A stretch of 63,383 nt of DNA, filler included, from Aduncisulcus paluster (Eukaryota), in NCBI GenBank assembly GCA_024181965.1. It is 8 parts of 8 records of this genome, joined end to end, with 100 filler letters (N's around TTAATTAATTAA, not from the genome) between each part and the next. Parts side by side here need not be neighbours in the genome. Positions count along the whole stretch, not along the records: positions 1 to 7,697 come from BQXS01010176.1; 7 more parts are not named here. One strand, written 5' to 3'. This document shows, piece after piece, positions 1-63,383 of the stretch. The notes beneath the pieces were generated by a model. The model was not told where the DNA came from and made no database searches. It saw nothing but the letters and a program-made list of their open reading frames with translations. Position numbers and translations under genes: made by a program. Each line of letters opens with the position of its first letter. Position 1 is the first letter of the stretch.

Positions 1-770
1 AAATAAAGACAAAAAGAAAATAATGGGCAAAAAACATATAGTCAGCAACAAATCATATAGAGTAGAGGTTAAACCATTGTGATGGCGAGTACCAATATCT
101 TGGAGTTGGAAAGCTTAAACCATTTCAATAGTTGATAGAGGTTGTTTAATGATAGAGAAGGAAAGTATTAGTGGAGGAAATGTTATTGAAATAGAAAGAA
201 TATCATTGGAGGGATAGAAAACTGTGTGGGAAGCCTTAGGTGTTGTTTTATGAAACTATTCTAGGGTTAGACATACTAGAGGAACGCCATCGAAGCTCTG
301 GTTCTCTTGGTAAAGCCAGCTCTGTCGAGAAGTTTGGATATGGCTTTGTCAGCCGATCCAAATGCTCTCATGAGCACAGCTTGTCCGATGCGTCTCCGAA
401 GTAGCCTCAGCCTCGTCATATAGACAGCTTTGTCACCTTCTTTGGAGGAGATGCGTTGTTTCGGATTATCAGAACATTGTCTTGAATATATTAGATCTAT
501 TTGATGATACAATCAAAATCACTCCCAAATACAGATGACACTTATAATTTACACATCATTTGAATACCCACAATATTATTATGTTCTCATTCAACCAGAA
601 AAAACCTTTTTTTGAATGGCACAGGTTACATCGATTTCTAAATTAATGTCGTATGAATCATAGTGTGAAAAATATTATTGCCCGGATCAATAAAAAATTA
701 ATAATAGTCCGGGTAAAGTGGAACTTCCAACCAGCGGTGCCGACTGTAATTGAAATCAAAACAAACAGTG

Positions 771-948
771 TTTCAGTATCACGGTAGAAATCTTCCAGAT
801 ACTCATTGTCAGCAACAGGTTCATAGTATATAGGCAAGCCTAATTCTTCACCAAGGGCTTTTGCAAGGGTAGATTTTCCGGCACCGATTAGACCAGATAT
901 AGCAATAAAAACATTATCAAAAACTCCTTCAAGTGGTTCTGGCTCCAT
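771..948 (-). pseudogene. 5' fragment of a deoxynucleoside kinase (dNK family, P-loop); similarity stops after about 57 aa
   Basis: [44 protein letters not shown] contains the dNK P-loop and the EPV motif. The rest of ORF 658-948 is not dNK-like, and I found no C-terminal half in 1-770. Confidence 0.75.
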
Positions 949-1143
949 ATATATTGAGAAAATGTGTATTGATGTTTTGGATATTAAGCAACAGAATTGC
1001 GGTCAATCTGAGACAAATTAGGCGAGAGAAAACAATGGAAGAGATTGGAAGAAAAATGAAATCTATGGTTCAAGGAATTATGCAAGTTTTTTGGATCAAA
1101 ATTAATTAATTATTTTATTGCAATTATTTTCTTCTAAATTCCT

Positions 1144-1296
1144 TCAAGGAATTCCCAAGTTGGGTCTTTCTTCCCATTTACCCAGTATAAGAAATTTTCC
1201 CAAATGCGCTATGTTCATGGCAGCACTGACATCTCTATTGCTCACACGCCTGCATTTTTTGCATCTTCTCTGCCTTAATAGTGGGATACCTTTCCG
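1144..1296 (-). mobile_element. Fanzor/TnpB-family nuclease C-terminal remnant (second CxxC of the Zn finger, RuvC-III and RP tail)
   Basis: Manual translation gives RKGIPLLRQRRCKKCRRVSNRDVSAAMNIAHLGKFLILGKWEERPNLGIP*, matching CxxC-x4-NRDxxAAxNI...G..RP. There is an in-frame stop immediately upstream (1297-1299). Confidence 0.75.
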
Positions 1297-1958
1297 TTAT
1301 TCCCTCGATTAATGTTGAGGCCAATCTATGAACAGCAGTGTTGTTTTGGACAGTATCTTCTTTTCGAGGGGAAGAGTATATGCGATTTATTCGTTTCCTG
1401 TCCAAATAGCACATGGCTAGTAAAATGACACTCCACCGACTTCGCTCTCTGAATTAGAAATAAGATAAAGTCATTAAGCATTTATTTTCAAATAAAAAAC
1501 CATCATTTATAAGAATAAATTTCAAAAATTGTAGAAACTACAGCCAATTTACTTATTTGATTGGTTTGCCAATATAGGAGAGTGAATATGAGTCAATAGT
1601 GTTNNNNNNNNNNNNNNNNNNNNTCTGCCTTAATAGTGGGATACCTTTCCGTTATTCCCTCGATTAATGTTGAGGCCAATCTATGAACAGCAGTGTTGTT
1701 TTGGACAGTATCTTCTTTTCGAGGGGAAGAGTATATGCGATTTATTCGTTTCCTGTCCAAATAGCACATGGCTAGTAAAATGACACTCCACCGACTTCGC
1801 TCTCTGAATTAGAAATAAGATAAAGTCATTAAGCATTTATTTTCAAATAAAAAACCATCATTTATAAGAATAAATTTCAAAAATTGTAGAAACTACAGCC
1901 AATTTACTTATTTGATTGGTTTGCCAATATAGGAGAGTGAATATGAGTCAATAGTGTT
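1269..1958. repeat. Assembly-overlap duplication (1269-1603 = 1624-1958) around a 20-N gap
   Basis: The 335-nt flanks on either side of N 1604-1623 read the same. Confidence 0.9.
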
Positions 1959-2587
1959 CCATCTTCACCCTTTATACTTTTTATGCCAGTCCCATCAACT
2001 TGAATACTATGTACAGAACTAGGAGTACGAACGGGGAAAGAGAAGACATTGGAGGAAGAAGGAACATGAGAGTGTGATGAAACATGTGAAACAGGTGAAT
2101 GGGGTGAAAGAACCGCAGGAGACCGCGACGAGGCAGCAAATGATTTATGAGATAGAGACGAGGGAATGTGTACAGAAGCAGAAGATGATGGAATTCTTTG
2201 TGAATAAAGGAACACTCCATCTTTATCCATTGATTCTAAAACCGATTTAGCTTGACTTTGTTGTTTTTGCAATGAGTCGAGCTGAGCAACTAAAGCTTGT
2301 AATTTAATTTTCCTCCCTTCAAATACTTTTGATAAAAACGTTATGGATGAAGAAAACATATCGGATCCATATTTATCTCCCATTGACACAACATTTCGCA
2401 AATCTTTTTCTATATCATGAATTTCCTCAAGCAAAATATGTATTTGTTCTTGTAAATCATCAATAACTGAATTTTGCAACAATTTTGAAGAGGTACTTTG
2501 TAAAACAGACGCCAACTGTTTTCCATCGCTCGCATGGCGAAAATCTTTCAATATATCTGTTTCTCTAGTTTTTTCTTGAGTATACAT
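1904..2587 (-). CDS. Hypothetical coiled-coil protein with Ser-rich C-terminus
   Basis: 227-aa ATG-started ORF with heptad-like segments, flanked by AT-rich DNA. Confidence 0.65.
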   Translation of the reverse strand: MYTQEKTRETDILKDFRHASDGKQLASVLQSTSSKLLQNSVIDDLQEQIHILLEEIHDIEKDLRNVVSMGDKYGSDMFSSSITFLSKVFEGRKIKLQALVAQLDSLQKQQSQAKSVLESMDKDGVFLYSQRIPSSSASVHIPSSLSHKSFAASSRSPAVLSPHSPVSHVSSHSHVPSSSNVFSFPVRTPSSVHSIQVDGTGIKSIKGEDGTLLTHIHSPILANQSNK

Positions 2588-2876
2588 TTAATATAATTTC
2601 CTATCTGCCTGTATATTTTAATATATGTGATACAAAACTCGAGATTTCTTGCAAAAAATCCTTCTCATGAATTGTGCTCATTTTCCAAGATATTACATTG
2701 TTTATCGCAATTTAACTCCTATTACATGCACTTTTGTTTATTTATTCAAACCCAAATGCTTTATAACGATGATATTCAGAAAACTACTTGTTTTGGCAGG
2801 AAGGAGACAGGAAATAGAATAATATTTATTATATTTTTCAAGAAAAATAATCTATTATTATATTATTTAGGTTAGA

Positions 2877-5027
2877 ATGGACATATCTTTTTCTCTTGAT
2901 AGATTGTGTCCTCTTTCCCAAGAAGACATTCTCCAATCAGTTCAATGTGTGGTATGTTTTGAAATTAGTTATCCTGATCCTGTTAGACTTCCACATTGTG
3001 GTCACGTTTTCCATCGTAAATGTATTCTCCCTTGGCTCCAAAGGAATATGGTTTGCCCTATGTGTAAAACCAAAGTTCCTTCTTTAGATGTATTAATGGA
3101 CGATCGACTAGCTGTAAATCTGATTGAGTCTGCCACTTTTTGTTGCTCTAATCCGTCTTGCTTATTTACCAGCAATATTCAACAAATGATTCTCCATGAA
3201 AAGGAAGGATCTCATATATTATCTTTATCAAATTCCAATAAGGTCATTTCTAAACTTCAAAAGGATCTTCTTGATGCTGAATCGGTGAGAACTCAGCTTG
3301 AGCACCATTCTGCTCAGACCAAAGCTGAGAATCGTCGCCTCTGCCGATCTTTGGAGGAAAAAGATAAATGTATTTCAGAAATGCAACGAAAAATCAACAA
3401 ATTAAATAATATTACAATTGATTATTATAGGTTGTCTTCCGAGCATTCCAAACTAGAAGCTCAAATATCTCGATTAAAAGAACTAAAAATAGAACAAACC
3501 AATCATATTTCACATCTTCAGCATGAATTAGATGTTCATGAATGCATTAAAGGTTGCAGTGAGGATTCAGCGAGAGTATTTTCTTCAATATTATATGATG
3601 GTGGAGAGAGTTGTTTGGATTGGCTCTCGAAACGTCAAAAACAAATATCATCTCTTCCAGAAATAATAGATTTGGAAGACGATGACGGTGTTGATGAAAG
3701 GACTAAAGAAAAAGATGAAGAATGTATCAGCACCGAGCTTCTCATGCCCTTTCCCCAAGTATCTATGACAAGAAAGGAACATTCATCTCCTTCTTCCTCT
3801 TCTTCATCTGATATTCCGGCATTCTCTGATCTCATTGGCTCCTTATCATCCTTTTCAGAGAGCGTTTCTTCTCGTCCTCCCGGGTTCAAGTTTAATCCTT
3901 CTTTGCAGCAACTATCTGCACTCTCTCTATGTGTTCAGTGTGTCAAATGGTGCAAATATGAATTATATCGTCAAGATAGAGCAATACAGAAAGATAGAGC
4001 AAGAATTAAGTTATTAGAGAAACAGTATTTTGCCCAACGAGAGATTCTACAGCTCCACCGAAAGGAAATGCAAGAGACACAAGCTAAAGCACAAGCAGAG
4101 TATCACTCTTCACTTCCAACCTCTCACTTATTCATGAAGAAAGATCATTCAACAAACACGACAAACTCATATATTTCTCTAAAGAAAAAAGATAATCCAT
4201 TTCCATATGTGTCCAAGTCCGGCATTCATACCCATACCCTTAAACACAAACATCATTTTGACACTTGCCAAAGAGGTGGGAAGAGTTCTTTCTCAGGACT
4301 AAGTTCAGCCGAAGATTATCGGCCACAACCGGTCATCAGCCGCTCGTACAGTCCACCCATTGTTCCTCCAACCTCTTCACTAGAATCACCTATTCTCTCC
4401 ACCCCTCTCTCTTCCTCCTCTATCATCTCTTCCCCAACAAGTCCCCTGTCGGTTCCACGTGCAGCTCCAACCCCTCCCTTTATATCTCCCTCACTCNNNN
4501 NNNNNNNNNNNNNNNNGCCACAACCGGTCATCAGCCGCTCGTACAGTCCACCCATTGTTCCTCCAACCTCTTCACTAGAATCACCTATTCTCTCCACCCC
4601 TCTCTCTTCCTCCTCTATCATCTCTTCCCCAACAAGTCCCCTGTCGGTTCCACGTGCAGCTCCAACCCCTCCCTTTATATCTCCCTCACTCACATCTGTG
4701 GGCTCAATATCACCCTTTAGACAGGCACATGCACCAAAATCAACTCCTTATCATCATGACATCTCTGGAGATGCAATTGAAAAGAGAATCAAGATAAACA
4801 ATAATAATAATCTCATTAAATCATCGAGGAAAAATAAGATTTTAGCCGGGAAACGACGTTTTGTTCAATCACTTTCGAGTGTTATGGATAAGAGTCAGGA
4901 TTTCTCATCTAAACATGGCACTGCCCATAAAATAGCAGTAGGCTCCAAGGATAAACACATTGACACGAAACTTGACTCACATTTTAAAATTAGAAGGAAG
5001 TCATTTCCTGAAAAGAGGAAAAAATAG
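2877..5027 (+). CDS. RING-H2 E3 ubiquitin ligase-like protein with coiled coil and Ser/Pro-rich tail
   Basis: CVVC...CGHVFHRKC...CPMC. Segment 4322-4496 is repeated at 4517-4691 across an N gap (artefact), so the true protein is about 65 aa shorter. Confidence 0.85.
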   Translation: MDISFSLDRLCPLSQEDILQSVQCVVCFEISYPDPVRLPHCGHVFHRKCILPWLQRNMVCPMCKTKVPSLDVLMDDRLAVNLIESATFCCSNPSCLFTSNIQQMILHEKEGSHILSLSNSNKVISKLQKDLLDAESVRTQLEHHSAQTKAENRRLCRSLEEKDKCISEMQRKINKLNNITIDYYRLSSEHSKLEAQISRLKELKIEQTNHISHLQHELDVHECIKGCSEDSARVFSSILYDGGESCLDWLSKRQKQISSLPEIIDLEDDDGVDERTKEKDEECISTELLMPFPQVSMTRKEHSSPSSSSSSDIPAFSDLIGSLSSFSESVSSRPPGFKFNPSLQQLSALSLCVQCVKWCKYELYRQDRAIQKDRARIKLLEKQYFAQREILQLHRKEMQETQAKAQAEYHSSLPTSHLFMKKDHSTNTTNSYISLKKKDNPFPYVSKSGIHTHTLKHKHHFDTCQRGGKSSFSGLSSAEDYRPQPVISRSYSPPIVPPTSSLESPILSTPLSSSSIISSPTSPLSVPRAAPTPPFISPSLXXXXXXXPQPVISRSYSPPIVPPTSSLESPILSTPLSSSSIISSPTSPLSVPRAAPTPPFISPSLTSVGSISPFRQAHAPKSTPYHHDISGDAIEKRIKINNNNNLIKSSRKNKILAGKRRFVQSLSSVMDKSQDFSSKHGTAHKIAVGSKDKHIDTKLDSHFKIRRKSFPEKRKK

Positions 5028-5573
5028 GATCGAAATAGCTACTTCAAATCCCAGATTCAATCTACCAAAAGTTTTGGTTCATCGAAAAATTCCCCATATC
5101 CTTTCATATTCTTGGTTTATTTGGCTTTAATCTGGGTAAATATTGTTATCAAACTTTTTTAAATATGTGAAATGAGACAATATCTTCATATAATTACTTC
5201 TTTTACAGGAAATTTTTTCATCATGAATGATAACCCTGAAAGAGTCACATATTTTTCCGGTTGAAAAAATATGTTTACATACTCTATATATATCAAATTA
5301 ATAAATTTTTTTGTTTTTAATATTTCTTTTTTTCCCTGATCCATAATTTTTCTCTATATCTCGAGCTAGGCACATGAGGTGACTGCTTACATCATTATTT
5401 TGGAAATAAAATACATTGTTATGTTTCAGATGCCTTCCAAGGTCTGCTAAACCCTGACATTTTTCGACAGAGATATTTCGACTATTCTTTGATTGCGATA
5501 GCTACTCGCGTACACAAAATTTATTTCAGTTTTGCTTATATCTGGTTTTATTTTCTTAAAATATAAGTGTTAA

Positions 5574-7697
5574 ATGAAAGACTCACACCACGAGCCTTTA
5601 TCCGAAAATGTTATGGACGTCGACGGGGGACACTCTGTTTCTCGACAACGTGAACCTGGTTCAGGTGATCCTGAACATCAAATTAGAATTCTTGAAGATG
5701 AAAAAAGGGCAGCCGAAAGAGCCAATGCCCAGAATGCTGAAATGGTTAAACGCCTCAAATTTCGTTTAGAAACGCTTAAATCCTCATTAAGTACTAAACA
5801 AAATGCTCTTAAAGAGAAAGAGTCTGAGGTCGAAGAAATGAGAAGTGAACAAGAACATCTGTCTGAGCAAGTTTCTTCTCTTCAAACAAAACAGCATGAA
5901 AGTCAACAAAAATTATCCCAACAACAAAAGAAATTACAATCTGCAGAGAAAGAAGTTTTAAGATTAAAGCGTAGAATCAAAATTGTTGATTCTTCTTCCA
6001 TGGGTCCTACATCCCCTCGTAGAGCCGGATCTTCTTCTATTTCAGGTTCTTTTAGAACTTTACAACTTTCACCACGACAAGGAAGGACTGTAAGTTCATC
6101 TCAAAGACCCCAAGAACTTGATATTCCCTCTGAGGGTCATACTGGATCAACTGAATTACCGTCCTGGATATTAAATCAATCAATATCCCCTGGTTCCCTT
6201 CAAATTCCCAAAGCAGGTGTTAGTAGTGGACGACTTGCTTCCAAACATTCCCAAGGTCCCGTTACGTTATCACAATCTCTGAGAATGCCTCATTCTCATG
6301 GTAAAGATGGCCAAGAGGTATCTTCCGATAGATTGAAACATTTTCTCGACGATCTCCATGATATCAAGAGTGAGAGATCTGAACTGGGTGAAGAATATGG
6401 AATGGAGGAAGATGATCCAGATCGCTTGCGTCATGAAGATATGAAAGTATTCCTTGACGATGAAAGTCCCAGCCATGGAGGAGCACCTGTGAGCGGTATT
6501 CCTCCGAATCTACGTGCCCTCTTGGCCAAATCTCCTATTTCGGTCATTGACGAACTCATTGCTATCATTCAGAATGGTCTTGACTCTGCCAAGGAAGCCC
6601 AAAATGCGCAGGAAAGAGCTGAAAGACTCGCTAATCAACTTGGTGCCACTGTGTCTCGTGAACAAACTCTACGTAAGAAGCTTGACTTTGCCAATGCTCG
6701 AATCAAATATTTGTTGGGAAATCTTGGAAAGAAAGAAACTGTTAAAACGATATATATTGGTGGAGATAAGGGTGGGAGTCGCTTCCAGAAGAGTTTTGGT
6801 GGTTCTGACCTTGTGAAGCAGCCCAGTCAGATTGATTTTGCAAAGAAATCTCAGGCCCAGGACAAACAACTCGCTGAAGCTCGTGCTGAGCTTGTCGAAA
6901 AAGCCCGTGGTCTTGAATCCAGAGAGAAAGATCTTGCAAACAGAGAGATCCTTGATAAGCAGAACATGAAAGACTTGGAGGATGAGAAACAACGCCTTGA
7001 AGACGAAAAACATGCTCTTGAGGAAGAATGGGAGAAGATAGAGGAAGAAAGGAAACTATTTTCCGATGAGAAGACATCTCTCCAACAAGAAATCGATACA
7101 TTGAAGGCACAGCTCTCCACCATGATGGATGAGGACTTATCTGAGGAATGTGGGGATTACATTGATCAAATCACTGAACTTCAGGCCCAGAAATCAGCTT
7201 TTGACAAAGAGAACGCTGATCTTCATAAGAGTTTGATGGCCGAGCTTGCCTCCCTTGAAACCGACATGGAAGACAGTGATGCCGAACAACGCGAGAGATC
7301 TGAGCTTGAAGCTGAGATTGCCAAGATCGAGGCAAGAAAGGCTGAGCTTGAGAAAGATCGTGTTGCCCGTGAGGAGGCTGAGCGTGCCAGACTCGAGAAG
7401 CTCAAGGATGCTGAAGAGCAACTTGCTGAAGACAAGGAAGAACTCGATCGCAAGCGTGCTGAGCTTGAAGCCGATCAGGCCGCCCTTGTTGAGAAGATCC
7501 GTGCCCTTGCCGAAAGAGAAGAGGAAGAGCAACGCAAGCTTGATGAGCTCGAAGATGAACGCAAGAAGATCGAAGAAGCCAGACAGACCTTTGTTGACGA
7601 TGAACAGAAACTTTCCGAACTTGAGTCTGAACACAAGCAGATTGAAGAAGAAAGAGATGAACTTGCTGCCAAGCAACAAGAGCTTGAAGAAGAGGTT
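5574..7697 (+). CDS. Long coiled-coil protein, 3'-truncated by contig end
   Basis: ORF of more than 700 aa, E/K/Q-rich heptads, runs into the linker. Confidence 0.85.
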
Positions 7698-7797
7698 NNN
7701 NNNNNNNNNNNNNNNNNNNNNNNNNNNNNNNNNNNNNNNNNTTAATTAATTAANNNNNNNNNNNNNNNNNNNNNNNNNNNNNNNNNNNNNNNNNNNN
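7698..7797. other. Artificial contig linker (N-TTAATTAATTAA-N); also at 9887-9986, 21489-21588, 34142-34241, 52573-52672, 54834-54933 and 60080-60179
   Basis: The same 100-nt spacer carrying stops in all six frames occurs seven times. Confidence 0.97.
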
Positions 7798-8726
7798 AAC
7801 AGAAACTGCAACGTTTCATGCAGGATCAAGAATACGAGCTACATCGTCAACAAAGAGAAATTAAAGATACCGAACAATCTGTTCTTGGGAAGAAATCTGA
7901 AATTGACAGAGTTTGGACAGAAATATCTTCAGAATTGGAGACGATTGATGCACAAAAGAAAGCTCTCGAAGCTCGGCATGAAGACCTTGAGAGCACGCGG
8001 GAAGAAATTCAACAGTTTGCTTCATGGATTCGTACAGAAGCGGATAAACTCAAACATCACGAAGCCGAGATAAGTGAAAGGGAGAGGGCTCTCGTGCAAT
8101 ACATTGAAGATGTTGAACAAGAAAAGATCAGAGTTGAGAGAGACAGACAGGATGTTATGGAACAGAAACAAACCATGGGGAAAGATAAGACGGAAATAGC
8201 AAAACGTATTGTTATGATCGAAAAGAAGGAAAGAGACGCGGAAAAGGAGAAAGAAAAGGCCAAATCTATTTTTGAAGATGCTGAGAAACAAATGCAGCGA
8301 GTTAAAGATCTTGAGAAACAGCTTCAATCCGATATTGATGATCACCATCAGCGAGTTCAGGATCTGCACAGGCTGCAACAACAATTGTTGGATGATTCCC
8401 AGGCATTTGATCGTGAGAAAGCTTTGTTGAGCGAAGAACAGCGTGTATTTGTTGAGAATAAGAAAATTTTAGAAGCCGCTCACAAAGATGTAGAAAAACG
8501 TGAAGCCGAAGTGAATGAAGGCATAGAAGCTGCTAAAAGGAAATTACAGCAAGTTCAAGAATTGCAACAAGATTTGATTGACCAAGAAAAACGACTGTCT
8601 GAGTGGAACTCAACGTTAATAGAGATGGAAAAGGACATTTCATTCAAACAAAAGACTTTGGAAGAAGAAAGGCAGATATTTCTTGAACAACAGGAAAAAG
8701 AAGAGCAAGGATCAGGTAAATGGTAA
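7798..8726 (+). CDS. Coiled-coil protein C-terminal part, possibly the continuation of 5574-7697
   Basis: E/Q/K-rich heptads from the contig start, on the same strand and with the same composition as the preceding truncated ORF. Confidence 0.75.
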
Positions 8727-8795
8727 AAATATTAATCTGTTTAACTTTTCGATTGTTCTTTTCTTTTCAAATTTTCACGTCAAATATTAGTGCTC

Positions 8796-8862
8796 TATTT
8801 ATTGAAATAATCGAGTTAATAAAAATTATTTATTGAAATAATTGATTTAATAAAAATTATTT
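8796..8862. repeat. 31-bp AT-rich tandem duplication
   Basis: TATTTATTGAAATAATCGAGTTAATAAAAAT followed by TATTTATTGAAATAATTGATTTAATAAAAAT. Confidence 0.7.
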
Positions 8863-8951
8863 CGGTCGCAATGCAACGGTGTCGAATTGAAAAATTATTT
8901 TAGCAGAATTTCGCCGTTTTGACGGAATGAATCTATATTAAAAGGATATTT

Positions 8952-9886
8952 ATGCAGATTTCAGGAATAATATCTCAATTTAAAGATGGAAAGTCGCGAA
9001 TAGAAATATTTAAATCTTATTTTCCAGAGATACAAAAACGAATTCAAAGTCATGTTAGTACCCTTTTTGGTGGATTAAAATACCGATATCTTATGTCTAA
9101 GGGAGATGACAATTTAAATGAGGAGAAGGAATGTGAGCTTATAAAACTCTGTGAGCTTCTAAACCTTTGTTTGTCTCCTCCGAAAGATTCTGAAACATTT
9201 GAAGAATGTTCATTGGTTTGTCGCGGATCATTCCTACTTTTTGCGGATATTTTATCCCATATTGTTAACAAATATTGGAAAAACTCCAGGGTTGTGGTTC
9301 AAATACTGACATATTTTGTTCAATTCTATCAATGTCCATATTTTGACTCTACGAAGGATTCTCTTGATCATCCATATCTTGACGATCCCTCTACTCCACG
9401 TTATATTACAAAGTTCTATTCTTTACTTCTGAAGAATTATTCAAACTGGTTTTCGCTTCACCTTCCTGACTCTTCTTCCTCCATCTCTCTGATATCCACT
9501 CTTTCACAGTTATTTCGACCTCTATACTATATTTTGCATGCTGAAAGTGAGAATTTATCCACATTATTTCAAATTCTCCTATCGTTGACTCGATCGTCGA
9601 TTTCAAATGTTCAGGATCTTGTTTGTATATCGAAATCTATTTCATTTGTCCTAGAAATGGCCACTGTCGAGTATTCTTCTGTGCATTTGTTTGTTATTTG
9701 GAATATTTTGTCCAATATATTGAATCATTATACATCAAATTACAAGATCATTCTCAATGCCATTTCCATTGAGTATAGAAAATGTGGCATGTTTGACGAT
9801 GGATCAATGTTAACACAATCATTATTTGATCACTTTATTAAAGAATCGTCATGTTTTGGTGATCTTGTTGCCCTATATTCTGTTGG
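8952..9886 (+). CDS. Hypothetical helical-repeat-like protein, 3'-truncated
   Basis: ORF of more than 310 aa running into the linker; no recognised motif. Confidence 0.65.
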
Positions 9887-10101
9887 NNNNNNNNNNNNNN
9901 NNNNNNNNNNNNNNNNNNNNNNNNNNNNNNTTAATTAATTAANNNNNNNNNNNNNNNNNNNNNNNNNNNNNNNNNNNNNNNNNNNNATAATAAAAAAGAG
10001 AAAGAAAATCAATAAATTATATTTTCGTTGATCTACAATCAAATAAAAACCTTAATTAATAGTAATTAGGGGATCGGCAAAAGAATATAATTGGCTGCAT
10101 T

Positions 10102-10187
10102 CTATCAGCATGGTATTGTGTTCAACTGAATTGAATATAAAATTAGGTTTAATATTCTAAGCAGACCGTCGAGCACTCATCATGTCC
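10102..10187 (-). ncRNA. Candidate box C/D snoRNA (snR73/U35-like)
   Basis: Box C ATGATGA (10177-10183), guide CGACGGTCTG (10162-10171) complementary to the conserved LSU rRNA sequence UAGACCGUCG, degenerate D' CTTA, and box D CTGA (10105-10108). Confidence 0.45.
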
Positions 10188-10553
10188 CCATTGATGCAAA
10201 AAAAATGAAGAAAATGAATAATCATATAATCTATAATTTGAATGACTGAGAAAGAAGTAACAACAACTGCTGAAGATGGCAAGATTTCATATTTGAACAA
10301 GCTCAATAAAATAAATAAACAAATAAATGCATAGAAGGCCCAACATTCATGCCCGATTTCAATGGATAAAACAATGACCTCCACAAAACCTTTACTGGCA
10401 ATCCAATAACTTTTCAGATGATTATAAAAAGAAATTAATAATAAAATCTACGTTTTTGTCGATAATTATGGACGAATCTAAATAATTCCACGTTCCAAAG
10501 GATTTTGCCACAATTGCAGATTTTCTGATTCTGCAGGAAATCGAATCAAGAAA

Positions 10554-12158
10554 ATGACTGCTGCTCCAACAAAAACACAGAATTCTCCATTTAATTCCAT
10601 GCCAGCTGGAAAGCTGATGAGTTGCTTAGGAATAAGTACAGTTCTTGGATCTTTGGATATTTCTATTGTTAGTGTAGGTCTTTATTCTATTGCAGAGTAT
10701 TATGGTGCTTCTGAAGACATTACTGAATGGATTACCCTCGCTTATAGTCTTACTATTGCCTCTGGATCCCTCATTGCTGGAAAGATCGGAGATAAGTTTG
10801 GTCCTATCCTTGTCCACAGGATTGGTATGATAGGTTTCATTTTCTTCAGTTGCATGTGTTCCATCCCTATCTCTATATTTTATACCATCTGCATGCGTGC
10901 TTGCCAGGGTCTTATTGCTTCTCTCATGCTTACAAACAATCTTTCTTTGATAGCATCACTATGTGAACACAAAGGAATGCCAAAAGCCATGGCAATTAAC
11001 ACGACTTGTTTCTCTGTTTCAAATGCTATTGGTCCATTGTTGGGTGGATTGATTGTGGGCATTTGTGATTGGTCCTGGATCTTTATGTTTTTAATCAACC
11101 TTCCTCTTGGTCTCATTGGTGTCGTTTTGTGTGTGAAATACCTGCCCACACTTCCTGCTAAACCTGAAACAAAGTTCGACATTGTCGGAGCCATTGGACT
11201 CTTGATCTCTGTTGGTGGAATTGTTTTTGGAATTAACTGGCTTGAAAATGATTCAGTTATCGGAGGTTCCGCGATTGGAATTGGTTTTGCCCTACTCGCG
11301 TTGAGTCTTCTTTGGGAGTACCATTGTCCATTCCCAGTGCTTCCATTCGGTTTGCTTGTGAACAGAAAAGTTATCTGCTCCCTTCTTGGATCCCTGTTGA
11401 TATTTATGGCACAATCTGCCCTCTTGTACGCTGTTCCTTACTTCTGGCAACAGGCCTATGGTCTTAGCTCTACGACCGTCGGACTTATGCTCCTTCCAGT
11501 TCCTATTTTCATCGTTATCTCTGCGACTTTTACCTCTAAATTTGTCTCTAAATATTGTTCTGTCTATGCCCGTGCCTTCGGTAGTGTTATTCAGGCCATA
11601 TTCTTCTGCGTTCTCGCCCTTGTCACTCCCATTAGTTATATATGGATGATTTTGGTCATGTGTGTCATGGCTCTCGGTCTTGGTGCCTTCCAGACTTCTG
11701 CTGTTGGGTTTGTGATGAGTGCATCTCCTTCCAATTGTCGCGGAGTTACAGGTGGTCTCGTCCAGACCTTCAGAGAAGTCGGTATCGCTGCCGGAACTGC
11801 TCTTTCAATCGCTGTCCAAGATTTGGTTGTCGAGGCTAATGGATTCGACCCAGATGCGGGTACTGCGATCCCATTCGATGTTCTCGCCAAGGGTGCCTCT
11901 TCTGCCTTTTACACAAACGCTGGTATCGGTGCTCTTGGTCTCATTCCCATCCTTCTTGCTGCCTTTGGCGACCACGAGGTCAATCTAATTGGGCATCCTC
12001 GTTACGATCCTCTTGCTCAGCCAAGGATTGGAACTGATCCCATCGAGTTTGACGCCAAGAAGTTCTTTGGCAAACGTAAGGCTGATCAAGGTAAGACCAG
12101 TTTGCTCGACCACGAAGACGATGTGAGCGACAGTACCACAAACTCCTCAAGTGTGTGA
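10554..12158 (+). CDS. MFS transporter, 14-TMS drug:H+ antiporter (DHA2, EmrB/QacA-like)
   Basis: LGSLDISIVSVGL (motif D1), GKIGDKFG (motif A), RACQG, GPLLGG (motif C), FLINLPLG and FDIVG; about 14 hydrophobic segments. Confidence 0.9.
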   Translation: MTAAPTKTQNSPFNSMPAGKLMSCLGISTVLGSLDISIVSVGLYSIAEYYGASEDITEWITLAYSLTIASGSLIAGKIGDKFGPILVHRIGMIGFIFFSCMCSIPISIFYTICMRACQGLIASLMLTNNLSLIASLCEHKGMPKAMAINTTCFSVSNAIGPLLGGLIVGICDWSWIFMFLINLPLGLIGVVLCVKYLPTLPAKPETKFDIVGAIGLLISVGGIVFGINWLENDSVIGGSAIGIGFALLALSLLWEYHCPFPVLPFGLLVNRKVICSLLGSLLIFMAQSALLYAVPYFWQQAYGLSSTTVGLMLLPVPIFIVISATFTSKFVSKYCSVYARAFGSVIQAIFFCVLALVTPISYIWMILVMCVMALGLGAFQTSAVGFVMSASPSNCRGVTGGLVQTFREVGIAAGTALSIAVQDLVVEANGFDPDAGTAIPFDVLAKGASSAFYTNAGIGALGLIPILLAAFGDHEVNLIGHPRYDPLAQPRIGTDPIEFDAKKFFGKRKADQGKTSLLDHEDDVSDSTTNSSSV

Positions 12159-12666
12159 TCAAGTAGGAGAGTCATACCAATAGTTTCTAATCAAATTGAT
12201 TTTTCATGGGCCAATTTCGTTTTGTGTATCAAAAATTTTGATTCAAAATGATGATCAACGTTTCATTGAATTTGTTTCTTCTTGGGTTATATGCTTTTTT
12301 TTTTTTTTTTTGTTTTGTTTTCTATTATTATTATTTTTTAATTGTTCTCTCTTCTTACTTTTACTCTAAAGGTGATTTTTCTAGGTTGTACAATCTTGTA
12401 CTTGAATTATCCGCCCTTGATTGTCCTATTTCATTAACTCTATTGATCTGAACAATAGAATCCTTACTAATTCGCTCGAGAAATGGACCAGTAAAAGATA
12501 TAATATCATGCTATGAAATTCATAGCTATGAATCATTTCTTCACTGAAGATCAAGGCATGATAGGGAGAATTACATCCTGCCGGCCAGATGTAGGCCAAT
12601 CTAACCGGGAACACATGTCATGAATGATCTGTGGATTTGAGAACAACATAAAGGAAACATGGAGGC

Positions 12667-14373
12667 TTATTTCCATGGAAGATGAGCTAATTGTTCAGCT
12701 GTGATAATTTCCTCCGGCATAGTAAAAATAAGGGAGTTAATCTTGAACCTTCTGATCTTCTTCTCTTCACATTTCCCTTCAATTTCACATAATACAACAT
12801 TATATAGATCAATGGGAAGGAAATGCCATTCATGTTCATGTTTAGGGGTAACGAATTCATACTTCTTGGATGTTTTTGTCCCATCACAATTTGTGAAAGT
12901 GAAGAGAAGAGAGGGTAAACTATCTTCCTTATCCACACAGATATAAGCGCCTTTCATTGGACTAGGCGACGGAAAAGGGATAGAAAGATGGGATAAAGAT
13001 ACATGTGAATCACCCATGAGCATTTTTCTAGCGTCTAAACTCTGATCATACTCCTCTGATTGCTGACAATATGAATCATTCTTTCCTTTCACCACAGCAA
13101 ATGAAGCACCAATAATTGATGGATCATCACGTGGAATGGGAATAGAATCCTTATCTCCTTCCTTAACAAACTCTGGTTTCACAACTGGAGCTTCAGACCA
13201 TAGTTTCGCTCTGGCTTCACGAGCAAGAGTTTCTTCGGAAGTTTCTTCACGGAAGAAGACAAGAGAGAATATTTCGAAACATAAATGATGCTCCTCTTTC
13301 CACGTTCCTTTTCCATCAATCTCACACAATACAATATTCGATAAATCAATGGGAAGGAAATGCCATTCATAACTATGCTCAGGTTCTTTGAATTCATACT
13401 TTTTGAATGTCTTCTTGCCATAAGAATCTGTAAAAGTGAAGAGAAGAGAGGGGGAACTTTCATCATCATCCACACAGATATAAGCACCTTTCATTGGACT
13501 AGGTGATGGGAAAGGAATGGAAAGATGTGATAATTGTACATAATCTTCCCCTTTTAACATTTTTTGTGCATCTGAACTCTGATCATACTCCTTAGATTCC
13601 TTACTATACGCATCATCCTTGCACTTAACCATATGGATTGAAGGATTAAAAAGTGTTGGATCATCACGTGGAATGGGAATAGAATCTCTACCTTGAGATT
13701 CGTTATCTCCTTCCTTAACAAATTCTGATTTCACAACAAGAGCTTCAGACCATAGTTTCTTTTTGGTTTCATGAATTAGAGTTTCTTCAGGAGTTTCTTC
13801 ACGAATGAAAACTAGAGAGGTGATTTCAAAATCTTCTTTTTCCCTTCCTTCCCCTGTAATCTCACATAAGATAACATCAGGGAGGTCAACAGGGAGGAAA
13901 TACCACAAATACCCTTCAAATTCAGGAAATTTATATTTCTTGGATATTTTCTCACCCATAGAAGATGAAAAAGTGAAGATTAGAAAGGAAACACCAGCAT
14001 AAAAATTTAATAGACATATATAAGCACCTTTCATTGGGGAAGAGGAAGAGAAAGGAATGGAGATATGGGTAAAATGTCCATTGTGATCTTCTCCTTTCAT
14101 CATTTTTTGGGCTTGAAAACTCTGATCGTATCCATATTCACCTTTCACACCTTTTTCCTTCGTTCTATTGCTTGCTTCAATGATTGGCAGCTCTACACTC
14201 TTAATATTTGAGGCATCTCCAGGAATCGGACAGGACCATGAATATCCTTCATGGAGGGTTTCTGGTTTCACTAGTTGAACAACAGGTGCGAGTGAACTCT
14301 TTAATGGGACAGAAAATATCTTATCAGCTTCTTCGGATGCCATTTCACTTTGTAAGCTAGGTTTTGGATCCAT
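12667..14373 (-). CDS. Protein of three tandem ~180-aa repeats (lineage-expanded family, unknown function)
   Basis: Three copies of PIP.D...YDQS..A.KM..G....H.SIPF.S.SPMKGAYIC...FTF....KKY.F....W.FLP.DL....LCEI.G. Confidence 0.85.
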   Translation of the reverse strand: MDPKPSLQSEMASEEADKIFSVPLKSSLAPVVQLVKPETLHEGYSWSCPIPGDASNIKSVELPIIEASNRTKEKGVKGEYGYDQSFQAQKMMKGEDHNGHFTHISIPFSSSSPMKGAYICLLNFYAGVSFLIFTFSSSMGEKISKKYKFPEFEGYLWYFLPVDLPDVILCEITGEGREKEDFEITSLVFIREETPEETLIHETKKKLWSEALVVKSEFVKEGDNESQGRDSIPIPRDDPTLFNPSIHMVKCKDDAYSKESKEYDQSSDAQKMLKGEDYVQLSHLSIPFPSPSPMKGAYICVDDDESSPSLLFTFTDSYGKKTFKKYEFKEPEHSYEWHFLPIDLSNIVLCEIDGKGTWKEEHHLCFEIFSLVFFREETSEETLAREARAKLWSEAPVVKPEFVKEGDKDSIPIPRDDPSIIGASFAVVKGKNDSYCQQSEEYDQSLDARKMLMGDSHVSLSHLSIPFPSPSPMKGAYICVDKEDSLPSLLFTFTNCDGTKTSKKYEFVTPKHEHEWHFLPIDLYNVVLCEIEGKCEEKKIRRFKINSLIFTMPEEIITAEQLAHLPWK

Positions 14374-14943
14374 AATATTCTAGATGATCTATGATGAGAA
14401 CACGAACAATTATTAAAATAATATGATAATTTTAACAAAGAATGTCCCCACAATCATCGAACATGAAGTGAGTTTCATGGAGGAAATGACGACAAGAACA
14501 ATAAGAACAGCCAGCAAGAGAACCAGTGAATAAAACAGGGTGATTATGGATTGACAAGAAGTTAATATCTAACTAACGAAAAATTATGACATACAATATT
14601 TTCGATATTTCTTTTATAACGGGAAGAAATGAAGTTTTAAAATTCCAAACTCTGTATAATAACAATGCAAGTTTACATTGCAGAATATATCGATTAAAAA
14701 TACAAATGTTTTCTTTCTAACATATATTGGATTCTAGTCTTGTCATTCCACTGGAGTGGCACTCCTGACACAAAATCGTTTCCTTAGACCCGAGTTTTGT
14801 TCACTGTAAAGTTTTACTTATACTATAATAAGTTAGGGCTGTTGCCCATGAATGTTAAGGACTTACTGACAGATGATCATCTACGTCATATTGTCTGATT
14901 TCCTTTATTTCATTAGATCTATAATAAACCAAGAAATTCGATC

Positions 14944-17470
14944 TTAATGAATTTCAGACCCATCAGGAAGAGGACAAACGACATCTTTACCATTACAGAC
15001 CAATTTCATTCCCTCCAAACCTGCACATCCTCCAACACATTTCAAAGCCCTTGTAATCTTCTTCCATTGCTTAGCATTGCATGTTGAATCGTCGGAAGGA
15101 GCTGCACACGGCCATTTATCAACTAAAACATTATACCCAAGAGGACACGATTCATGAACAGCGCAAATCTTCACAGTTTCATCAGATTTCCCATCTTCTT
15201 GGAATGAACCAGCCAAGATCATGGCTTCACTGAGAATACCGGCCAATTTAGCAGGTTTTAAGTTGATAATGCAAGCGACTTTCTTGCCAGTGAGTTCTTC
15301 TGCGGAATAGTAATGTTGAAGTCCAGTGACGACTTGTTTTGGTTTCATTCCTCTGCTAACATCAACTTTACAAAGGAACAATTTATCACTATCTTCAACA
15401 CATTTACACTCAATGATACGACCACATACAATAAGAGCTTTTGAGAAAGAAGACATGATCGCAGGAGCATCCTTCGGAAATACTGGGCCACTAGGCTTCT
15501 TGGGTGCCTTCTTACCCCCCTTAACAGGACCAGCCTTCCCCTTCTTCTTGGCGTCTTCCTTGGCCTTGTCTTCCTCAGTGAGCATTTTGGAGAATAGAAT
15601 AGCTCCAGGTTTCCCAAAGCTACGATCTTCCCTCCAGGCTCCAACCTTAAGTACATCATTGTTGATGGCAATGAGACTCTTTGGAACACCAAGCTGTTTA
15701 AATAACTCCCCCATCTTGTTTGGCATGAAAGGAAATAAGAGAGTCGCAACAATTCTGACACATTCAGTAACGACGAACATCACTGCATTGAGAGACAATA
15801 AATGGGATTCAATCTCATCCTCTAGTTTCTTCACAACATCAGAGGCATCAGCACCATCGCTCTTCCTCATGGCAATCAGACCTTGAGTCTTCTTGACGTT
15901 CTTCATCATCACCCATGGGGCAGCATCTTGCATACGCTTGTTGGCAAGACGAAGTACACCCCAGATATCAGCCAACGCATCACGACAGTTGAGAATCTTC
16001 ATGTGGCCTTCAACAATAGCATAAAGGCCTTCGGCAGCTTTGATTAAGGCAGTATCATCATCAGTAAACTTACTGGCGAGAAGTTCAGTATATTCAGGGA
16101 GGCATTGTGCAGGATTGAGAGCGGGAGCAATGACACGCTTGAAAAGATTTCCAAGATCGTCGGCAAGGTCTGCGTTGTTTCTTAAAACTAATTTATCATG
16201 AGAGAAATCAGCATCAAGGGTTGAATGCGATTCTCTGAGAAGGAAGTACCTCAATACATCATTTCCATACTCCTTCTGAGCATCGAAAGGATCGAATCCA
16301 TTCCCAAGAGACTTTGAGATCTTCTGCTTATCTTTGGTCCACCAACCATGAACATACCACATTGGAGGAAGAGGAATTCCAGCACCAATAAGAAAGGCAG
16401 GCCAGTAAATGCAGTGGAAACGAACAATATCTTTCCCAAGAAGATGAACACAGCCATTCCAGAGATGTTTAGGATCAAGAGGAGCAACTGGAGGAATTCC
16501 TTCACCTCCCTCGGGTTTGATCATCTCGGGGAAGGTATCAGGGAACCCAACACCAGTAAGATAGTTGGTAAGAGCATCAATCCAAACGTACATAACGTGG
16601 TTATCATCACCTGGGACGGGGATACCCCAAGAAACCTTCTCTTTCCTACGACTCACAGAAATATCGATCAAACCTTTAGAAATGAAGTCCATCTGCTCCT
16701 TTTGACGGAATGCAGGCTCAATAGCATGCGGATGAGCTTTGTAGTAATCAAGCAAAGGCTNNNNNNNNNNNNNNNNNNNNGTACATAACGTGGTTATCAT
16801 CACCTGGGACGGGGATACCCCAAGAAACCTTCTCTTTCCTACGACTCACAGAAATATCGATCAAACCTTTAGAAATGAAGTCCATCTGCTCCTTTTGACG
16901 GAATGCAGGCTCAATAGCATGCGGATGAGCTTTGTAGTAATCAAGCAAAGGCTTTTCGAATGCTGAGAGTTTGAACATGTAATTCTCTTCATGTACCCAA
17001 ATGAGTTTGTGATCATTGTCCACACAAACACGAATAATGGAACCATCTTTGTCAGTTCTCTCCTCTGTGGAACTTTCAACAACAAAGGTCTCATCAGAAA
17101 CATCATACCATCCACTATATTCAGCTTTGTAAATGAATCCATTTTCCTGTAAACGCCTCCAGATTTCACAAGCAGCTTTAATGTGATCTTCATCAGTCGT
17201 ACGAATAAAACGATCATGAGTGAAATCAAACTGTTTGGCACAACGCATAAAAACTTTAGATAATTCATCACAGTGAGCTTGAGGGGTTATACCACGACTT
17301 TCGGCAGTTTTTTGGACTTTGAGACCGTGCTCATCAGAACCAGTGAGGAAAAAGACATCCTCCCCACATAGACGATAGTACCTCGATCCAACATCAGCAA
17401 TGGTGGAAGTAAACACATGTCCAATGTGTGGTTCACCATTAACATAATAAATTGGCGTTGTATAATACAT
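14944..17470 (-). CDS. MetRS: Methionyl-tRNA synthetase with C-terminal Trbp111/EMAP-like tRNA-binding domain
   Basis: YYTTPIYYVNGEPHIGH, GSDEHGLK, YVWIDALTNY, GKDIVRFH, KISKS and C-terminal NLKPAKLAGILSEAMIL. ORFs 16748-17482 and 14944-16803 are one gene split by a duplicated 20-N gap (16761-16780). The first in-frame ATG is at 17470. Confidence 0.96.
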
Positions 17471-17908
17471 GATCACTGACAAAATCGAGATTTCCGAAAT
17501 CAGCCAATGAATAGCCTATTCATCCGCCGATATTCTTTTACCAGCACTTTTTGTATTAATTTTATATCCATTATTTCCAATGTTCATATCATTGAATTTT
17601 ATCTCTTTTATAGGAGAAGAGAGAAGCAATGAATGCTACACACTTTCTCTATAGTTTTTACACGATATGAATTTATCTCCTGAAAAAATTAATTCAATAT
17701 TTATATGAAACAAATATTGTAAAAGTTGTTAAATGAAAGAACCCAAGGATAACATAAAAATCATGATTATCCTCCTTTTGATCGGATCAGTAATGTATGT
17801 AGTAGTATATTTTTTTGTGAAACGCCAATTTAAATTTATTAACACTTATATTTTCCTTATGATATGATTATTTCTTTAGCGATACGATTCAAGATAATTT
17901 AATATAGT

Positions 17909-20900
17909 ATGGGAACCAGGAGAACAAGAAAAACCGATAATCCTGAACCCCAAAAGAGGAGATATTCTCGTAAACCCCAAAGAGCCTGTGCCAAAAAACA
18001 GTTTCTCTCAGAAGATGAGTCTGAAAACTCTGCCGGAGTAAGCTCTCCTAGAAGGAGTTCACGTCTTCAAAAGAAAGCTTTAGTAATAGATGATTCAAAA
18101 AGTGAATATAGTATAGAAGAATCGAGTGAATCTTCTGAGAGTGTGGAAGAAACAGATTCATCGGATAAGAGTGAAACCTCTGAGGAATCGCAAAGTAATT
18201 CATCTCATAAACCATCAAAACCAGTGCCATCAAGAGAAAAAAGTAAGAAGATAGCTTCAGATAAAACGAAAAGTCGTGTTTCTTCTCATCGAGAAGACTC
18301 GATATCCTCCAATACAAAGATTATATCAAAGACAGCCGCACCCAGAAAACCAAAACAGAAAGATGATGATGTGGAAGAGATGGAAGACGAAGAAGAGAGT
18401 GGAAACAACTCACCATCCTCATCCCCAGAGTCAGGTTCTATCTCTTCTTCTTCATCGGGATCACAGTCCTCTTCATATAGCGGATATGAGCAATCAAGCT
18501 CTTCGATTCAAGAGCCAAGGATGTCTGCGAGATCAGAGAGACTCGCCCGTAGGAATGCTTCCATGACAGAGAGGAAAAGAGCAGGTATCATATCTCGTCA
18601 TGCTTCTAAACGGGACTGGAGTCGTCAAACAAGGAAATACAACCAAAGAATCTCCCATACATTATCCCACGTTGAAGACGAAGAGTCCTCTTCCTCGAGA
18701 AGCGGGGAGGAGGAAGAGAGCAGCTCAACTTCTTCTTCTCTTCCTTCAATCGTTGAGTCCGATTCATTTTCCATATTTAAAGATGCAGATGTTTTGTATC
18801 GACAAGCTTTGAAAAAAAGTGAACAGAAGAAAAAGAAATCACATTCAAAAAATGGTAATTACGCCAATTCTTTTTATCGTCCCGGAGAGGAGAAAGAAGG
18901 AGCGAGTTTCCAAATGTTAGATCCTTCATTCATGAAGAAAGATTCTATTCGCACTCATTCCACTAACTCAGTGTCATCATCAAATCGGAATGGCGCCTCA
19001 TCCTCCATCAAACGAGGTGATGTGGTGAATTCAGACTCTTCTCCCATCACTCTCCCTTCAAACCTATCGCTTGACATGGTTGGGGGTCTTGCTGAACAGG
19101 TCAGACAAGTGAAAGAGGTTGTATTCTTACCCCTTGTACACAAGCACGTATTTAAATCTGTCTCTTCAAATCCACCGAGAGGGGTATTGTTTCACGGACC
19201 CCCTGGATGTGGAAAGACATTGGTGTGTCGTGTTTTGGCTTCTATGTGTAGCGATTTCCTTGGTAAAAAAGTGACATTCTTTATGCGGAAAGGGGCTGAT
19301 TGTATGTCTAAATGGGTTGGGGAGGCAGAGAAACAACTACGATCATTATTTAATGAAGCTAAAGCCATGTCTCCCTCCATTATTTTCTTTGATGAAATCG
19401 ATGGTCTGTGCCCTGTGCGGTCATCTCGTCAAGATCAGATCCATTCGTCTGTCGTCGCTACACTTCTCTCTCTGATGGATGGCATGGATGACCGTGGTGA
19501 TGTTGTCGTGATCGGTGCCACGAACAGACCTGACAGCATAGATCCTGCTCTTCGTCGACCAGGGAGATTTGACAAGGAAGTTCTCTTTACTCTGCCAAAT
19601 GTCACAGGAAGGGAGGAAATACTCAAAATCCACACTCAAAAATGGACACACCCAATATCACATGGCATTATAAAGCGAATTGCTGAGAAGACAGAAGGAT
19701 ACAGCGGTGCAGATCTGGCTGCATTGTGCAATGAGGCTGCACTGTTTTGCATTCGAAGAACCAAGCCAGAGTTGTATGTTGTTGATAAAACACCTAAAAA
19801 GAGAACAAAGAAAAACAAAATATCCGTACCAATTGGTTCTGAAGCCCAATCGATGATCGCCGACAAAAGCAAACAACAACCCAATGCTTCAAAGTGTCAT
19901 TCCCTTCATTTACAAGAAGAAGACCATTATAAACAAGAAGAATTGGATGGGTCGAAGGATTCATTAATGTTGAAGAATAATCCACAAACAGAAGAAATTG
20001 GACTGGATGTTGTTTTGCAACCACAAGAAATTGATTTTAAATGTGCAATGAAAAAAATGATTCCTTCTTCTCTTCGGCAAGGATCTCAGCAGATCGATAG
20101 ACGAAATGTTTTGTACGAATTATTTCCGTATTCAGATAATATTTTATTGGATATTCCTCTATCTAAGAAAATGCCTTTTTTTGTTGATCATCTTTACAAA
20201 TACGCTGATTCAATCGTAAAGAATATCCAAGATCTTCTCCCTTCTTCCTCATCGAATCCGCTGACGGAATTCGGTGTCACCATCGATTCGAATTCTTTCG
20301 CTCCTCAAGTTCTATTTTTAGATACTGGATGTTCTTCTTCGTCCTCCTCTTCTTCCTCTTCTTCGTTCTTAATGTCATTTTTATTGCCCCATCTCTCCTT
20401 TCTCCTCCTTTCTCATGGATATGATGTGTTGCAACTTGTTAATTATTCCCCTAACCTACACCGAGATATAAATAGATACAAACAACATATCGGTTCAAAG
20501 ATGCTTGTTGTCATTGTTTCTGATGCTGTCATTGCGAGTTTCATTCCCAATATGGAACACTTGCTTCATCGAATTTTGAGTGGAGTTCTTTTCCTTGTAT
20601 CAGAAAAGCCTCTGTTGTATGGCCAAAAGACCCTTCTCGAATATGGAACCGCCAGTCTTTCTCTTGATTCTGGAAGCATCGACGAAATCATTATCAGTAT
20701 GTGTTCGATGCTCTTAGAGTACATTGCTGAGGAATATGGAGTGTGGAGTGTCGGACAAGGAGTTAAGATTGAAGAAATGAAAGCAAAAGAAAGGAGAATG
20801 AGACAAAAGGAAAGGGATAAGAAGAGAGCAGAGCAAAGAGAGACAGAAGAATTCCAAAAACAACAAGGAGGGGATTCAAATCCTTTGTTTTCAATTAGTA

Positions 20901-21488
20901 CCATTGGAAATAGTAATACTAATAATCCAAAACAAACACATGGCAGTGTATCCCCCCTTTTAAGTTCTTCATCTTGTAAAGCTATTTCTGGCGACACAAC
21001 CATTCCCTCACATTCAGCCTCTTCCCTCATCTCTGGGAGCTCTGAATCTGGCATTTTACCCTCCAACACACAGACATCTTCATCCTCCGGTTCTGTTCTT
21101 TCCTCGAGTCGACTTTCGGTGGGCATTATCAAGCTTAACATGACCAGTCAAATCCCTGTGTCACAACCATCAATGTCAGACAAACATTGTGGAAGTGACA
21201 TTTCTGCTCTTAGAATGAAAACAAAGAACTCCGATTCCACATCCAAAGACAATAATACTGAACAAGAGAGTGAATCTAAGTTGAAAGGAAACATCGATAA
21301 TCCAAATGTTCACTCGATTGATTCAAAAGAAATTGATTCTGCCATCGAAGATGATATCCATTATTTTGAAACACATCCTTTTCTTCGAGAGAGTCCTCTT
21401 CTCATTGACATTCCCCTCTCACATTCCTCGAGTCTATATGGTGCTTCTTTCTCTCATCTTCATGGTTTTAGAAGGATGCGGAGCATTT
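17909..21488 (+). CDS. ATAD2/Yta7-like AAA+ ATPase, 3'-truncated
   Basis: GPPGCGKT, FFMRKGADCMSKWVGEAEKQLRSLF, IIFFDEIDGLCPVRSSRQDQIHSSVVATLL and ALRRPGRFD; acidic/Ser-rich N-terminus. Confidence 0.9.
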
Positions 21489-21588
21489 NNNNNNNNNNNN
21501 NNNNNNNNNNNNNNNNNNNNNNNNNNNNNNNNTTAATTAATTAANNNNNNNNNNNNNNNNNNNNNNNNNNNNNNNNNNNNNNNNNNNN

Positions 21589-22119
21589 GATCTTAAACGA
21601 ATATTAGTTGATATAAAAGACATACAAGCAAAAATTAAAGAAGCTGACCGGGTTTTTTCAGACACTGTCAAATCGATCAAAGAAGGCAAAGCTAAGAAGG
21701 TTGAAATGGCAAAAGAAGAGGGTAAAAAGTCCCGAGACAAGTTTTTGGAAAGCGTTGATCAAATTAAAAGCGATATTGTGCGTAAAACAAGTGAGTTGCA
21801 AAAAGAAAAGCTTAAGCTCAGTCAATCGAAGAGTATTTTATCCAGCATTCTTTATAAATCGCCGATAACAGGTATATCGCTGAAAGAATTAATCCTGGAT
21901 ACCGTTCAACTTAAGGTTTCTCGTAAAACTGATGGGTTTTCAAAAGGTGGGCATTGGGAGAAAATCCAAGGAGAATATATCATTGAAATTGAAGCATCAA
22001 CGCTTCCAGACGACATGAAAATGCCTAAAGGCGGATTCTCAAGGCGGAAAGACTTTATGAAAATGATGTCAACACTTAAAGAAATATTCATGATGACTGA
22101 CGTGTCGGGTGCGACTTGA
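21589..22119 (+). CDS. Hypothetical Lys-rich protein, 5'-truncated
   Basis: The frame is open from the contig start through ORF 21706-22119. Confidence 0.55.
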   Translation, partial: DLKRILVDIKDIQAKIKEADRVFSDTVKSIKEGKAKKVEMAKEEGKKSRDKFLESVDQIKSDIVRKTSELQKEKLKLSQSKSILSSILYKSPITGISLKELILDTVQLKVSRKTDGFSKGGHWEKIQGEYIIEIEASTLPDDMKMPKGGFSRRKDFMKMMSTLKEIFMMTDVSGAT

Positions 22120-22216
22120 ATAACACAAAACTAGGTTAAAAATTCAAATAAAGTCAAAAGAAGTTATTTTTTCAACCATTGGAGACATTTAATCCCATAT
22201 TTCCGGCATTCAGAAA

Positions 22217-22239
22217 AAAAGTGATCTCAGATCACTTTT
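22217..22239. other. Perfect 11-bp inverted repeat between convergent genes
   Basis: AAAAGTGATCT-C-AGATCACTTTT. Confidence 0.6.
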
Positions 22240-22324
22240 CAAGGCTTGAAGACATTTGAAGCGATAATTTTATTAAAAATTAAAAATTATGAAAAAATCG
22301 AAAATTTAAAACATCTTATAAAAT

Positions 22325-25300
22325 TTATAAATAAAAAGTCCAATTAAAACATTTTCTGTAAGAATCACTTAGGGGAGAGAAGATATTTCCTTCTTCTGCC
22401 CATTTTGCCAGTTCCCCGCGAACAACATTTCGAACGAGTCCACATTGAGAAGAATAAACAAATCTTGAAGTGATCGCTCCACTCTTCATACTCTTTTGTA
22501 GGTCATTCTTCCAGTTCTGCCCTTTTCTTGTTGCAGCCATAAGTACACCATGAACACTGACCATAATTATGGCAATGGCATGTGACAGAGTGTCGGCGGC
22601 GGACGACGAGGGAAATGAAAGCGGCAACGAGGATATCAGACTCCTCGAGGAAGCAGCAGAGAAAAAGGGAGGCATATGGGATCTGTGAGAAGACAATGAT
22701 GGGTTTGCCGGAACTCCTGAAGAAGAGGAAGAAGAGGCAGAAGAAGAGGCAGAAGAAGAAGGAATCTGAGATATCTGAATTCCACTTGATCCCAATAACC
22801 CACCAGAAACCATGGAAGGGGGAGGAGGAGATGCTGAAGAAGAGACCAATGTGGAAGAGGAGAGTGCACTGGAAGAGAGGAAAGAAGGAGATTTAGACAT
22901 TCCGGCATTCTTCCAAAGTGTGCCATCAGGCCCCACATCATCATTCCCAAGACCAATACTCTCAGAGCTAATGTGGAGATGATTGCACATGGCTAATCTG
23001 AAATCTTCTTCCTTGCAACCTTCGATCAGTGTCAATAGATTCCCAAATCCGTGTAACTCGAATAAGAAAGGGAACAAATGAGGCNNNNNNNNNNNNNNNN
23101 NNNNAGAAGAAGAGGCAGAAGAAGAAGGAATCTGAGATATCTGAATTCCACTTGATCCCAATAACCCACCAGAAACCATGGAAGGGGGAGGAGGAGATGC
23201 TGAAGAAGAGACCAATGTGGAAGAGGAGAGTGCACTGGAAGAGAGGAAAGAAGGAGATTTAGACATTCCGGCATTCTTCCAAAGTGTGCCATCAGGCCCC
23301 ACATCATCATTCCCAAGACCAATACTCTCAGAGCTAATGTGGAGATGATTGCACATGGCTAATCTGAAATCTTCTTCCTTGCAACCTTCGATCAGTGTCA
23401 ATAGATTCCCAAATCCGTGTAACTCGAATAAGAAAGGGAACAAATGAGGCTGTGTGAGGATCAAATTGGCAGAGAGAGACAAAGAGTGTGCAGTGTAACC
23501 AAGGCTTGATAGAGTGTGCAAGAAAGGCATCGATTCCTTGAAGAATCGCATCTCGGGTGAGATTGGAGTGGGAGATTGCATCCTTGGCCTGGAATGAGGT
23601 CCAGGATATTGACGGAAGATGTGATCAGAAGGAGAGTTATGGGTGGCCATGTACAAAGGATTTGACCCATCTTTCATGGATCCTCTTACCTTGGATAGCA
23701 CAGACGCCCTATCCTTCACTCGATTGGGTGAGAATGTCACAAGAGTGTCACGTTCCACCGCGTCCACTGGCTTGCAGTTGAGATATATCCTCTTGAGAAG
23801 TCCATGGATGTTGTCATCTTTAATGCCATTGACATGCAAAAAGGAGTAAAGGACAAGAAGACGCTCGGCACAGTCGTTCACAAACTCCTTATGGGAAGGG
23901 AATAGCGAGAGAGAGATACGAGCAGGTACAGCAGCACCCCATACAAACAGACAACAAAACACACTGAGTCCCTCAGCAAAATATCCCCTGGCTCCATCAA
24001 GATTGCCACTAACACACATCCATTCCGCAGTCGACAGCAGAGCAGTGATGTACTCCACTGCTGAACCGTGAGCATAAGCCTCTTCTACACATTCCACACT
24101 GAGATCCACCATGTTCAAAGGAGAGACGACAGCAAGGCCAGGGAAGGACACACGAGTGTGTGAGGAGAGAGAGACAGATGATGATGCAGAAGAGAGGGCT
24201 GTGTTCCCAACTCCATTCATACCCTTTCTAACAGAGGGAGTTGATTGTTCGCTCACGATCGTCACATGTGGCGATAGTCCAGAGAACGATGCTCTACGCT
24301 CTCCACGAACACCCATCCCTCCCCTTCTCAACAACGTCGTCACGCTCACACTCTCACAACTGTCAACACTGTCGGTATGGGGCTCTGTGTGAGATGAAGA
24401 GAACGATACACCTCGTTCTTTGTCACTCGTAGAGCCATCACGGTCTTTGTCATGGAGTCCATTCTGTCCGTTGGGTGAGGTAGCCCAGTCAACATCTCCT
24501 TGAAGTTCATCAGTCTCGCCAGCTTTCGAGGAATACACATGACGTGCAGATCCAAACTCTCCATTCTCAGTATCAATTCGAGAAGGAGTAGTTGAGATTG
24601 ACACCTTTCGATGAGATAGTTGTCTATGTTCATCTTCAGCATCAGGGAAGGAATCGAGGTCACATTCGATACTTGATTGCCTGGTTTTGAGCTCTCCACT
24701 CCATCCCCCAGCCCTCTCACGTGGTGCGGGAAGAAAGCAAGATGATTTATACACTGAGCCAGGGAGAAGAGGCATCGATGGAGAGAAGGAACTTGTAGAG
24801 GAAGAAGACGAAGAGGGATGTCTCTCGTGGTATGAAAGCTCAGCTTCTTCAAGAGCATTATTGCCGCCCATCAGGTATGATACTGGATTAGGCATGGAAC
24901 CTTCAGACCTCTCCTCTTCTTCAAGCTGCATAACGCTACCAGAGGTGTTATCAGGCGATACAATCACAGGTGAAGTGGGAGCACCGTGGGAAGAAGCAGC
25001 ACCGATGGTGGAAGGGAAGGCACCGCCACTCGTTCCAAGAGACAAGTCTCCCTTCCGTGAAGAAGCACCCACTTGTGCCCGACCCATGTATGAGGTAGGC
25101 ATTGTGGTGAATAAAGAGTTCACATCCATCTGTCTGTGAGCATGTGAAATACCCATAGCGGAAAGAGATGATATGGCACTGACAGGGGAGGAGGCGGATT
25201 CACCTCTCGTTCCATCTGTTGGAGATATCGTTGAAGAGGAAGAGAGGAGCATCTTCTTGTTATCGTAGGTGGGGGAATATATGCCAAAACCAACTGAAGG

Positions 25301-28300
25301 GAACACAATGTTTTTGCCTTTCCTTATTCCACCATAGTATTCCATGGAACTGTGCAGATCAGAGGCAGACGTAGGGGCAGTCTGTGGATTGGGCTGGTCT
25401 TCAGGGGGAAGACCTCCATCAGAAGAAACACCCTCACTACTTTTGGAGGCGGAATCATACACTCCACTTCCACGTCTTGTCTGATCCGATTTAGTTGTGC
25501 CATGAATACATAGAACATTGAATGAATGTCTACCGATAATGTCAGTGACAACACTTCGAGAAACGGCAACGCCACCGTCCCAGCCGACAGTTTCGCAGGT
25601 AGAACACACACGGGAGAAGAAGTGGAGCATAAATGACACCGCTGAGGCAGGAGAGAGTGACAATGTGAGTGAAGGGAAGAGCGAGGGATGTAATGGAGGA
25701 GGAAGAGCAGCCTTGGAACCTGGAGATGAAGGTTCAGACAGATTGGATGAACCAGATCCAGGGCTGGACGTAAGTGGAAGAAGATCACGATGGTGTGGCC
25801 GAATCTTCTGAGAGAATAGATCCTTCGGCATGGCGGCACTGGAGGTGAGATGGGGAGACGGAAGACCATGGATGGTCTCAGTGGATTTTGATATAGAGTG
25901 GGGATGGATCTTTGAGTCAGAATACCCTCCACCACGTTCCCTTCCAGAGCCTCGGNNNNNNNNNNNNNNNNNNNNGGGAAGAGCGAGGGATGTAATGGAG
26001 GAGGAAGAGCAGCCTTGGAACCTGGAGATGAAGGTTCAGACAGATTGGATGAACCAGATCCAGGGCTGGACGTAAGTGGAAGAAGATCACGATGGTGTGG
26101 CCGAATCTTCTGAGAGAATAGATCCTTCGGCATGGCGGCACTGGAGGTGAGATGGGGAGACGGAAGACCATGGATGGTCTCAGTGGATTTTGATATAGAG
26201 TGGGGATGGATCTTTGAGTCAGAATACCCTCCACCACGTTCCCTTCCAGAGCCTCGGGGACTAACAAGCTCCCCGCTGCTTCTCTGAGCCACATTATCCC
26301 TGTCAAGCATTCCCATGCGAGGAACAGACATGGACATGTTTCTCTTCCGACGGTCACGTGCATTATGGATCACCATGTGGCTTTTTCTAGGTTGTGTGGC
26401 CTCCCGATGAGCTTTTGTAAGCTCAAGGACTTGGATTATTGGGGCCAAATGAGAGGAATTAGAAAGGTGGGTGACCAATGATATTGGATTCTGAGGAACA
26501 AGAGGATTTAAAATGGAAACATAGGTATCTTGACGTTGTGATGATCCAGAAGCAGGCGAAGGGGACTGAACTCCATCTCGATGATGCCCTGCTGTAGCTT
26601 CTTCACCAAGGAAAGTGTTCTTGTCACGTTTGTTTTGTTGTTCTTCAGTGGCATCACTAACGGTTCGAACATGTCCATATGTCGATTGCAAGTCACCACC
26701 AAGACCAATATCCCTTCCATCCCCAGAGAATCTACGGTGAGTGTCATCGATACCCGGTACTGCAGCTTCCACCTGTTCCACGTGCTTCTCCTTATCCCAG
26801 ACTCCTACCTTCTTACACATCTTGCTGTACAAATATAGATGCTGTACAAGCATTGTAGCATATAATGGGGTTGATCCGTAGAAGGATAGCCATTCACAGG
26901 TTGACTCGCAGACCCCGAGGGAGGAGAGAGGGTTGAAGTAAGGTGACCCAAGAAGATGGAGAGAGAGTAGCAATGCATAGGAAGTCACGAGACCTGGATG
27001 GAACAAGAGGGAAGGAATTGTCTTGGTCCTTGGAGAAAGAGAACCGCGAAGAGCATGGGATATGGTGTTAATGGACCGAGCTAGTTTGCTAAACCGAACA
27101 GAGGAGAGACCTCCAGGGTTGGTGTCGATAATATCTGTCCCTGTCTTGATCTTCCTGCATGTCTTACCACTTACACAGGATCTTTCTCCACAACGATGCT
27201 TTCCACAGCGACATCCGGTATAAGAAGTATTGTAACAGGCCAAACCACAGCCACTCACCCATTCCCAGACCCTTTCCTCAGCCTTCTTAAACTCTCTCTC
27301 CCGTACCATCTCACATTCTCCCCCTACTTGATGCAGTGTCATAAGAAGAAGGGACAGACGGGCAGATAGACGCAAGGTCGGGGGATGAGAGGGCAATACG
27401 GGCAAAGATAGCTCAAGATCACGAATAGTCTGGGAAGAAGCATCATTGGGAGTGCCAATGGGACGGATCGAAGGAGAAGAAGCCCTTAAATCTGATGATT
27501 TTAAATTCGTGGATTCCTTTGTTGATTTCCGGGTCGATTTCTTCTCCCTCCTTTCTCTTTTCTCTCTCTTCTCTCTTCTCTTCTCTTCCTTCCTGCGTTC
27601 CTTCAAGGCCAGTGCCCTTTCTTTCTCTTTCTTCTTATCTTTGATTTCCTTCATGTATAAATCTCTCTCGGACATGCCTTCCCTTCTCATCTTCTCGATC
27701 AAGTCTTGTTGTTTCCTCTCTTGGCGGATCTGAGAGTCCTTCATCCTCCCTTCCTCGAGACGAGTGATCCATTTCACCATACGCTCGATCCTCCCGGCGC
27801 CACCGTATCTCCTTACACCGGAGTAACATCCCTCACAGCCCACCCAGATACACACACGCTCCTTGTTACTTTCAGTGTGTGCCTGATGCGACAACGAGTG
27901 CGTGCTCGATGGTGGAGGGGAAGGTAGGAAGGAAGGCAAAAGATGGGGAACACGATCATACGGTTTAATGGATGAATTCTTACCGGTTGTAACCGGTTTG
28001 GACGATAACTGTGATTGGACTGATTGACTTGTGTCCGCATCACTCCGGTACTGCTGTTGCGGAAGAGGAGGTGGCATTCGTTTTGGAGGAGAAGGAGATC
28101 GTTCACTCGAACAGTATATAGAGGTAGATCTATCTGTGGGATCGTCACTCACATCGACTCTCCCACTCACATCGACTCCACGGATATCAGTGCCATTTAT
28201 CTTCACATTCTTCACATTGATTGCACTCTGTGGAGCTTCAAAAGAGAGCCTAGATGAGCCAGAAGCGTGTGAGGAATAAGAGTAAGAAGAATGTGAGGGC

Positions 28301-31300
28301 TGCTTTGTGGTTGGTTGTCCTCCCATTCGAAACACATGACCAGGGATCTTGGCCAATGTTTCAAGCTCATATTTCTCCTCAATACGAGCATATTTCTGCA
28401 CAACATCCATTTCGGCCAATAAACGACTTCCGAGGAGCATGGATTCACCGTATTCTCCTTCCCCCTCACATGCACTGAGAGAGAGGCAGAGAGAGAGAGC
28501 AGATCGAAGAGTACTAAAGAGAGAGGAAAGGGTCGATGGATGGGGAGTTTCAAGGAAGAAATATGGAGTTGGAACTCCGTGGACACAAGAAGACGAGGAA
28601 GAGGCCGTAGTTGATCCCGCCGATGAGGAAGAGAATGAAGAGGTGGGAATATGATCCCTCCAATTCAATCGCCACACAGAGTTTCTCAAATTGCGTTTTT
28701 CAATGGTGTATAAATTCGAATATTTCCCTCTACTTTGAGACGACATTGGCATGGACGGTAACGATTCTTTTCTCATCACTTTATCCAATTTAGCTCTCTT
28801 TTCTTTCTTATTCTCAAAATCAATAGCCTTCTTAGCTCGGAGCTCTCTTTCTTTCCCCAGAATAAACAGCCCATCTTTCACGACTGTTCGAAGCAAGGAA
28901 ACAGCCTCAGAGGTCTTCCCGATACCAGCTAACTTCCGGGACATCTCGATGAACACACCCAATGCCTCGACGTGTCGGTTGGAAGAACTGAGGATATTGG
29001 CAACCCCCCGAGTGGCTGAGAGGGATAACGATAGTTCCTTCTTGACAAAGAGTAGTCTCGATAGAGCAGAAAGAGAGGAAGACAGGAGACGAGAGAGGGA
29101 GGAATGCCTTGCGTGCTGGGCATACACTGTACTCGAGAGATGGGAAGAGTGTCTGCGAATGGGCATGCCAGGTTCGACAGCAATGGAGGAACCAGTGCCG
29201 CCAAGAGGTAAGGGAGACGGTGTTCTCCGATCAGGTACTTGGCTAAGAACGACAGAAGGTATCTTGGCAGAGGGATGCTTCCTATCATATGGAAGAGAGC
29301 GAGTAGTTTGATCCCTGGACTCTTCTATAACTTCACGCACGCTGGCGACACCCTCATACACACAGTGGATTGATCGTTCGAGGGATGAAGCAGAGAGAGA
29401 GAGCATATAGAGCTACAGTCCTCACTGCTGATGGGGGGAGAAGGTGAACAAGAGATTCTAATAGAAAACAAGAGTGAGGATGAGATATGAATGGACAGGC
29501 TTCACCACGAGGAGAGGTTGAACCCGAATGAGATGAAGAGTTCTTTCCAAAGATTCCAGGAGAGATTGAAGACACTGGATATGACCCAACGACGGATCCA
29601 TCACCAGCTTCACGACCTCGACTACCCCTTCTGCCTCTGGATATACACGTAGAGGCCGAATACCCACCGATACCTTGAGATTTCTTCATGTGTAGAGCAG
29701 GTGACGACTTAAATGGTGAGCTTGCAGAGTATGATACGGATGAAGGCGACATGGACGCACTCTGTTCGCAGGGAGATGAATTTGTGCTCTGATCTTGGGC
29801 TGAGCATAGAGTATCATCATTTGGGGATAATGTTGCACTCAAGGATGATTCAAACATCTGGTCAAGGATCTGTATGCTTCCGTGGTTACGACCGATCTGA
29901 TGAACTCTTTCCCTGTTCTGAGGTTTGTTCCACGATAAAGGTTCCAATGTAAGTGCATTCACACCTCTGCTGCATAAAATAACACATGACAACACAAGGG
30001 CAGCAATTGAGAGGGACCCACTTGTTGGCAGAACCCATACACACTGTGTCAGACAGTCAATTTCAACACCAGTCGGGTATAGCACAAGAGGTTTATGCAC
30101 AGGAGCTAAGAGGAGGAGGAGGAGTGACACTGGGTGGAATATGACTTGGAACATTGGAAGATGAGGGTGGATGATTCGGATGAGTGGAACTACTATATTG
30201 TACTGTACTTTTATCTGGTTTAGATTCATGTTGGTGGTGAGACGATTGTTTCAGCTCCTTGGAATCTGTGGATTTTCCATGGACATGTTGTTCGGAAGAA
30301 GATACCGTATATGAAGAAGTGTGAGAAGAAATATCAGACAAGGAAAGAGGAGTGAGAGGATCGGCACTTCCGACAGTGGTACACTCATGATGGTCAAGGG
30401 AATCAATAGAATCAATGAGAGAATGCGAATTAACCTTATTCTTCCCTTTCTTCTCCTCTTCACCCTGACTACCACCAAGAGAAGCGAATAGATTAGGAAA
30501 GGCAGTAGAAGGAGAGTCAATGACTCCGGTTTCATGTTCATCGCCTTCAAAGGAGACAAAACCATTCGATTTCGATGAATCTTTAGTCGTCTTGCTTCCA
30601 AGCTGTTTCTCTCTGTCTTCTTTCTCCTTCATGAGTGTTGATGATTTTAATAGTTCCGCTTCAAGCCTCCGTGCAGTTTCTTCCTCTTCTTCTTTCTGCT
30701 TCCGTTTCATCTCTTCCTCTTTCTTCTTTTCCACGACTACACACATAACATCCCCACAAACTTTCTGTGCTGCCGGAACAAGATCGGCGAACATGGTCCT
30801 TGTGAGACTCTCGTTCTCGAGGAATACGCCACTCACTAGCATATGGACAAGTTGAATGCACTTGGACACGTCAATAAAACTCTCATCAACGTCCTCGGCG
30901 GTCTTGAGAACACGGCCAATGAGTTTCAGGAACTCAAGTCTTGCCGTCGAAGGGAACTTGGAACATTCGGATAGACAGAGAAGCTGAACACAGAGATCTA
31001 GACAGACCATAACACATGCTTCTTGGCCCTTCTGCATTGTATTGCTTCGTTGGAGTTCACGGCAGAGGGTTTGAATGTGATGCTGAAGACTATGTTCACC
31101 TCCAATCCATCTCTTCACACCATCTTCTTCACTGGACTCCTCAAGGGAAGTCAAAGAGGAGAGATGGGGACCAGCCCCATGGGAATGGATCGCACGAATA
31201 AGAGATGGCTTGGAATCAGGGGAAGAATTCGAGCCAACATTTGGAAGTGAAGAGGAAGAAGAGGAAGAAGAGGAAGAGCTAGAAGAACTTGAGGTGGGCA

Positions 31301-32894
31301 TGGTGTCTTTTCTCTTCTTCGGATCGCGCACAAGGACACGTTTCCCGTTGTGATCGAGTGTGACAACCCCATTGAAAGAATTCTTGGATCCAGACATACC
31401 TTGGAGTTGTTCCCTCCTCATCAATACATTTAAACATTCTTTTACCATGCCCCGAGATGGAATATATTCACAGAATTTGCTGGCATGCTCATACACACGC
31501 CAGTATAACGTTGAAAGCCCGAAGAAAGTCGGTCTCCGCCTCTTCATGCTTGCAGTTTGGATTCGTCTAAACAAGGAAGGTGGCGGAGTATTTGAGGAAT
31601 CAAGGGGGGCCAAAGGGAGATGATGAAGACCCGAGGCTGATCGTGGCAATGTATTATGTTGCTGCCGACGATGAATGATCCGGAGAGCGGAAGAAGTATG
31701 TTGTGAAGAATGCATTGAAGGAGGTGTGGGGCCAGTTGGCGATGATGATGACTCTGTGGCTACCGATGAAGAAGTTTGGGGAGCTGTGAGACCACTGACA
31801 CCACTGATTGGCTTGGGTTCAATAAGTTTTGAGGCAGGCTGAATGTGAATGTCAGGAGATATCTTAACTTGTCGTTGGGGATTATGTTGCTCTTCTTTGG
31901 GCATGGATAGCCCCGAATGATCTATTTCAATGGGATCGTGTATTTTGTTTGACTCCAATGTAAGATGAGGCGAGTCGGATGATACATTGCCGGAACTCTT
32001 TTTAATAATTCCAAATGGATGTTCAAGCCACCTTTCCATATCCTTTAGCTCAACGGGAGGACGCATTCCGTGAACTGGAATAGGGTAAAAAGTATATGTC
32101 CGGTGAGTTGAAGGATGTGCGGATGAAGAAGGATGAGGGGGAGACTTCGACACTCCATAGCTATCCAAACCTGCAGGAAGGGAATCTTTTGATGGAATAG
32201 ATGTCATATGAGACAAAGAATTCTCAACTTCAGTTACGGTTTTAGCAAGCGATGTGGAAAGCATATGAGATTTTCTAATCTGAGTGTTTGTAGGATTATC
32301 CTCTTCAATATCGGATAAAACAAATGTTTGAAATAATGAATGGGCCGATTGAGATGATTCTATATCCCATGACGACTCCTCTTCGGGCCATGATGACGAA
32401 GAAGACTCTTCTTCTTCAATAACTCCAATTTCATCAATTGGAGATGGATGTTCATCACTAAAATCTCTTTTTATCTGACTATCCAGCTCTTCAACCTTTA
32501 TATCTTCAATAGAAGGTGGGTTTGAACTGCTATCTTCAGAATCGAATGGAGGAGTTTTTTGTTTTGATTGAATTTTATGATGAGGCGATGAACCATCGCC
32601 ATCAGACCAAGAATCTGCGGCGAAAAAACATTGTTCCCCCTCAGATGTATCTTTTTTATGTTGATCTGTTGGAATGGAAGTTGAATGTAATGATTGAGAC
32701 ATATTTTTTGATGTTGAAGAATGAGATGGCATTTCTATAGATGGAATTTCAGCTTTAGTAAAATCTAAATCTTCGAATTCATCGTCCCAACATTCAATCT
32801 GTGCTTCTTCTACAATTCCTATAATTTGCCGATGATCATTTCCAATTTCTTTTATATCTTCATATGGAAGTTCATCACTATCATAATGACTCAT
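22325..32894 (-). CDS. Giant Ser-rich hypothetical protein (about 3300 aa if joined), interrupted by two +1 frame changes and two gap duplications
   Basis: ORFs 30093-32894, 29354-30229, 25324-29406 and 22325-25831 overlap with uniform coding-like composition and no AT-rich spacers. Gaps 23085-23104 and 25956-25975 have duplicated flanks. Confidence 0.7.
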
Positions 32895-33328
32895 ATTATG
32901 GTCTCATCGAAGGAAAAAACTCACCAAATCGTTTCTGCTTCCAATTCAATAACATTCATTTTTTTTGATAACTTAAATAATATATTACTTTGATAATTTA
33001 ATCATTTAAGTTATTTTTTCTCTTGAACCAATGGTGTTCGTGGCCATAGTGGTCTTCACTGCCTTATCCTTTTTCCCACCAATATTTTTATTAAAATCAT
33101 TTTTTAATTTTGTTTAACGGTCATATTTACGATTAAATTGTGGTGAAAATGCGTATTTTATTCTCTATTTCACTCTTTTCTGTTATCTCATTAATCCATC
33201 TTATTCGTTGCATAAAATAATTTAAACCTTTTTTCACATGAAGTAAATAATATTTTTTTTATTTCTATGCATTTGTAAATTCGCAAAAAAAATTCATCCC
33301 GACAATTTTGTCATTTGGAGAAGCAATC

Positions 33329-34141
33329 ATGGATAAAACGCCGGTAGATATTGTATGAATTGACTCAAATCCTTATTTTTAATAATATTATCCATTTTTA
33401 ACCAAAATTTATGAATTATTTCGCCCTTTATGATTTATTCTTTCTTAATCATGCTTTTTGTTTAATAGATCAATGATTTTCCTGTTGTTGTAGACGATGT
33501 TACACATTACATTGCTCAATTTCTGTATAATTATTGCCATGACAAAGATGTCGAATTTGAAGCTAGGATTGGTACTCTTCGAAAAACTACAGAATCGATG
33601 ACATTTGAAGAGAAAGAACTGATTACTGAGAATATTCGTACTTCTTTTGCTGGAAAACAAATCTCTGATACCGAAGAAACCACAAGAATACAATGTGAAG
33701 CTCGATCTGAGGCCATAATTTGCATTGATCCTGACATGAAATTCTCCCCCTTAACACATCCTGATAATCCAAAATCCAAGGATCAATTTGAATTAGATGA
33801 TGACATTGATGAACAGGTCAGACACTATCGTTTTGTCCCTGGTGTTGATGAAATGTCTTTTAGAAAGATTCAACGCAAATTAAATCGACAAAGGAAGGCA
33901 AGTTTACATGTTTGGGGTAAAGTTGATGATATTAAAAAGGAAATGATGGAGAGAAAGAAAGAAAAGATCCTCCTTCGCAAAAGCCAACAGAGTGAAGCTG
34001 ATAAGAAGATAAAAGAAGAAATTGATGAAGGATATGAAGAGGAAGATTATGCCAAATCTGAAGAAGAGATGAGAGAATCGCCTCTTTCCGATGTTGGTTT
34101 TGGAGGCGAAGAAGAGGAAGAACAATGGGGATTTTTTGATG
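33329..34141 (+). CDS. Cet1-type mRNA 5'-triphosphatase (triphosphate tunnel metalloenzyme), spliced, 3'-truncated
   Basis: Exon 1 33329-33352, intron 33353-33468 (GTATGA...TAG), exon 2 in frame with ORF 33598. The joined protein has VDDVTHYIAQFLYNYCHDKDVEFEARIGTL (motif A ExExR/KxG), RIQCEARSEAII and RFVPGVDEMSFRKIQRKLN. Confidence 0.75.
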
Positions 34142-34241
34142 NNNNNNNNNNNNNNNNNNNNNNNNNNNNNNNNNNNNNNNNNNNNTTAATTAATTAANNN
34201 NNNNNNNNNNNNNNNNNNNNNNNNNNNNNNNNNNNNNNNNN

Positions 34242-37200
34242 GATTCAACCTCTTCCTCCCTCATAACTCTAGCTTCCTGATAACTCTGACTGTTGCCTGA
34301 AGGTGTTCTCTTCTTCGACGATTGGTCCTCTTTCTCTTTCTTCCTCGACTTGGACTTAGATTTTGAGTGGGTAGAATTATACACATTATGGCCACTATTA
34401 TTGTTATTTGAGCCATTCGCTCCACTAGAAACGACTGGAGTGGCGGAGGTACTTCCTCTTGTCAACTCCACACTTTCCAACGCACCTGTGCCGACAACAT
34501 CCCCAGAGTTAGGCTCAAGAGGCTGTTGAGGGGCAATCGTAGACTCACGTCGACGTCGTTTGCGATCAGTTCCACGCTCACAGAGTTTAATGCTCCAGGT
34601 CTCTGAACTCTTCAGTTTCTCATATTTCCGAATCTTTTGACATATTCTTCCATCGTAAATACAGGCTTCTTTGAGTAATGAGGCACTCTCAACGTTTCCC
34701 AGGACCCCATCTCTGAAATCCCGAATAAAGAACCCAGTGACATTCGAGAGGGCTTGGGAAGGTTTCAACTGTGGTATGAATCTGAGAAGTAAATATCTAG
34801 TGCGTGCAATAATGGACATTAACGAAGGCAATTTCTTGTAACTTCCACTTTGTCGGAGCGATGGAGTCTCTTCAACAAGCATTCCAGCCCACAGAATGCT
34901 CTGGAGAAACCCACAATCCTTCTCAACAGTGCTCAACGATGTCAACATGACATCACAAGTGAAAGGCGATGAAAACATGGGATGTGACTTCAAGTGTACA
35001 ATCTCATTGCTTCCCCCAGATATGGCAAGAGGTGGTGCAGAAGAAGAAACCGTTGAAGAAGAGGAAGAGACAGAGCTAGAAGTTGACTTATGGCTTGATT
35101 TCCTCCGAAAAGATGAAGATGTGCTCCCTCCGTGTATTCGAGACGAATGGGAAGAAGATGTGACCGAAGACAAATCAGAGGAAGAAGAGGAGGAGATGGA
35201 AGATTGGACAGACACTCGAATTTGACCCTCACGTTTAACATCACTCGGATCAAAATCATCCTTCCACATCGCATCACGCTCATGCTCAGCTATCGTGTGA
35301 ACATGCTCACAGAAACTACCGACTGTTCCGACGTCGATATCATGTCTTATATCGATCTGAGTTGCAAACAGATCGAATAACGGGTCAAAGTTCTTCCTCT
35401 TCTTCTCTCCTTCAGATCTTCCAAAGACTTTCTCTTTTGTGGCCCTTCCCTTGATTTTCCCACATTTAAAACAGTCAATAACACGCATAATCTGCAATGT
35501 CTTCTTACTTCCGAAATATGACAGAACTTGTTTATGTGGGAGAGAGGTATGGAGTTCATCGAGCCAATCTGAAACACTATCGGGTCTACCAGGGCCTATC
35601 AACAAGAGAGGTCCCTGAACTCCAATAAACTCCAGCATCAGATGGAACATAATGGAACATTTCCTCACCACAGCAGCCACACGAGGGGGAGAAAGAGAGA
35701 AAGTGGCCTTGTGCATCTCAATCAAAGGAGAAGAAAGGAACGAGAAATGGGAATAATTGGTGAGAACAGAGGCCTTATCATCAGGATTCTCTGATTTAAT
35801 GGTTGTATCACCCTTTAATATGGCGGAAACAATTGCAAGTACCTTTTTATGGTCAACAGATCCATTACTTGGAATGTCAGAATTCCATCCATTCTCCTTC
35901 CTTTCCTCTTCTGACATATTGAGGAGCTCATCCCAACGACATGAGGCAAACACACCCTCTCGTGGAACGGGAAGAGTTTTCTTTGTCACATGGTGTCCCT
36001 TGGCTTGCTTTTTGTTCTCTTGTTTGATGATAACATCCAGTTTCTCCCTTGCATCCTTCTCAGACTTCTCCTTATCATACACGATTGACATGCACTCCCC
36101 AAGCTCACGACAGCTTAGCCACTCACTTGCACCCCACACACAAGGAGCGTAGTGAAGCAGAGGGATGGGCCCTGTGGAACCGGAGGAAGCAAGAGCAGGG
36201 AGGAAAGAGAGAGAGGATATTGTGAGAGACGGATACTTCGCTATGACTGCGAGCGGAAAGAGATGAATTACAAGAAACGGGATGAGAATTCGCATCCAAG
36301 AAGGAGCGTTGACGGAAGCAATTGAGATGAAGGGACACTGCTTAAGGACTTCAAGGTGCCTGGCAAGAACTTCAGGAGCAAGCATTGCATCCATCAAGCT
36401 TTCTCGACTTTCAGGACCAGTATAATCACCTTTATCAATCAATGAAACTTTTCCAACAAGAGTATTATGGTTGACGACCACTTCACAACTCTTCACAAAC
36501 GTCGACAAAAGCGTCAATTGTGGATCTTTGCCAATATCATATGCATAATCAAGCTTTGAATCCCCCATAAAGGCTGAACAGAGACCATCGAGAGTGGGAT
36601 ACTTATCAGAGTTACCTGATTCAAAAGCAGCAAGGACTTCAGGGCCATTAATAATCGATTCAAGGGATCCTTTGGTCTCCCATGTTGCCATATCAATGTT
36701 TTGATGGACCCATTTGACAAGATAAAGTTGTTCTTCAGGTCCATTCGGAATACCGAGAAAAAGTTGTGAGAGAGGAGTATAAACGGCTTCATATTTCGGC
36801 ACTGTGGGTGTATCTGCAGAGCAAAGAATCCTCTCTGCAATGAGGTAATCTGGAGAGAATACACTTCGGAACTGACATACCAAGGAATCAGAAATTGGTT
36901 GAGTTGGATTGTAGCGTAGGGACAGATTTTTGTGCGAAGAATTGGATATTTTTCTCGTGAACATTTTAATCTTTGGATCTAATTTACGATTATTGTAAGA
37001 TGAAATGAAATCTCCAGAAAGCCATACTAAATCGTGGTATGCCCTTCCGACCTAATATATAACACATAATATTTAATAAAAACCAAAAAGATATTAAAAT
37101 TATAGTTAAAAAATGACAATGACAGAATTAGAATAGACGATAAAATCACAAAATACAATATCACAAGATACATACAATTTTACATAGAAATTCTTGAGAT

Positions 37201-37373
37201 GGCTGATTTCTCATAGCAATTATTGTCTCAATATGCGGTAGTACAGCAGTGTATTCAACCGACGGAGAACGTAACATAGTTTTCATTTTTTCAATTGCAA
37301 CTTCTCTATATTTATAAAATACAGGAAGCGCATAATAAGGCGGCAATAGTAATACATTATTTTTGGATTCCAT
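34242..37373 (-). CDS. CHD-like protein: tandem chromodomains plus degenerate SNF2 ATPase lobe, spliced, 3'-truncated
   Basis: Intron 37052-37175 (GTATGT...TAG) joins ORF 37161-37373 in frame to 34190-36964, creating chromodomain 1 (EFLCKI/VGRAYHDLVW). Chromodomain 2 is AERIL...YLVKWVHQNIDMATWE. SNF2-like segments are GPLLLIGP...SYFGSK and CDVMLTS...FLQSILWAGMLVEET. Confidence 0.75.
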
Positions 37374-37515
37374 TGAATCCTTTAGTTACCACAATAAGGC
37401 ACAAGTTAAAAACATTGCTGTGCGGCGTTTGAATAAATCAAATCCAAACTATAAAGTGTGAAATTTAAATAAATCATCGAATAAATTTATTTTTCTTCCT
37501 TAAAAGAAATTACCT

Positions 37516-40500
37516 ATGTTAAACAGCAGTTTTCTTTCATTTGGGACGAAGACAAAACTTTTGAAAATGGATTTATGGTATATTTGTCATAAAATAGAAT
37601 CTACACTGTATTTGGCGCTCTCTAATCAAGGTCAAATTGGCTTTTCACAATTTCCCGAAAAACAAGTTTCCAAACACTNNNNNNNNNNNNNNNNNNNNAA
37701 TCCAAACTATAAAGTGTGAAATTTAAATAAATCATCGAATAAATTTATTTTTCTTCCTTAAAAGAAATTACCTATGTTAAACAGCAGTTTTCTTTCATTT
37801 GGGACGAAGACAAAACTTTTGAAAATGGATTTATGGTATATTTGTCATAAAATAGAATCTACACTGTATTTGGCGCTCTCTAATCAAGGTCAAATTGGCT
37901 TTTCACAATTTCCCGAAAAACAAGTTTCCAAACACTTAATTTTAATATTACAAATGGCAAAAAATATGAAAATGTTTTTAAAACACGACATCATTGACTT
38001 TTCAATGGGTAATTTTCGAATATTGCTTAAGTGTGGAAAGCACTTTGAATATATATTGATATCACCTTCTATCTATCCATTATCTATTTCGCAACAAAAA
38101 CTCCGAAGCATTGAAAATATTATTAATTATAGAGTTCCAGAATCAGTTGTTACTGCAAAGAATCCCCAGTATTCATTTTTTAAATCGAATTTATCTCTGT
38201 TCTCTCATATTTCAACAAAATTACATTTAATCAATACAAATCCTGCACACTTGCTTGATGAAACCCGATCTCGACCTGAGTTTAAGAGAGATTCTGCTAT
38301 TTACATTTTAAATCTAAGGCATATGAAAAGAGTGATTTCCTCACTTCAACACATACAAAAAGTCACCAATTCGGACCATATTATCTTTTTTAACCGTGAA
38401 GGTGGAGTATTATCCTCTGTCAATAGAAAGAAACCTCTTCAAACCAAGGATATTCTTTCTCTTGCTCTCACTGCCCACATTCTTCAACGAAAACCTCTCT
38501 CTGCTGCCCAATCGACTGCTTCTATTCTCCTCCCCAGTGTCCAATTAATATCTCCCACTGAACATGAGTACTTGAAGTGCGGAGTTCCCTGTGTGTGGGA
38601 TGGTATTACCAAGAGAGCTCTTCAGATGTATTCTCCTGAAGATTCTGCATGTATGCAAATTATTTGTCTCAAAATGATTCTATTTATAGAGTCATTGCTT
38701 GGATCCTTGGAGGAAGAAGGGATATTACCCTCCTCCTCTCCATCCTCCTCTTCTACTCCTACAACTATGTCATCCTCCTGTGGAATGACCTTGTTTTTGT
38801 ATAGTTTATTTGGTCTCACGAAACAATTCCTTACCCTTCCGTCAGCAGACATCTCCCACAACAGTGGTCTCTTAAGTGAGGCCTTGAAATATATCCTTCT
38901 TCTACCCCCTGCTATGTCCCTAAATACAAAACGTCGTTCGGAGGAGACAAACCCGGACGATGAAAGGAAGATATCTGAGAGAGACATGGCCCTGTACGTC
39001 AAGGTGTTCGGTTCCCAGCTCTGTGTTGTCTATGATGCAATTTATCACTCCAAGTTGGATATTATGCTTCATTTGTTATCCCAGCGATTCTTCCTGGAAG
39101 ACGAGATATCACTGACAAATGTTATTAAGACTCTTCGTTCATTGCTCATGCGTTCATGTCTTCATGTACTATTCACTCCCGGCCTTGCGAAACGAATCCC
39201 AATGGTGGCCACTCTCCAGAAATACTCAACAAAAACAAACATATTGAAACATTTTAATGGGGTCAGCGGGGAGAGATACATTGTCGACGAATCAGAGGAA
39301 CTTCCTGAACAGTTTTCTGGAATTACTCATTCTATTTTTAGAACAAATATTATTTCCGGTGATTCATTTGACGAGCTCCAAGATTCCCTGGTTGCAACTT
39401 GTCGTGAAGAGTTGTCATGTGGAGATTCTCTCTCTCTACCTACCCCTGTTGTAACCCCTTCCCTCGACATCTCCCCTTTCCCCTTGCTCAGCATAGAGCA
39501 TGTGAGTGAAGCATTGTCAAGGGTCTGGAATGGTGCATCCTGGGACTGGGTAAATAACAAGAAGGAACAGACCGATGGGAAAGAAGGAGAAGAAGAAGAA
39601 GAAGAAGGAAAAGAAGAAGAAGAAGGAGAAGAGAAGGAAGAGACTGAACTTGAGGAGGATAAAGAGGATTCCATTACTATATCTGATGCTGGAGAAGGCG
39701 GACTCCGACACTCTTATTCTTCCCTTGAGATTGATGCAGACCACTTCGAGACCTCCGATAGCTCGTCATTCATTGGAATGGCGAGAACTCCACCATTCTC
39801 TGGAAAGGACCCAGACACCCCCGAAGAGCTTGAGTGCGAGAGAGAACGTACCCTGAAATCCTATCGAGGCACTCCACGGACATTATCACCGCACGAAGGA
39901 AAGATGTCTCAGATTCTTGTGTCTGACTTTGACTCAGATTTCCCCTCATTGACTTCGAGTCGCATAGAAGGTGATATCTCTGACATTGACGTGACATCGG
40001 ATGCCTTCGAAGCGAGCACACGCGTCCCTGAGTTTGAGTCCTCTGAGTCTGACTTCGAGAGCTCTATCCATGTATCGCAGAGTGCCACCTTATCTACCAC
40101 TTCATCTCATTCCACACAGACGGGAGATCACTCAGACATCCGTGTTGAGAGTGAGTTTGTTAATTTGCACCGAGCTGACGATCCAGAACATAAACTCTGT
40201 CCTCACTGCGTATCATTCATCGTTATTCCTATTCAGAACAAGATGGGAGTCGTGTGTGTGATTAAGGACAGTTCAAAGTTTGCATTCTTCTCTCAGAAAC
40301 GGAAGATTAAGAAGAAATACACTGACGCAATTGATGCTAAGATCAAAGAGTTCGAGGGTGTTCTTGGCCGTCGCATGAATTGTGTCCTAGCGCGTGCATT
40401 CAATGAATTTGCATCCATTAACAAGAACATTCCCTGTCTTGGCAATTTCATTCCGTCCCCTTCTTCGGTGTCGCCTGTGAATATTATAGACTCAAGAACG

Positions 40501-41613
40501 AGGCATTCCATCACAAAGGATGAGATCTGTGTAAATTATGATTTCTGCGAGGATTTGCTTAAGTGGTTCCATACGTCAGAGACCGTGAAGGCACTTAAGA
40601 AGGAACCTCTTAGCAACGTATATAACCGTCACAAACTAATATACTCTCAGCTGCAGCAAGAGAATGTGTGTCGAGCAGTGTCATTCATTACCAGAGGATT
40701 CAATCACTTTGTACATTTAATCAACTACATGGGCTATCGTCCACTTAAGAGGAGCATACAGATGAAATACCACGGATGCGTATGGTGCTGTTGTTGTAAT
40801 AGGAGGAATGGTGGTTGCAGTGTTCCGTTGATACCTTCTCGTTCTTCTATTCCCCTCTCAGTCAGTGTAGACTGTCCATATATTGAGAAAGGAGGCGCTG
40901 TATTGGCCAATTTGGTCTCCCNNNNNNNNNNNNNNNNNNNNCCACTTAAGAGGAGCATACAGATGAAATACCACGGATGCGTATGGTGCTGTTGTTGTAA
41001 TAGGAGGAATGGTGGTTGCAGTGTTCCGTTGATACCTTCTCGTTCTTCTATTCCCCTCTCAGTCAGTGTAGACTGTCCATATATTGAGAAAGGAGGAGCT
41101 GTATTGGCCAATTTGGTCTCCCCCTCTTTCAAACAACAATGGTGGCGTATTAGGCTCCAGCAAATGATTAGAACATGTGTCAACATGGCTCGTGTGGCTA
41201 TCATTGAAGGTGTGAGTGGAACTATGGTTACTAAGGGTCCATTTAGATATGTATGGAGAATTCTCTCATTTAACAAGAGAAACTGTGCCAGAGATCGAGG
41301 TGGAACATCTCCTTTGGCTTTGTTATCTCCTTCTCAGCGTGGCTCTTTGAAGAAAGGAGGAGCTTTTCATGGTCTCAGCTTGCCTAACGTTGTCAAGAAT
41401 GTTGCACTCACAAGTACAGATATCTCAACAGCCAAATCTGCAGCAATTGTGGGTTCCCATGAATTCTACAATGCTCTTTCAGCCACTTTGGTTCTTAATA
41501 AGCATCGTATTCTTGTCGAATTCTATGGAATATTCCATGCTTCCGTTAGTTATGAAGACATTGATTTCTGCATGTCTGAGAATATGAAGGCTTTCGTGAA
41601 AAGTGCCAAATGA
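37516..41613 (+). CDS. HPS1-like (BLOC-3 / Mon1-Fuzzy tri-longin family) protein
   Basis: The C-terminus (HGCVWCCCCNRRNGGCSVP...VNMARVAIIEGVSGTMVTKGPFRYVW...GSHEFYNAL...VEFYGIFHASVS) parallels the HPS1 C-terminal domain as I recall it, and the N-terminus is longin-like. The start (37516/37774) and the segment around 40922-40941 are duplicated by gaps. Confidence 0.55.
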
Positions 41614-41924
41614 TATAATTCAGTATTCTTCAAGAAAGAATCTCAGATTCTGGATTTTATAAATATATATACTATATATATAGAAACTTTATATAAAAAA
41701 TACTCGTTATGAATATGCAAAATGGTACTTTTTACTATTGTTGAACCAAATCAAACCCATAATCGTTCTATTTTTAGAATCTATATGAAATACTCTCACT
41801 GATATTGAAAAATCGAAATAGAGCAATCTATTGAATTGATAAATGCGCCACTGAAATTGTTTTTTGAATAAAATATTTTGATAAATATAAGAAATTAAAC
41901 TTAGTACAGTCTACTGTATTTTGA

Positions 41925-42284
41925 TTAGGCGGCATAGTATGTATTACTTACAATCAAAGTAATATCTTCACCATTTTTAAGGACTTTTCTAACTGCAGCA
42001 TCCAATGGAACATCATCTCCATTCTCTCGGTAGACTCGAATCGGTGCTCCAGCCTTAATACCGAATTGTTTATCGTAGCGAACTAAAGCAGCCCAACAAC
42101 ACCATTCCACAGTGGGCCACGATTTATCTTCTTCATCATCAATCTGAATCACAAGGGTAGAATCTTGTAAATGCACCTTTGTAATGAAAAGAGGCTCCTT
42201 TTCTTCTTCTAGATGTAAAATGGGACGAGCTGTTTTTTCAGATATCTCTTTAGAGTCTTCAGGGCTTGAAATAGATATTTCCAT
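41925..42284 (-). CDS. Small protein with Par3/HAL N-terminal (ubiquitin-like, DUF3534) domain
   Basis: TVEWCCWAALVRYD...G.PIRVYRENGDDVPLDAAVRKVLKNGEDITLIV. The first ATG is at 42284. Confidence 0.55.
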   Translation of the reverse strand: MEISISSPEDSKEISEKTARPILHLEEEKEPLFITKVHLQDSTLVIQIDDEEDKSWPTVEWCCWAALVRYDKQFGIKAGAPIRVYRENGDDVPLDAAVRKVLKNGEDITLIVSNTYYAA

Positions 42285-42549
42285 TAATGCTCGCCGAATA
42301 TATGTAATTATGTGTTCAAAAATTTCACAAAAAGTGTTTCCAGCCAATTCCAATTAAAATATGGATTTTATCAGCATAAATTTTTATTTAAGGCAATATA
42401 AGATCAAAAATAATTTACCATTTCCCGGTAATATCAATTTACGATTCGCCATGATAAATGGTTGTAGACAATTGTTTTTGATTGATAAGGAGCATCATCT
42501 CCGGATTATTTTCATCTTTTTTAAGTTTTTTTCCCATTAAGAGTTATAT

Positions 42550-45500
42550 ATGACAGCTTTTGCCTTTCAATTCTGCTGGAAGAAAATCTTCCTCATTTTC
42601 TTCCTTATTTTAACATTATTTCTTAAAAATGGAAGTGCTTTGGACATCAAAGAATCAATTGCTTCAGTTTCAGAAACATTTGACTTTTTTAAAGAAGTGG
42701 CTCAGAAAGGATTACCAATTGATGATTTTTCAAGCTTATATTTAGCGTCAAATCCAGATGTATCACGAAATTACATTGACTCGATAGCAAGTGATACTCT
42801 AAGCCTATATGAGGAAAAATTCCAATTAATTGAAGATTATCACTACTCCATTTTCTCCAACCTTCAACAGATCGTATTTTCGCATGATTACTCTGATGAT
42901 AACGATATTCATCCCTCCATATTTGCATTTCCCGGAATGGAACCAATTCCGGCCGATATTTTATCCACGAACTCTGAAATTCCCGATCAATTTGTCGATC
43001 AAAATGGTGTTTCCTTCGATCATAGTTTGGATTATTTCTCATATTCTTATCCACTACTTTACCCACTATCACTAGAATTATATCAAAGGGATTCTTTGCT
43101 CCTCACCAGCGTCAACGAATTGTTCGGAGATTCTCTTGCTTCAATCTCCACAAGTTTCTCAACCGTTTCCAACTTTGCCAGTTACACAAAGATTATTGGG
43201 GCTGGTGGAGTAGAACTAGTATATCCAGGTGTGTATAATGCCCAATGCAATGACGGTTCGGCTATTACTGTAGAGAATCGTGTTGATCGATCTCCTCTTT
43301 CGAATAGAGTTATCCTTGAAAGTAATGCCAATTCCCTTCGTCGTGGAGTTGTTATTTTGCTTGATACGACAATCGACTCATACCTCCTTGATGTTCTTCG
43401 GTATTGTGTAGGAGGGAACATTTACTCGCAAAAAACGCAACAATCTGATATATTCAGCTCCTCGATGGACGATGTGTCAAGTTCTTCCATTGTTCTCACG
43501 TACCATACATTGCTGCTCTCTGTTCTCTCTTCCATGCTCAATTTCATAGACTCTCTTGCATCCGATACTTACTTGGCTGTCGTTAGTACCGATGGTCTAT
43601 GGCGAGGAGACCTTTCCCCTCAATCGGCTTTGATGATAAAAGAATGTTATGGGGACTATACGAGTGAAACCATGACAGGAGGACTCACACGAATGACCAC
43701 ATCTGCTAAAGAAGCACTCATCGGAAATCTATCCAAATATATTGCCTCGATCTCCTCATTTGAAGATCACGTCGTTCCATCTCGCATATCATTTGCTGAT
43801 GCAGAAGATTCTCCAATGTTCGCAGCCACAAGCCTTGGCATCAGAATCCTCAGGGCAGCTGTCGATCCTTCCATTGATCTCTCAACGATTGTAGCAGAGA
43901 AAATTTCGACCCTTGGACAGATGTCAGAGTCTGAGCGAGATCTCCTAACGACTGCAGGGCGTCCCCTCTCTCGCGGTTCTCCCCTCTCCCTTGTGACCTT
44001 TTCCATTGGTTCCACGCCTCCTCCGTATTATATGATATGGCTTCGCAAGCAGTTGAACAGTATCCCTGGAGCTCCAATACTCCCCATATACGTATACTCC
44101 GAGACCCATTCTCTCATCCATGACGCCTATGGTTCCTTTGAGGTTGTCCCATCATCATCCTTCCTATCAGTATCGTCTTCTTTCTCCACTTCTTCCTCCT
44201 CCATCACTCTCGATAAGAGTTTCTCAGAAATACTATCCTCAATTAACACAAAGCTGATCCACTCTATTTCCAAAATTGATGCTTTTCTCGAACAGATCGA
44301 ACTCATCCATGGCGTTGTGCTCCGTGTTTCTTTGAGTGATGCCCATGAGGAAATGCTCAATCTGCGATGCGCAGCCGGCCAATCTGATGAATGGTTGACT
44401 CTCTTGAGTGAATCGGAAGACTTTTGTGTAGATGTTGAGTCCTGCAGTTGTTATGTTGATGCATATTCAAAGTTATTCATGGATACCGAAACAATCACCG
44501 CCGTTTCAAGCTCTCTCACTGAAACCCTGAGTTATTTCTCGTTACAGGCCTATCTCTCTGTTGTTTGTGATCTTGACGTCAAGGACTCTTTGTATCCCTC
44601 TGTCGAACAATGCATGGGTGATTCTTCCCATCTTGTCGATTTGATTCCCTTTACCTTGGCCTCATCAACGGATGATTTCCTTGGAAGGAGTACCATTTCT
44701 CTCTCTAAACCTCTGATTGATTCCCAACACCAAATCATTGGTTATGTAGTCACGTCAATCGATTCTCAAGCTCTTGAGAACTTTCTCTACAATGATAATG
44801 ATTTCTATGCTCTTGCAGAAATTGATTCTCGATATGCCAATTTTGATCTGACAAGACGATACAGTTATCCAATTCTATTTGATATCCATGGAAATTTACT
44901 GGCTCATTCTGCCCTCTCCTCCACTGGAAGCGACAGTACAACGACGGATATCGATATTCTTGAACCTCTTTTTTCTTCAATCGATGGCTCTGAAACATTT
45001 TCTGATCTTGTGATTGAAAAGTGTTTACATAGTCATATTAGAGATGGTACGGCCACTGGAGTTGTGCTCCGCCAAATGACTTTTGCAAAGGAGTTCACAT
45101 CTCTTCTTGAAGTTGAATTTCATTGGACCACAAGCGATTCTGGGTTTATTCTCGTCTTTGGGATTGGATCACAAGACGCTATCACTGTAACAGACCCAGA
45201 GGTGACTGAACCATGTGACTCTAACTACCCTGCAAATTATTCTGAGGATTATATTGCAACCGGTGCTCAGTACGATCCTCTTGAGACTAGGGACTTGTGT
45301 TACTACCCCATATTACTTGGACACACATCTCTCCTCTCCGACTCTGACCTTGCTCTCCTTGGATACACCATCATGAGTGATGAATATACCCTTTTGGCAG
45401 GAAAACGAGTATACGATGGTACCGTGCTGATTCCTGATGATTCTGGGTGGAATATTCAATTTGGCCTTGCTGACGAGAGTGATATCACAGTTGATGTCGT

Positions 45501-46662
45501 CCAGGATGTCTCTGCCTATTTCAATGGCGATCCTTCCAGTCAAGTATGGGCCACAAATGAACAACTCATGAGTGTTCGAACGATGAGTTCGTGTAGTTAT
45601 TACTGGCGATATGATCTATCCAAAACAGATATTCGGAAAACAGTACTGTATTTGAGTGGCATGATCGATGTTTTTTCCCATGATTTATTGGCTTACATGA
45701 TCCAGCCCATTGGATACTCATTGAATCTTGAAGAAAGAGATTACATGCAACAATTGGTAGGGTTTGGAAAGTATAAATATCATTTCTCGCCCACTTTCCT
45801 CATTGCACCCGATTTGATACCCTCTTTTGCCCTCGTTCTTCCTCTGCAAGTTTCAATGAGTGAAGATGCAAACGTTGCCTCAAATGAAATTTCGAGCGTG
45901 ACAAGATTCGGAGGAGTGAGCTTTCTTCTCACTGACCTTGCCCATGAGGCTCTCAGTGAAGGAATATGCAACGATAGTGGATATTCGTGTTATATCGTGG
46001 GAGCATTCGGAAGTATCATGTTCGCTACAGACACGACTCAATTTGAAATCGTTGTATCTACCATTGAGGATGGAGAGAAGATGAATATCACTGAGCTTTG
46101 TCCCGGAATTGCTTCTGTTCTCATCAATGACCTCGAGGTTTTGAAGTTTGTTGATGTTTACACTCCTTTCAGTGGAATTGTTTCTCAACTTGTTTTTGAC
46201 GATGATAAATTCGTCGATTCTGTTGCGATCAGTGTGAGCGGAGAAACGCTTGTCCAATATTATGCGGCTGGTGATGTTCCCTCGGAATGTTCTTCCAATG
46301 CTTCATTCCTCATATTCCGTATTCAAGAGACCTCAGCTTATGTTATTGTTGCGTACAACTATAACGACGATGTCTGCGATACAATTGAATCCACAGCTTC
46401 TTCCACGACTTTAAACACTTCCGAGGATGGATATTATACTTGGTGCGGTGTGCAGAGCATGTATGAAGTGAGTCACGAATGGAGTGGTATCAGTGAAGAG
46501 AATTATTATGATATTTCGAGTTTTATTTTCTCGGAAAGTCAAGCCTCATCAAATATTAATTCCTCGGTATTTGAAATTATCGATTCATATGGTTCATATG
46601 TTGTTTTAGCTACATGTGTTGTTTTTTCTATTATTTCAGTTCTATTATATATCCTATTTTAG
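42550..46662 (+). CDS. alpha2delta/CACHD1-like surface protein (signal peptide, degenerate VWA, Cache domains, C-terminal TM)
   Basis: Hydrophobic N-terminus, RRGVVILLDTT, GRSTISLSKPL...IIGYVVTSID, YPILFDIHGNLLAHS, CNDSGYSCYIVGAFGSIMF, FLIFRIQETSAYVIV and a terminal hydrophobic helix. Confidence 0.75.
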   Translation: MTAFAFQFCWKKIFLIFFLILTLFLKNGSALDIKESIASVSETFDFFKEVAQKGLPIDDFSSLYLASNPDVSRNYIDSIASDTLSLYEEKFQLIEDYHYSIFSNLQQIVFSHDYSDDNDIHPSIFAFPGMEPIPADILSTNSEIPDQFVDQNGVSFDHSLDYFSYSYPLLYPLSLELYQRDSLLLTSVNELFGDSLASISTSFSTVSNFASYTKIIGAGGVELVYPGVYNAQCNDGSAITVENRVDRSPLSNRVILESNANSLRRGVVILLDTTIDSYLLDVLRYCVGGNIYSQKTQQSDIFSSSMDDVSSSSIVLTYHTLLLSVLSSMLNFIDSLASDTYLAVVSTDGLWRGDLSPQSALMIKECYGDYTSETMTGGLTRMTTSAKEALIGNLSKYIASISSFEDHVVPSRISFADAEDSPMFAATSLGIRILRAAVDPSIDLSTIVAEKISTLGQMSESERDLLTTAGRPLSRGSPLSLVTFSIGSTPPPYYMIWLRKQLNSIPGAPILPIYVYSETHSLIHDAYGSFEVVPSSSFLSVSSSFSTSSSSITLDKSFSEILSSINTKLIHSISKIDAFLEQIELIHGVVLRVSLSDAHEEMLNLRCAAGQSDEWLTLLSESEDFCVDVESCSCYVDAYSKLFMDTETITAVSSSLTETLSYFSLQAYLSVVCDLDVKDSLYPSVEQCMGDSSHLVDLIPFTLASSTDDFLGRSTISLSKPLIDSQHQIIGYVVTSIDSQALENFLYNDNDFYALAEIDSRYANFDLTRRYSYPILFDIHGNLLAHSALSSTGSDSTTTDIDILEPLFSSIDGSETFSDLVIEKCLHSHIRDGTATGVVLRQMTFAKEFTSLLEVEFHWTTSDSGFILVFGIGSQDAITVTDPEVTEPCDSNYPANYSEDYIATGAQYDPLETRDLCYYPILLGHTSLLSDSDLALLGYTIMSDEYTLLAGKRVYDGTVLIPDDSGWNIQFGLADESDITVDVVQDVSAYFNGDPSSQVWATNEQLMSVRTMSSCSYYWRYDLSKTDIRKTVLYLSGMIDVFSHDLLAYMIQPIGYSLNLEERDYMQQLVGFGKYKYHFSPTFLIAPDLIPSFALVLPLQVSMSEDANVASNEISSVTRFGGVSFLLTDLAHEALSEGICNDSGYSCYIVGAFGSIMFATDTTQFEIVVSTIEDGEKMNITELCPGIASVLINDLEVLKFVDVYTPFSGIVSQLVFDDDKFVDSVAISVSGETLVQYYAAGDVPSECSSNASFLIFRIQETSAYVIVAYNYNDDVCDTIESTASSTTLNTSEDGYYTWCGVQSMYEVSHEWSGISEENYYDISSFIFSESQASSNINSSVFEIIDSYGSYVVLATCVVFSIISVLLYILF

Positions 46663-46841
46663 GTTTAGTTTGTTTTATTTCCTATTTATATCTATATATA
46701 TCTATTTTTTTCTCTTTTGTATTTATTTTTGTTGCATGTTGAGTGCTTTGAACAAATCATTCCTTTCTTGTTCTATTATTATAGTAGTAATTATTAATAT
46801 CTTTTGAATATCGTTTTTTCTGTAATATTATGAAGGATCTA

Positions 46842-46882
46842 TATTAATTTTCTATTAATTTTCTATTAATTTTCTATTAATT
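46842..46882. repeat. 11-bp minisatellite (TATTAATTTTC), about 3.7 copies
   Basis: Read directly from the sequence. Confidence 0.8.
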
Positions 46883-48195
46883 ATTGTTTGATTATGAAAA
46901 GGTCTCGTTAACGCTAATATTTTTTGTATCAATCCATTTTTTTTTTTTTTTTTTTTTTTCCAAGGAAGTTAGCGTACTCAAGTTTTCGCTCTTCTTTCGA
47001 AATTATTTTTATTTTTATTATTACACAAACATTTCAAATATTGATTGTTGTTGTTTTGTCAAAGAATTTGATCCAAATTGCACGCAATCAACTTCAATGA
47101 TATTATTTGGCTGTTTTCGGTTAAATCGTATATGGCTTCCATAATTCTTCCGGAGCTTTTTTAAATATTATGGATAGATGCTTCTCTTCCTTTCCTTTTT
47201 CTCTTTTTTTTTTTTTTTGTAACCAAATTTTTGTTTTGTTTTAGGTCATTTTCATCGAGTTCATCAATGTTTGACTTGGTATTATGTACAGTATGTTTAG
47301 TCGTTCTAAATAAGGAGTAGTCAAACCCCCCATTGTGCAAATTGAAATAATATTTATGTTATTAGATCCGAAGAAAAATGTTCAGAACTTGCAGTGAATT
47401 TGGGGCAACCATTTTGGCAAAATAAATAAAATCTCATGTAAATGTTATATAATATGTCATCAATAATTCATCGATCCTTCGAATCCTTCTAATAAATCTA
47501 ATCCTTAATAGATCTAAAGGTAAATGAAGGATCGCCTAGATTGAAACAAACCTTTGATTCATACGTGGGATGAAAGCATTGGCTATCTACGAGAATTGGA
47601 GGAGCAAATTTAGATAATATGGGTAAGTATTGATAAAATAATTTTCAATAAATTAAGGTATGTGTCAAATGAATCTTCAAGAGAAAAAAAGATAAATGGA
47701 CAATGGAATAGAATAATTGAACATACAACAAAAATATTATTAGTATATTGTATTTTAGACAAAAAATATGAGCCAAATAGAATTTTAAACTTATAGATTG
47801 TGTCAAATAATCGACACTTTTTGTGGTAAGGCCATATAACCCATATGAAACACAATTGGAAATAATATCAAGAAGACGTGCTTTTAAGATACCTTTTTCA
47901 CCCTTTTCAGCCCGGCAAAAATCGCAGCAAAATGGCATCCGGAGAAAATCATTGTTTCTGACTTCAAGCTCAAAGTTTAAGATATTTTTCCGAGTTCTAC
48001 TACTCTCGTGTGATTTACTTATTGTCAATGAATCTCAAATCATCTGAGTCAATGTATAATTTGAAATAACTTATTTCGGTTGACCGAATGTCATCTTCAA
48101 AAGTAAAAATAGGAATTAAATTAATACACATTAGCTCATGGAATTAGAAGTACAGAAAAACAAAAAGGGAAAATAATTGTATTTTATAGATAAAT

Positions 48196-50059
48196 TTAGT
48201 GATATGTCTTTTCCTCATCTTCGTCACTTTCGCCGACGAGTCTTTGTTTCTTGATAAGAGCAAGACGATCCTCTCCATGCTTAAATACTTCATTGCTCAC
48301 TCCAAACCAGGGACGAACTAGAACACCAACCCAACATCCGAATGCACACCCGACAGTGAACACCATTCCACTCCATGCTCCACAAGAAACACCAGAGAAC
48401 AAATTTCCAACGTTACACCCATGGGCCCACCTCGAACCTATTCCAAGACAGAGACCACCAATGATGGCACCAATACACTCCCTCCAGTGTAACCAACGGG
48501 ACATGACACCCCAAGTTCCCACGAGACAGGATCCAACAGCACTTCCAACGGCAAGACCAATATCCATAACACAACCAGCATTGTCCCACAAAGGAGTCGT
48601 GAAAGACTTTGTACTTCCACCGTAATACTTAAGGTTCTGCATGGGAACACCGAGCCAGTAAAGGAATGAGCTTCCCCAATACAAGGTAGCTCCACTGCAA
48701 CCCCAGAGAGAACCAGTACACAACAAGAGCATAGCGTTACACAAACCCATCAAAAGACCTCCAACATATGGAGAGAAGAAAGGGAAATGCTTGACGGGCT
48801 TGATACAACCCTTGTCATTGAGACAGCTGCAGTGGATGTCACACATGGGATCAGCAGAACCAACACAGCAAGCAGTGTCAGAATGCTCCTCGGAAACAGC
48901 CTGAGAACCAATGTCTTGTCCAGTTTCCTCGTCAATGACAGGTTTAGGACAACAAGAACAGGGAAGGGAGGATTCATCCCAAGCAGGAGCAGCAAACTTA
49001 CCCTGAACTTTGGGAGGGAATATAAGATCCTTCCAAGACCAATCAAACTGACAAACACCGTTACCATAACGCTTGTTCCAGAGATGTTTTGTGACAAGAA
49101 TCACCAAAACGGCAATAGCAGCATAAATGACCCACATGATGAAAACAGCCAAGAAAGCAGGCATATGATCGTACAACTGGCCAGCTTTAATATGAGGAGT
49201 GTTATCAAGAGCAGGTAAAAATGTGATGGCAATCACAGATCCAGCACAGAAGAAAAATAGAGTCAATAAAGCTTTTGTAGACCCTTGGCCAGCTTCAACA
49301 AAGGTTCCACTGGCACAACTACAAGCGGTTTGCATTCCAAACCCAAAAATTATTGAACCAAGAAGACTAAATATTGTAACATTTGCGGAGGATGGATACA
49401 TTGAAATACCATTCACGACACCTTTTTTACACAAAGGAATAGCAATAGCGGAACAAATGGCCATAGCAACAAGCAATGATAATATTTTTGTTGGATCTGG
49501 ACCAGTATATAAACGTCTGAAAGCACCAGTAAAACCAAATGGGCAAANNNNNNNNNNNNNNNNNNNNAAGCTTTTGTAGACCCTTGGCCAGCTTCAACAA
49601 AGGTTCCACTGGCACAACTACAAGCGGTTTGCATTCCAAACCCAAAAATTATTGAACCAAGAAGACTAAATATTGTAACATTTGCGGAGGATGGATACAT
49701 TGAAATACCATTCACGACACCTTTTTTACACAAAGGAATAGCAATAGCGGAACAAATGGCCATAGCAACAAGCAATGATAATATTTTTGTTGGATCTGGA
49801 CCAGTATATAAACGTCTGAAAGCACCAGTAAAACCAAATGGGCAAACTTGCATAATTATACCAATCAGAGCTGGAATTGTCCAGAAGGCCATTTGTTGAG
49901 TGCTTATCAAACCCCCAAATAACCCCATACCAGTAATCATCAAGATGAAGGGGATGACTGAAAAAATTGGTTGCTAATGAGATGGAAATAAGATAATTGA
50001 TTCAAATAAGATCAGTAAAATTAATCCATATTAATACATACGACTGAATTTGATTTCAT
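48196..50059 (-). CDS. YeeE/YedE (TsuA-like) sulfur/thiosulfate transporter, intron-containing, with Cys-rich central loop
   Basis: FGFTGAFR, LLGSIIFGFGMQTACSCASGT and GGLCLGIGSRWAHGCNVG. Exon 1 is 50042-50059 and the intron is 49974-50041 (GTATGT...TAG), in frame with ORF 49413-49943. The split at 49548-49567 is a gap duplication. Confidence 0.88.
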
Positions 50060-50245
50060 TTTTATCAGATGATGCCAAATCGAGAAAATATCAGCATAAT
50101 ATCAAATACACGATTCTATTAATAATATTAATGGAATAATAGTTATTCAATACACATATTTAAAACTAGAAAAACTCAAGCCCGTTCTAATAGTGTAGAG
50201 TGCTGAGTTTAGCATGAATAGTGTTTTGCACAGCTTCTCGAAAAT

Positions 50246-52009
50246 ATGTATCCTTCAGAAACTACGTCAAGTGTTCCACAGGCTCCAACAGATAAGATAT
50301 ATGTCTCCACTTTGACAATGAGATCCATAGCAGACGTTGTTACTTTTGATTCGATGAGATCGACTGAATCAGATGAAGAATGGAGGACAAAATTAGCTGC
50401 ATTCAAGAACATTGCCACAATCTATGATAAAAGGAAAGTTGGAAATATTATTCTTGAAGAAACCAGTGATATTTCTGCTACTGTTGCTTCCAAGCAAAAG
50501 TATGCAAAGGATTTATATCCTGGAATTTACTTTGTTCCTGTCGATAAAGAGACATTAAAACCCGCCCTTCCAACTAAAAATGACTATTTTGATGATTTGA
50601 TTTGGCTCTCAACTTCTGAGGGTCTTGTTGTGTCTATCAACAAGATTGACAATCATTTATATGGAAGAACAGTGGAAGATTTGTCAGAGAAGACTTTGTA
50701 TGATGCGGATGATGTCGTTTATAGACTTCTTGCCCATTTCGATGACTCTGATTATTCTTGTCATCATCTGGGTGCTAAGAAGCCTTTCTTCTCAGTCCCA
50801 CTCTCGGGAAAACCCTTTGAGATGTCTGATATTATTTCTAAACCGGTTTCTAAATCAGCAACCACTTCTGAGGATGGTAAAGAATCTGGGGATTCTGGAA
50901 GAGTAGGAAAGTCCAAGGACGAAGACAAGAAGCAGATATCGAGCCATAAGGACGAAGAAGAAGACAGAGATGAAGCTGAAGAAGACGCTGATGATCATAT
51001 TTGGTACGATGAGCAAGAGGACAAGCTCCGACTCTTGTCCCTTCTCACTCTCCCTCTTCATGTTCCGGCTGTTATGAGCACAATCCCTCAGTTCTTGCCC
51101 AAGGACAAAGAAGATGTGGAGTATCTCCTTGTTCCTTATCTCGTTTGTCACGATATATCCGTGCAGTATGGATGTCGTCATTACATGCGGAAATGTGACC
51201 TTGAGTGTCCAAAATGCCACACATTCCACAAATGTCGGGTATGTCACGATGATGCCATGGGAGATGATCTCTCAACACACCATGAATTCACAACTGAACT
51301 TAGACACCAGATTACAAACATACGTTGTCGGATTTGTGGGAAAATAGGTCCCGCTCAGCAACATTGTTTTCACTGTGGTGTTGAATTAGGCCATATTTAT
51401 TGCTCCACATGCCATTATTGGGATGATTCTAGCAACAAAATGATGTTCCATTGTGATGAATGTGGAATCTGCCGGATTGGCCATCGTGATATGTTTACAC
51501 ACTGTAGAACATGTGGAGTGTGTATTATGAAGGGTATTGAACATGCGTGTAAAGGGTTTGAGCTCCAATGTCCCATATGCATGGAAGACCTGAAGACTTC
51601 TCGAACTTCGTGGAGATTTTTGCCCTGCAACCACGCTATTCACTTGTCATGTTTCTCCGAGTGTCTATATCAGGGTAATATTCGGTGCCCCATGTGCAAA
51701 CGGTCCATGATAGAGAGCGATAGTGCATTTATGAGCGTGGTTCAAACAGAGATCATCCAAAAGATTAAGGCCGCCCACAAGGACGGAAGTATGGTCTTCC
51801 CCGTATTCTGTTGTGAGTGTCAGCATAAGTTCAAGGCCGCTTACTGTTATGCTGGATACTTGTGTCCCAAATGCAAGAGCTTCAACACTGAGCTCGGAAG
51901 CAACCAACCTCTCCCCGGTGAAACCATTGAAGTCCCTCCGGAGATCCAGGGTCACATTCTTGAAGGAGATGAAGAGGGCGACTATGGAGAAGAAGAGGAG
52001 GAGGAAGAG

Positions 52010-52041
<32 letters not shown>

Positions 52042-52132
52042 AGAGGAGGAAGGGAGAGGAGAAGAGCATGAGAGGAAAGATGAAGAGGATGGAGAGGAAA
52101 GTAGTGATGTGGCAGCTGATATGGAATTATAG
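50246..52132 (+). CDS. CHY zinc finger / RING-H2 protein (RCHY1/Pirh2-like) with N-terminal extension and poly-Glu tail
   Basis: YGCRHYMRKC...CRVCHD, FHCDECGICRIG, CPICMEDL...LPCNHAIHLSC...CPMC and C-terminal CCEC...CPKCKSFNT. Confidence 0.92.
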
Positions 52133-52672
52133 CAATTAGAAGAGCATCATTTGGATAGAAGAAGAACACCAAGAAGGAAAAAGAGGTCTCCTAGGCGGGC
52201 TCTATGGATAAAATGGAAAAAGGTCGCATTTCGTGTTTATTTCATTCATGAAGTCGAAATTAATTGTATTTTGACATTATTTATTCTTCTTATACTTTAT
52301 TTCACCATAAAAAAATAGGCTTATTATTGCGGTTCCCGATGAGGAAAAGTGCCACTTTGCCAATATTGCCAACGAGTCTTGAATCAAGTTTGAAAGGATG
52401 AAAAAAAGATTAAGAATAGCATTAGTTCTTTGAATTCATGTTGAATCAATGTTTAGATTCTTATTGGGCTTCCAAACTCCTAAGTTCTGAAATGGTTATT
52501 CAACTGTCATAAAAATAAAGTAATATCATATGCACTTGCATTTTTAAATTGTTTATTATGTCGGTTTTATTTNNNNNNNNNNNNNNNNNNNNNNNNNNNN
52601 NNNNNNNNNNNNNNNNTTAATTAATTAANNNNNNNNNNNNNNNNNNNNNNNNNNNNNNNNNNNNNNNNNNNN

Positions 52673-54274
52673 AAACGAAGGAGAGAGGAAGAGGAGAAGG
52701 AAAGACAGAAAAAAGAAGAAGGAAGGAGACGAGAAGAGGAACAAGAGAGAGAGAGGATGAGAATCGAAGAAATGAAAAGAAAAGAACAGGAACGTGAAGA
52801 AGAAGATGAAGAAGTATATTTGCATCAAGAACAGCACATTGAAACAGAGGGAAAAGGAAGTTGTGATCATGATCAACAAATTGATATTGAAAGTTTAAGC
52901 GATTATGATTCTTCCCCTGATGTTGTTTCTTCTCAAAAGAAAGAATCTCGTCTAAAAATAGAACAACAACAGCTGGAGCCTCATATTGAGAAACAACGGG
53001 AAGGAGAAAGAGAGGAAGAAGGAATTATAGATGTGGTTGGTTCTAATCCACCTATCATATCACCAACACTTTCTGGTCAACAAAAGTCAACAAAAACTTC
53101 TCATTCCAAATCCTCATCTCTCAGTCTCAAGCCTGATCATGACAGTATTCTGAAACATCGCAAGCATGTTATTTCTCAGAAATTGTCTAAATTTAGAGCT
53201 TCTCACTTCATTCGTTTCCCCTCAAATGATGAACTTTTCTCGTTTGTTTCTCCGGTATTTCCGTCATTTTCCTCTTCTCTTCTCGTTTGTTTTTTGTTTA
53301 AATATACATTTACAATTGCTATCAAGAAATATAAAAGAATCCAAACATTATTAAAATTCTTCGAGCAGAAAGAGAGAGAAAGAAGGGAAAGAGAGCGAGA
53401 GCGAGAGATATATTATAGTTTTCCGGAAAATAATCCACTCAAACCAACCATCTCTTCCCCTTGTTCCTCTTGCTCAACTTCGACCTTCTTGGAATCCTAT
53501 TTCCAACCAAAACAACAACGGAATGAGAAGAATAATTCGATGATCTCTTTGAAAAAGACATTATTTGACTTCTTGGGTCAATGTTGTGAGTATTCATTCT
53601 CAATTCTGGATACAGATACACTCCAAACTAATCTTGAGAAACAAATCGATCAGTTTTTATTACCTCTTGCTGATAAAAAAGAGGAATCACAGGGGTTTTC
53701 TTGCCATGACATGTTGGCAATCTCTCTAAATCGAGATATTTTATCTCTATTTTTAGATTTTTCGCAGGGTGATATGGATGAACTCGAAAAGGCTTACAGA
53801 ATGAATGTTTTAAAAATTGCTCAAAATATTGTTTATTTTGCTTGTGGAAATGATGCTATTCCTTTTCTTCCGCAAAATAATTCTTCTTCTTCTTCTTCAC
53901 GTTCCGAAATAATTGAATCGAAATATTTTCATACAAAAACAAGGAAATCAAGATATTCAGAGAAGCAGATATATTCTTGTGTGTTTTGTGTTGTCAAGCT
54001 ATTATTAGACCAATCAACTTTCTCATTCTCTTCTCCTCTCATGTTTATGATGTTTTCAACATTTTGGGGCTCCATTAGTGGGGGATTAATGATGCTCTCG
54101 AGGAGAATTCGGCCTAAATTGGAGAATGGATATTCCTTGATTGATTTCCCAATGAGTACTGAAGAAGTCATTGGGATTACTGAAACTATTGAATCTATTT
54201 GTCATGGAGGGTTTAAATATCACGATGTACACACAGAACATGTAGAAGATGAAGGAATATGGATTGTTGAGTAA
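52673..54274 (+). CDS. Hypothetical protein, 5'-truncated, with charged N-terminus
   Basis: Open frame of more than 500 aa from the contig start. Confidence 0.65.
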   Translation, partial: KRRREEEEKERQKKEEGRRREEEQERERMRIEEMKRKEQEREEEDEEVYLHQEQHIETEGKGSCDHDQQIDIESLSDYDSSPDVVSSQKKESRLKIEQQQLEPHIEKQREGEREEEGIIDVVGSNPPIISPTLSGQQKSTKTSHSKSSSLSLKPDHDSILKHRKHVISQKLSKFRASHFIRFPSNDELFSFVSPVFPSFSSSLLVCFLFKYTFTIAIKKYKRIQTLLKFFEQKERERREREREREIYYSFPENNPLKPTISSPCSSCSTSTFLESYFQPKQQRNEKNNSMISLKKTLFDFLGQCCEYSFSILDTDTLQTNLEKQIDQFLLPLADKKEESQGFSCHDMLAISLNRDILSLFLDFSQGDMDELEKAYRMNVLKIAQNIVYFACGNDAIPFLPQNNSSSSSSRSEIIESKYFHTKTRKSRYSEKQIYSCVFCVVKLLLDQSTFSFSSPLMFMMFSTFWGSISGGLMMLSRRIRPKLENGYSLIDFPMSTEEVIGITETIESICHGGFKYHDVHTEHVEDEGIWIVE

Positions 54275-54937
54275 ATATTGTTACCTCGGGAACCAAGTCT
54301 TAACTTTTTCGAAAAGTCTTTTTGAAATCACTAAGTAATGTTAGTATGATGGTATTACAATGTTGTTTATTTATTATTGACAGAAACTATTATTATTATT
54401 TATTATTTTGAAGTTATCATCTTATTATATTAAAGGATTAAGAATGTTTTATTTTTTGGTTCCGGTTTGGTTTCAAATCCAAAAACTGGGAATTTATATT
54501 TTATTTCAAAATAGTAAATTTGCTCCAAGCATAAATTCTGTAGAACAGCTAACAGTAATCATTACTAGCATGCTGCATCTACTTGAATACAAGTTGTATG
54601 ATGCCCCAAATGAGATCTGAGTCAGATTGAAAAATTCCTATGCATAGGAATCCTATGGATTTCACATTGTGCATTGTTTTTTCGCAGTATAAATGTGAAG
54701 GTAATAACAATTAATCATTTATTAATAGAATTTTCCGATTCAGCATTATCACATAACTAGGTCCCTAAGTAGTATCTTCTTAAACAGCATCTTTCCATAC
54801 ATCTCATCTACCTCGCACTTTCTTACATCTCATNNNNNNNNNNNNNNNNNNNNNNNNNNNNNNNNNNNNNNNNNNNNTTAATTAATTAANNNNNNNNNNN
54901 NNNNNNNNNNNNNNNNNNNNNNNNNNNNNNNNNAAGG

Positions 54938-56212
54938 ATGGATAGAACAACCGTGGATTCAACAATGCACGGGTCAGACCTGGCCACTTCCTCCTCTTCT
55001 TCCTGGCCTGTGGGACTATTCCGTCCCAAGAAGCAACACAAGAGTTTCAGTCCACCTGCACAAGCCATTGTCTTGTATACCTTCAAAGCAAGACCTGGGA
55101 ACTCCGATGAGCTGAGTATTGAACGTGGAGAGCATGTTAATGTGTATTACCAGACTCAAGGCGGTTGGAGTGGATGTACAAGCAGTTCAGGCAGTGCTGG
55201 GACTGTCCCTTCATCGTATATCAAGCTTATCGAAGGAGAAGAGATGAACGAAGTCGATCCCAACTTCTACAATACAACCTCAACAAGGACCACAACCGAT
55301 GGAGATGCCACTTCAACCCATCATATCCAACCACCTTCTTCATCACCTCCCCGTGGCTTCAAGAAACAAGACAGGAGGAGATCATCAAAATTATCAACAT
55401 ACGCTCATTCAGTTGGTCCCTCTTCTTCCTCTTCCCCTTCCTCTTCTTCTCCTTCTGGGTCTAACATAATCACAGGAATCGATCCACCAAGTTCATTCTC
55501 GTCTGTTGTGTATGGTTCTGCAGTTGCTAAACGTTCAGTCGCAGCAGCATCGAGTGAGTCGTTGTCAATCAGAGCTGGCGTCCGTTATGAAGTGTTGAGT
55601 CGCAAACCCTATGATGACGATGAAAATGATGTACACCGTGAAGTGTTATTGAAGGATGAATTATCTGGCAAAGTAGGTTATGTTGGGAGAACTCTGATTA
55701 GTATTTCGTGGAGAGACGAACCATTCCACTCTTCTTCGTATTCTAGCGGCGGAAGAGGTGGCCATCACCATGATTATCATACTTCTTCTTCCTTGGATGC
55801 AAAGTCTCAGTCCTCAAAAATGCTCTCAGATGAAGAAATTGAGTATATGATTGAAGGAGAAGTGTTTATTAAGCATCATTCACGAGGAGGATATGCTGAA
55901 AGACATCTGCGCCTCGCTTCTGATTGTTCTTGTTTACTGATATCTCCTCCAGGGAAGAAATCAAAAAAGAAGAAAGGAGTGGTGATTGATCCTGAATCAG
56001 GGGCTGAAATTATTGAAATTGATCGTATTAGCTCGATAATGGTAGATCCTGAAAAGTCCCCAAATATTCTAGAAATTGAACTTGGGGAAGATAAAATTCT
56101 ATTGTTGCAAGGATCAACACACGATTTGGTCATGAATTGGGAAGCAATGCTATTGAAATTACATAATGAAATCATATCCATGGAAATGGAGGAAAATCCA
56201 CTTGCGAAATGA
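54938..56212 (+). CDS. SH3-SH3-PH-like adaptor protein (may be 5'-truncated)
   Basis: AIVLYTFKARPGNSDELSIERGEHV...GW...GTVPSSYI, a second degenerate SH3 (ESLSIRAG...GKVGYV) and a PH-like C-terminus (GEVFIKH...ERHLRL...NWEAML). Confidence 0.8.
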   Translation: MDRTTVDSTMHGSDLATSSSSSWPVGLFRPKKQHKSFSPPAQAIVLYTFKARPGNSDELSIERGEHVNVYYQTQGGWSGCTSSSGSAGTVPSSYIKLIEGEEMNEVDPNFYNTTSTRTTTDGDATSTHHIQPPSSSPPRGFKKQDRRRSSKLSTYAHSVGPSSSSSPSSSSPSGSNIITGIDPPSSFSSVVYGSAVAKRSVAAASSESLSIRAGVRYEVLSRKPYDDDENDVHREVLLKDELSGKVGYVGRTLISISWRDEPFHSSSYSSGGRGGHHHDYHTSSSLDAKSQSSKMLSDEEIEYMIEGEVFIKHHSRGGYAERHLRLASDCSCLLISPPGKKSKKKKGVVIDPESGAEIIEIDRISSIMVDPEKSPNILEIELGEDKILLLQGSTHDLVMNWEAMLLKLHNEIISMEMEENPLAK

Positions 56213-57019
56213 AATTGTGTTCTTTATATTCGATCGTTTCTAATCCTCAACCAATGCAAGGAAACTCGTTCTGCTGCCTACAATAAATCCCACCACGCCC
56301 TATGATGCCAATCAATATTTGGACTTTGGCATTGCCCTGTGGTGGGATAGTCACCAAAAGCTTAAAGATGGGATTCGGATATGCTTGAGAAATGGACCAA
56401 GCGTTCCGGCAAACAAAGCTCTTTTTCAGGAGTATCCGAAATGACGCTGTGGATTCCTCCGACTGACGTTGTGGATTCCTCCGAGAACTACGTTATTCAA
56501 CATCTACCCAACCCTTTTGGAGTGTCTCCTTCCTTCGTGATGATTTCCGATGCCACATCATCCTTGTTCCTTATTCTAATCTCATCGATCGTCGCCACCT
56601 CGAATAAGGCACGATCTTCTTCTTTCTTCTTCGGACCATTAAGAGACGGTGTTCTCATAACACAAAGGTGCTGGACTAGTCCATTTATGGACATTCCATC
56701 GACAAAAAATGTTAGACACTGAAGCCAAACATCCCAATGTCCGATCAATCCATTTCCGTAACTGTATTACCTGCCTTCTTGATCCGTCCTTTTGACTCGC
56801 TTTGATGTATTCTGAATATATCTGGAATGAATCATCATCATCGTTAGGGATGTATCGAGCATAAAACCCTCATCTTGGTCATGGTTACTCTCTGTAGTAA
56901 GGGTTGGCGTGCACTGCATATATGGCATATAGTATCATGAACTGAAGTTCAGGGTGTCAGCCACGAAGAAGCCTTTTCTCTGTTGCTTCATTCTATACTG
57001 TGAGTACTTTCTCGACCTC

Positions 57020-58315
57020 ATATACTGTCATGAACGGTGGGAAGAAGTGTTATGTATTCAGAGTATTTTCTGAAACAATCTTTCACTACATCATATATGA
57101 ATCTCATGGCCTTCTTGACTTATGCCTTTTCTTCATCTTTAAAGCGAAGTTCTTGCATAAAACTTCCTTTTTGCTTGCCGATATAGTCCATCAATGTGCT
57201 TCTCAGGGATCATATCCATACATTTCCGGCCAAACCAGACAAAGAATCTCTTAATATCAGAAGCAGGCCAATGTGTTCCCTTTACCATCAGTGGGATTTT
57301 ATCATTATTTGCCAGGTCGATCACCTATTTTGCAAAGGTCTTATCTTTCATGAAGTGTGAGAGGAAATACTTCATATGATCTCCGGCTATTCGTAACACA
57401 CACAAGCTACTCATGATATCTGGAAGAAGTTGGTGATCGATCGGATTATAAAACAGATCCGAGTCATGAAACATGGTTCTAGAAAAATTGGGGAGCATTG
57501 TACCTCACAAATGTGACGCCACGGAGTCATTTCCGTTTTTCGAGTTCCCGCTATCTCTGCTCTTTGTGGACTATCTGCAACGATACAGTTTAAATAGCCG
57601 AAACAAAGAGAATTTCCAACCACAAAACCATTTTGAAGAGATAGTATCTCGGATTTTAGGAAGTTTCCACCCGAGCTCCAACCATCTGTGACTTTTAAAT
57701 GATGTATATTTTCCATTTTGACTCTCTCCCGATACGGAATCGAACCTAATACACATTGACAGGAGTGACACTTGATCCTATCTATGATGGAGACCCCATC
57801 GATAAAGCCTTGAATTGGGAAGAAAAAGACATCCCGAGTTTCACCAGTTTCAGCCCACATCTTATCAAGAGTTTTCTCCTCTTTCACCTCTAATGGCTGT
57901 CCCTTTCTCACCTTACTCATGAACTCTATTCGGATAGATTCACCATCCTCCCCATCCCGAGCAAACCTTTGGACGATTGATATCTGGCCCCAAATCAACG
58001 CAATCTTATGTCTCATTCCAGAACATAACTCTCCTTGTTCAAATTTTGGTGGATCCCAGAGCTTGCATAGATTCCACTCCCTCTGTGGTAAAGTCTTCAA
58101 ATAAGATAAGATATTATACTTGATTCTCCTTGAAAATATTTCTTTTCTTGATTTAATACCGTATAAAACTCATATTTTGTTGGAACAGTGATTGGTTTTT
58201 TTTCTAAAAGATCTTTTTTTAAAAAATTCGACATTTCGTCAGCATCGGCTTGGGAAAGTTTCCCTTCAACTTGTTTTGCCAATATAAATTTGTGAAAACT
58301 ACCTTCTTTCATCAA
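57020..58315 (-). mobile_element. Decayed CACTA/EnSpm (CMC superfamily)-type DDE transposase
   Basis: Motifs in order across frameshifts and stops: FIDG, LGSIPYRERVKMENI, CIVADSPQRAEIAG...HICEV, DIMS, WPASDIKRF (WKAxE-like) and PTVH. Confidence 0.65.
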
Positions 58316-58385
58316 AATTTTTAGTTTGAACCGAAATTATTATGGATTCTCAGATTTTTCAAATTTTGCACAAATTTTCGCAGTT

Positions 58386-58800
58386 TCATATATTCCGTAA
58401 TATATTAGAGAAGTATTCACCTCTCGCTTGGCAGATGGGGCAAGTATCTCCACTGTGAGGAAAGTTGAGAATCCTCCAACGCTCGGGCGAATCGGCTGTC
58501 ACCATTGAAAGGTAGCCAACAATGTTGATCTCTTCACCACCACACTTGGCGCGGATTCCACTCTGCAGTCTGACCATGTCTTCTTCCTTTGTAAAATGCC
58601 CTCTGAAATGGTATTTGCCGTGAATAGTTCGCCATGTTGAATCAAATCCGGGGCTTCACAGAGAATTTCTCTCAGAGTCTGAGTATCTGAAATGAGTACG
58701 TTCTCACCATTTGAGCGGAGAAGGCTCACACGACCAATTTTGTCATTGTCAAATGGTTTCGGATCCCTCATCACAAGGGCCCGCAACAGTTCGGCCAACG
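58386..58800 (-). mobile_element. Second, divergent CACTA/EnSpm-type transposase fragment
   Basis: GYLSMVTADSPERWRILNFPHSGDTCPICQ (DxPxR...CxxC), paralogous to GYLNCIVADSPQR in the neighbouring copy. Confidence 0.55.
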
Positions 58801-59147
58801 TGGAGTTGAAGTGTGCCAGTAATAATAGAATAAATCTTCCACCTTTTTACACAAGTCTGGGGTCAGCTTTGGGGGAACCTTGGTGTGACTTCGAATATGC
58901 TCGAGATGGTGAAGAAGTCTTAAAGAACCGGTGGGATTGCCCATTACCGCACATTGAAATACCATTCCCATAAACGCTCCAGCATTTAGGGCATGGGATC
59001 GGCAGCCAGAAGAAGATGGGGGCGCAAAAAAATCCTCTAGGACACTGTAAGGGAGCATAGCCTTCTTAAACTTCAGAGAAAGAGGGAACACAGTGAGAGG
59101 GAACTTTTCTGTTGGAAGGTTTCTCAAGATCTCTTTAGTCGCTTCTT

Positions 59148-59759
59148 TTACCTTCGTTCGAGGTCTTTCCTTAGGATAAGACTCTCGCGGGAAAGTCTCC
59201 AGGTTTCTCGTCCATCATCAGGTGTAGGGCCACTGAGCTGTTCAGCAATTCTTGCTTCCTCTTCCTCTTGTTTTCGCTTCTCTTCTTCCTCTATTTCTAT
59301 TTGCAGTATAATCGTCGAAATCTCGTCTCTCCTGTTGCAATCCACGATCATCTCATATCCTAATGTCCGATCAATCCATTTCCGTGACTGAATAACCTGC
59401 CTTCTTGATCCGTCCTTTTGACTCGCTTTCTTCTTTCTGTATCTCTCCGATTCCGAATCGGACGCTCTCCTCTTACCAATACCACTCGTCAACGAACTCG
59501 AATCCAAAATCTGAGGCAAATCGTGTCTGTGTATATTGTCAGCCACCCTGCTCACCTCCTCAGATTCTTCATCCTCAATGTTATCACTGACAAATGGAAT
59601 TAGCTCATCTTCCGATGAGTCTTCCACAATGACAACTCTGCCACCCTGACTCCGGAGAAGACGTTTTCTATTCCTTTCAGCAGCTTCTTGTTCCTTCATC
59701 TTTGTCATTTCATCATGGCTTACTTTCCCCCTATTAATGATTTTACCTTTTCTATACAT
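59148..59759 (-). CDS. Charged hypothetical ORF, probably transposon accessory or remnant
   Basis: 203-aa ORF on the same strand as the transposase fragments; contains one copy of the 68-bp repeat. Confidence 0.4.
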   Translation of the reverse strand: MYRKGKIINRGKVSHDEMTKMKEQEAAERNRKRLLRSQGGRVVIVEDSSEDELIPFVSDNIEDEESEEVSRVADNIHRHDLPQILDSSSLTSGIGKRRASDSESERYRKKKASQKDGSRRQVIQSRKWIDRTLGYEMIVDCNRRDEISTIILQIEIEEEEKRKQEEEEARIAEQLSGPTPDDGRETWRLSRESLILRKDLERR

Positions 59760-60179
59760 TTCTTCCGAGCTTCCTTTTTGGCAAGAGGGAACACTGAATC
59801 GACTTTTGAACAGGAAGTTCTATTACGATTCCACAACCTTCGGATCGTGATTAATGGGAGAAAGATATCTGGTCTCAATAAGAAGTGAAGGATATCGGTG
59901 GCGCTCGGTGATATTGCGAACACGCAAGTGATTTTCTGGCGCTGGCATCTCAGTATCAATTCTTCCTTTGCCGAGGAACTCAGGCAGAAAGACAAGAACT
60001 GAGTCATGTATCCTCCAAGGTGGAGGACCTCCAGGTGCATGCGGTACAAACCTCATCTCTTGTTGGATCTCTACCCAACNNNNNNNNNNNNNNNNNNNNN
60101 NNNNNNNNNNNNNNNNNNNNNNNTTAATTAATTAANNNNNNNNNNNNNNNNNNNNNNNNNNNNNNNNNNNNNNNNNNNN

Positions 60180-62531
60180 AGATATATCATAAACGCGCAA
60201 GAAATCTCTAAATCTTTGATACCATCTGAACATAACACTGACTCTGTTGGAGCATTCGGTGAGAGCGAAGTCTTGAGCAAGAGACGAATTGCCAAAATGT
60301 ACAATCGAGGGCCAAAACGGGTGCCAAGTCGGCAAAAATCTTGGCTTTCTCTCATTACATCGACTCTTCATGAACATACTCAATCTGACAATTCAGAAGT
60401 TTATCCCTCATCACAATCAGAAAAAGATTACACATACTCCGCTTCCCCTTCTTCCTCAATCGATGGTTCTCTTGATGTGGAGAAAATGTCAAAAAAAGTG
60501 ACCCAAAAGAAACTCAAAGACATTGGAATGGACACAATAGGATTCAAAGTTTTGAATTGTGAGAAATTCAGTCATTTTTTTCACACCGGAACAACCTTTT
60601 TCCATATGTTAGAATGTATTTGTAATATTTCTGAACCGTATATGTTTCCTGATAAATTCAAATTCTCGAATCGTTCTTTCAAAGGATTAATTCTTTTTGT
60701 TGTAAAAATTTCTTTGGAAAGATTGATATTGGTTTGTGAAGAGGAATTATATTCAAATTTGTGGACTTGGCATCATTTTTTGGAATATCAAAAATACTTC
60801 TCAATTTTGAAGGTATTCTCTGGTCAGCATTTTTTTGATCTTAGTGGCGTCATGTCTCTTCTTGATGACTGTAGTTCGCCATTATTTTTTCCTTTTTCAA
60901 CGAAATGGTTGAAAGATGGGGCTGATTCTCAAAATAGAGTCTTTGATATCTCCACCCTCCAGGCTTGTAAGGTTTCTCCAAAAGATAGACACACAATCCT
61001 CAAGAAAACAAGATCAGTAATCTTTTATATTTTTTCTAATTTACCTAACTGGTGTGGGGTAGAAATATGTGCATTAAACGTTTTTCTCCTGTTGAATAGT
61101 CTTATTATACCAAAAGAAAAGCATAGCATACATTTCTTGGATAATTTGGAAAACTATCTCGATACTTTTGGATCGTCTCCGGCTTTTATGGAGGGATTTG
61201 CCCTTTTTTACCTTCAAATTAACTCATTTTATCTCTCAATTCCCGAAATATTTAACACTTTGATCACTAAAGTAACAATTCTCCTCGAAACATCCAAAGA
61301 ATCAAGAGATAAAATCCTTCTTCATTTGAGATTCCTTGCAAAATGCCTTGAAATTGCTATTCCTATTGAAATGCAACGCAACATGGCACATTCTATTCTT
61401 GAAGAACCCGAAATGAAACGTTGTCACATTTCGTCTCATACAAATATTTCTATGATGCGACAAATTTACCCCAAAATACTCAGTAATGTTCAACAATTTC
61501 AGTCACCAGTTAGTACCAAGACAAAACCAGAAATACTAACTCTTCGTGATCGTTTATACGATTTGGCAACAACCTTTCTATATGAATCATATGATATTGA
61601 TATCCAGTCAATTTCTGCTTCTCTCATAGTGTTGGCAAGTGCATATTTTCTCCAAGATATTGAATGTACATTTGACATAATATATCACTCCTTTTTGGTG
61701 CCCACTGAAGTTATTTCATCTTCGACAAGGTGTTTTGACTCCAATGAATCCCCATCATACTGTGATTCTCAGCCTTTTTCCCAAGTATTCCAATCTCTTC
61801 TGATAATCCACAATTTTTTAAACAATCCTTTTACTCATTTCTTTTTTTTCCATCTTCTTCCAACAAATCCCATCCAAAGCGAGGATTCTTGGAGCAAAGC
61901 TGATGATTTTTTGAAAGATATTGTACGGTATCTCTCATTTTTTCTCTCTCCTTCAATTTCTACTCAAATGCAGAAAATTTCTCTTCAATGTATATTTCAT
62001 TTATTCTCCATTATCCATGAAATCGGTTTCCCTACTTTTCCACCAGATCTTTTTTCGTTATTGGAGAACATGGGCGATATCATATTGTTTGTGCCACACT
62101 TATCCTTCTTCGCAGCCAATTATTTTGAAGAATTGTTGATATCATATTCAACCGAGTTCTCATCGAATAATGAATTTCTCAACTATATACAATCTTTCTA
62201 TGTGATATTGCAAAAAGATAATCCTGAATATCGCGAATTGGAGAATCTAAGATCAACAATTGTAAGCTTATACCATTCCCAAGAAGAAGAGTTATCCATC
62301 TCTCAAACTTGTGAACCTTTCTCGTATTGTTCTTCTGTCGAGATACACGAATCAACAAGTGAAATCAGAAGTCAGGATGTAACAGTAGTTAATGAGATTC
62401 TTGAAATTCAAAGAACGTGCAAAACGTCATTTTGTCGAAATATTTTAGAATTTTCAACGATTGGGCAGTCTTCCTTTGATCCTCTTGATTTCTTGGAATT
62501 AGACTCATTTTTTCTCTTCCTTCCAAATTGA
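60180..62531 (+). CDS. Hypothetical helical protein, 5'-truncated
   Basis: Open from the contig start, about 780 aa. Confidence 0.7.
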   Translation, partial: RYIINAQEISKSLIPSEHNTDSVGAFGESEVLSKRRIAKMYNRGPKRVPSRQKSWLSLITSTLHEHTQSDNSEVYPSSQSEKDYTYSASPSSSIDGSLDVEKMSKKVTQKKLKDIGMDTIGFKVLNCEKFSHFFHTGTTFFHMLECICNISEPYMFPDKFKFSNRSFKGLILFVVKISLERLILVCEEELYSNLWTWHHFLEYQKYFSILKVFSGQHFFDLSGVMSLLDDCSSPLFFPFSTKWLKDGADSQNRVFDISTLQACKVSPKDRHTILKKTRSVIFYIFSNLPNWCGVEICALNVFLLLNSLIIPKEKHSIHFLDNLENYLDTFGSSPAFMEGFALFYLQINSFYLSIPEIFNTLITKVTILLETSKESRDKILLHLRFLAKCLEIAIPIEMQRNMAHSILEEPEMKRCHISSHTNISMMRQIYPKILSNVQQFQSPVSTKTKPEILTLRDRLYDLATTFLYESYDIDIQSISASLIVLASAYFLQDIECTFDIIYHSFLVPTEVISSSTRCFDSNESPSYCDSQPFSQVFQSLLIIHNFLNNPFTHFFFFHLLPTNPIQSEDSWSKADDFLKDIVRYLSFFLSPSISTQMQKISLQCIFHLFSIIHEIGFPTFPPDLFSLLENMGDIILFVPHLSFFAANYFEELLISYSTEFSSNNEFLNYIQSFYVILQKDNPEYRELENLRSTIVSLYHSQEEELSISQTCEPFSYCSSVEIHESTSEIRSQDVTVVNEILEIQRTCKTSFCRNILEFSTIGQSSFDPLDFLELDSFFLFLPN

Positions 62532-62679
62532 TGGCAATAAACAAATATTTCTTTTACTTTCTAAATGCGGCTGTTAATTCAATATATTTGTTTTTAATGT
62601 ACAAGTTGTACAACAGAGAACTTCTCTAAGACCATTATTCTGTAGTGGTGTAAGGGTCACCATATCTGGAACAGGCCTT

Positions 62680-63383
62680 TTATGGTATAGAGGTCAAACC
62701 ACATTGGGATGCAAGGAAGACAGAAAGGATATCTTCTCGATGTGTTTGGTAAAGTGATTTTGAGTCAGGACATTTCTTAATAGCTTCAACTAATTCATAC
62801 CATTTCTTCAGAGAAGGATGACAGTTATCAAGATATCTTGCATAATCATCAGTCAATCCTCTATTTTCATAACAACAGTCCATCTTGGCATCATATTTAG
62901 CAGATAGTTGAGGAACAAGAGATGGTACAGTGGAAAGCATGGAAATGAGTTTGGACCAGTATTTGACTCCCCAGATATCAGTGTCCTCTCCTTCACTTTT
63001 CTTCTTCACTATCTCAAACCAGCTATCAAGAAGACCATCTTTAATGCAATCATGAACTTCAATGGCTTGGGAAGGAATACAACTCAAATTGCAAAAGAAA
63101 CACAAACATGAAATGACACATTCATCATCAAATGCAATACCTTTGGAAGCAGTGTCCTTGATAATATCCAAGACAGGGTGGAAGACAAACCAAAGTTGTG
63201 AGGAACGATCTTTAGCAGAACCGATGTTATCCTTATCATTTGTGATGTTCTTCAAGATATTCATCCACAAGAAAAAGAACTTCTTATCAGGATACTTCTT
63301 CATCCATGGCAAGATATGGGGGAGAAGAATGGATAAAAGGGAGTTCTTGGTGGGATCGTCTTCAGAGAATGCAACATTCCTAC
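62680..63383 (-). CDS. ARM-like lineage-expanded family protein, begins beyond the window end
   Basis: Helical W/C-rich ORF of more than 210 aa (LWFVFHPVLD...CLCFFCNLSC). Confidence 0.55.
   Translation of the reverse strand, partial: RNVAFSEDDPTKNSLLSILLPHILPWMKKYPDKKFFFLWMNILKNITNDKDNIGSAKDRSSQLWFVFHPVLDIIKDTASKGIAFDDECVISCLCFFCNLSCIPSQAIEVHDCIKDGLLDSWFEIVKKKSEGEDTDIWGVKYWSKLISMLSTVPSLVPQLSAKYDAKMDCCYENRGLTDDYARYLDNCHPSLKKWYELVEAIKKCPDSKSLYQTHREDILSVFLASQCGLTSIP

Follow-up and report, generated by a model that had tools for sequence, protein, structure and literature searches.

Fanzors are eukaryotic RNA-guided nucleases derived from TnpB, and their spread across eukaryotes bears on how frequently such nucleases were acquired and on the available pool of compact genome editors. 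The texts of four surveys describe Fanzor1 and Fanzor2 as the TnpB homologues of eukaryotes and giant viruses (PMC3627910, PMC10432273, PMC10530073, PMC10711439). The defining Fanzor motif is given in the text of one of them as D-X(125,275)-[TS][TS]...[C4 zinc finger]-X(5,50)-RD (PMC3627910). A set of degenerate loci for comparison is that of Spizellomyces punctatus, for which the text of PMC10432273 reports a stretch of ~80 nt from the Fanzor stop codon to the 3′ inverted repeat, where small-RNA sequencing was done for non-coding RNA; according to a legend in the extended data of the same paper, Fanzor loci express their omegaRNAs. As counted in that text, 134 ghost loci lacking the protein outnumber the 42 gene-bearing loci of S. 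punctatus, of which 19 are full-length and the rest partial (PMC10432273).

Metamonads have so far been absent from this picture, as far as the literature searched goes. The main text of Bao and Jurka (2013) names seven Fanzor host groups, metamonads not among them (PMC3627910). The main texts of four Fanzor surveys make no mention of metamonads, Excavata or Trichomonas (PMC3627910, PMC10432273, PMC10530073, PMC10711439), and those of three of them make none of Giardia (PMC3627910, PMC10530073, PMC10711439). A full-text literature search returned no paper linking Fanzor with metamonads or with Giardia, and the words Fanzor and Trichomonas co-occurred there only in an AlphaFold 3 review, whose matching text has each word once.

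Here, we describe a locus in a stretch of DNA of 63,383 nucleotides, hereafter the window, which consists of independent contigs joined by seven linkers (44 N, TTAATTAATTAA, 44 N). The locus lies on the segment comprising positions 1-7697. The minus strand reads, over 1296..1144, as 50 codons that run from stop to stop and end in TGA; their peptide, which we call the tail peptide, is RKGIPLLRQRRCKKCRRVSNRDVSAAMNIAHLGKFLILGKWEERPNLGIP, followed directly by the stop. An earlier note, made from the sequence alone, had reported a peptide with a CxxC and a RuvC-III motif at minus 1296-1144, and our translation is identical to the text it quoted. The features of the locus and its surroundings are as follows.

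774..948, minus strand: 5′ fragment of a deoxynucleoside kinase gene, ending at 774, a neighbour separate from the remnant (PF01712, E=1.5e-9, profile positions 1-51 of 203).
1063..1143, minus strand: 3′ flank of the tail, more repeated than the tail itself, with copies diverging at 1063 or 1073.
1143..1159, no strand assigned: 17 nt missing from another copy (comparison with a run contig).
1144..1146, minus strand: TGA stop, 21 residues past the RuvC-III motif (translation).
1147..1296, minus strand: putative C-terminal tail of a TnpB/Fanzor-type gene, a 50-codon frame without a start codon (translation, profiles, hhalign).
1210..1236, minus strand: RDVSAAMNI, matching the RuvC-III motif, five residues past the CxxC (Asp codon 1233-1231).
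1252..1263, minus strand: CKKC, corresponding to the second zinc-ribbon CxxC of TnpB (its Cys codons are 1263-1261 and 1254-1252).
1297..1299, minus strand: TAA closing the tail frame upstream, at the junction of the tail with a high-depth unit (2-nt overlap, 1297-1298).
1297..1428, no strand assigned: separate repeat unit of ~130 nt with very high summed depth and an internal hairpin.
1604..1958, no strand assigned: 20-N gap (1604-1623) and an exact repeat, at 1624-1958, of 1269-1603; assembly artefact.

At its 5′ end the tail frame lacks a start codon, and the five residues that separate its CxxC from its RuvC-III motif are the same spacing as in TnpB. Its C4 zinc finger is incomplete, with the second CxxC only, and the TAA stands 11 codons upstream of that CxxC. 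The RuvC-I Asp and the RuvC-II Glu are absent at the locus, where another repeat and a neighbouring gene lie within ~250 nt. The earlier note had also pointed to an open frame just upstream, and this frame was found at 1453..1235 (72 aa, ...RKRINRIYSS...AVHRLASTLIEGITERYPTIKAEKMQKMQACEQ to its stop); it has no match to PF01385 or to another domain.

We ran the profile comparison proposed in the earlier note, and the tail peptide matched TnpB-type models in Pfam, NCBIfam and PHROGs. The sole Pfam family was PF07282 (Cas12f1-like TNB; E=1.5e-4), with peptide residues 8-29 aligned to profile positions 39-60 of 60, at a score of 22.3 bits, below the curated cut-off of 26.3. In NCBIfam there were four matches in all, every one a TnpB or Cas12f model and each at the C-terminal end of the model. 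The best was NF040570 (guided_TnpB; E=1.3e-4, positions 365-388 of 389), at 21.3 bits against a cut-off of 100, and the others were IS200_TnpB, Cas12f2 and IS607_TnpB. In all three libraries the scores stayed under the curated cut-offs, which is expected here because the peptide is a fragment. In PHROGs, the best match was phrog_506, “transposase” (E=0.0018), and in a protein atlas all 30 of the 30 nearest clusters were PF07282 (score 0.97). By way of control, 12 adjacent short frames that carry no known gene were compared with Pfam, and the lowest E among them was 0.0067. The pattern C..C-x(3-8)-RD.[NS]AA.N[ILVM] occurred once in the six frames of the window and in none of 300 windows simulated with a first-order Markov model.

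Viral contigs were then scanned for the motif at identical spacing, which yielded at least 111 matches at at least 110 loci. Among the viral matches listed, in 79 of the 87 upstream-closed ORFs the CxxC is preceded by 319 residues or more (median 346), as against 11 in the window, and the tail after the motif has a median of 22 residues in 107 downstream-closed ORFs, as against 21 in the window. The 11 residues before the CxxC together with the 21-residue tail thus indicate the natural end of a TnpB gene with nearly everything before it missing. When matches among those listed were sampled evenly, PF07282 was above its cut-off in 10 of 10, and PF01385 was found as well in 9 of 10. From the 68 full-length viral ORFs among the matches listed we took 34 as templates for hhalign, and the tail peptide aligned to these viral TnpBs with a probability of 92.1% (E=6.3e-7) over 35 columns, at template positions 335-369 of 402. 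RDVSAAMNI falls on the invariant R340 D341. A344 A345. N347 I348 of the 34 sequences.

Both the hhalign templates and the tail-length statistics come from loci picked by the motif and are partly circular. Since the template set was picked in this way, only the positions unused for picking were scored separately, and at these the window ranked above 98.7% of 33,923 null windows (p=0.013). Two further TnpB residues are present in the peptide: the invariant Arg, four positions ahead of the Cys, and the conserved Gly, four positions past the NI. There are also two mismatches: a Ser at the position where TnpB usually has Asn, and, at the second position ahead of the first Cys, an Arg in place of the Trp that scores best among the 110 viral sequences listed.

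Relatives of the tail peptide were sought more widely. A word-index protein search returned eight candidates among longer proteins, none of them at E ≤ 10, and zero candidates among proteins of near length. Searching the PDB with phmmer gave an aminotransferase at E=1.2 and nothing better, and tblastn against phages gave no match. A combined pattern and tblastn search of viral, metagenome and prokaryote contigs produced 40, 590 and 600 pattern matches, respectively, and 0 were confirmed. Two matches returned by phmmer from 1.84 billion representatives were rejected as spurious, because both are repeat proteins whose scores add up over 4-6 repeated stretches. The earlier note had stated that the remnant implies a family with possibly intact members; no longer relative was found in the protein and contig collections searched, and we keep that statement as an inference.

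The window is gene-dense, its frames long and intron-free and its domains eukaryotic. The segment 1-7697 carries a RING-finger gene, and SH3, CHY zinc finger and AAA genes occur on other segments. The AAA protein of the window shares 70% identity across 242 residues with a protein of Aduncisulcus paluster, a Carpediemonas-like metamonad, and outside the AAA domain the likeness continues at 29% over 200 residues (E=6e-17). Through this one protein, the description of the host as a probable metamonad gains modest support. The tail itself sits in a repeat mosaic between a coiled-coil gene and the truncated deoxynucleoside-kinase fragment. On one side, the unique 3′ end of the adjoining coiled-coil gene follows the ~130-nt unit; on the other, the kinase fragment has double depth, and a loose end at 774 continues differently.

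Each of the eight 20-N gaps in the window lies between exact repeats 155-346 nt long, and in seven of the eight the repeat touches the edge of the gap. A 5.3-kb contig from a public sequencing run, X1, extends from 1396 through 1600 and beyond, joining the locus to its flank. The exact repeats at the gaps and this continuous contig therefore indicate an unmerged contig overlap, and one locus rather than two. The upstream frame recurs at 1808..1593; we considered this as a real tandem copy and rejected it as a product of this overlap.

Public runs holding parts of 640-1600 provided further evidence on copies. Runs X1 and X2 are of one sample (organism A), and run X3 is of a second organism (organism B); X2 and X3 are taken as RNA by guess only, and stretches without cover in these two were left uninterpreted. 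Summed word depth was about 1,280 over the unique flank (1432-1600), 7,500-11,000 over the coding tail (1135-1266), 23,000-29,000 over the 3′ flank (1069-1134), about three times the tail, and 92,000-153,000 over the ~130-nt unit (1300-1398), about ten times the tail. Summed depth is not copy number, and distinct contigs were therefore used as evidence of copies. These place the tail in a multi-copy family, with several diverged copies among the contigs of the public runs, a count based on a few distinct short contigs.

One variant contig, over 1160-1286, differs from the window at 12 positions. Ten listed differences affect eight codons of the tail frame, three synonymously, including the second Cys codon (TGC to TGT), and five by replacement (K>R, R>K, S>C, M>L and I>M); three synonymous changes among eight codons are too few to show selection. 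The same changes make a stop in one other frame; the remaining frame is interrupted by two stops in the window itself. Another contig, over 1073-1182, is without 17 nt at 1143, which leaves the first 45 residues the same, alters the last 5-6 and places the stop one codon later. The earlier note had compared the end of the peptide with a G..RP tail typical of Fanzor1, and it is in these last residues that the two copies differ. A single-depth contig spans 1116-1189, so this 17-nt indel is private to the window's copy. A contig from run X2 matches the window up to 1298 and then diverges, and by hand translation the tail frame of this copy stays open for 10 further visible codons, without a Cys. 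Overall, these few observations suggest a coding past for the tail, short of proof.

On the opposite side of the TAA, the ~130-nt unit is unrelated to the tail and far more abundant. It holds most of the upstream frame (1453..1235), its plus strand folds into the hairpin with z=-2.84, and its edges are sharp, with loose ends at 1424-1428 and 1297-1298. Run X3 contains 1297-1424 without differences between unlike flanks and diverges below 1297. A 30-nt piece of the unit had 0 matches among metagenome contigs. The boundary of the unit with the tail family is at 1297/1298, where the two share 2 nt. The upstream frame had no Pfam or NCBIfam match at E ≤ 10; its best PHROGs match was a family of unknown function (E=0.11), and it gave an Atlas recognition of 1350 with no usable match. 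Aligned by hhalign to the 34 viral TnpBs it scored a probability of 0.5% over six columns, at a place unlike that of a match made by eye. That by-eye alignment of the frame with a TnpB helix and the RuvC-II strand was rejected, as hhalign gives it no support.

Past the stop codon, the copies diverge 71-81 nt downstream, and an 11-nt direct repeat occupies 1069-1079 and 1143-1153. The fold of 1240-1060 was no better than that of shuffled sequences (z=+0.53; 138 of 200 shuffles fold equally well). No terminal inverted repeats were found around the tail, and Rfam over 900-1603 gave four matches, all far under their gathering scores.

Taken together, we judge it probable that the locus is a real, dead, 5′-truncated tail of a TnpB/Fanzor-type gene, belonging to a small repeat family in a probable metamonad. 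Minus 1296-1144 would be the last ~45-50 codons of a gene for a nuclease of the TnpB/Fanzor family (OMEGA-type RuvC), cut short at the 5′ end. It would have retained the second zinc-ribbon CxxC, the RuvC-III motif including the catalytic Asp, and the short natural tail with its stop codon, and would have lost the WED and REC domains, the RuvC-I Asp, the RuvC-II Glu and the first CxxC. With all upstream parts missing, the remnant cannot encode a nuclease. Its diverged copies would form a small family in a eukaryote with a gene-dense genome, nearest to the Carpediemonas-like metamonads. The motif, the profile matches, the several distinct copies and the junction are observations; the descent of the remnant from a once intact, transposon-borne Fanzor gene is presumed, and this genome may contain intact copies or may have contained them earlier.

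One objection to this reading is that a non-coding multi-copy repeat happens to encode a string of the type CxxC...RD..AA.NI. Several features would suit such a coincidence, namely scores under the cut-offs, an alignable part as short as ~25-35 residues, a locus without any other TnpB domain and no relatives in the databases searched. It is nevertheless very unlikely, as three profile libraries and language-model features agree both on the family and on the C-terminal end of the models, the motif was found in 0 of 300 random windows, the stop is placed where TnpB genes stop, and a copy that differs at 12 of 127 nt (~9%) still has the frame open. We regard the peptide, as the earlier note did, as a TnpB/Fanzor-type C-terminus with the second CxxC, the RuvC-III RD..AA.NI and a natural short tail ending in a stop. 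Such a C-terminus could in turn come from a prokaryotic or phage TnpB, through contamination or very recent transfer, with no eukaryotic family behind it. Within the comparison made, which covered TnpBs alone, the best individual matches are indeed phage-type TnpBs of viral contigs. However, a eukaryotic-style gene lies within ~250 nt on the same contig, the 5.3-kb contig joins 1396-1600 to the flank, the sequence is multi-copy in the organism, and pattern and tblastn searches found no close relative in 185,579 prokaryote genomes or IMG/VR, which together make this origin so improbable as to be nearly negligible.

Two other alternatives accept the gene tail and differ on what stands beside it. 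The earlier note had proposed an internally deleted copy. On that reading, the upstream frame could represent the helix preceding RuvC-II, brought up to the second CxxC by a deletion plus a frameshift. Within this frame, VHRLASTLI and IKAEKM look similar by eye to LHKxSxxLV and IxVEDL in the consensus of the 34 viral TnpBs, with four additional residues in between, and hand translation finds the frame open in four other contexts, three upstream and one downstream, over 34 further codons in total (estimated chance ~0.15). In contrast, profile, Atlas and hhalign comparisons found no TnpB signal in it, depth over 1300-1398 exceeds that of the tail ~10-fold, the copies on either side part precisely at 1297/1298, and X3 has 1297-1424 alone, between unlike flanks. 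From the missing TnpB signal (in Pfam, NCBIfam, PHROGs, the Atlas and hhalign), the depth contrast and the divergence at 1297/1298, we conclude that the earlier description does not hold up well against a separate ~130-nt unit, and that 5′-truncated describes the copy better than internally deleted. The internal deletion is improbable on this evidence, and it keeps a small share of our confidence because the ~130-nt unit could be a part of the same element that spreads alone.

The downstream side invites the idea of a ghost guide-RNA locus, where the tail and its ~80-nt flank would be kept as an omegaRNA scaffold at the right end of a transposon and used in trans by an intact Fanzor. The ~3-fold depth of 1069-1134 over the tail, together with the divergence of copies 71-81 nt past the stop, fits this idea and parallels the ~80-nt stretch and the ghost loci of S. 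punctatus described in the text of PMC10432273. The fold result (z=+0.53), the lack of inverted repeats and of an Rfam family around the tail, and the fact that no intact Fanzor is known in the source organism all weigh against it, and we consider it highly improbable. Returning to the truncated gene tail, a more far-reaching version would have a Carpediemonas-like metamonad in which a Fanzor family is, or was until recently, live, other parts of the genome carry intact genes, and the flank marks ghost guide-RNA loci used in trans; we hold this fuller picture to be doubtful.

If true, this would be the first reported Fanzor family for Metamonada found in the literature searched. A metamonad Fanzor-type family would extend the Fanzor map to a protist lineage that branches deeply and is mostly anaerobic. 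Read as a gene tail, the remnant shows that such a gene was once present and multiplied in the lineage of this genome. The locus alone is a 45-residue relic, which does not imply a working nuclease. Fanzor loci that are partial or lack the gene have already been well documented from other eukaryotes, as in the text of PMC10432273, and the remnant is ordinary in kind; its value is as a pointer to possible intact copies in the full genome.

Compared with TnpB of IS200/IS605 and IS607, the tail peptide shares the second CxxC, the following five residues and RD.xAA.NI, as well as the Arg four residues before the Cys, the Gly four after the NI and a ~21-residue tail to the stop. It differs from these TnpBs in that its last ~45 residues alone are present, on a eukaryotic contig and at scores under the family cut-offs, with Ser for Asn and Arg where viral TnpBs favour Trp. 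Against the described Fanzors, the locus has no intact copy, transposase or element ends, and 45 residues are too few to assign it to Fanzor1 or Fanzor2. The ghost Spu-1 and partial loci of S. punctatus, as described in the text of PMC10432273, offer a parallel downstream of the gene: in both cases the region past the stop is kept, and here the depth of the 3′ flank exceeds that of the coding tail. The present locus differs from them in showing neither inverted repeats nor a fold signal. The tail also holds the last part of the defining Fanzor motif as given in the text of PMC3627910, [C4 zinc finger]-X(5,50)-RD. Like Fanzor1 and Fanzor2, finally, it is TnpB-like, stands on a eukaryotic nuclear contig and occurs in several copies, many of them partial.

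The stretch proved to be a set of separate contigs chained by seven artificial linkers, all identical. Each linker consists of 44 N, TTAATTAATTAA and another 44 N, a spacer that carries stop codons in all six frames.

Artificial linkers in the window
7698-7797
9887-9986
21489-21588
34142-34241
52573-52672
54834-54933
60080-60179

Because the contigs are merely joined by this spacer, gene order across the seven linker points is not real. The window also contains eight gaps of 20 N, and at every one of them 155-346 nt of flanking sequence are duplicated exactly across the gap. These duplicates are unmerged contig overlaps, and ORFs that span the gaps acquire false internal duplications, as in the RING-finger ORF at 2877-5027.

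Positions of the 20-N gaps
1604
4497
16761
23085
25956
37679
40922
49548

Several features lie around the remnant, a 5'-truncated TnpB/Fanzor-type C-terminal tail on the minus strand at 1296-1144.

Features around the remnant
512-276, minus strand, 78-aa frame weakly matching a helix-hairpin-helix profile (DprA_N, E=0.0067)
774-948, minus strand, start of a deoxynucleoside kinase gene (PF01712, profile positions 1-51 of 203), ending abruptly at 774
1069-1079 and 1143-1153, 11-nt direct repeat TTCAAGGAATT on either side of the remnant's 3' flank

The copy of the direct repeat at 1143-1153 falls within 17 nt that are absent from another copy of the remnant, and the repeat may represent a short duplicated stretch at the remnant's stop codon. 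To the left, the kinase fragment seems to be a truncated second copy, the intact gene lying elsewhere. In contigs from the public runs, the depth of 774-1092 was twice that of the flank; at the loose end at 774 the sequence differs onward, and hand translation of these contigs indicated that the kinase frame continues.

On the other side, the remnant adjoins a separate repeat, the ~130-nt unit at 1297-1428, whose plus strand is predicted to form a long hairpin (z=-2.84; one of 200 shuffles folds as well). The unit was also present, with no differences and with unlike flanks, in the run labelled as another organism (X3). Its summed depth, a word depth rather than a copy number, was very high in the source organism's runs. 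A search of 900-1603 returned no Rfam family for the unit, comparison of the frame at 1453-1235, most of which lies in the unit, with a protein atlas returned no protein family, and a 30-nt piece used as query had no matches among metagenome contigs.

Summed depth was raised as well left of the kinase fragment, reaching 3,300-8,000 over 640-773. Over its entire left end, the first contig resembles a mosaic of repeats.
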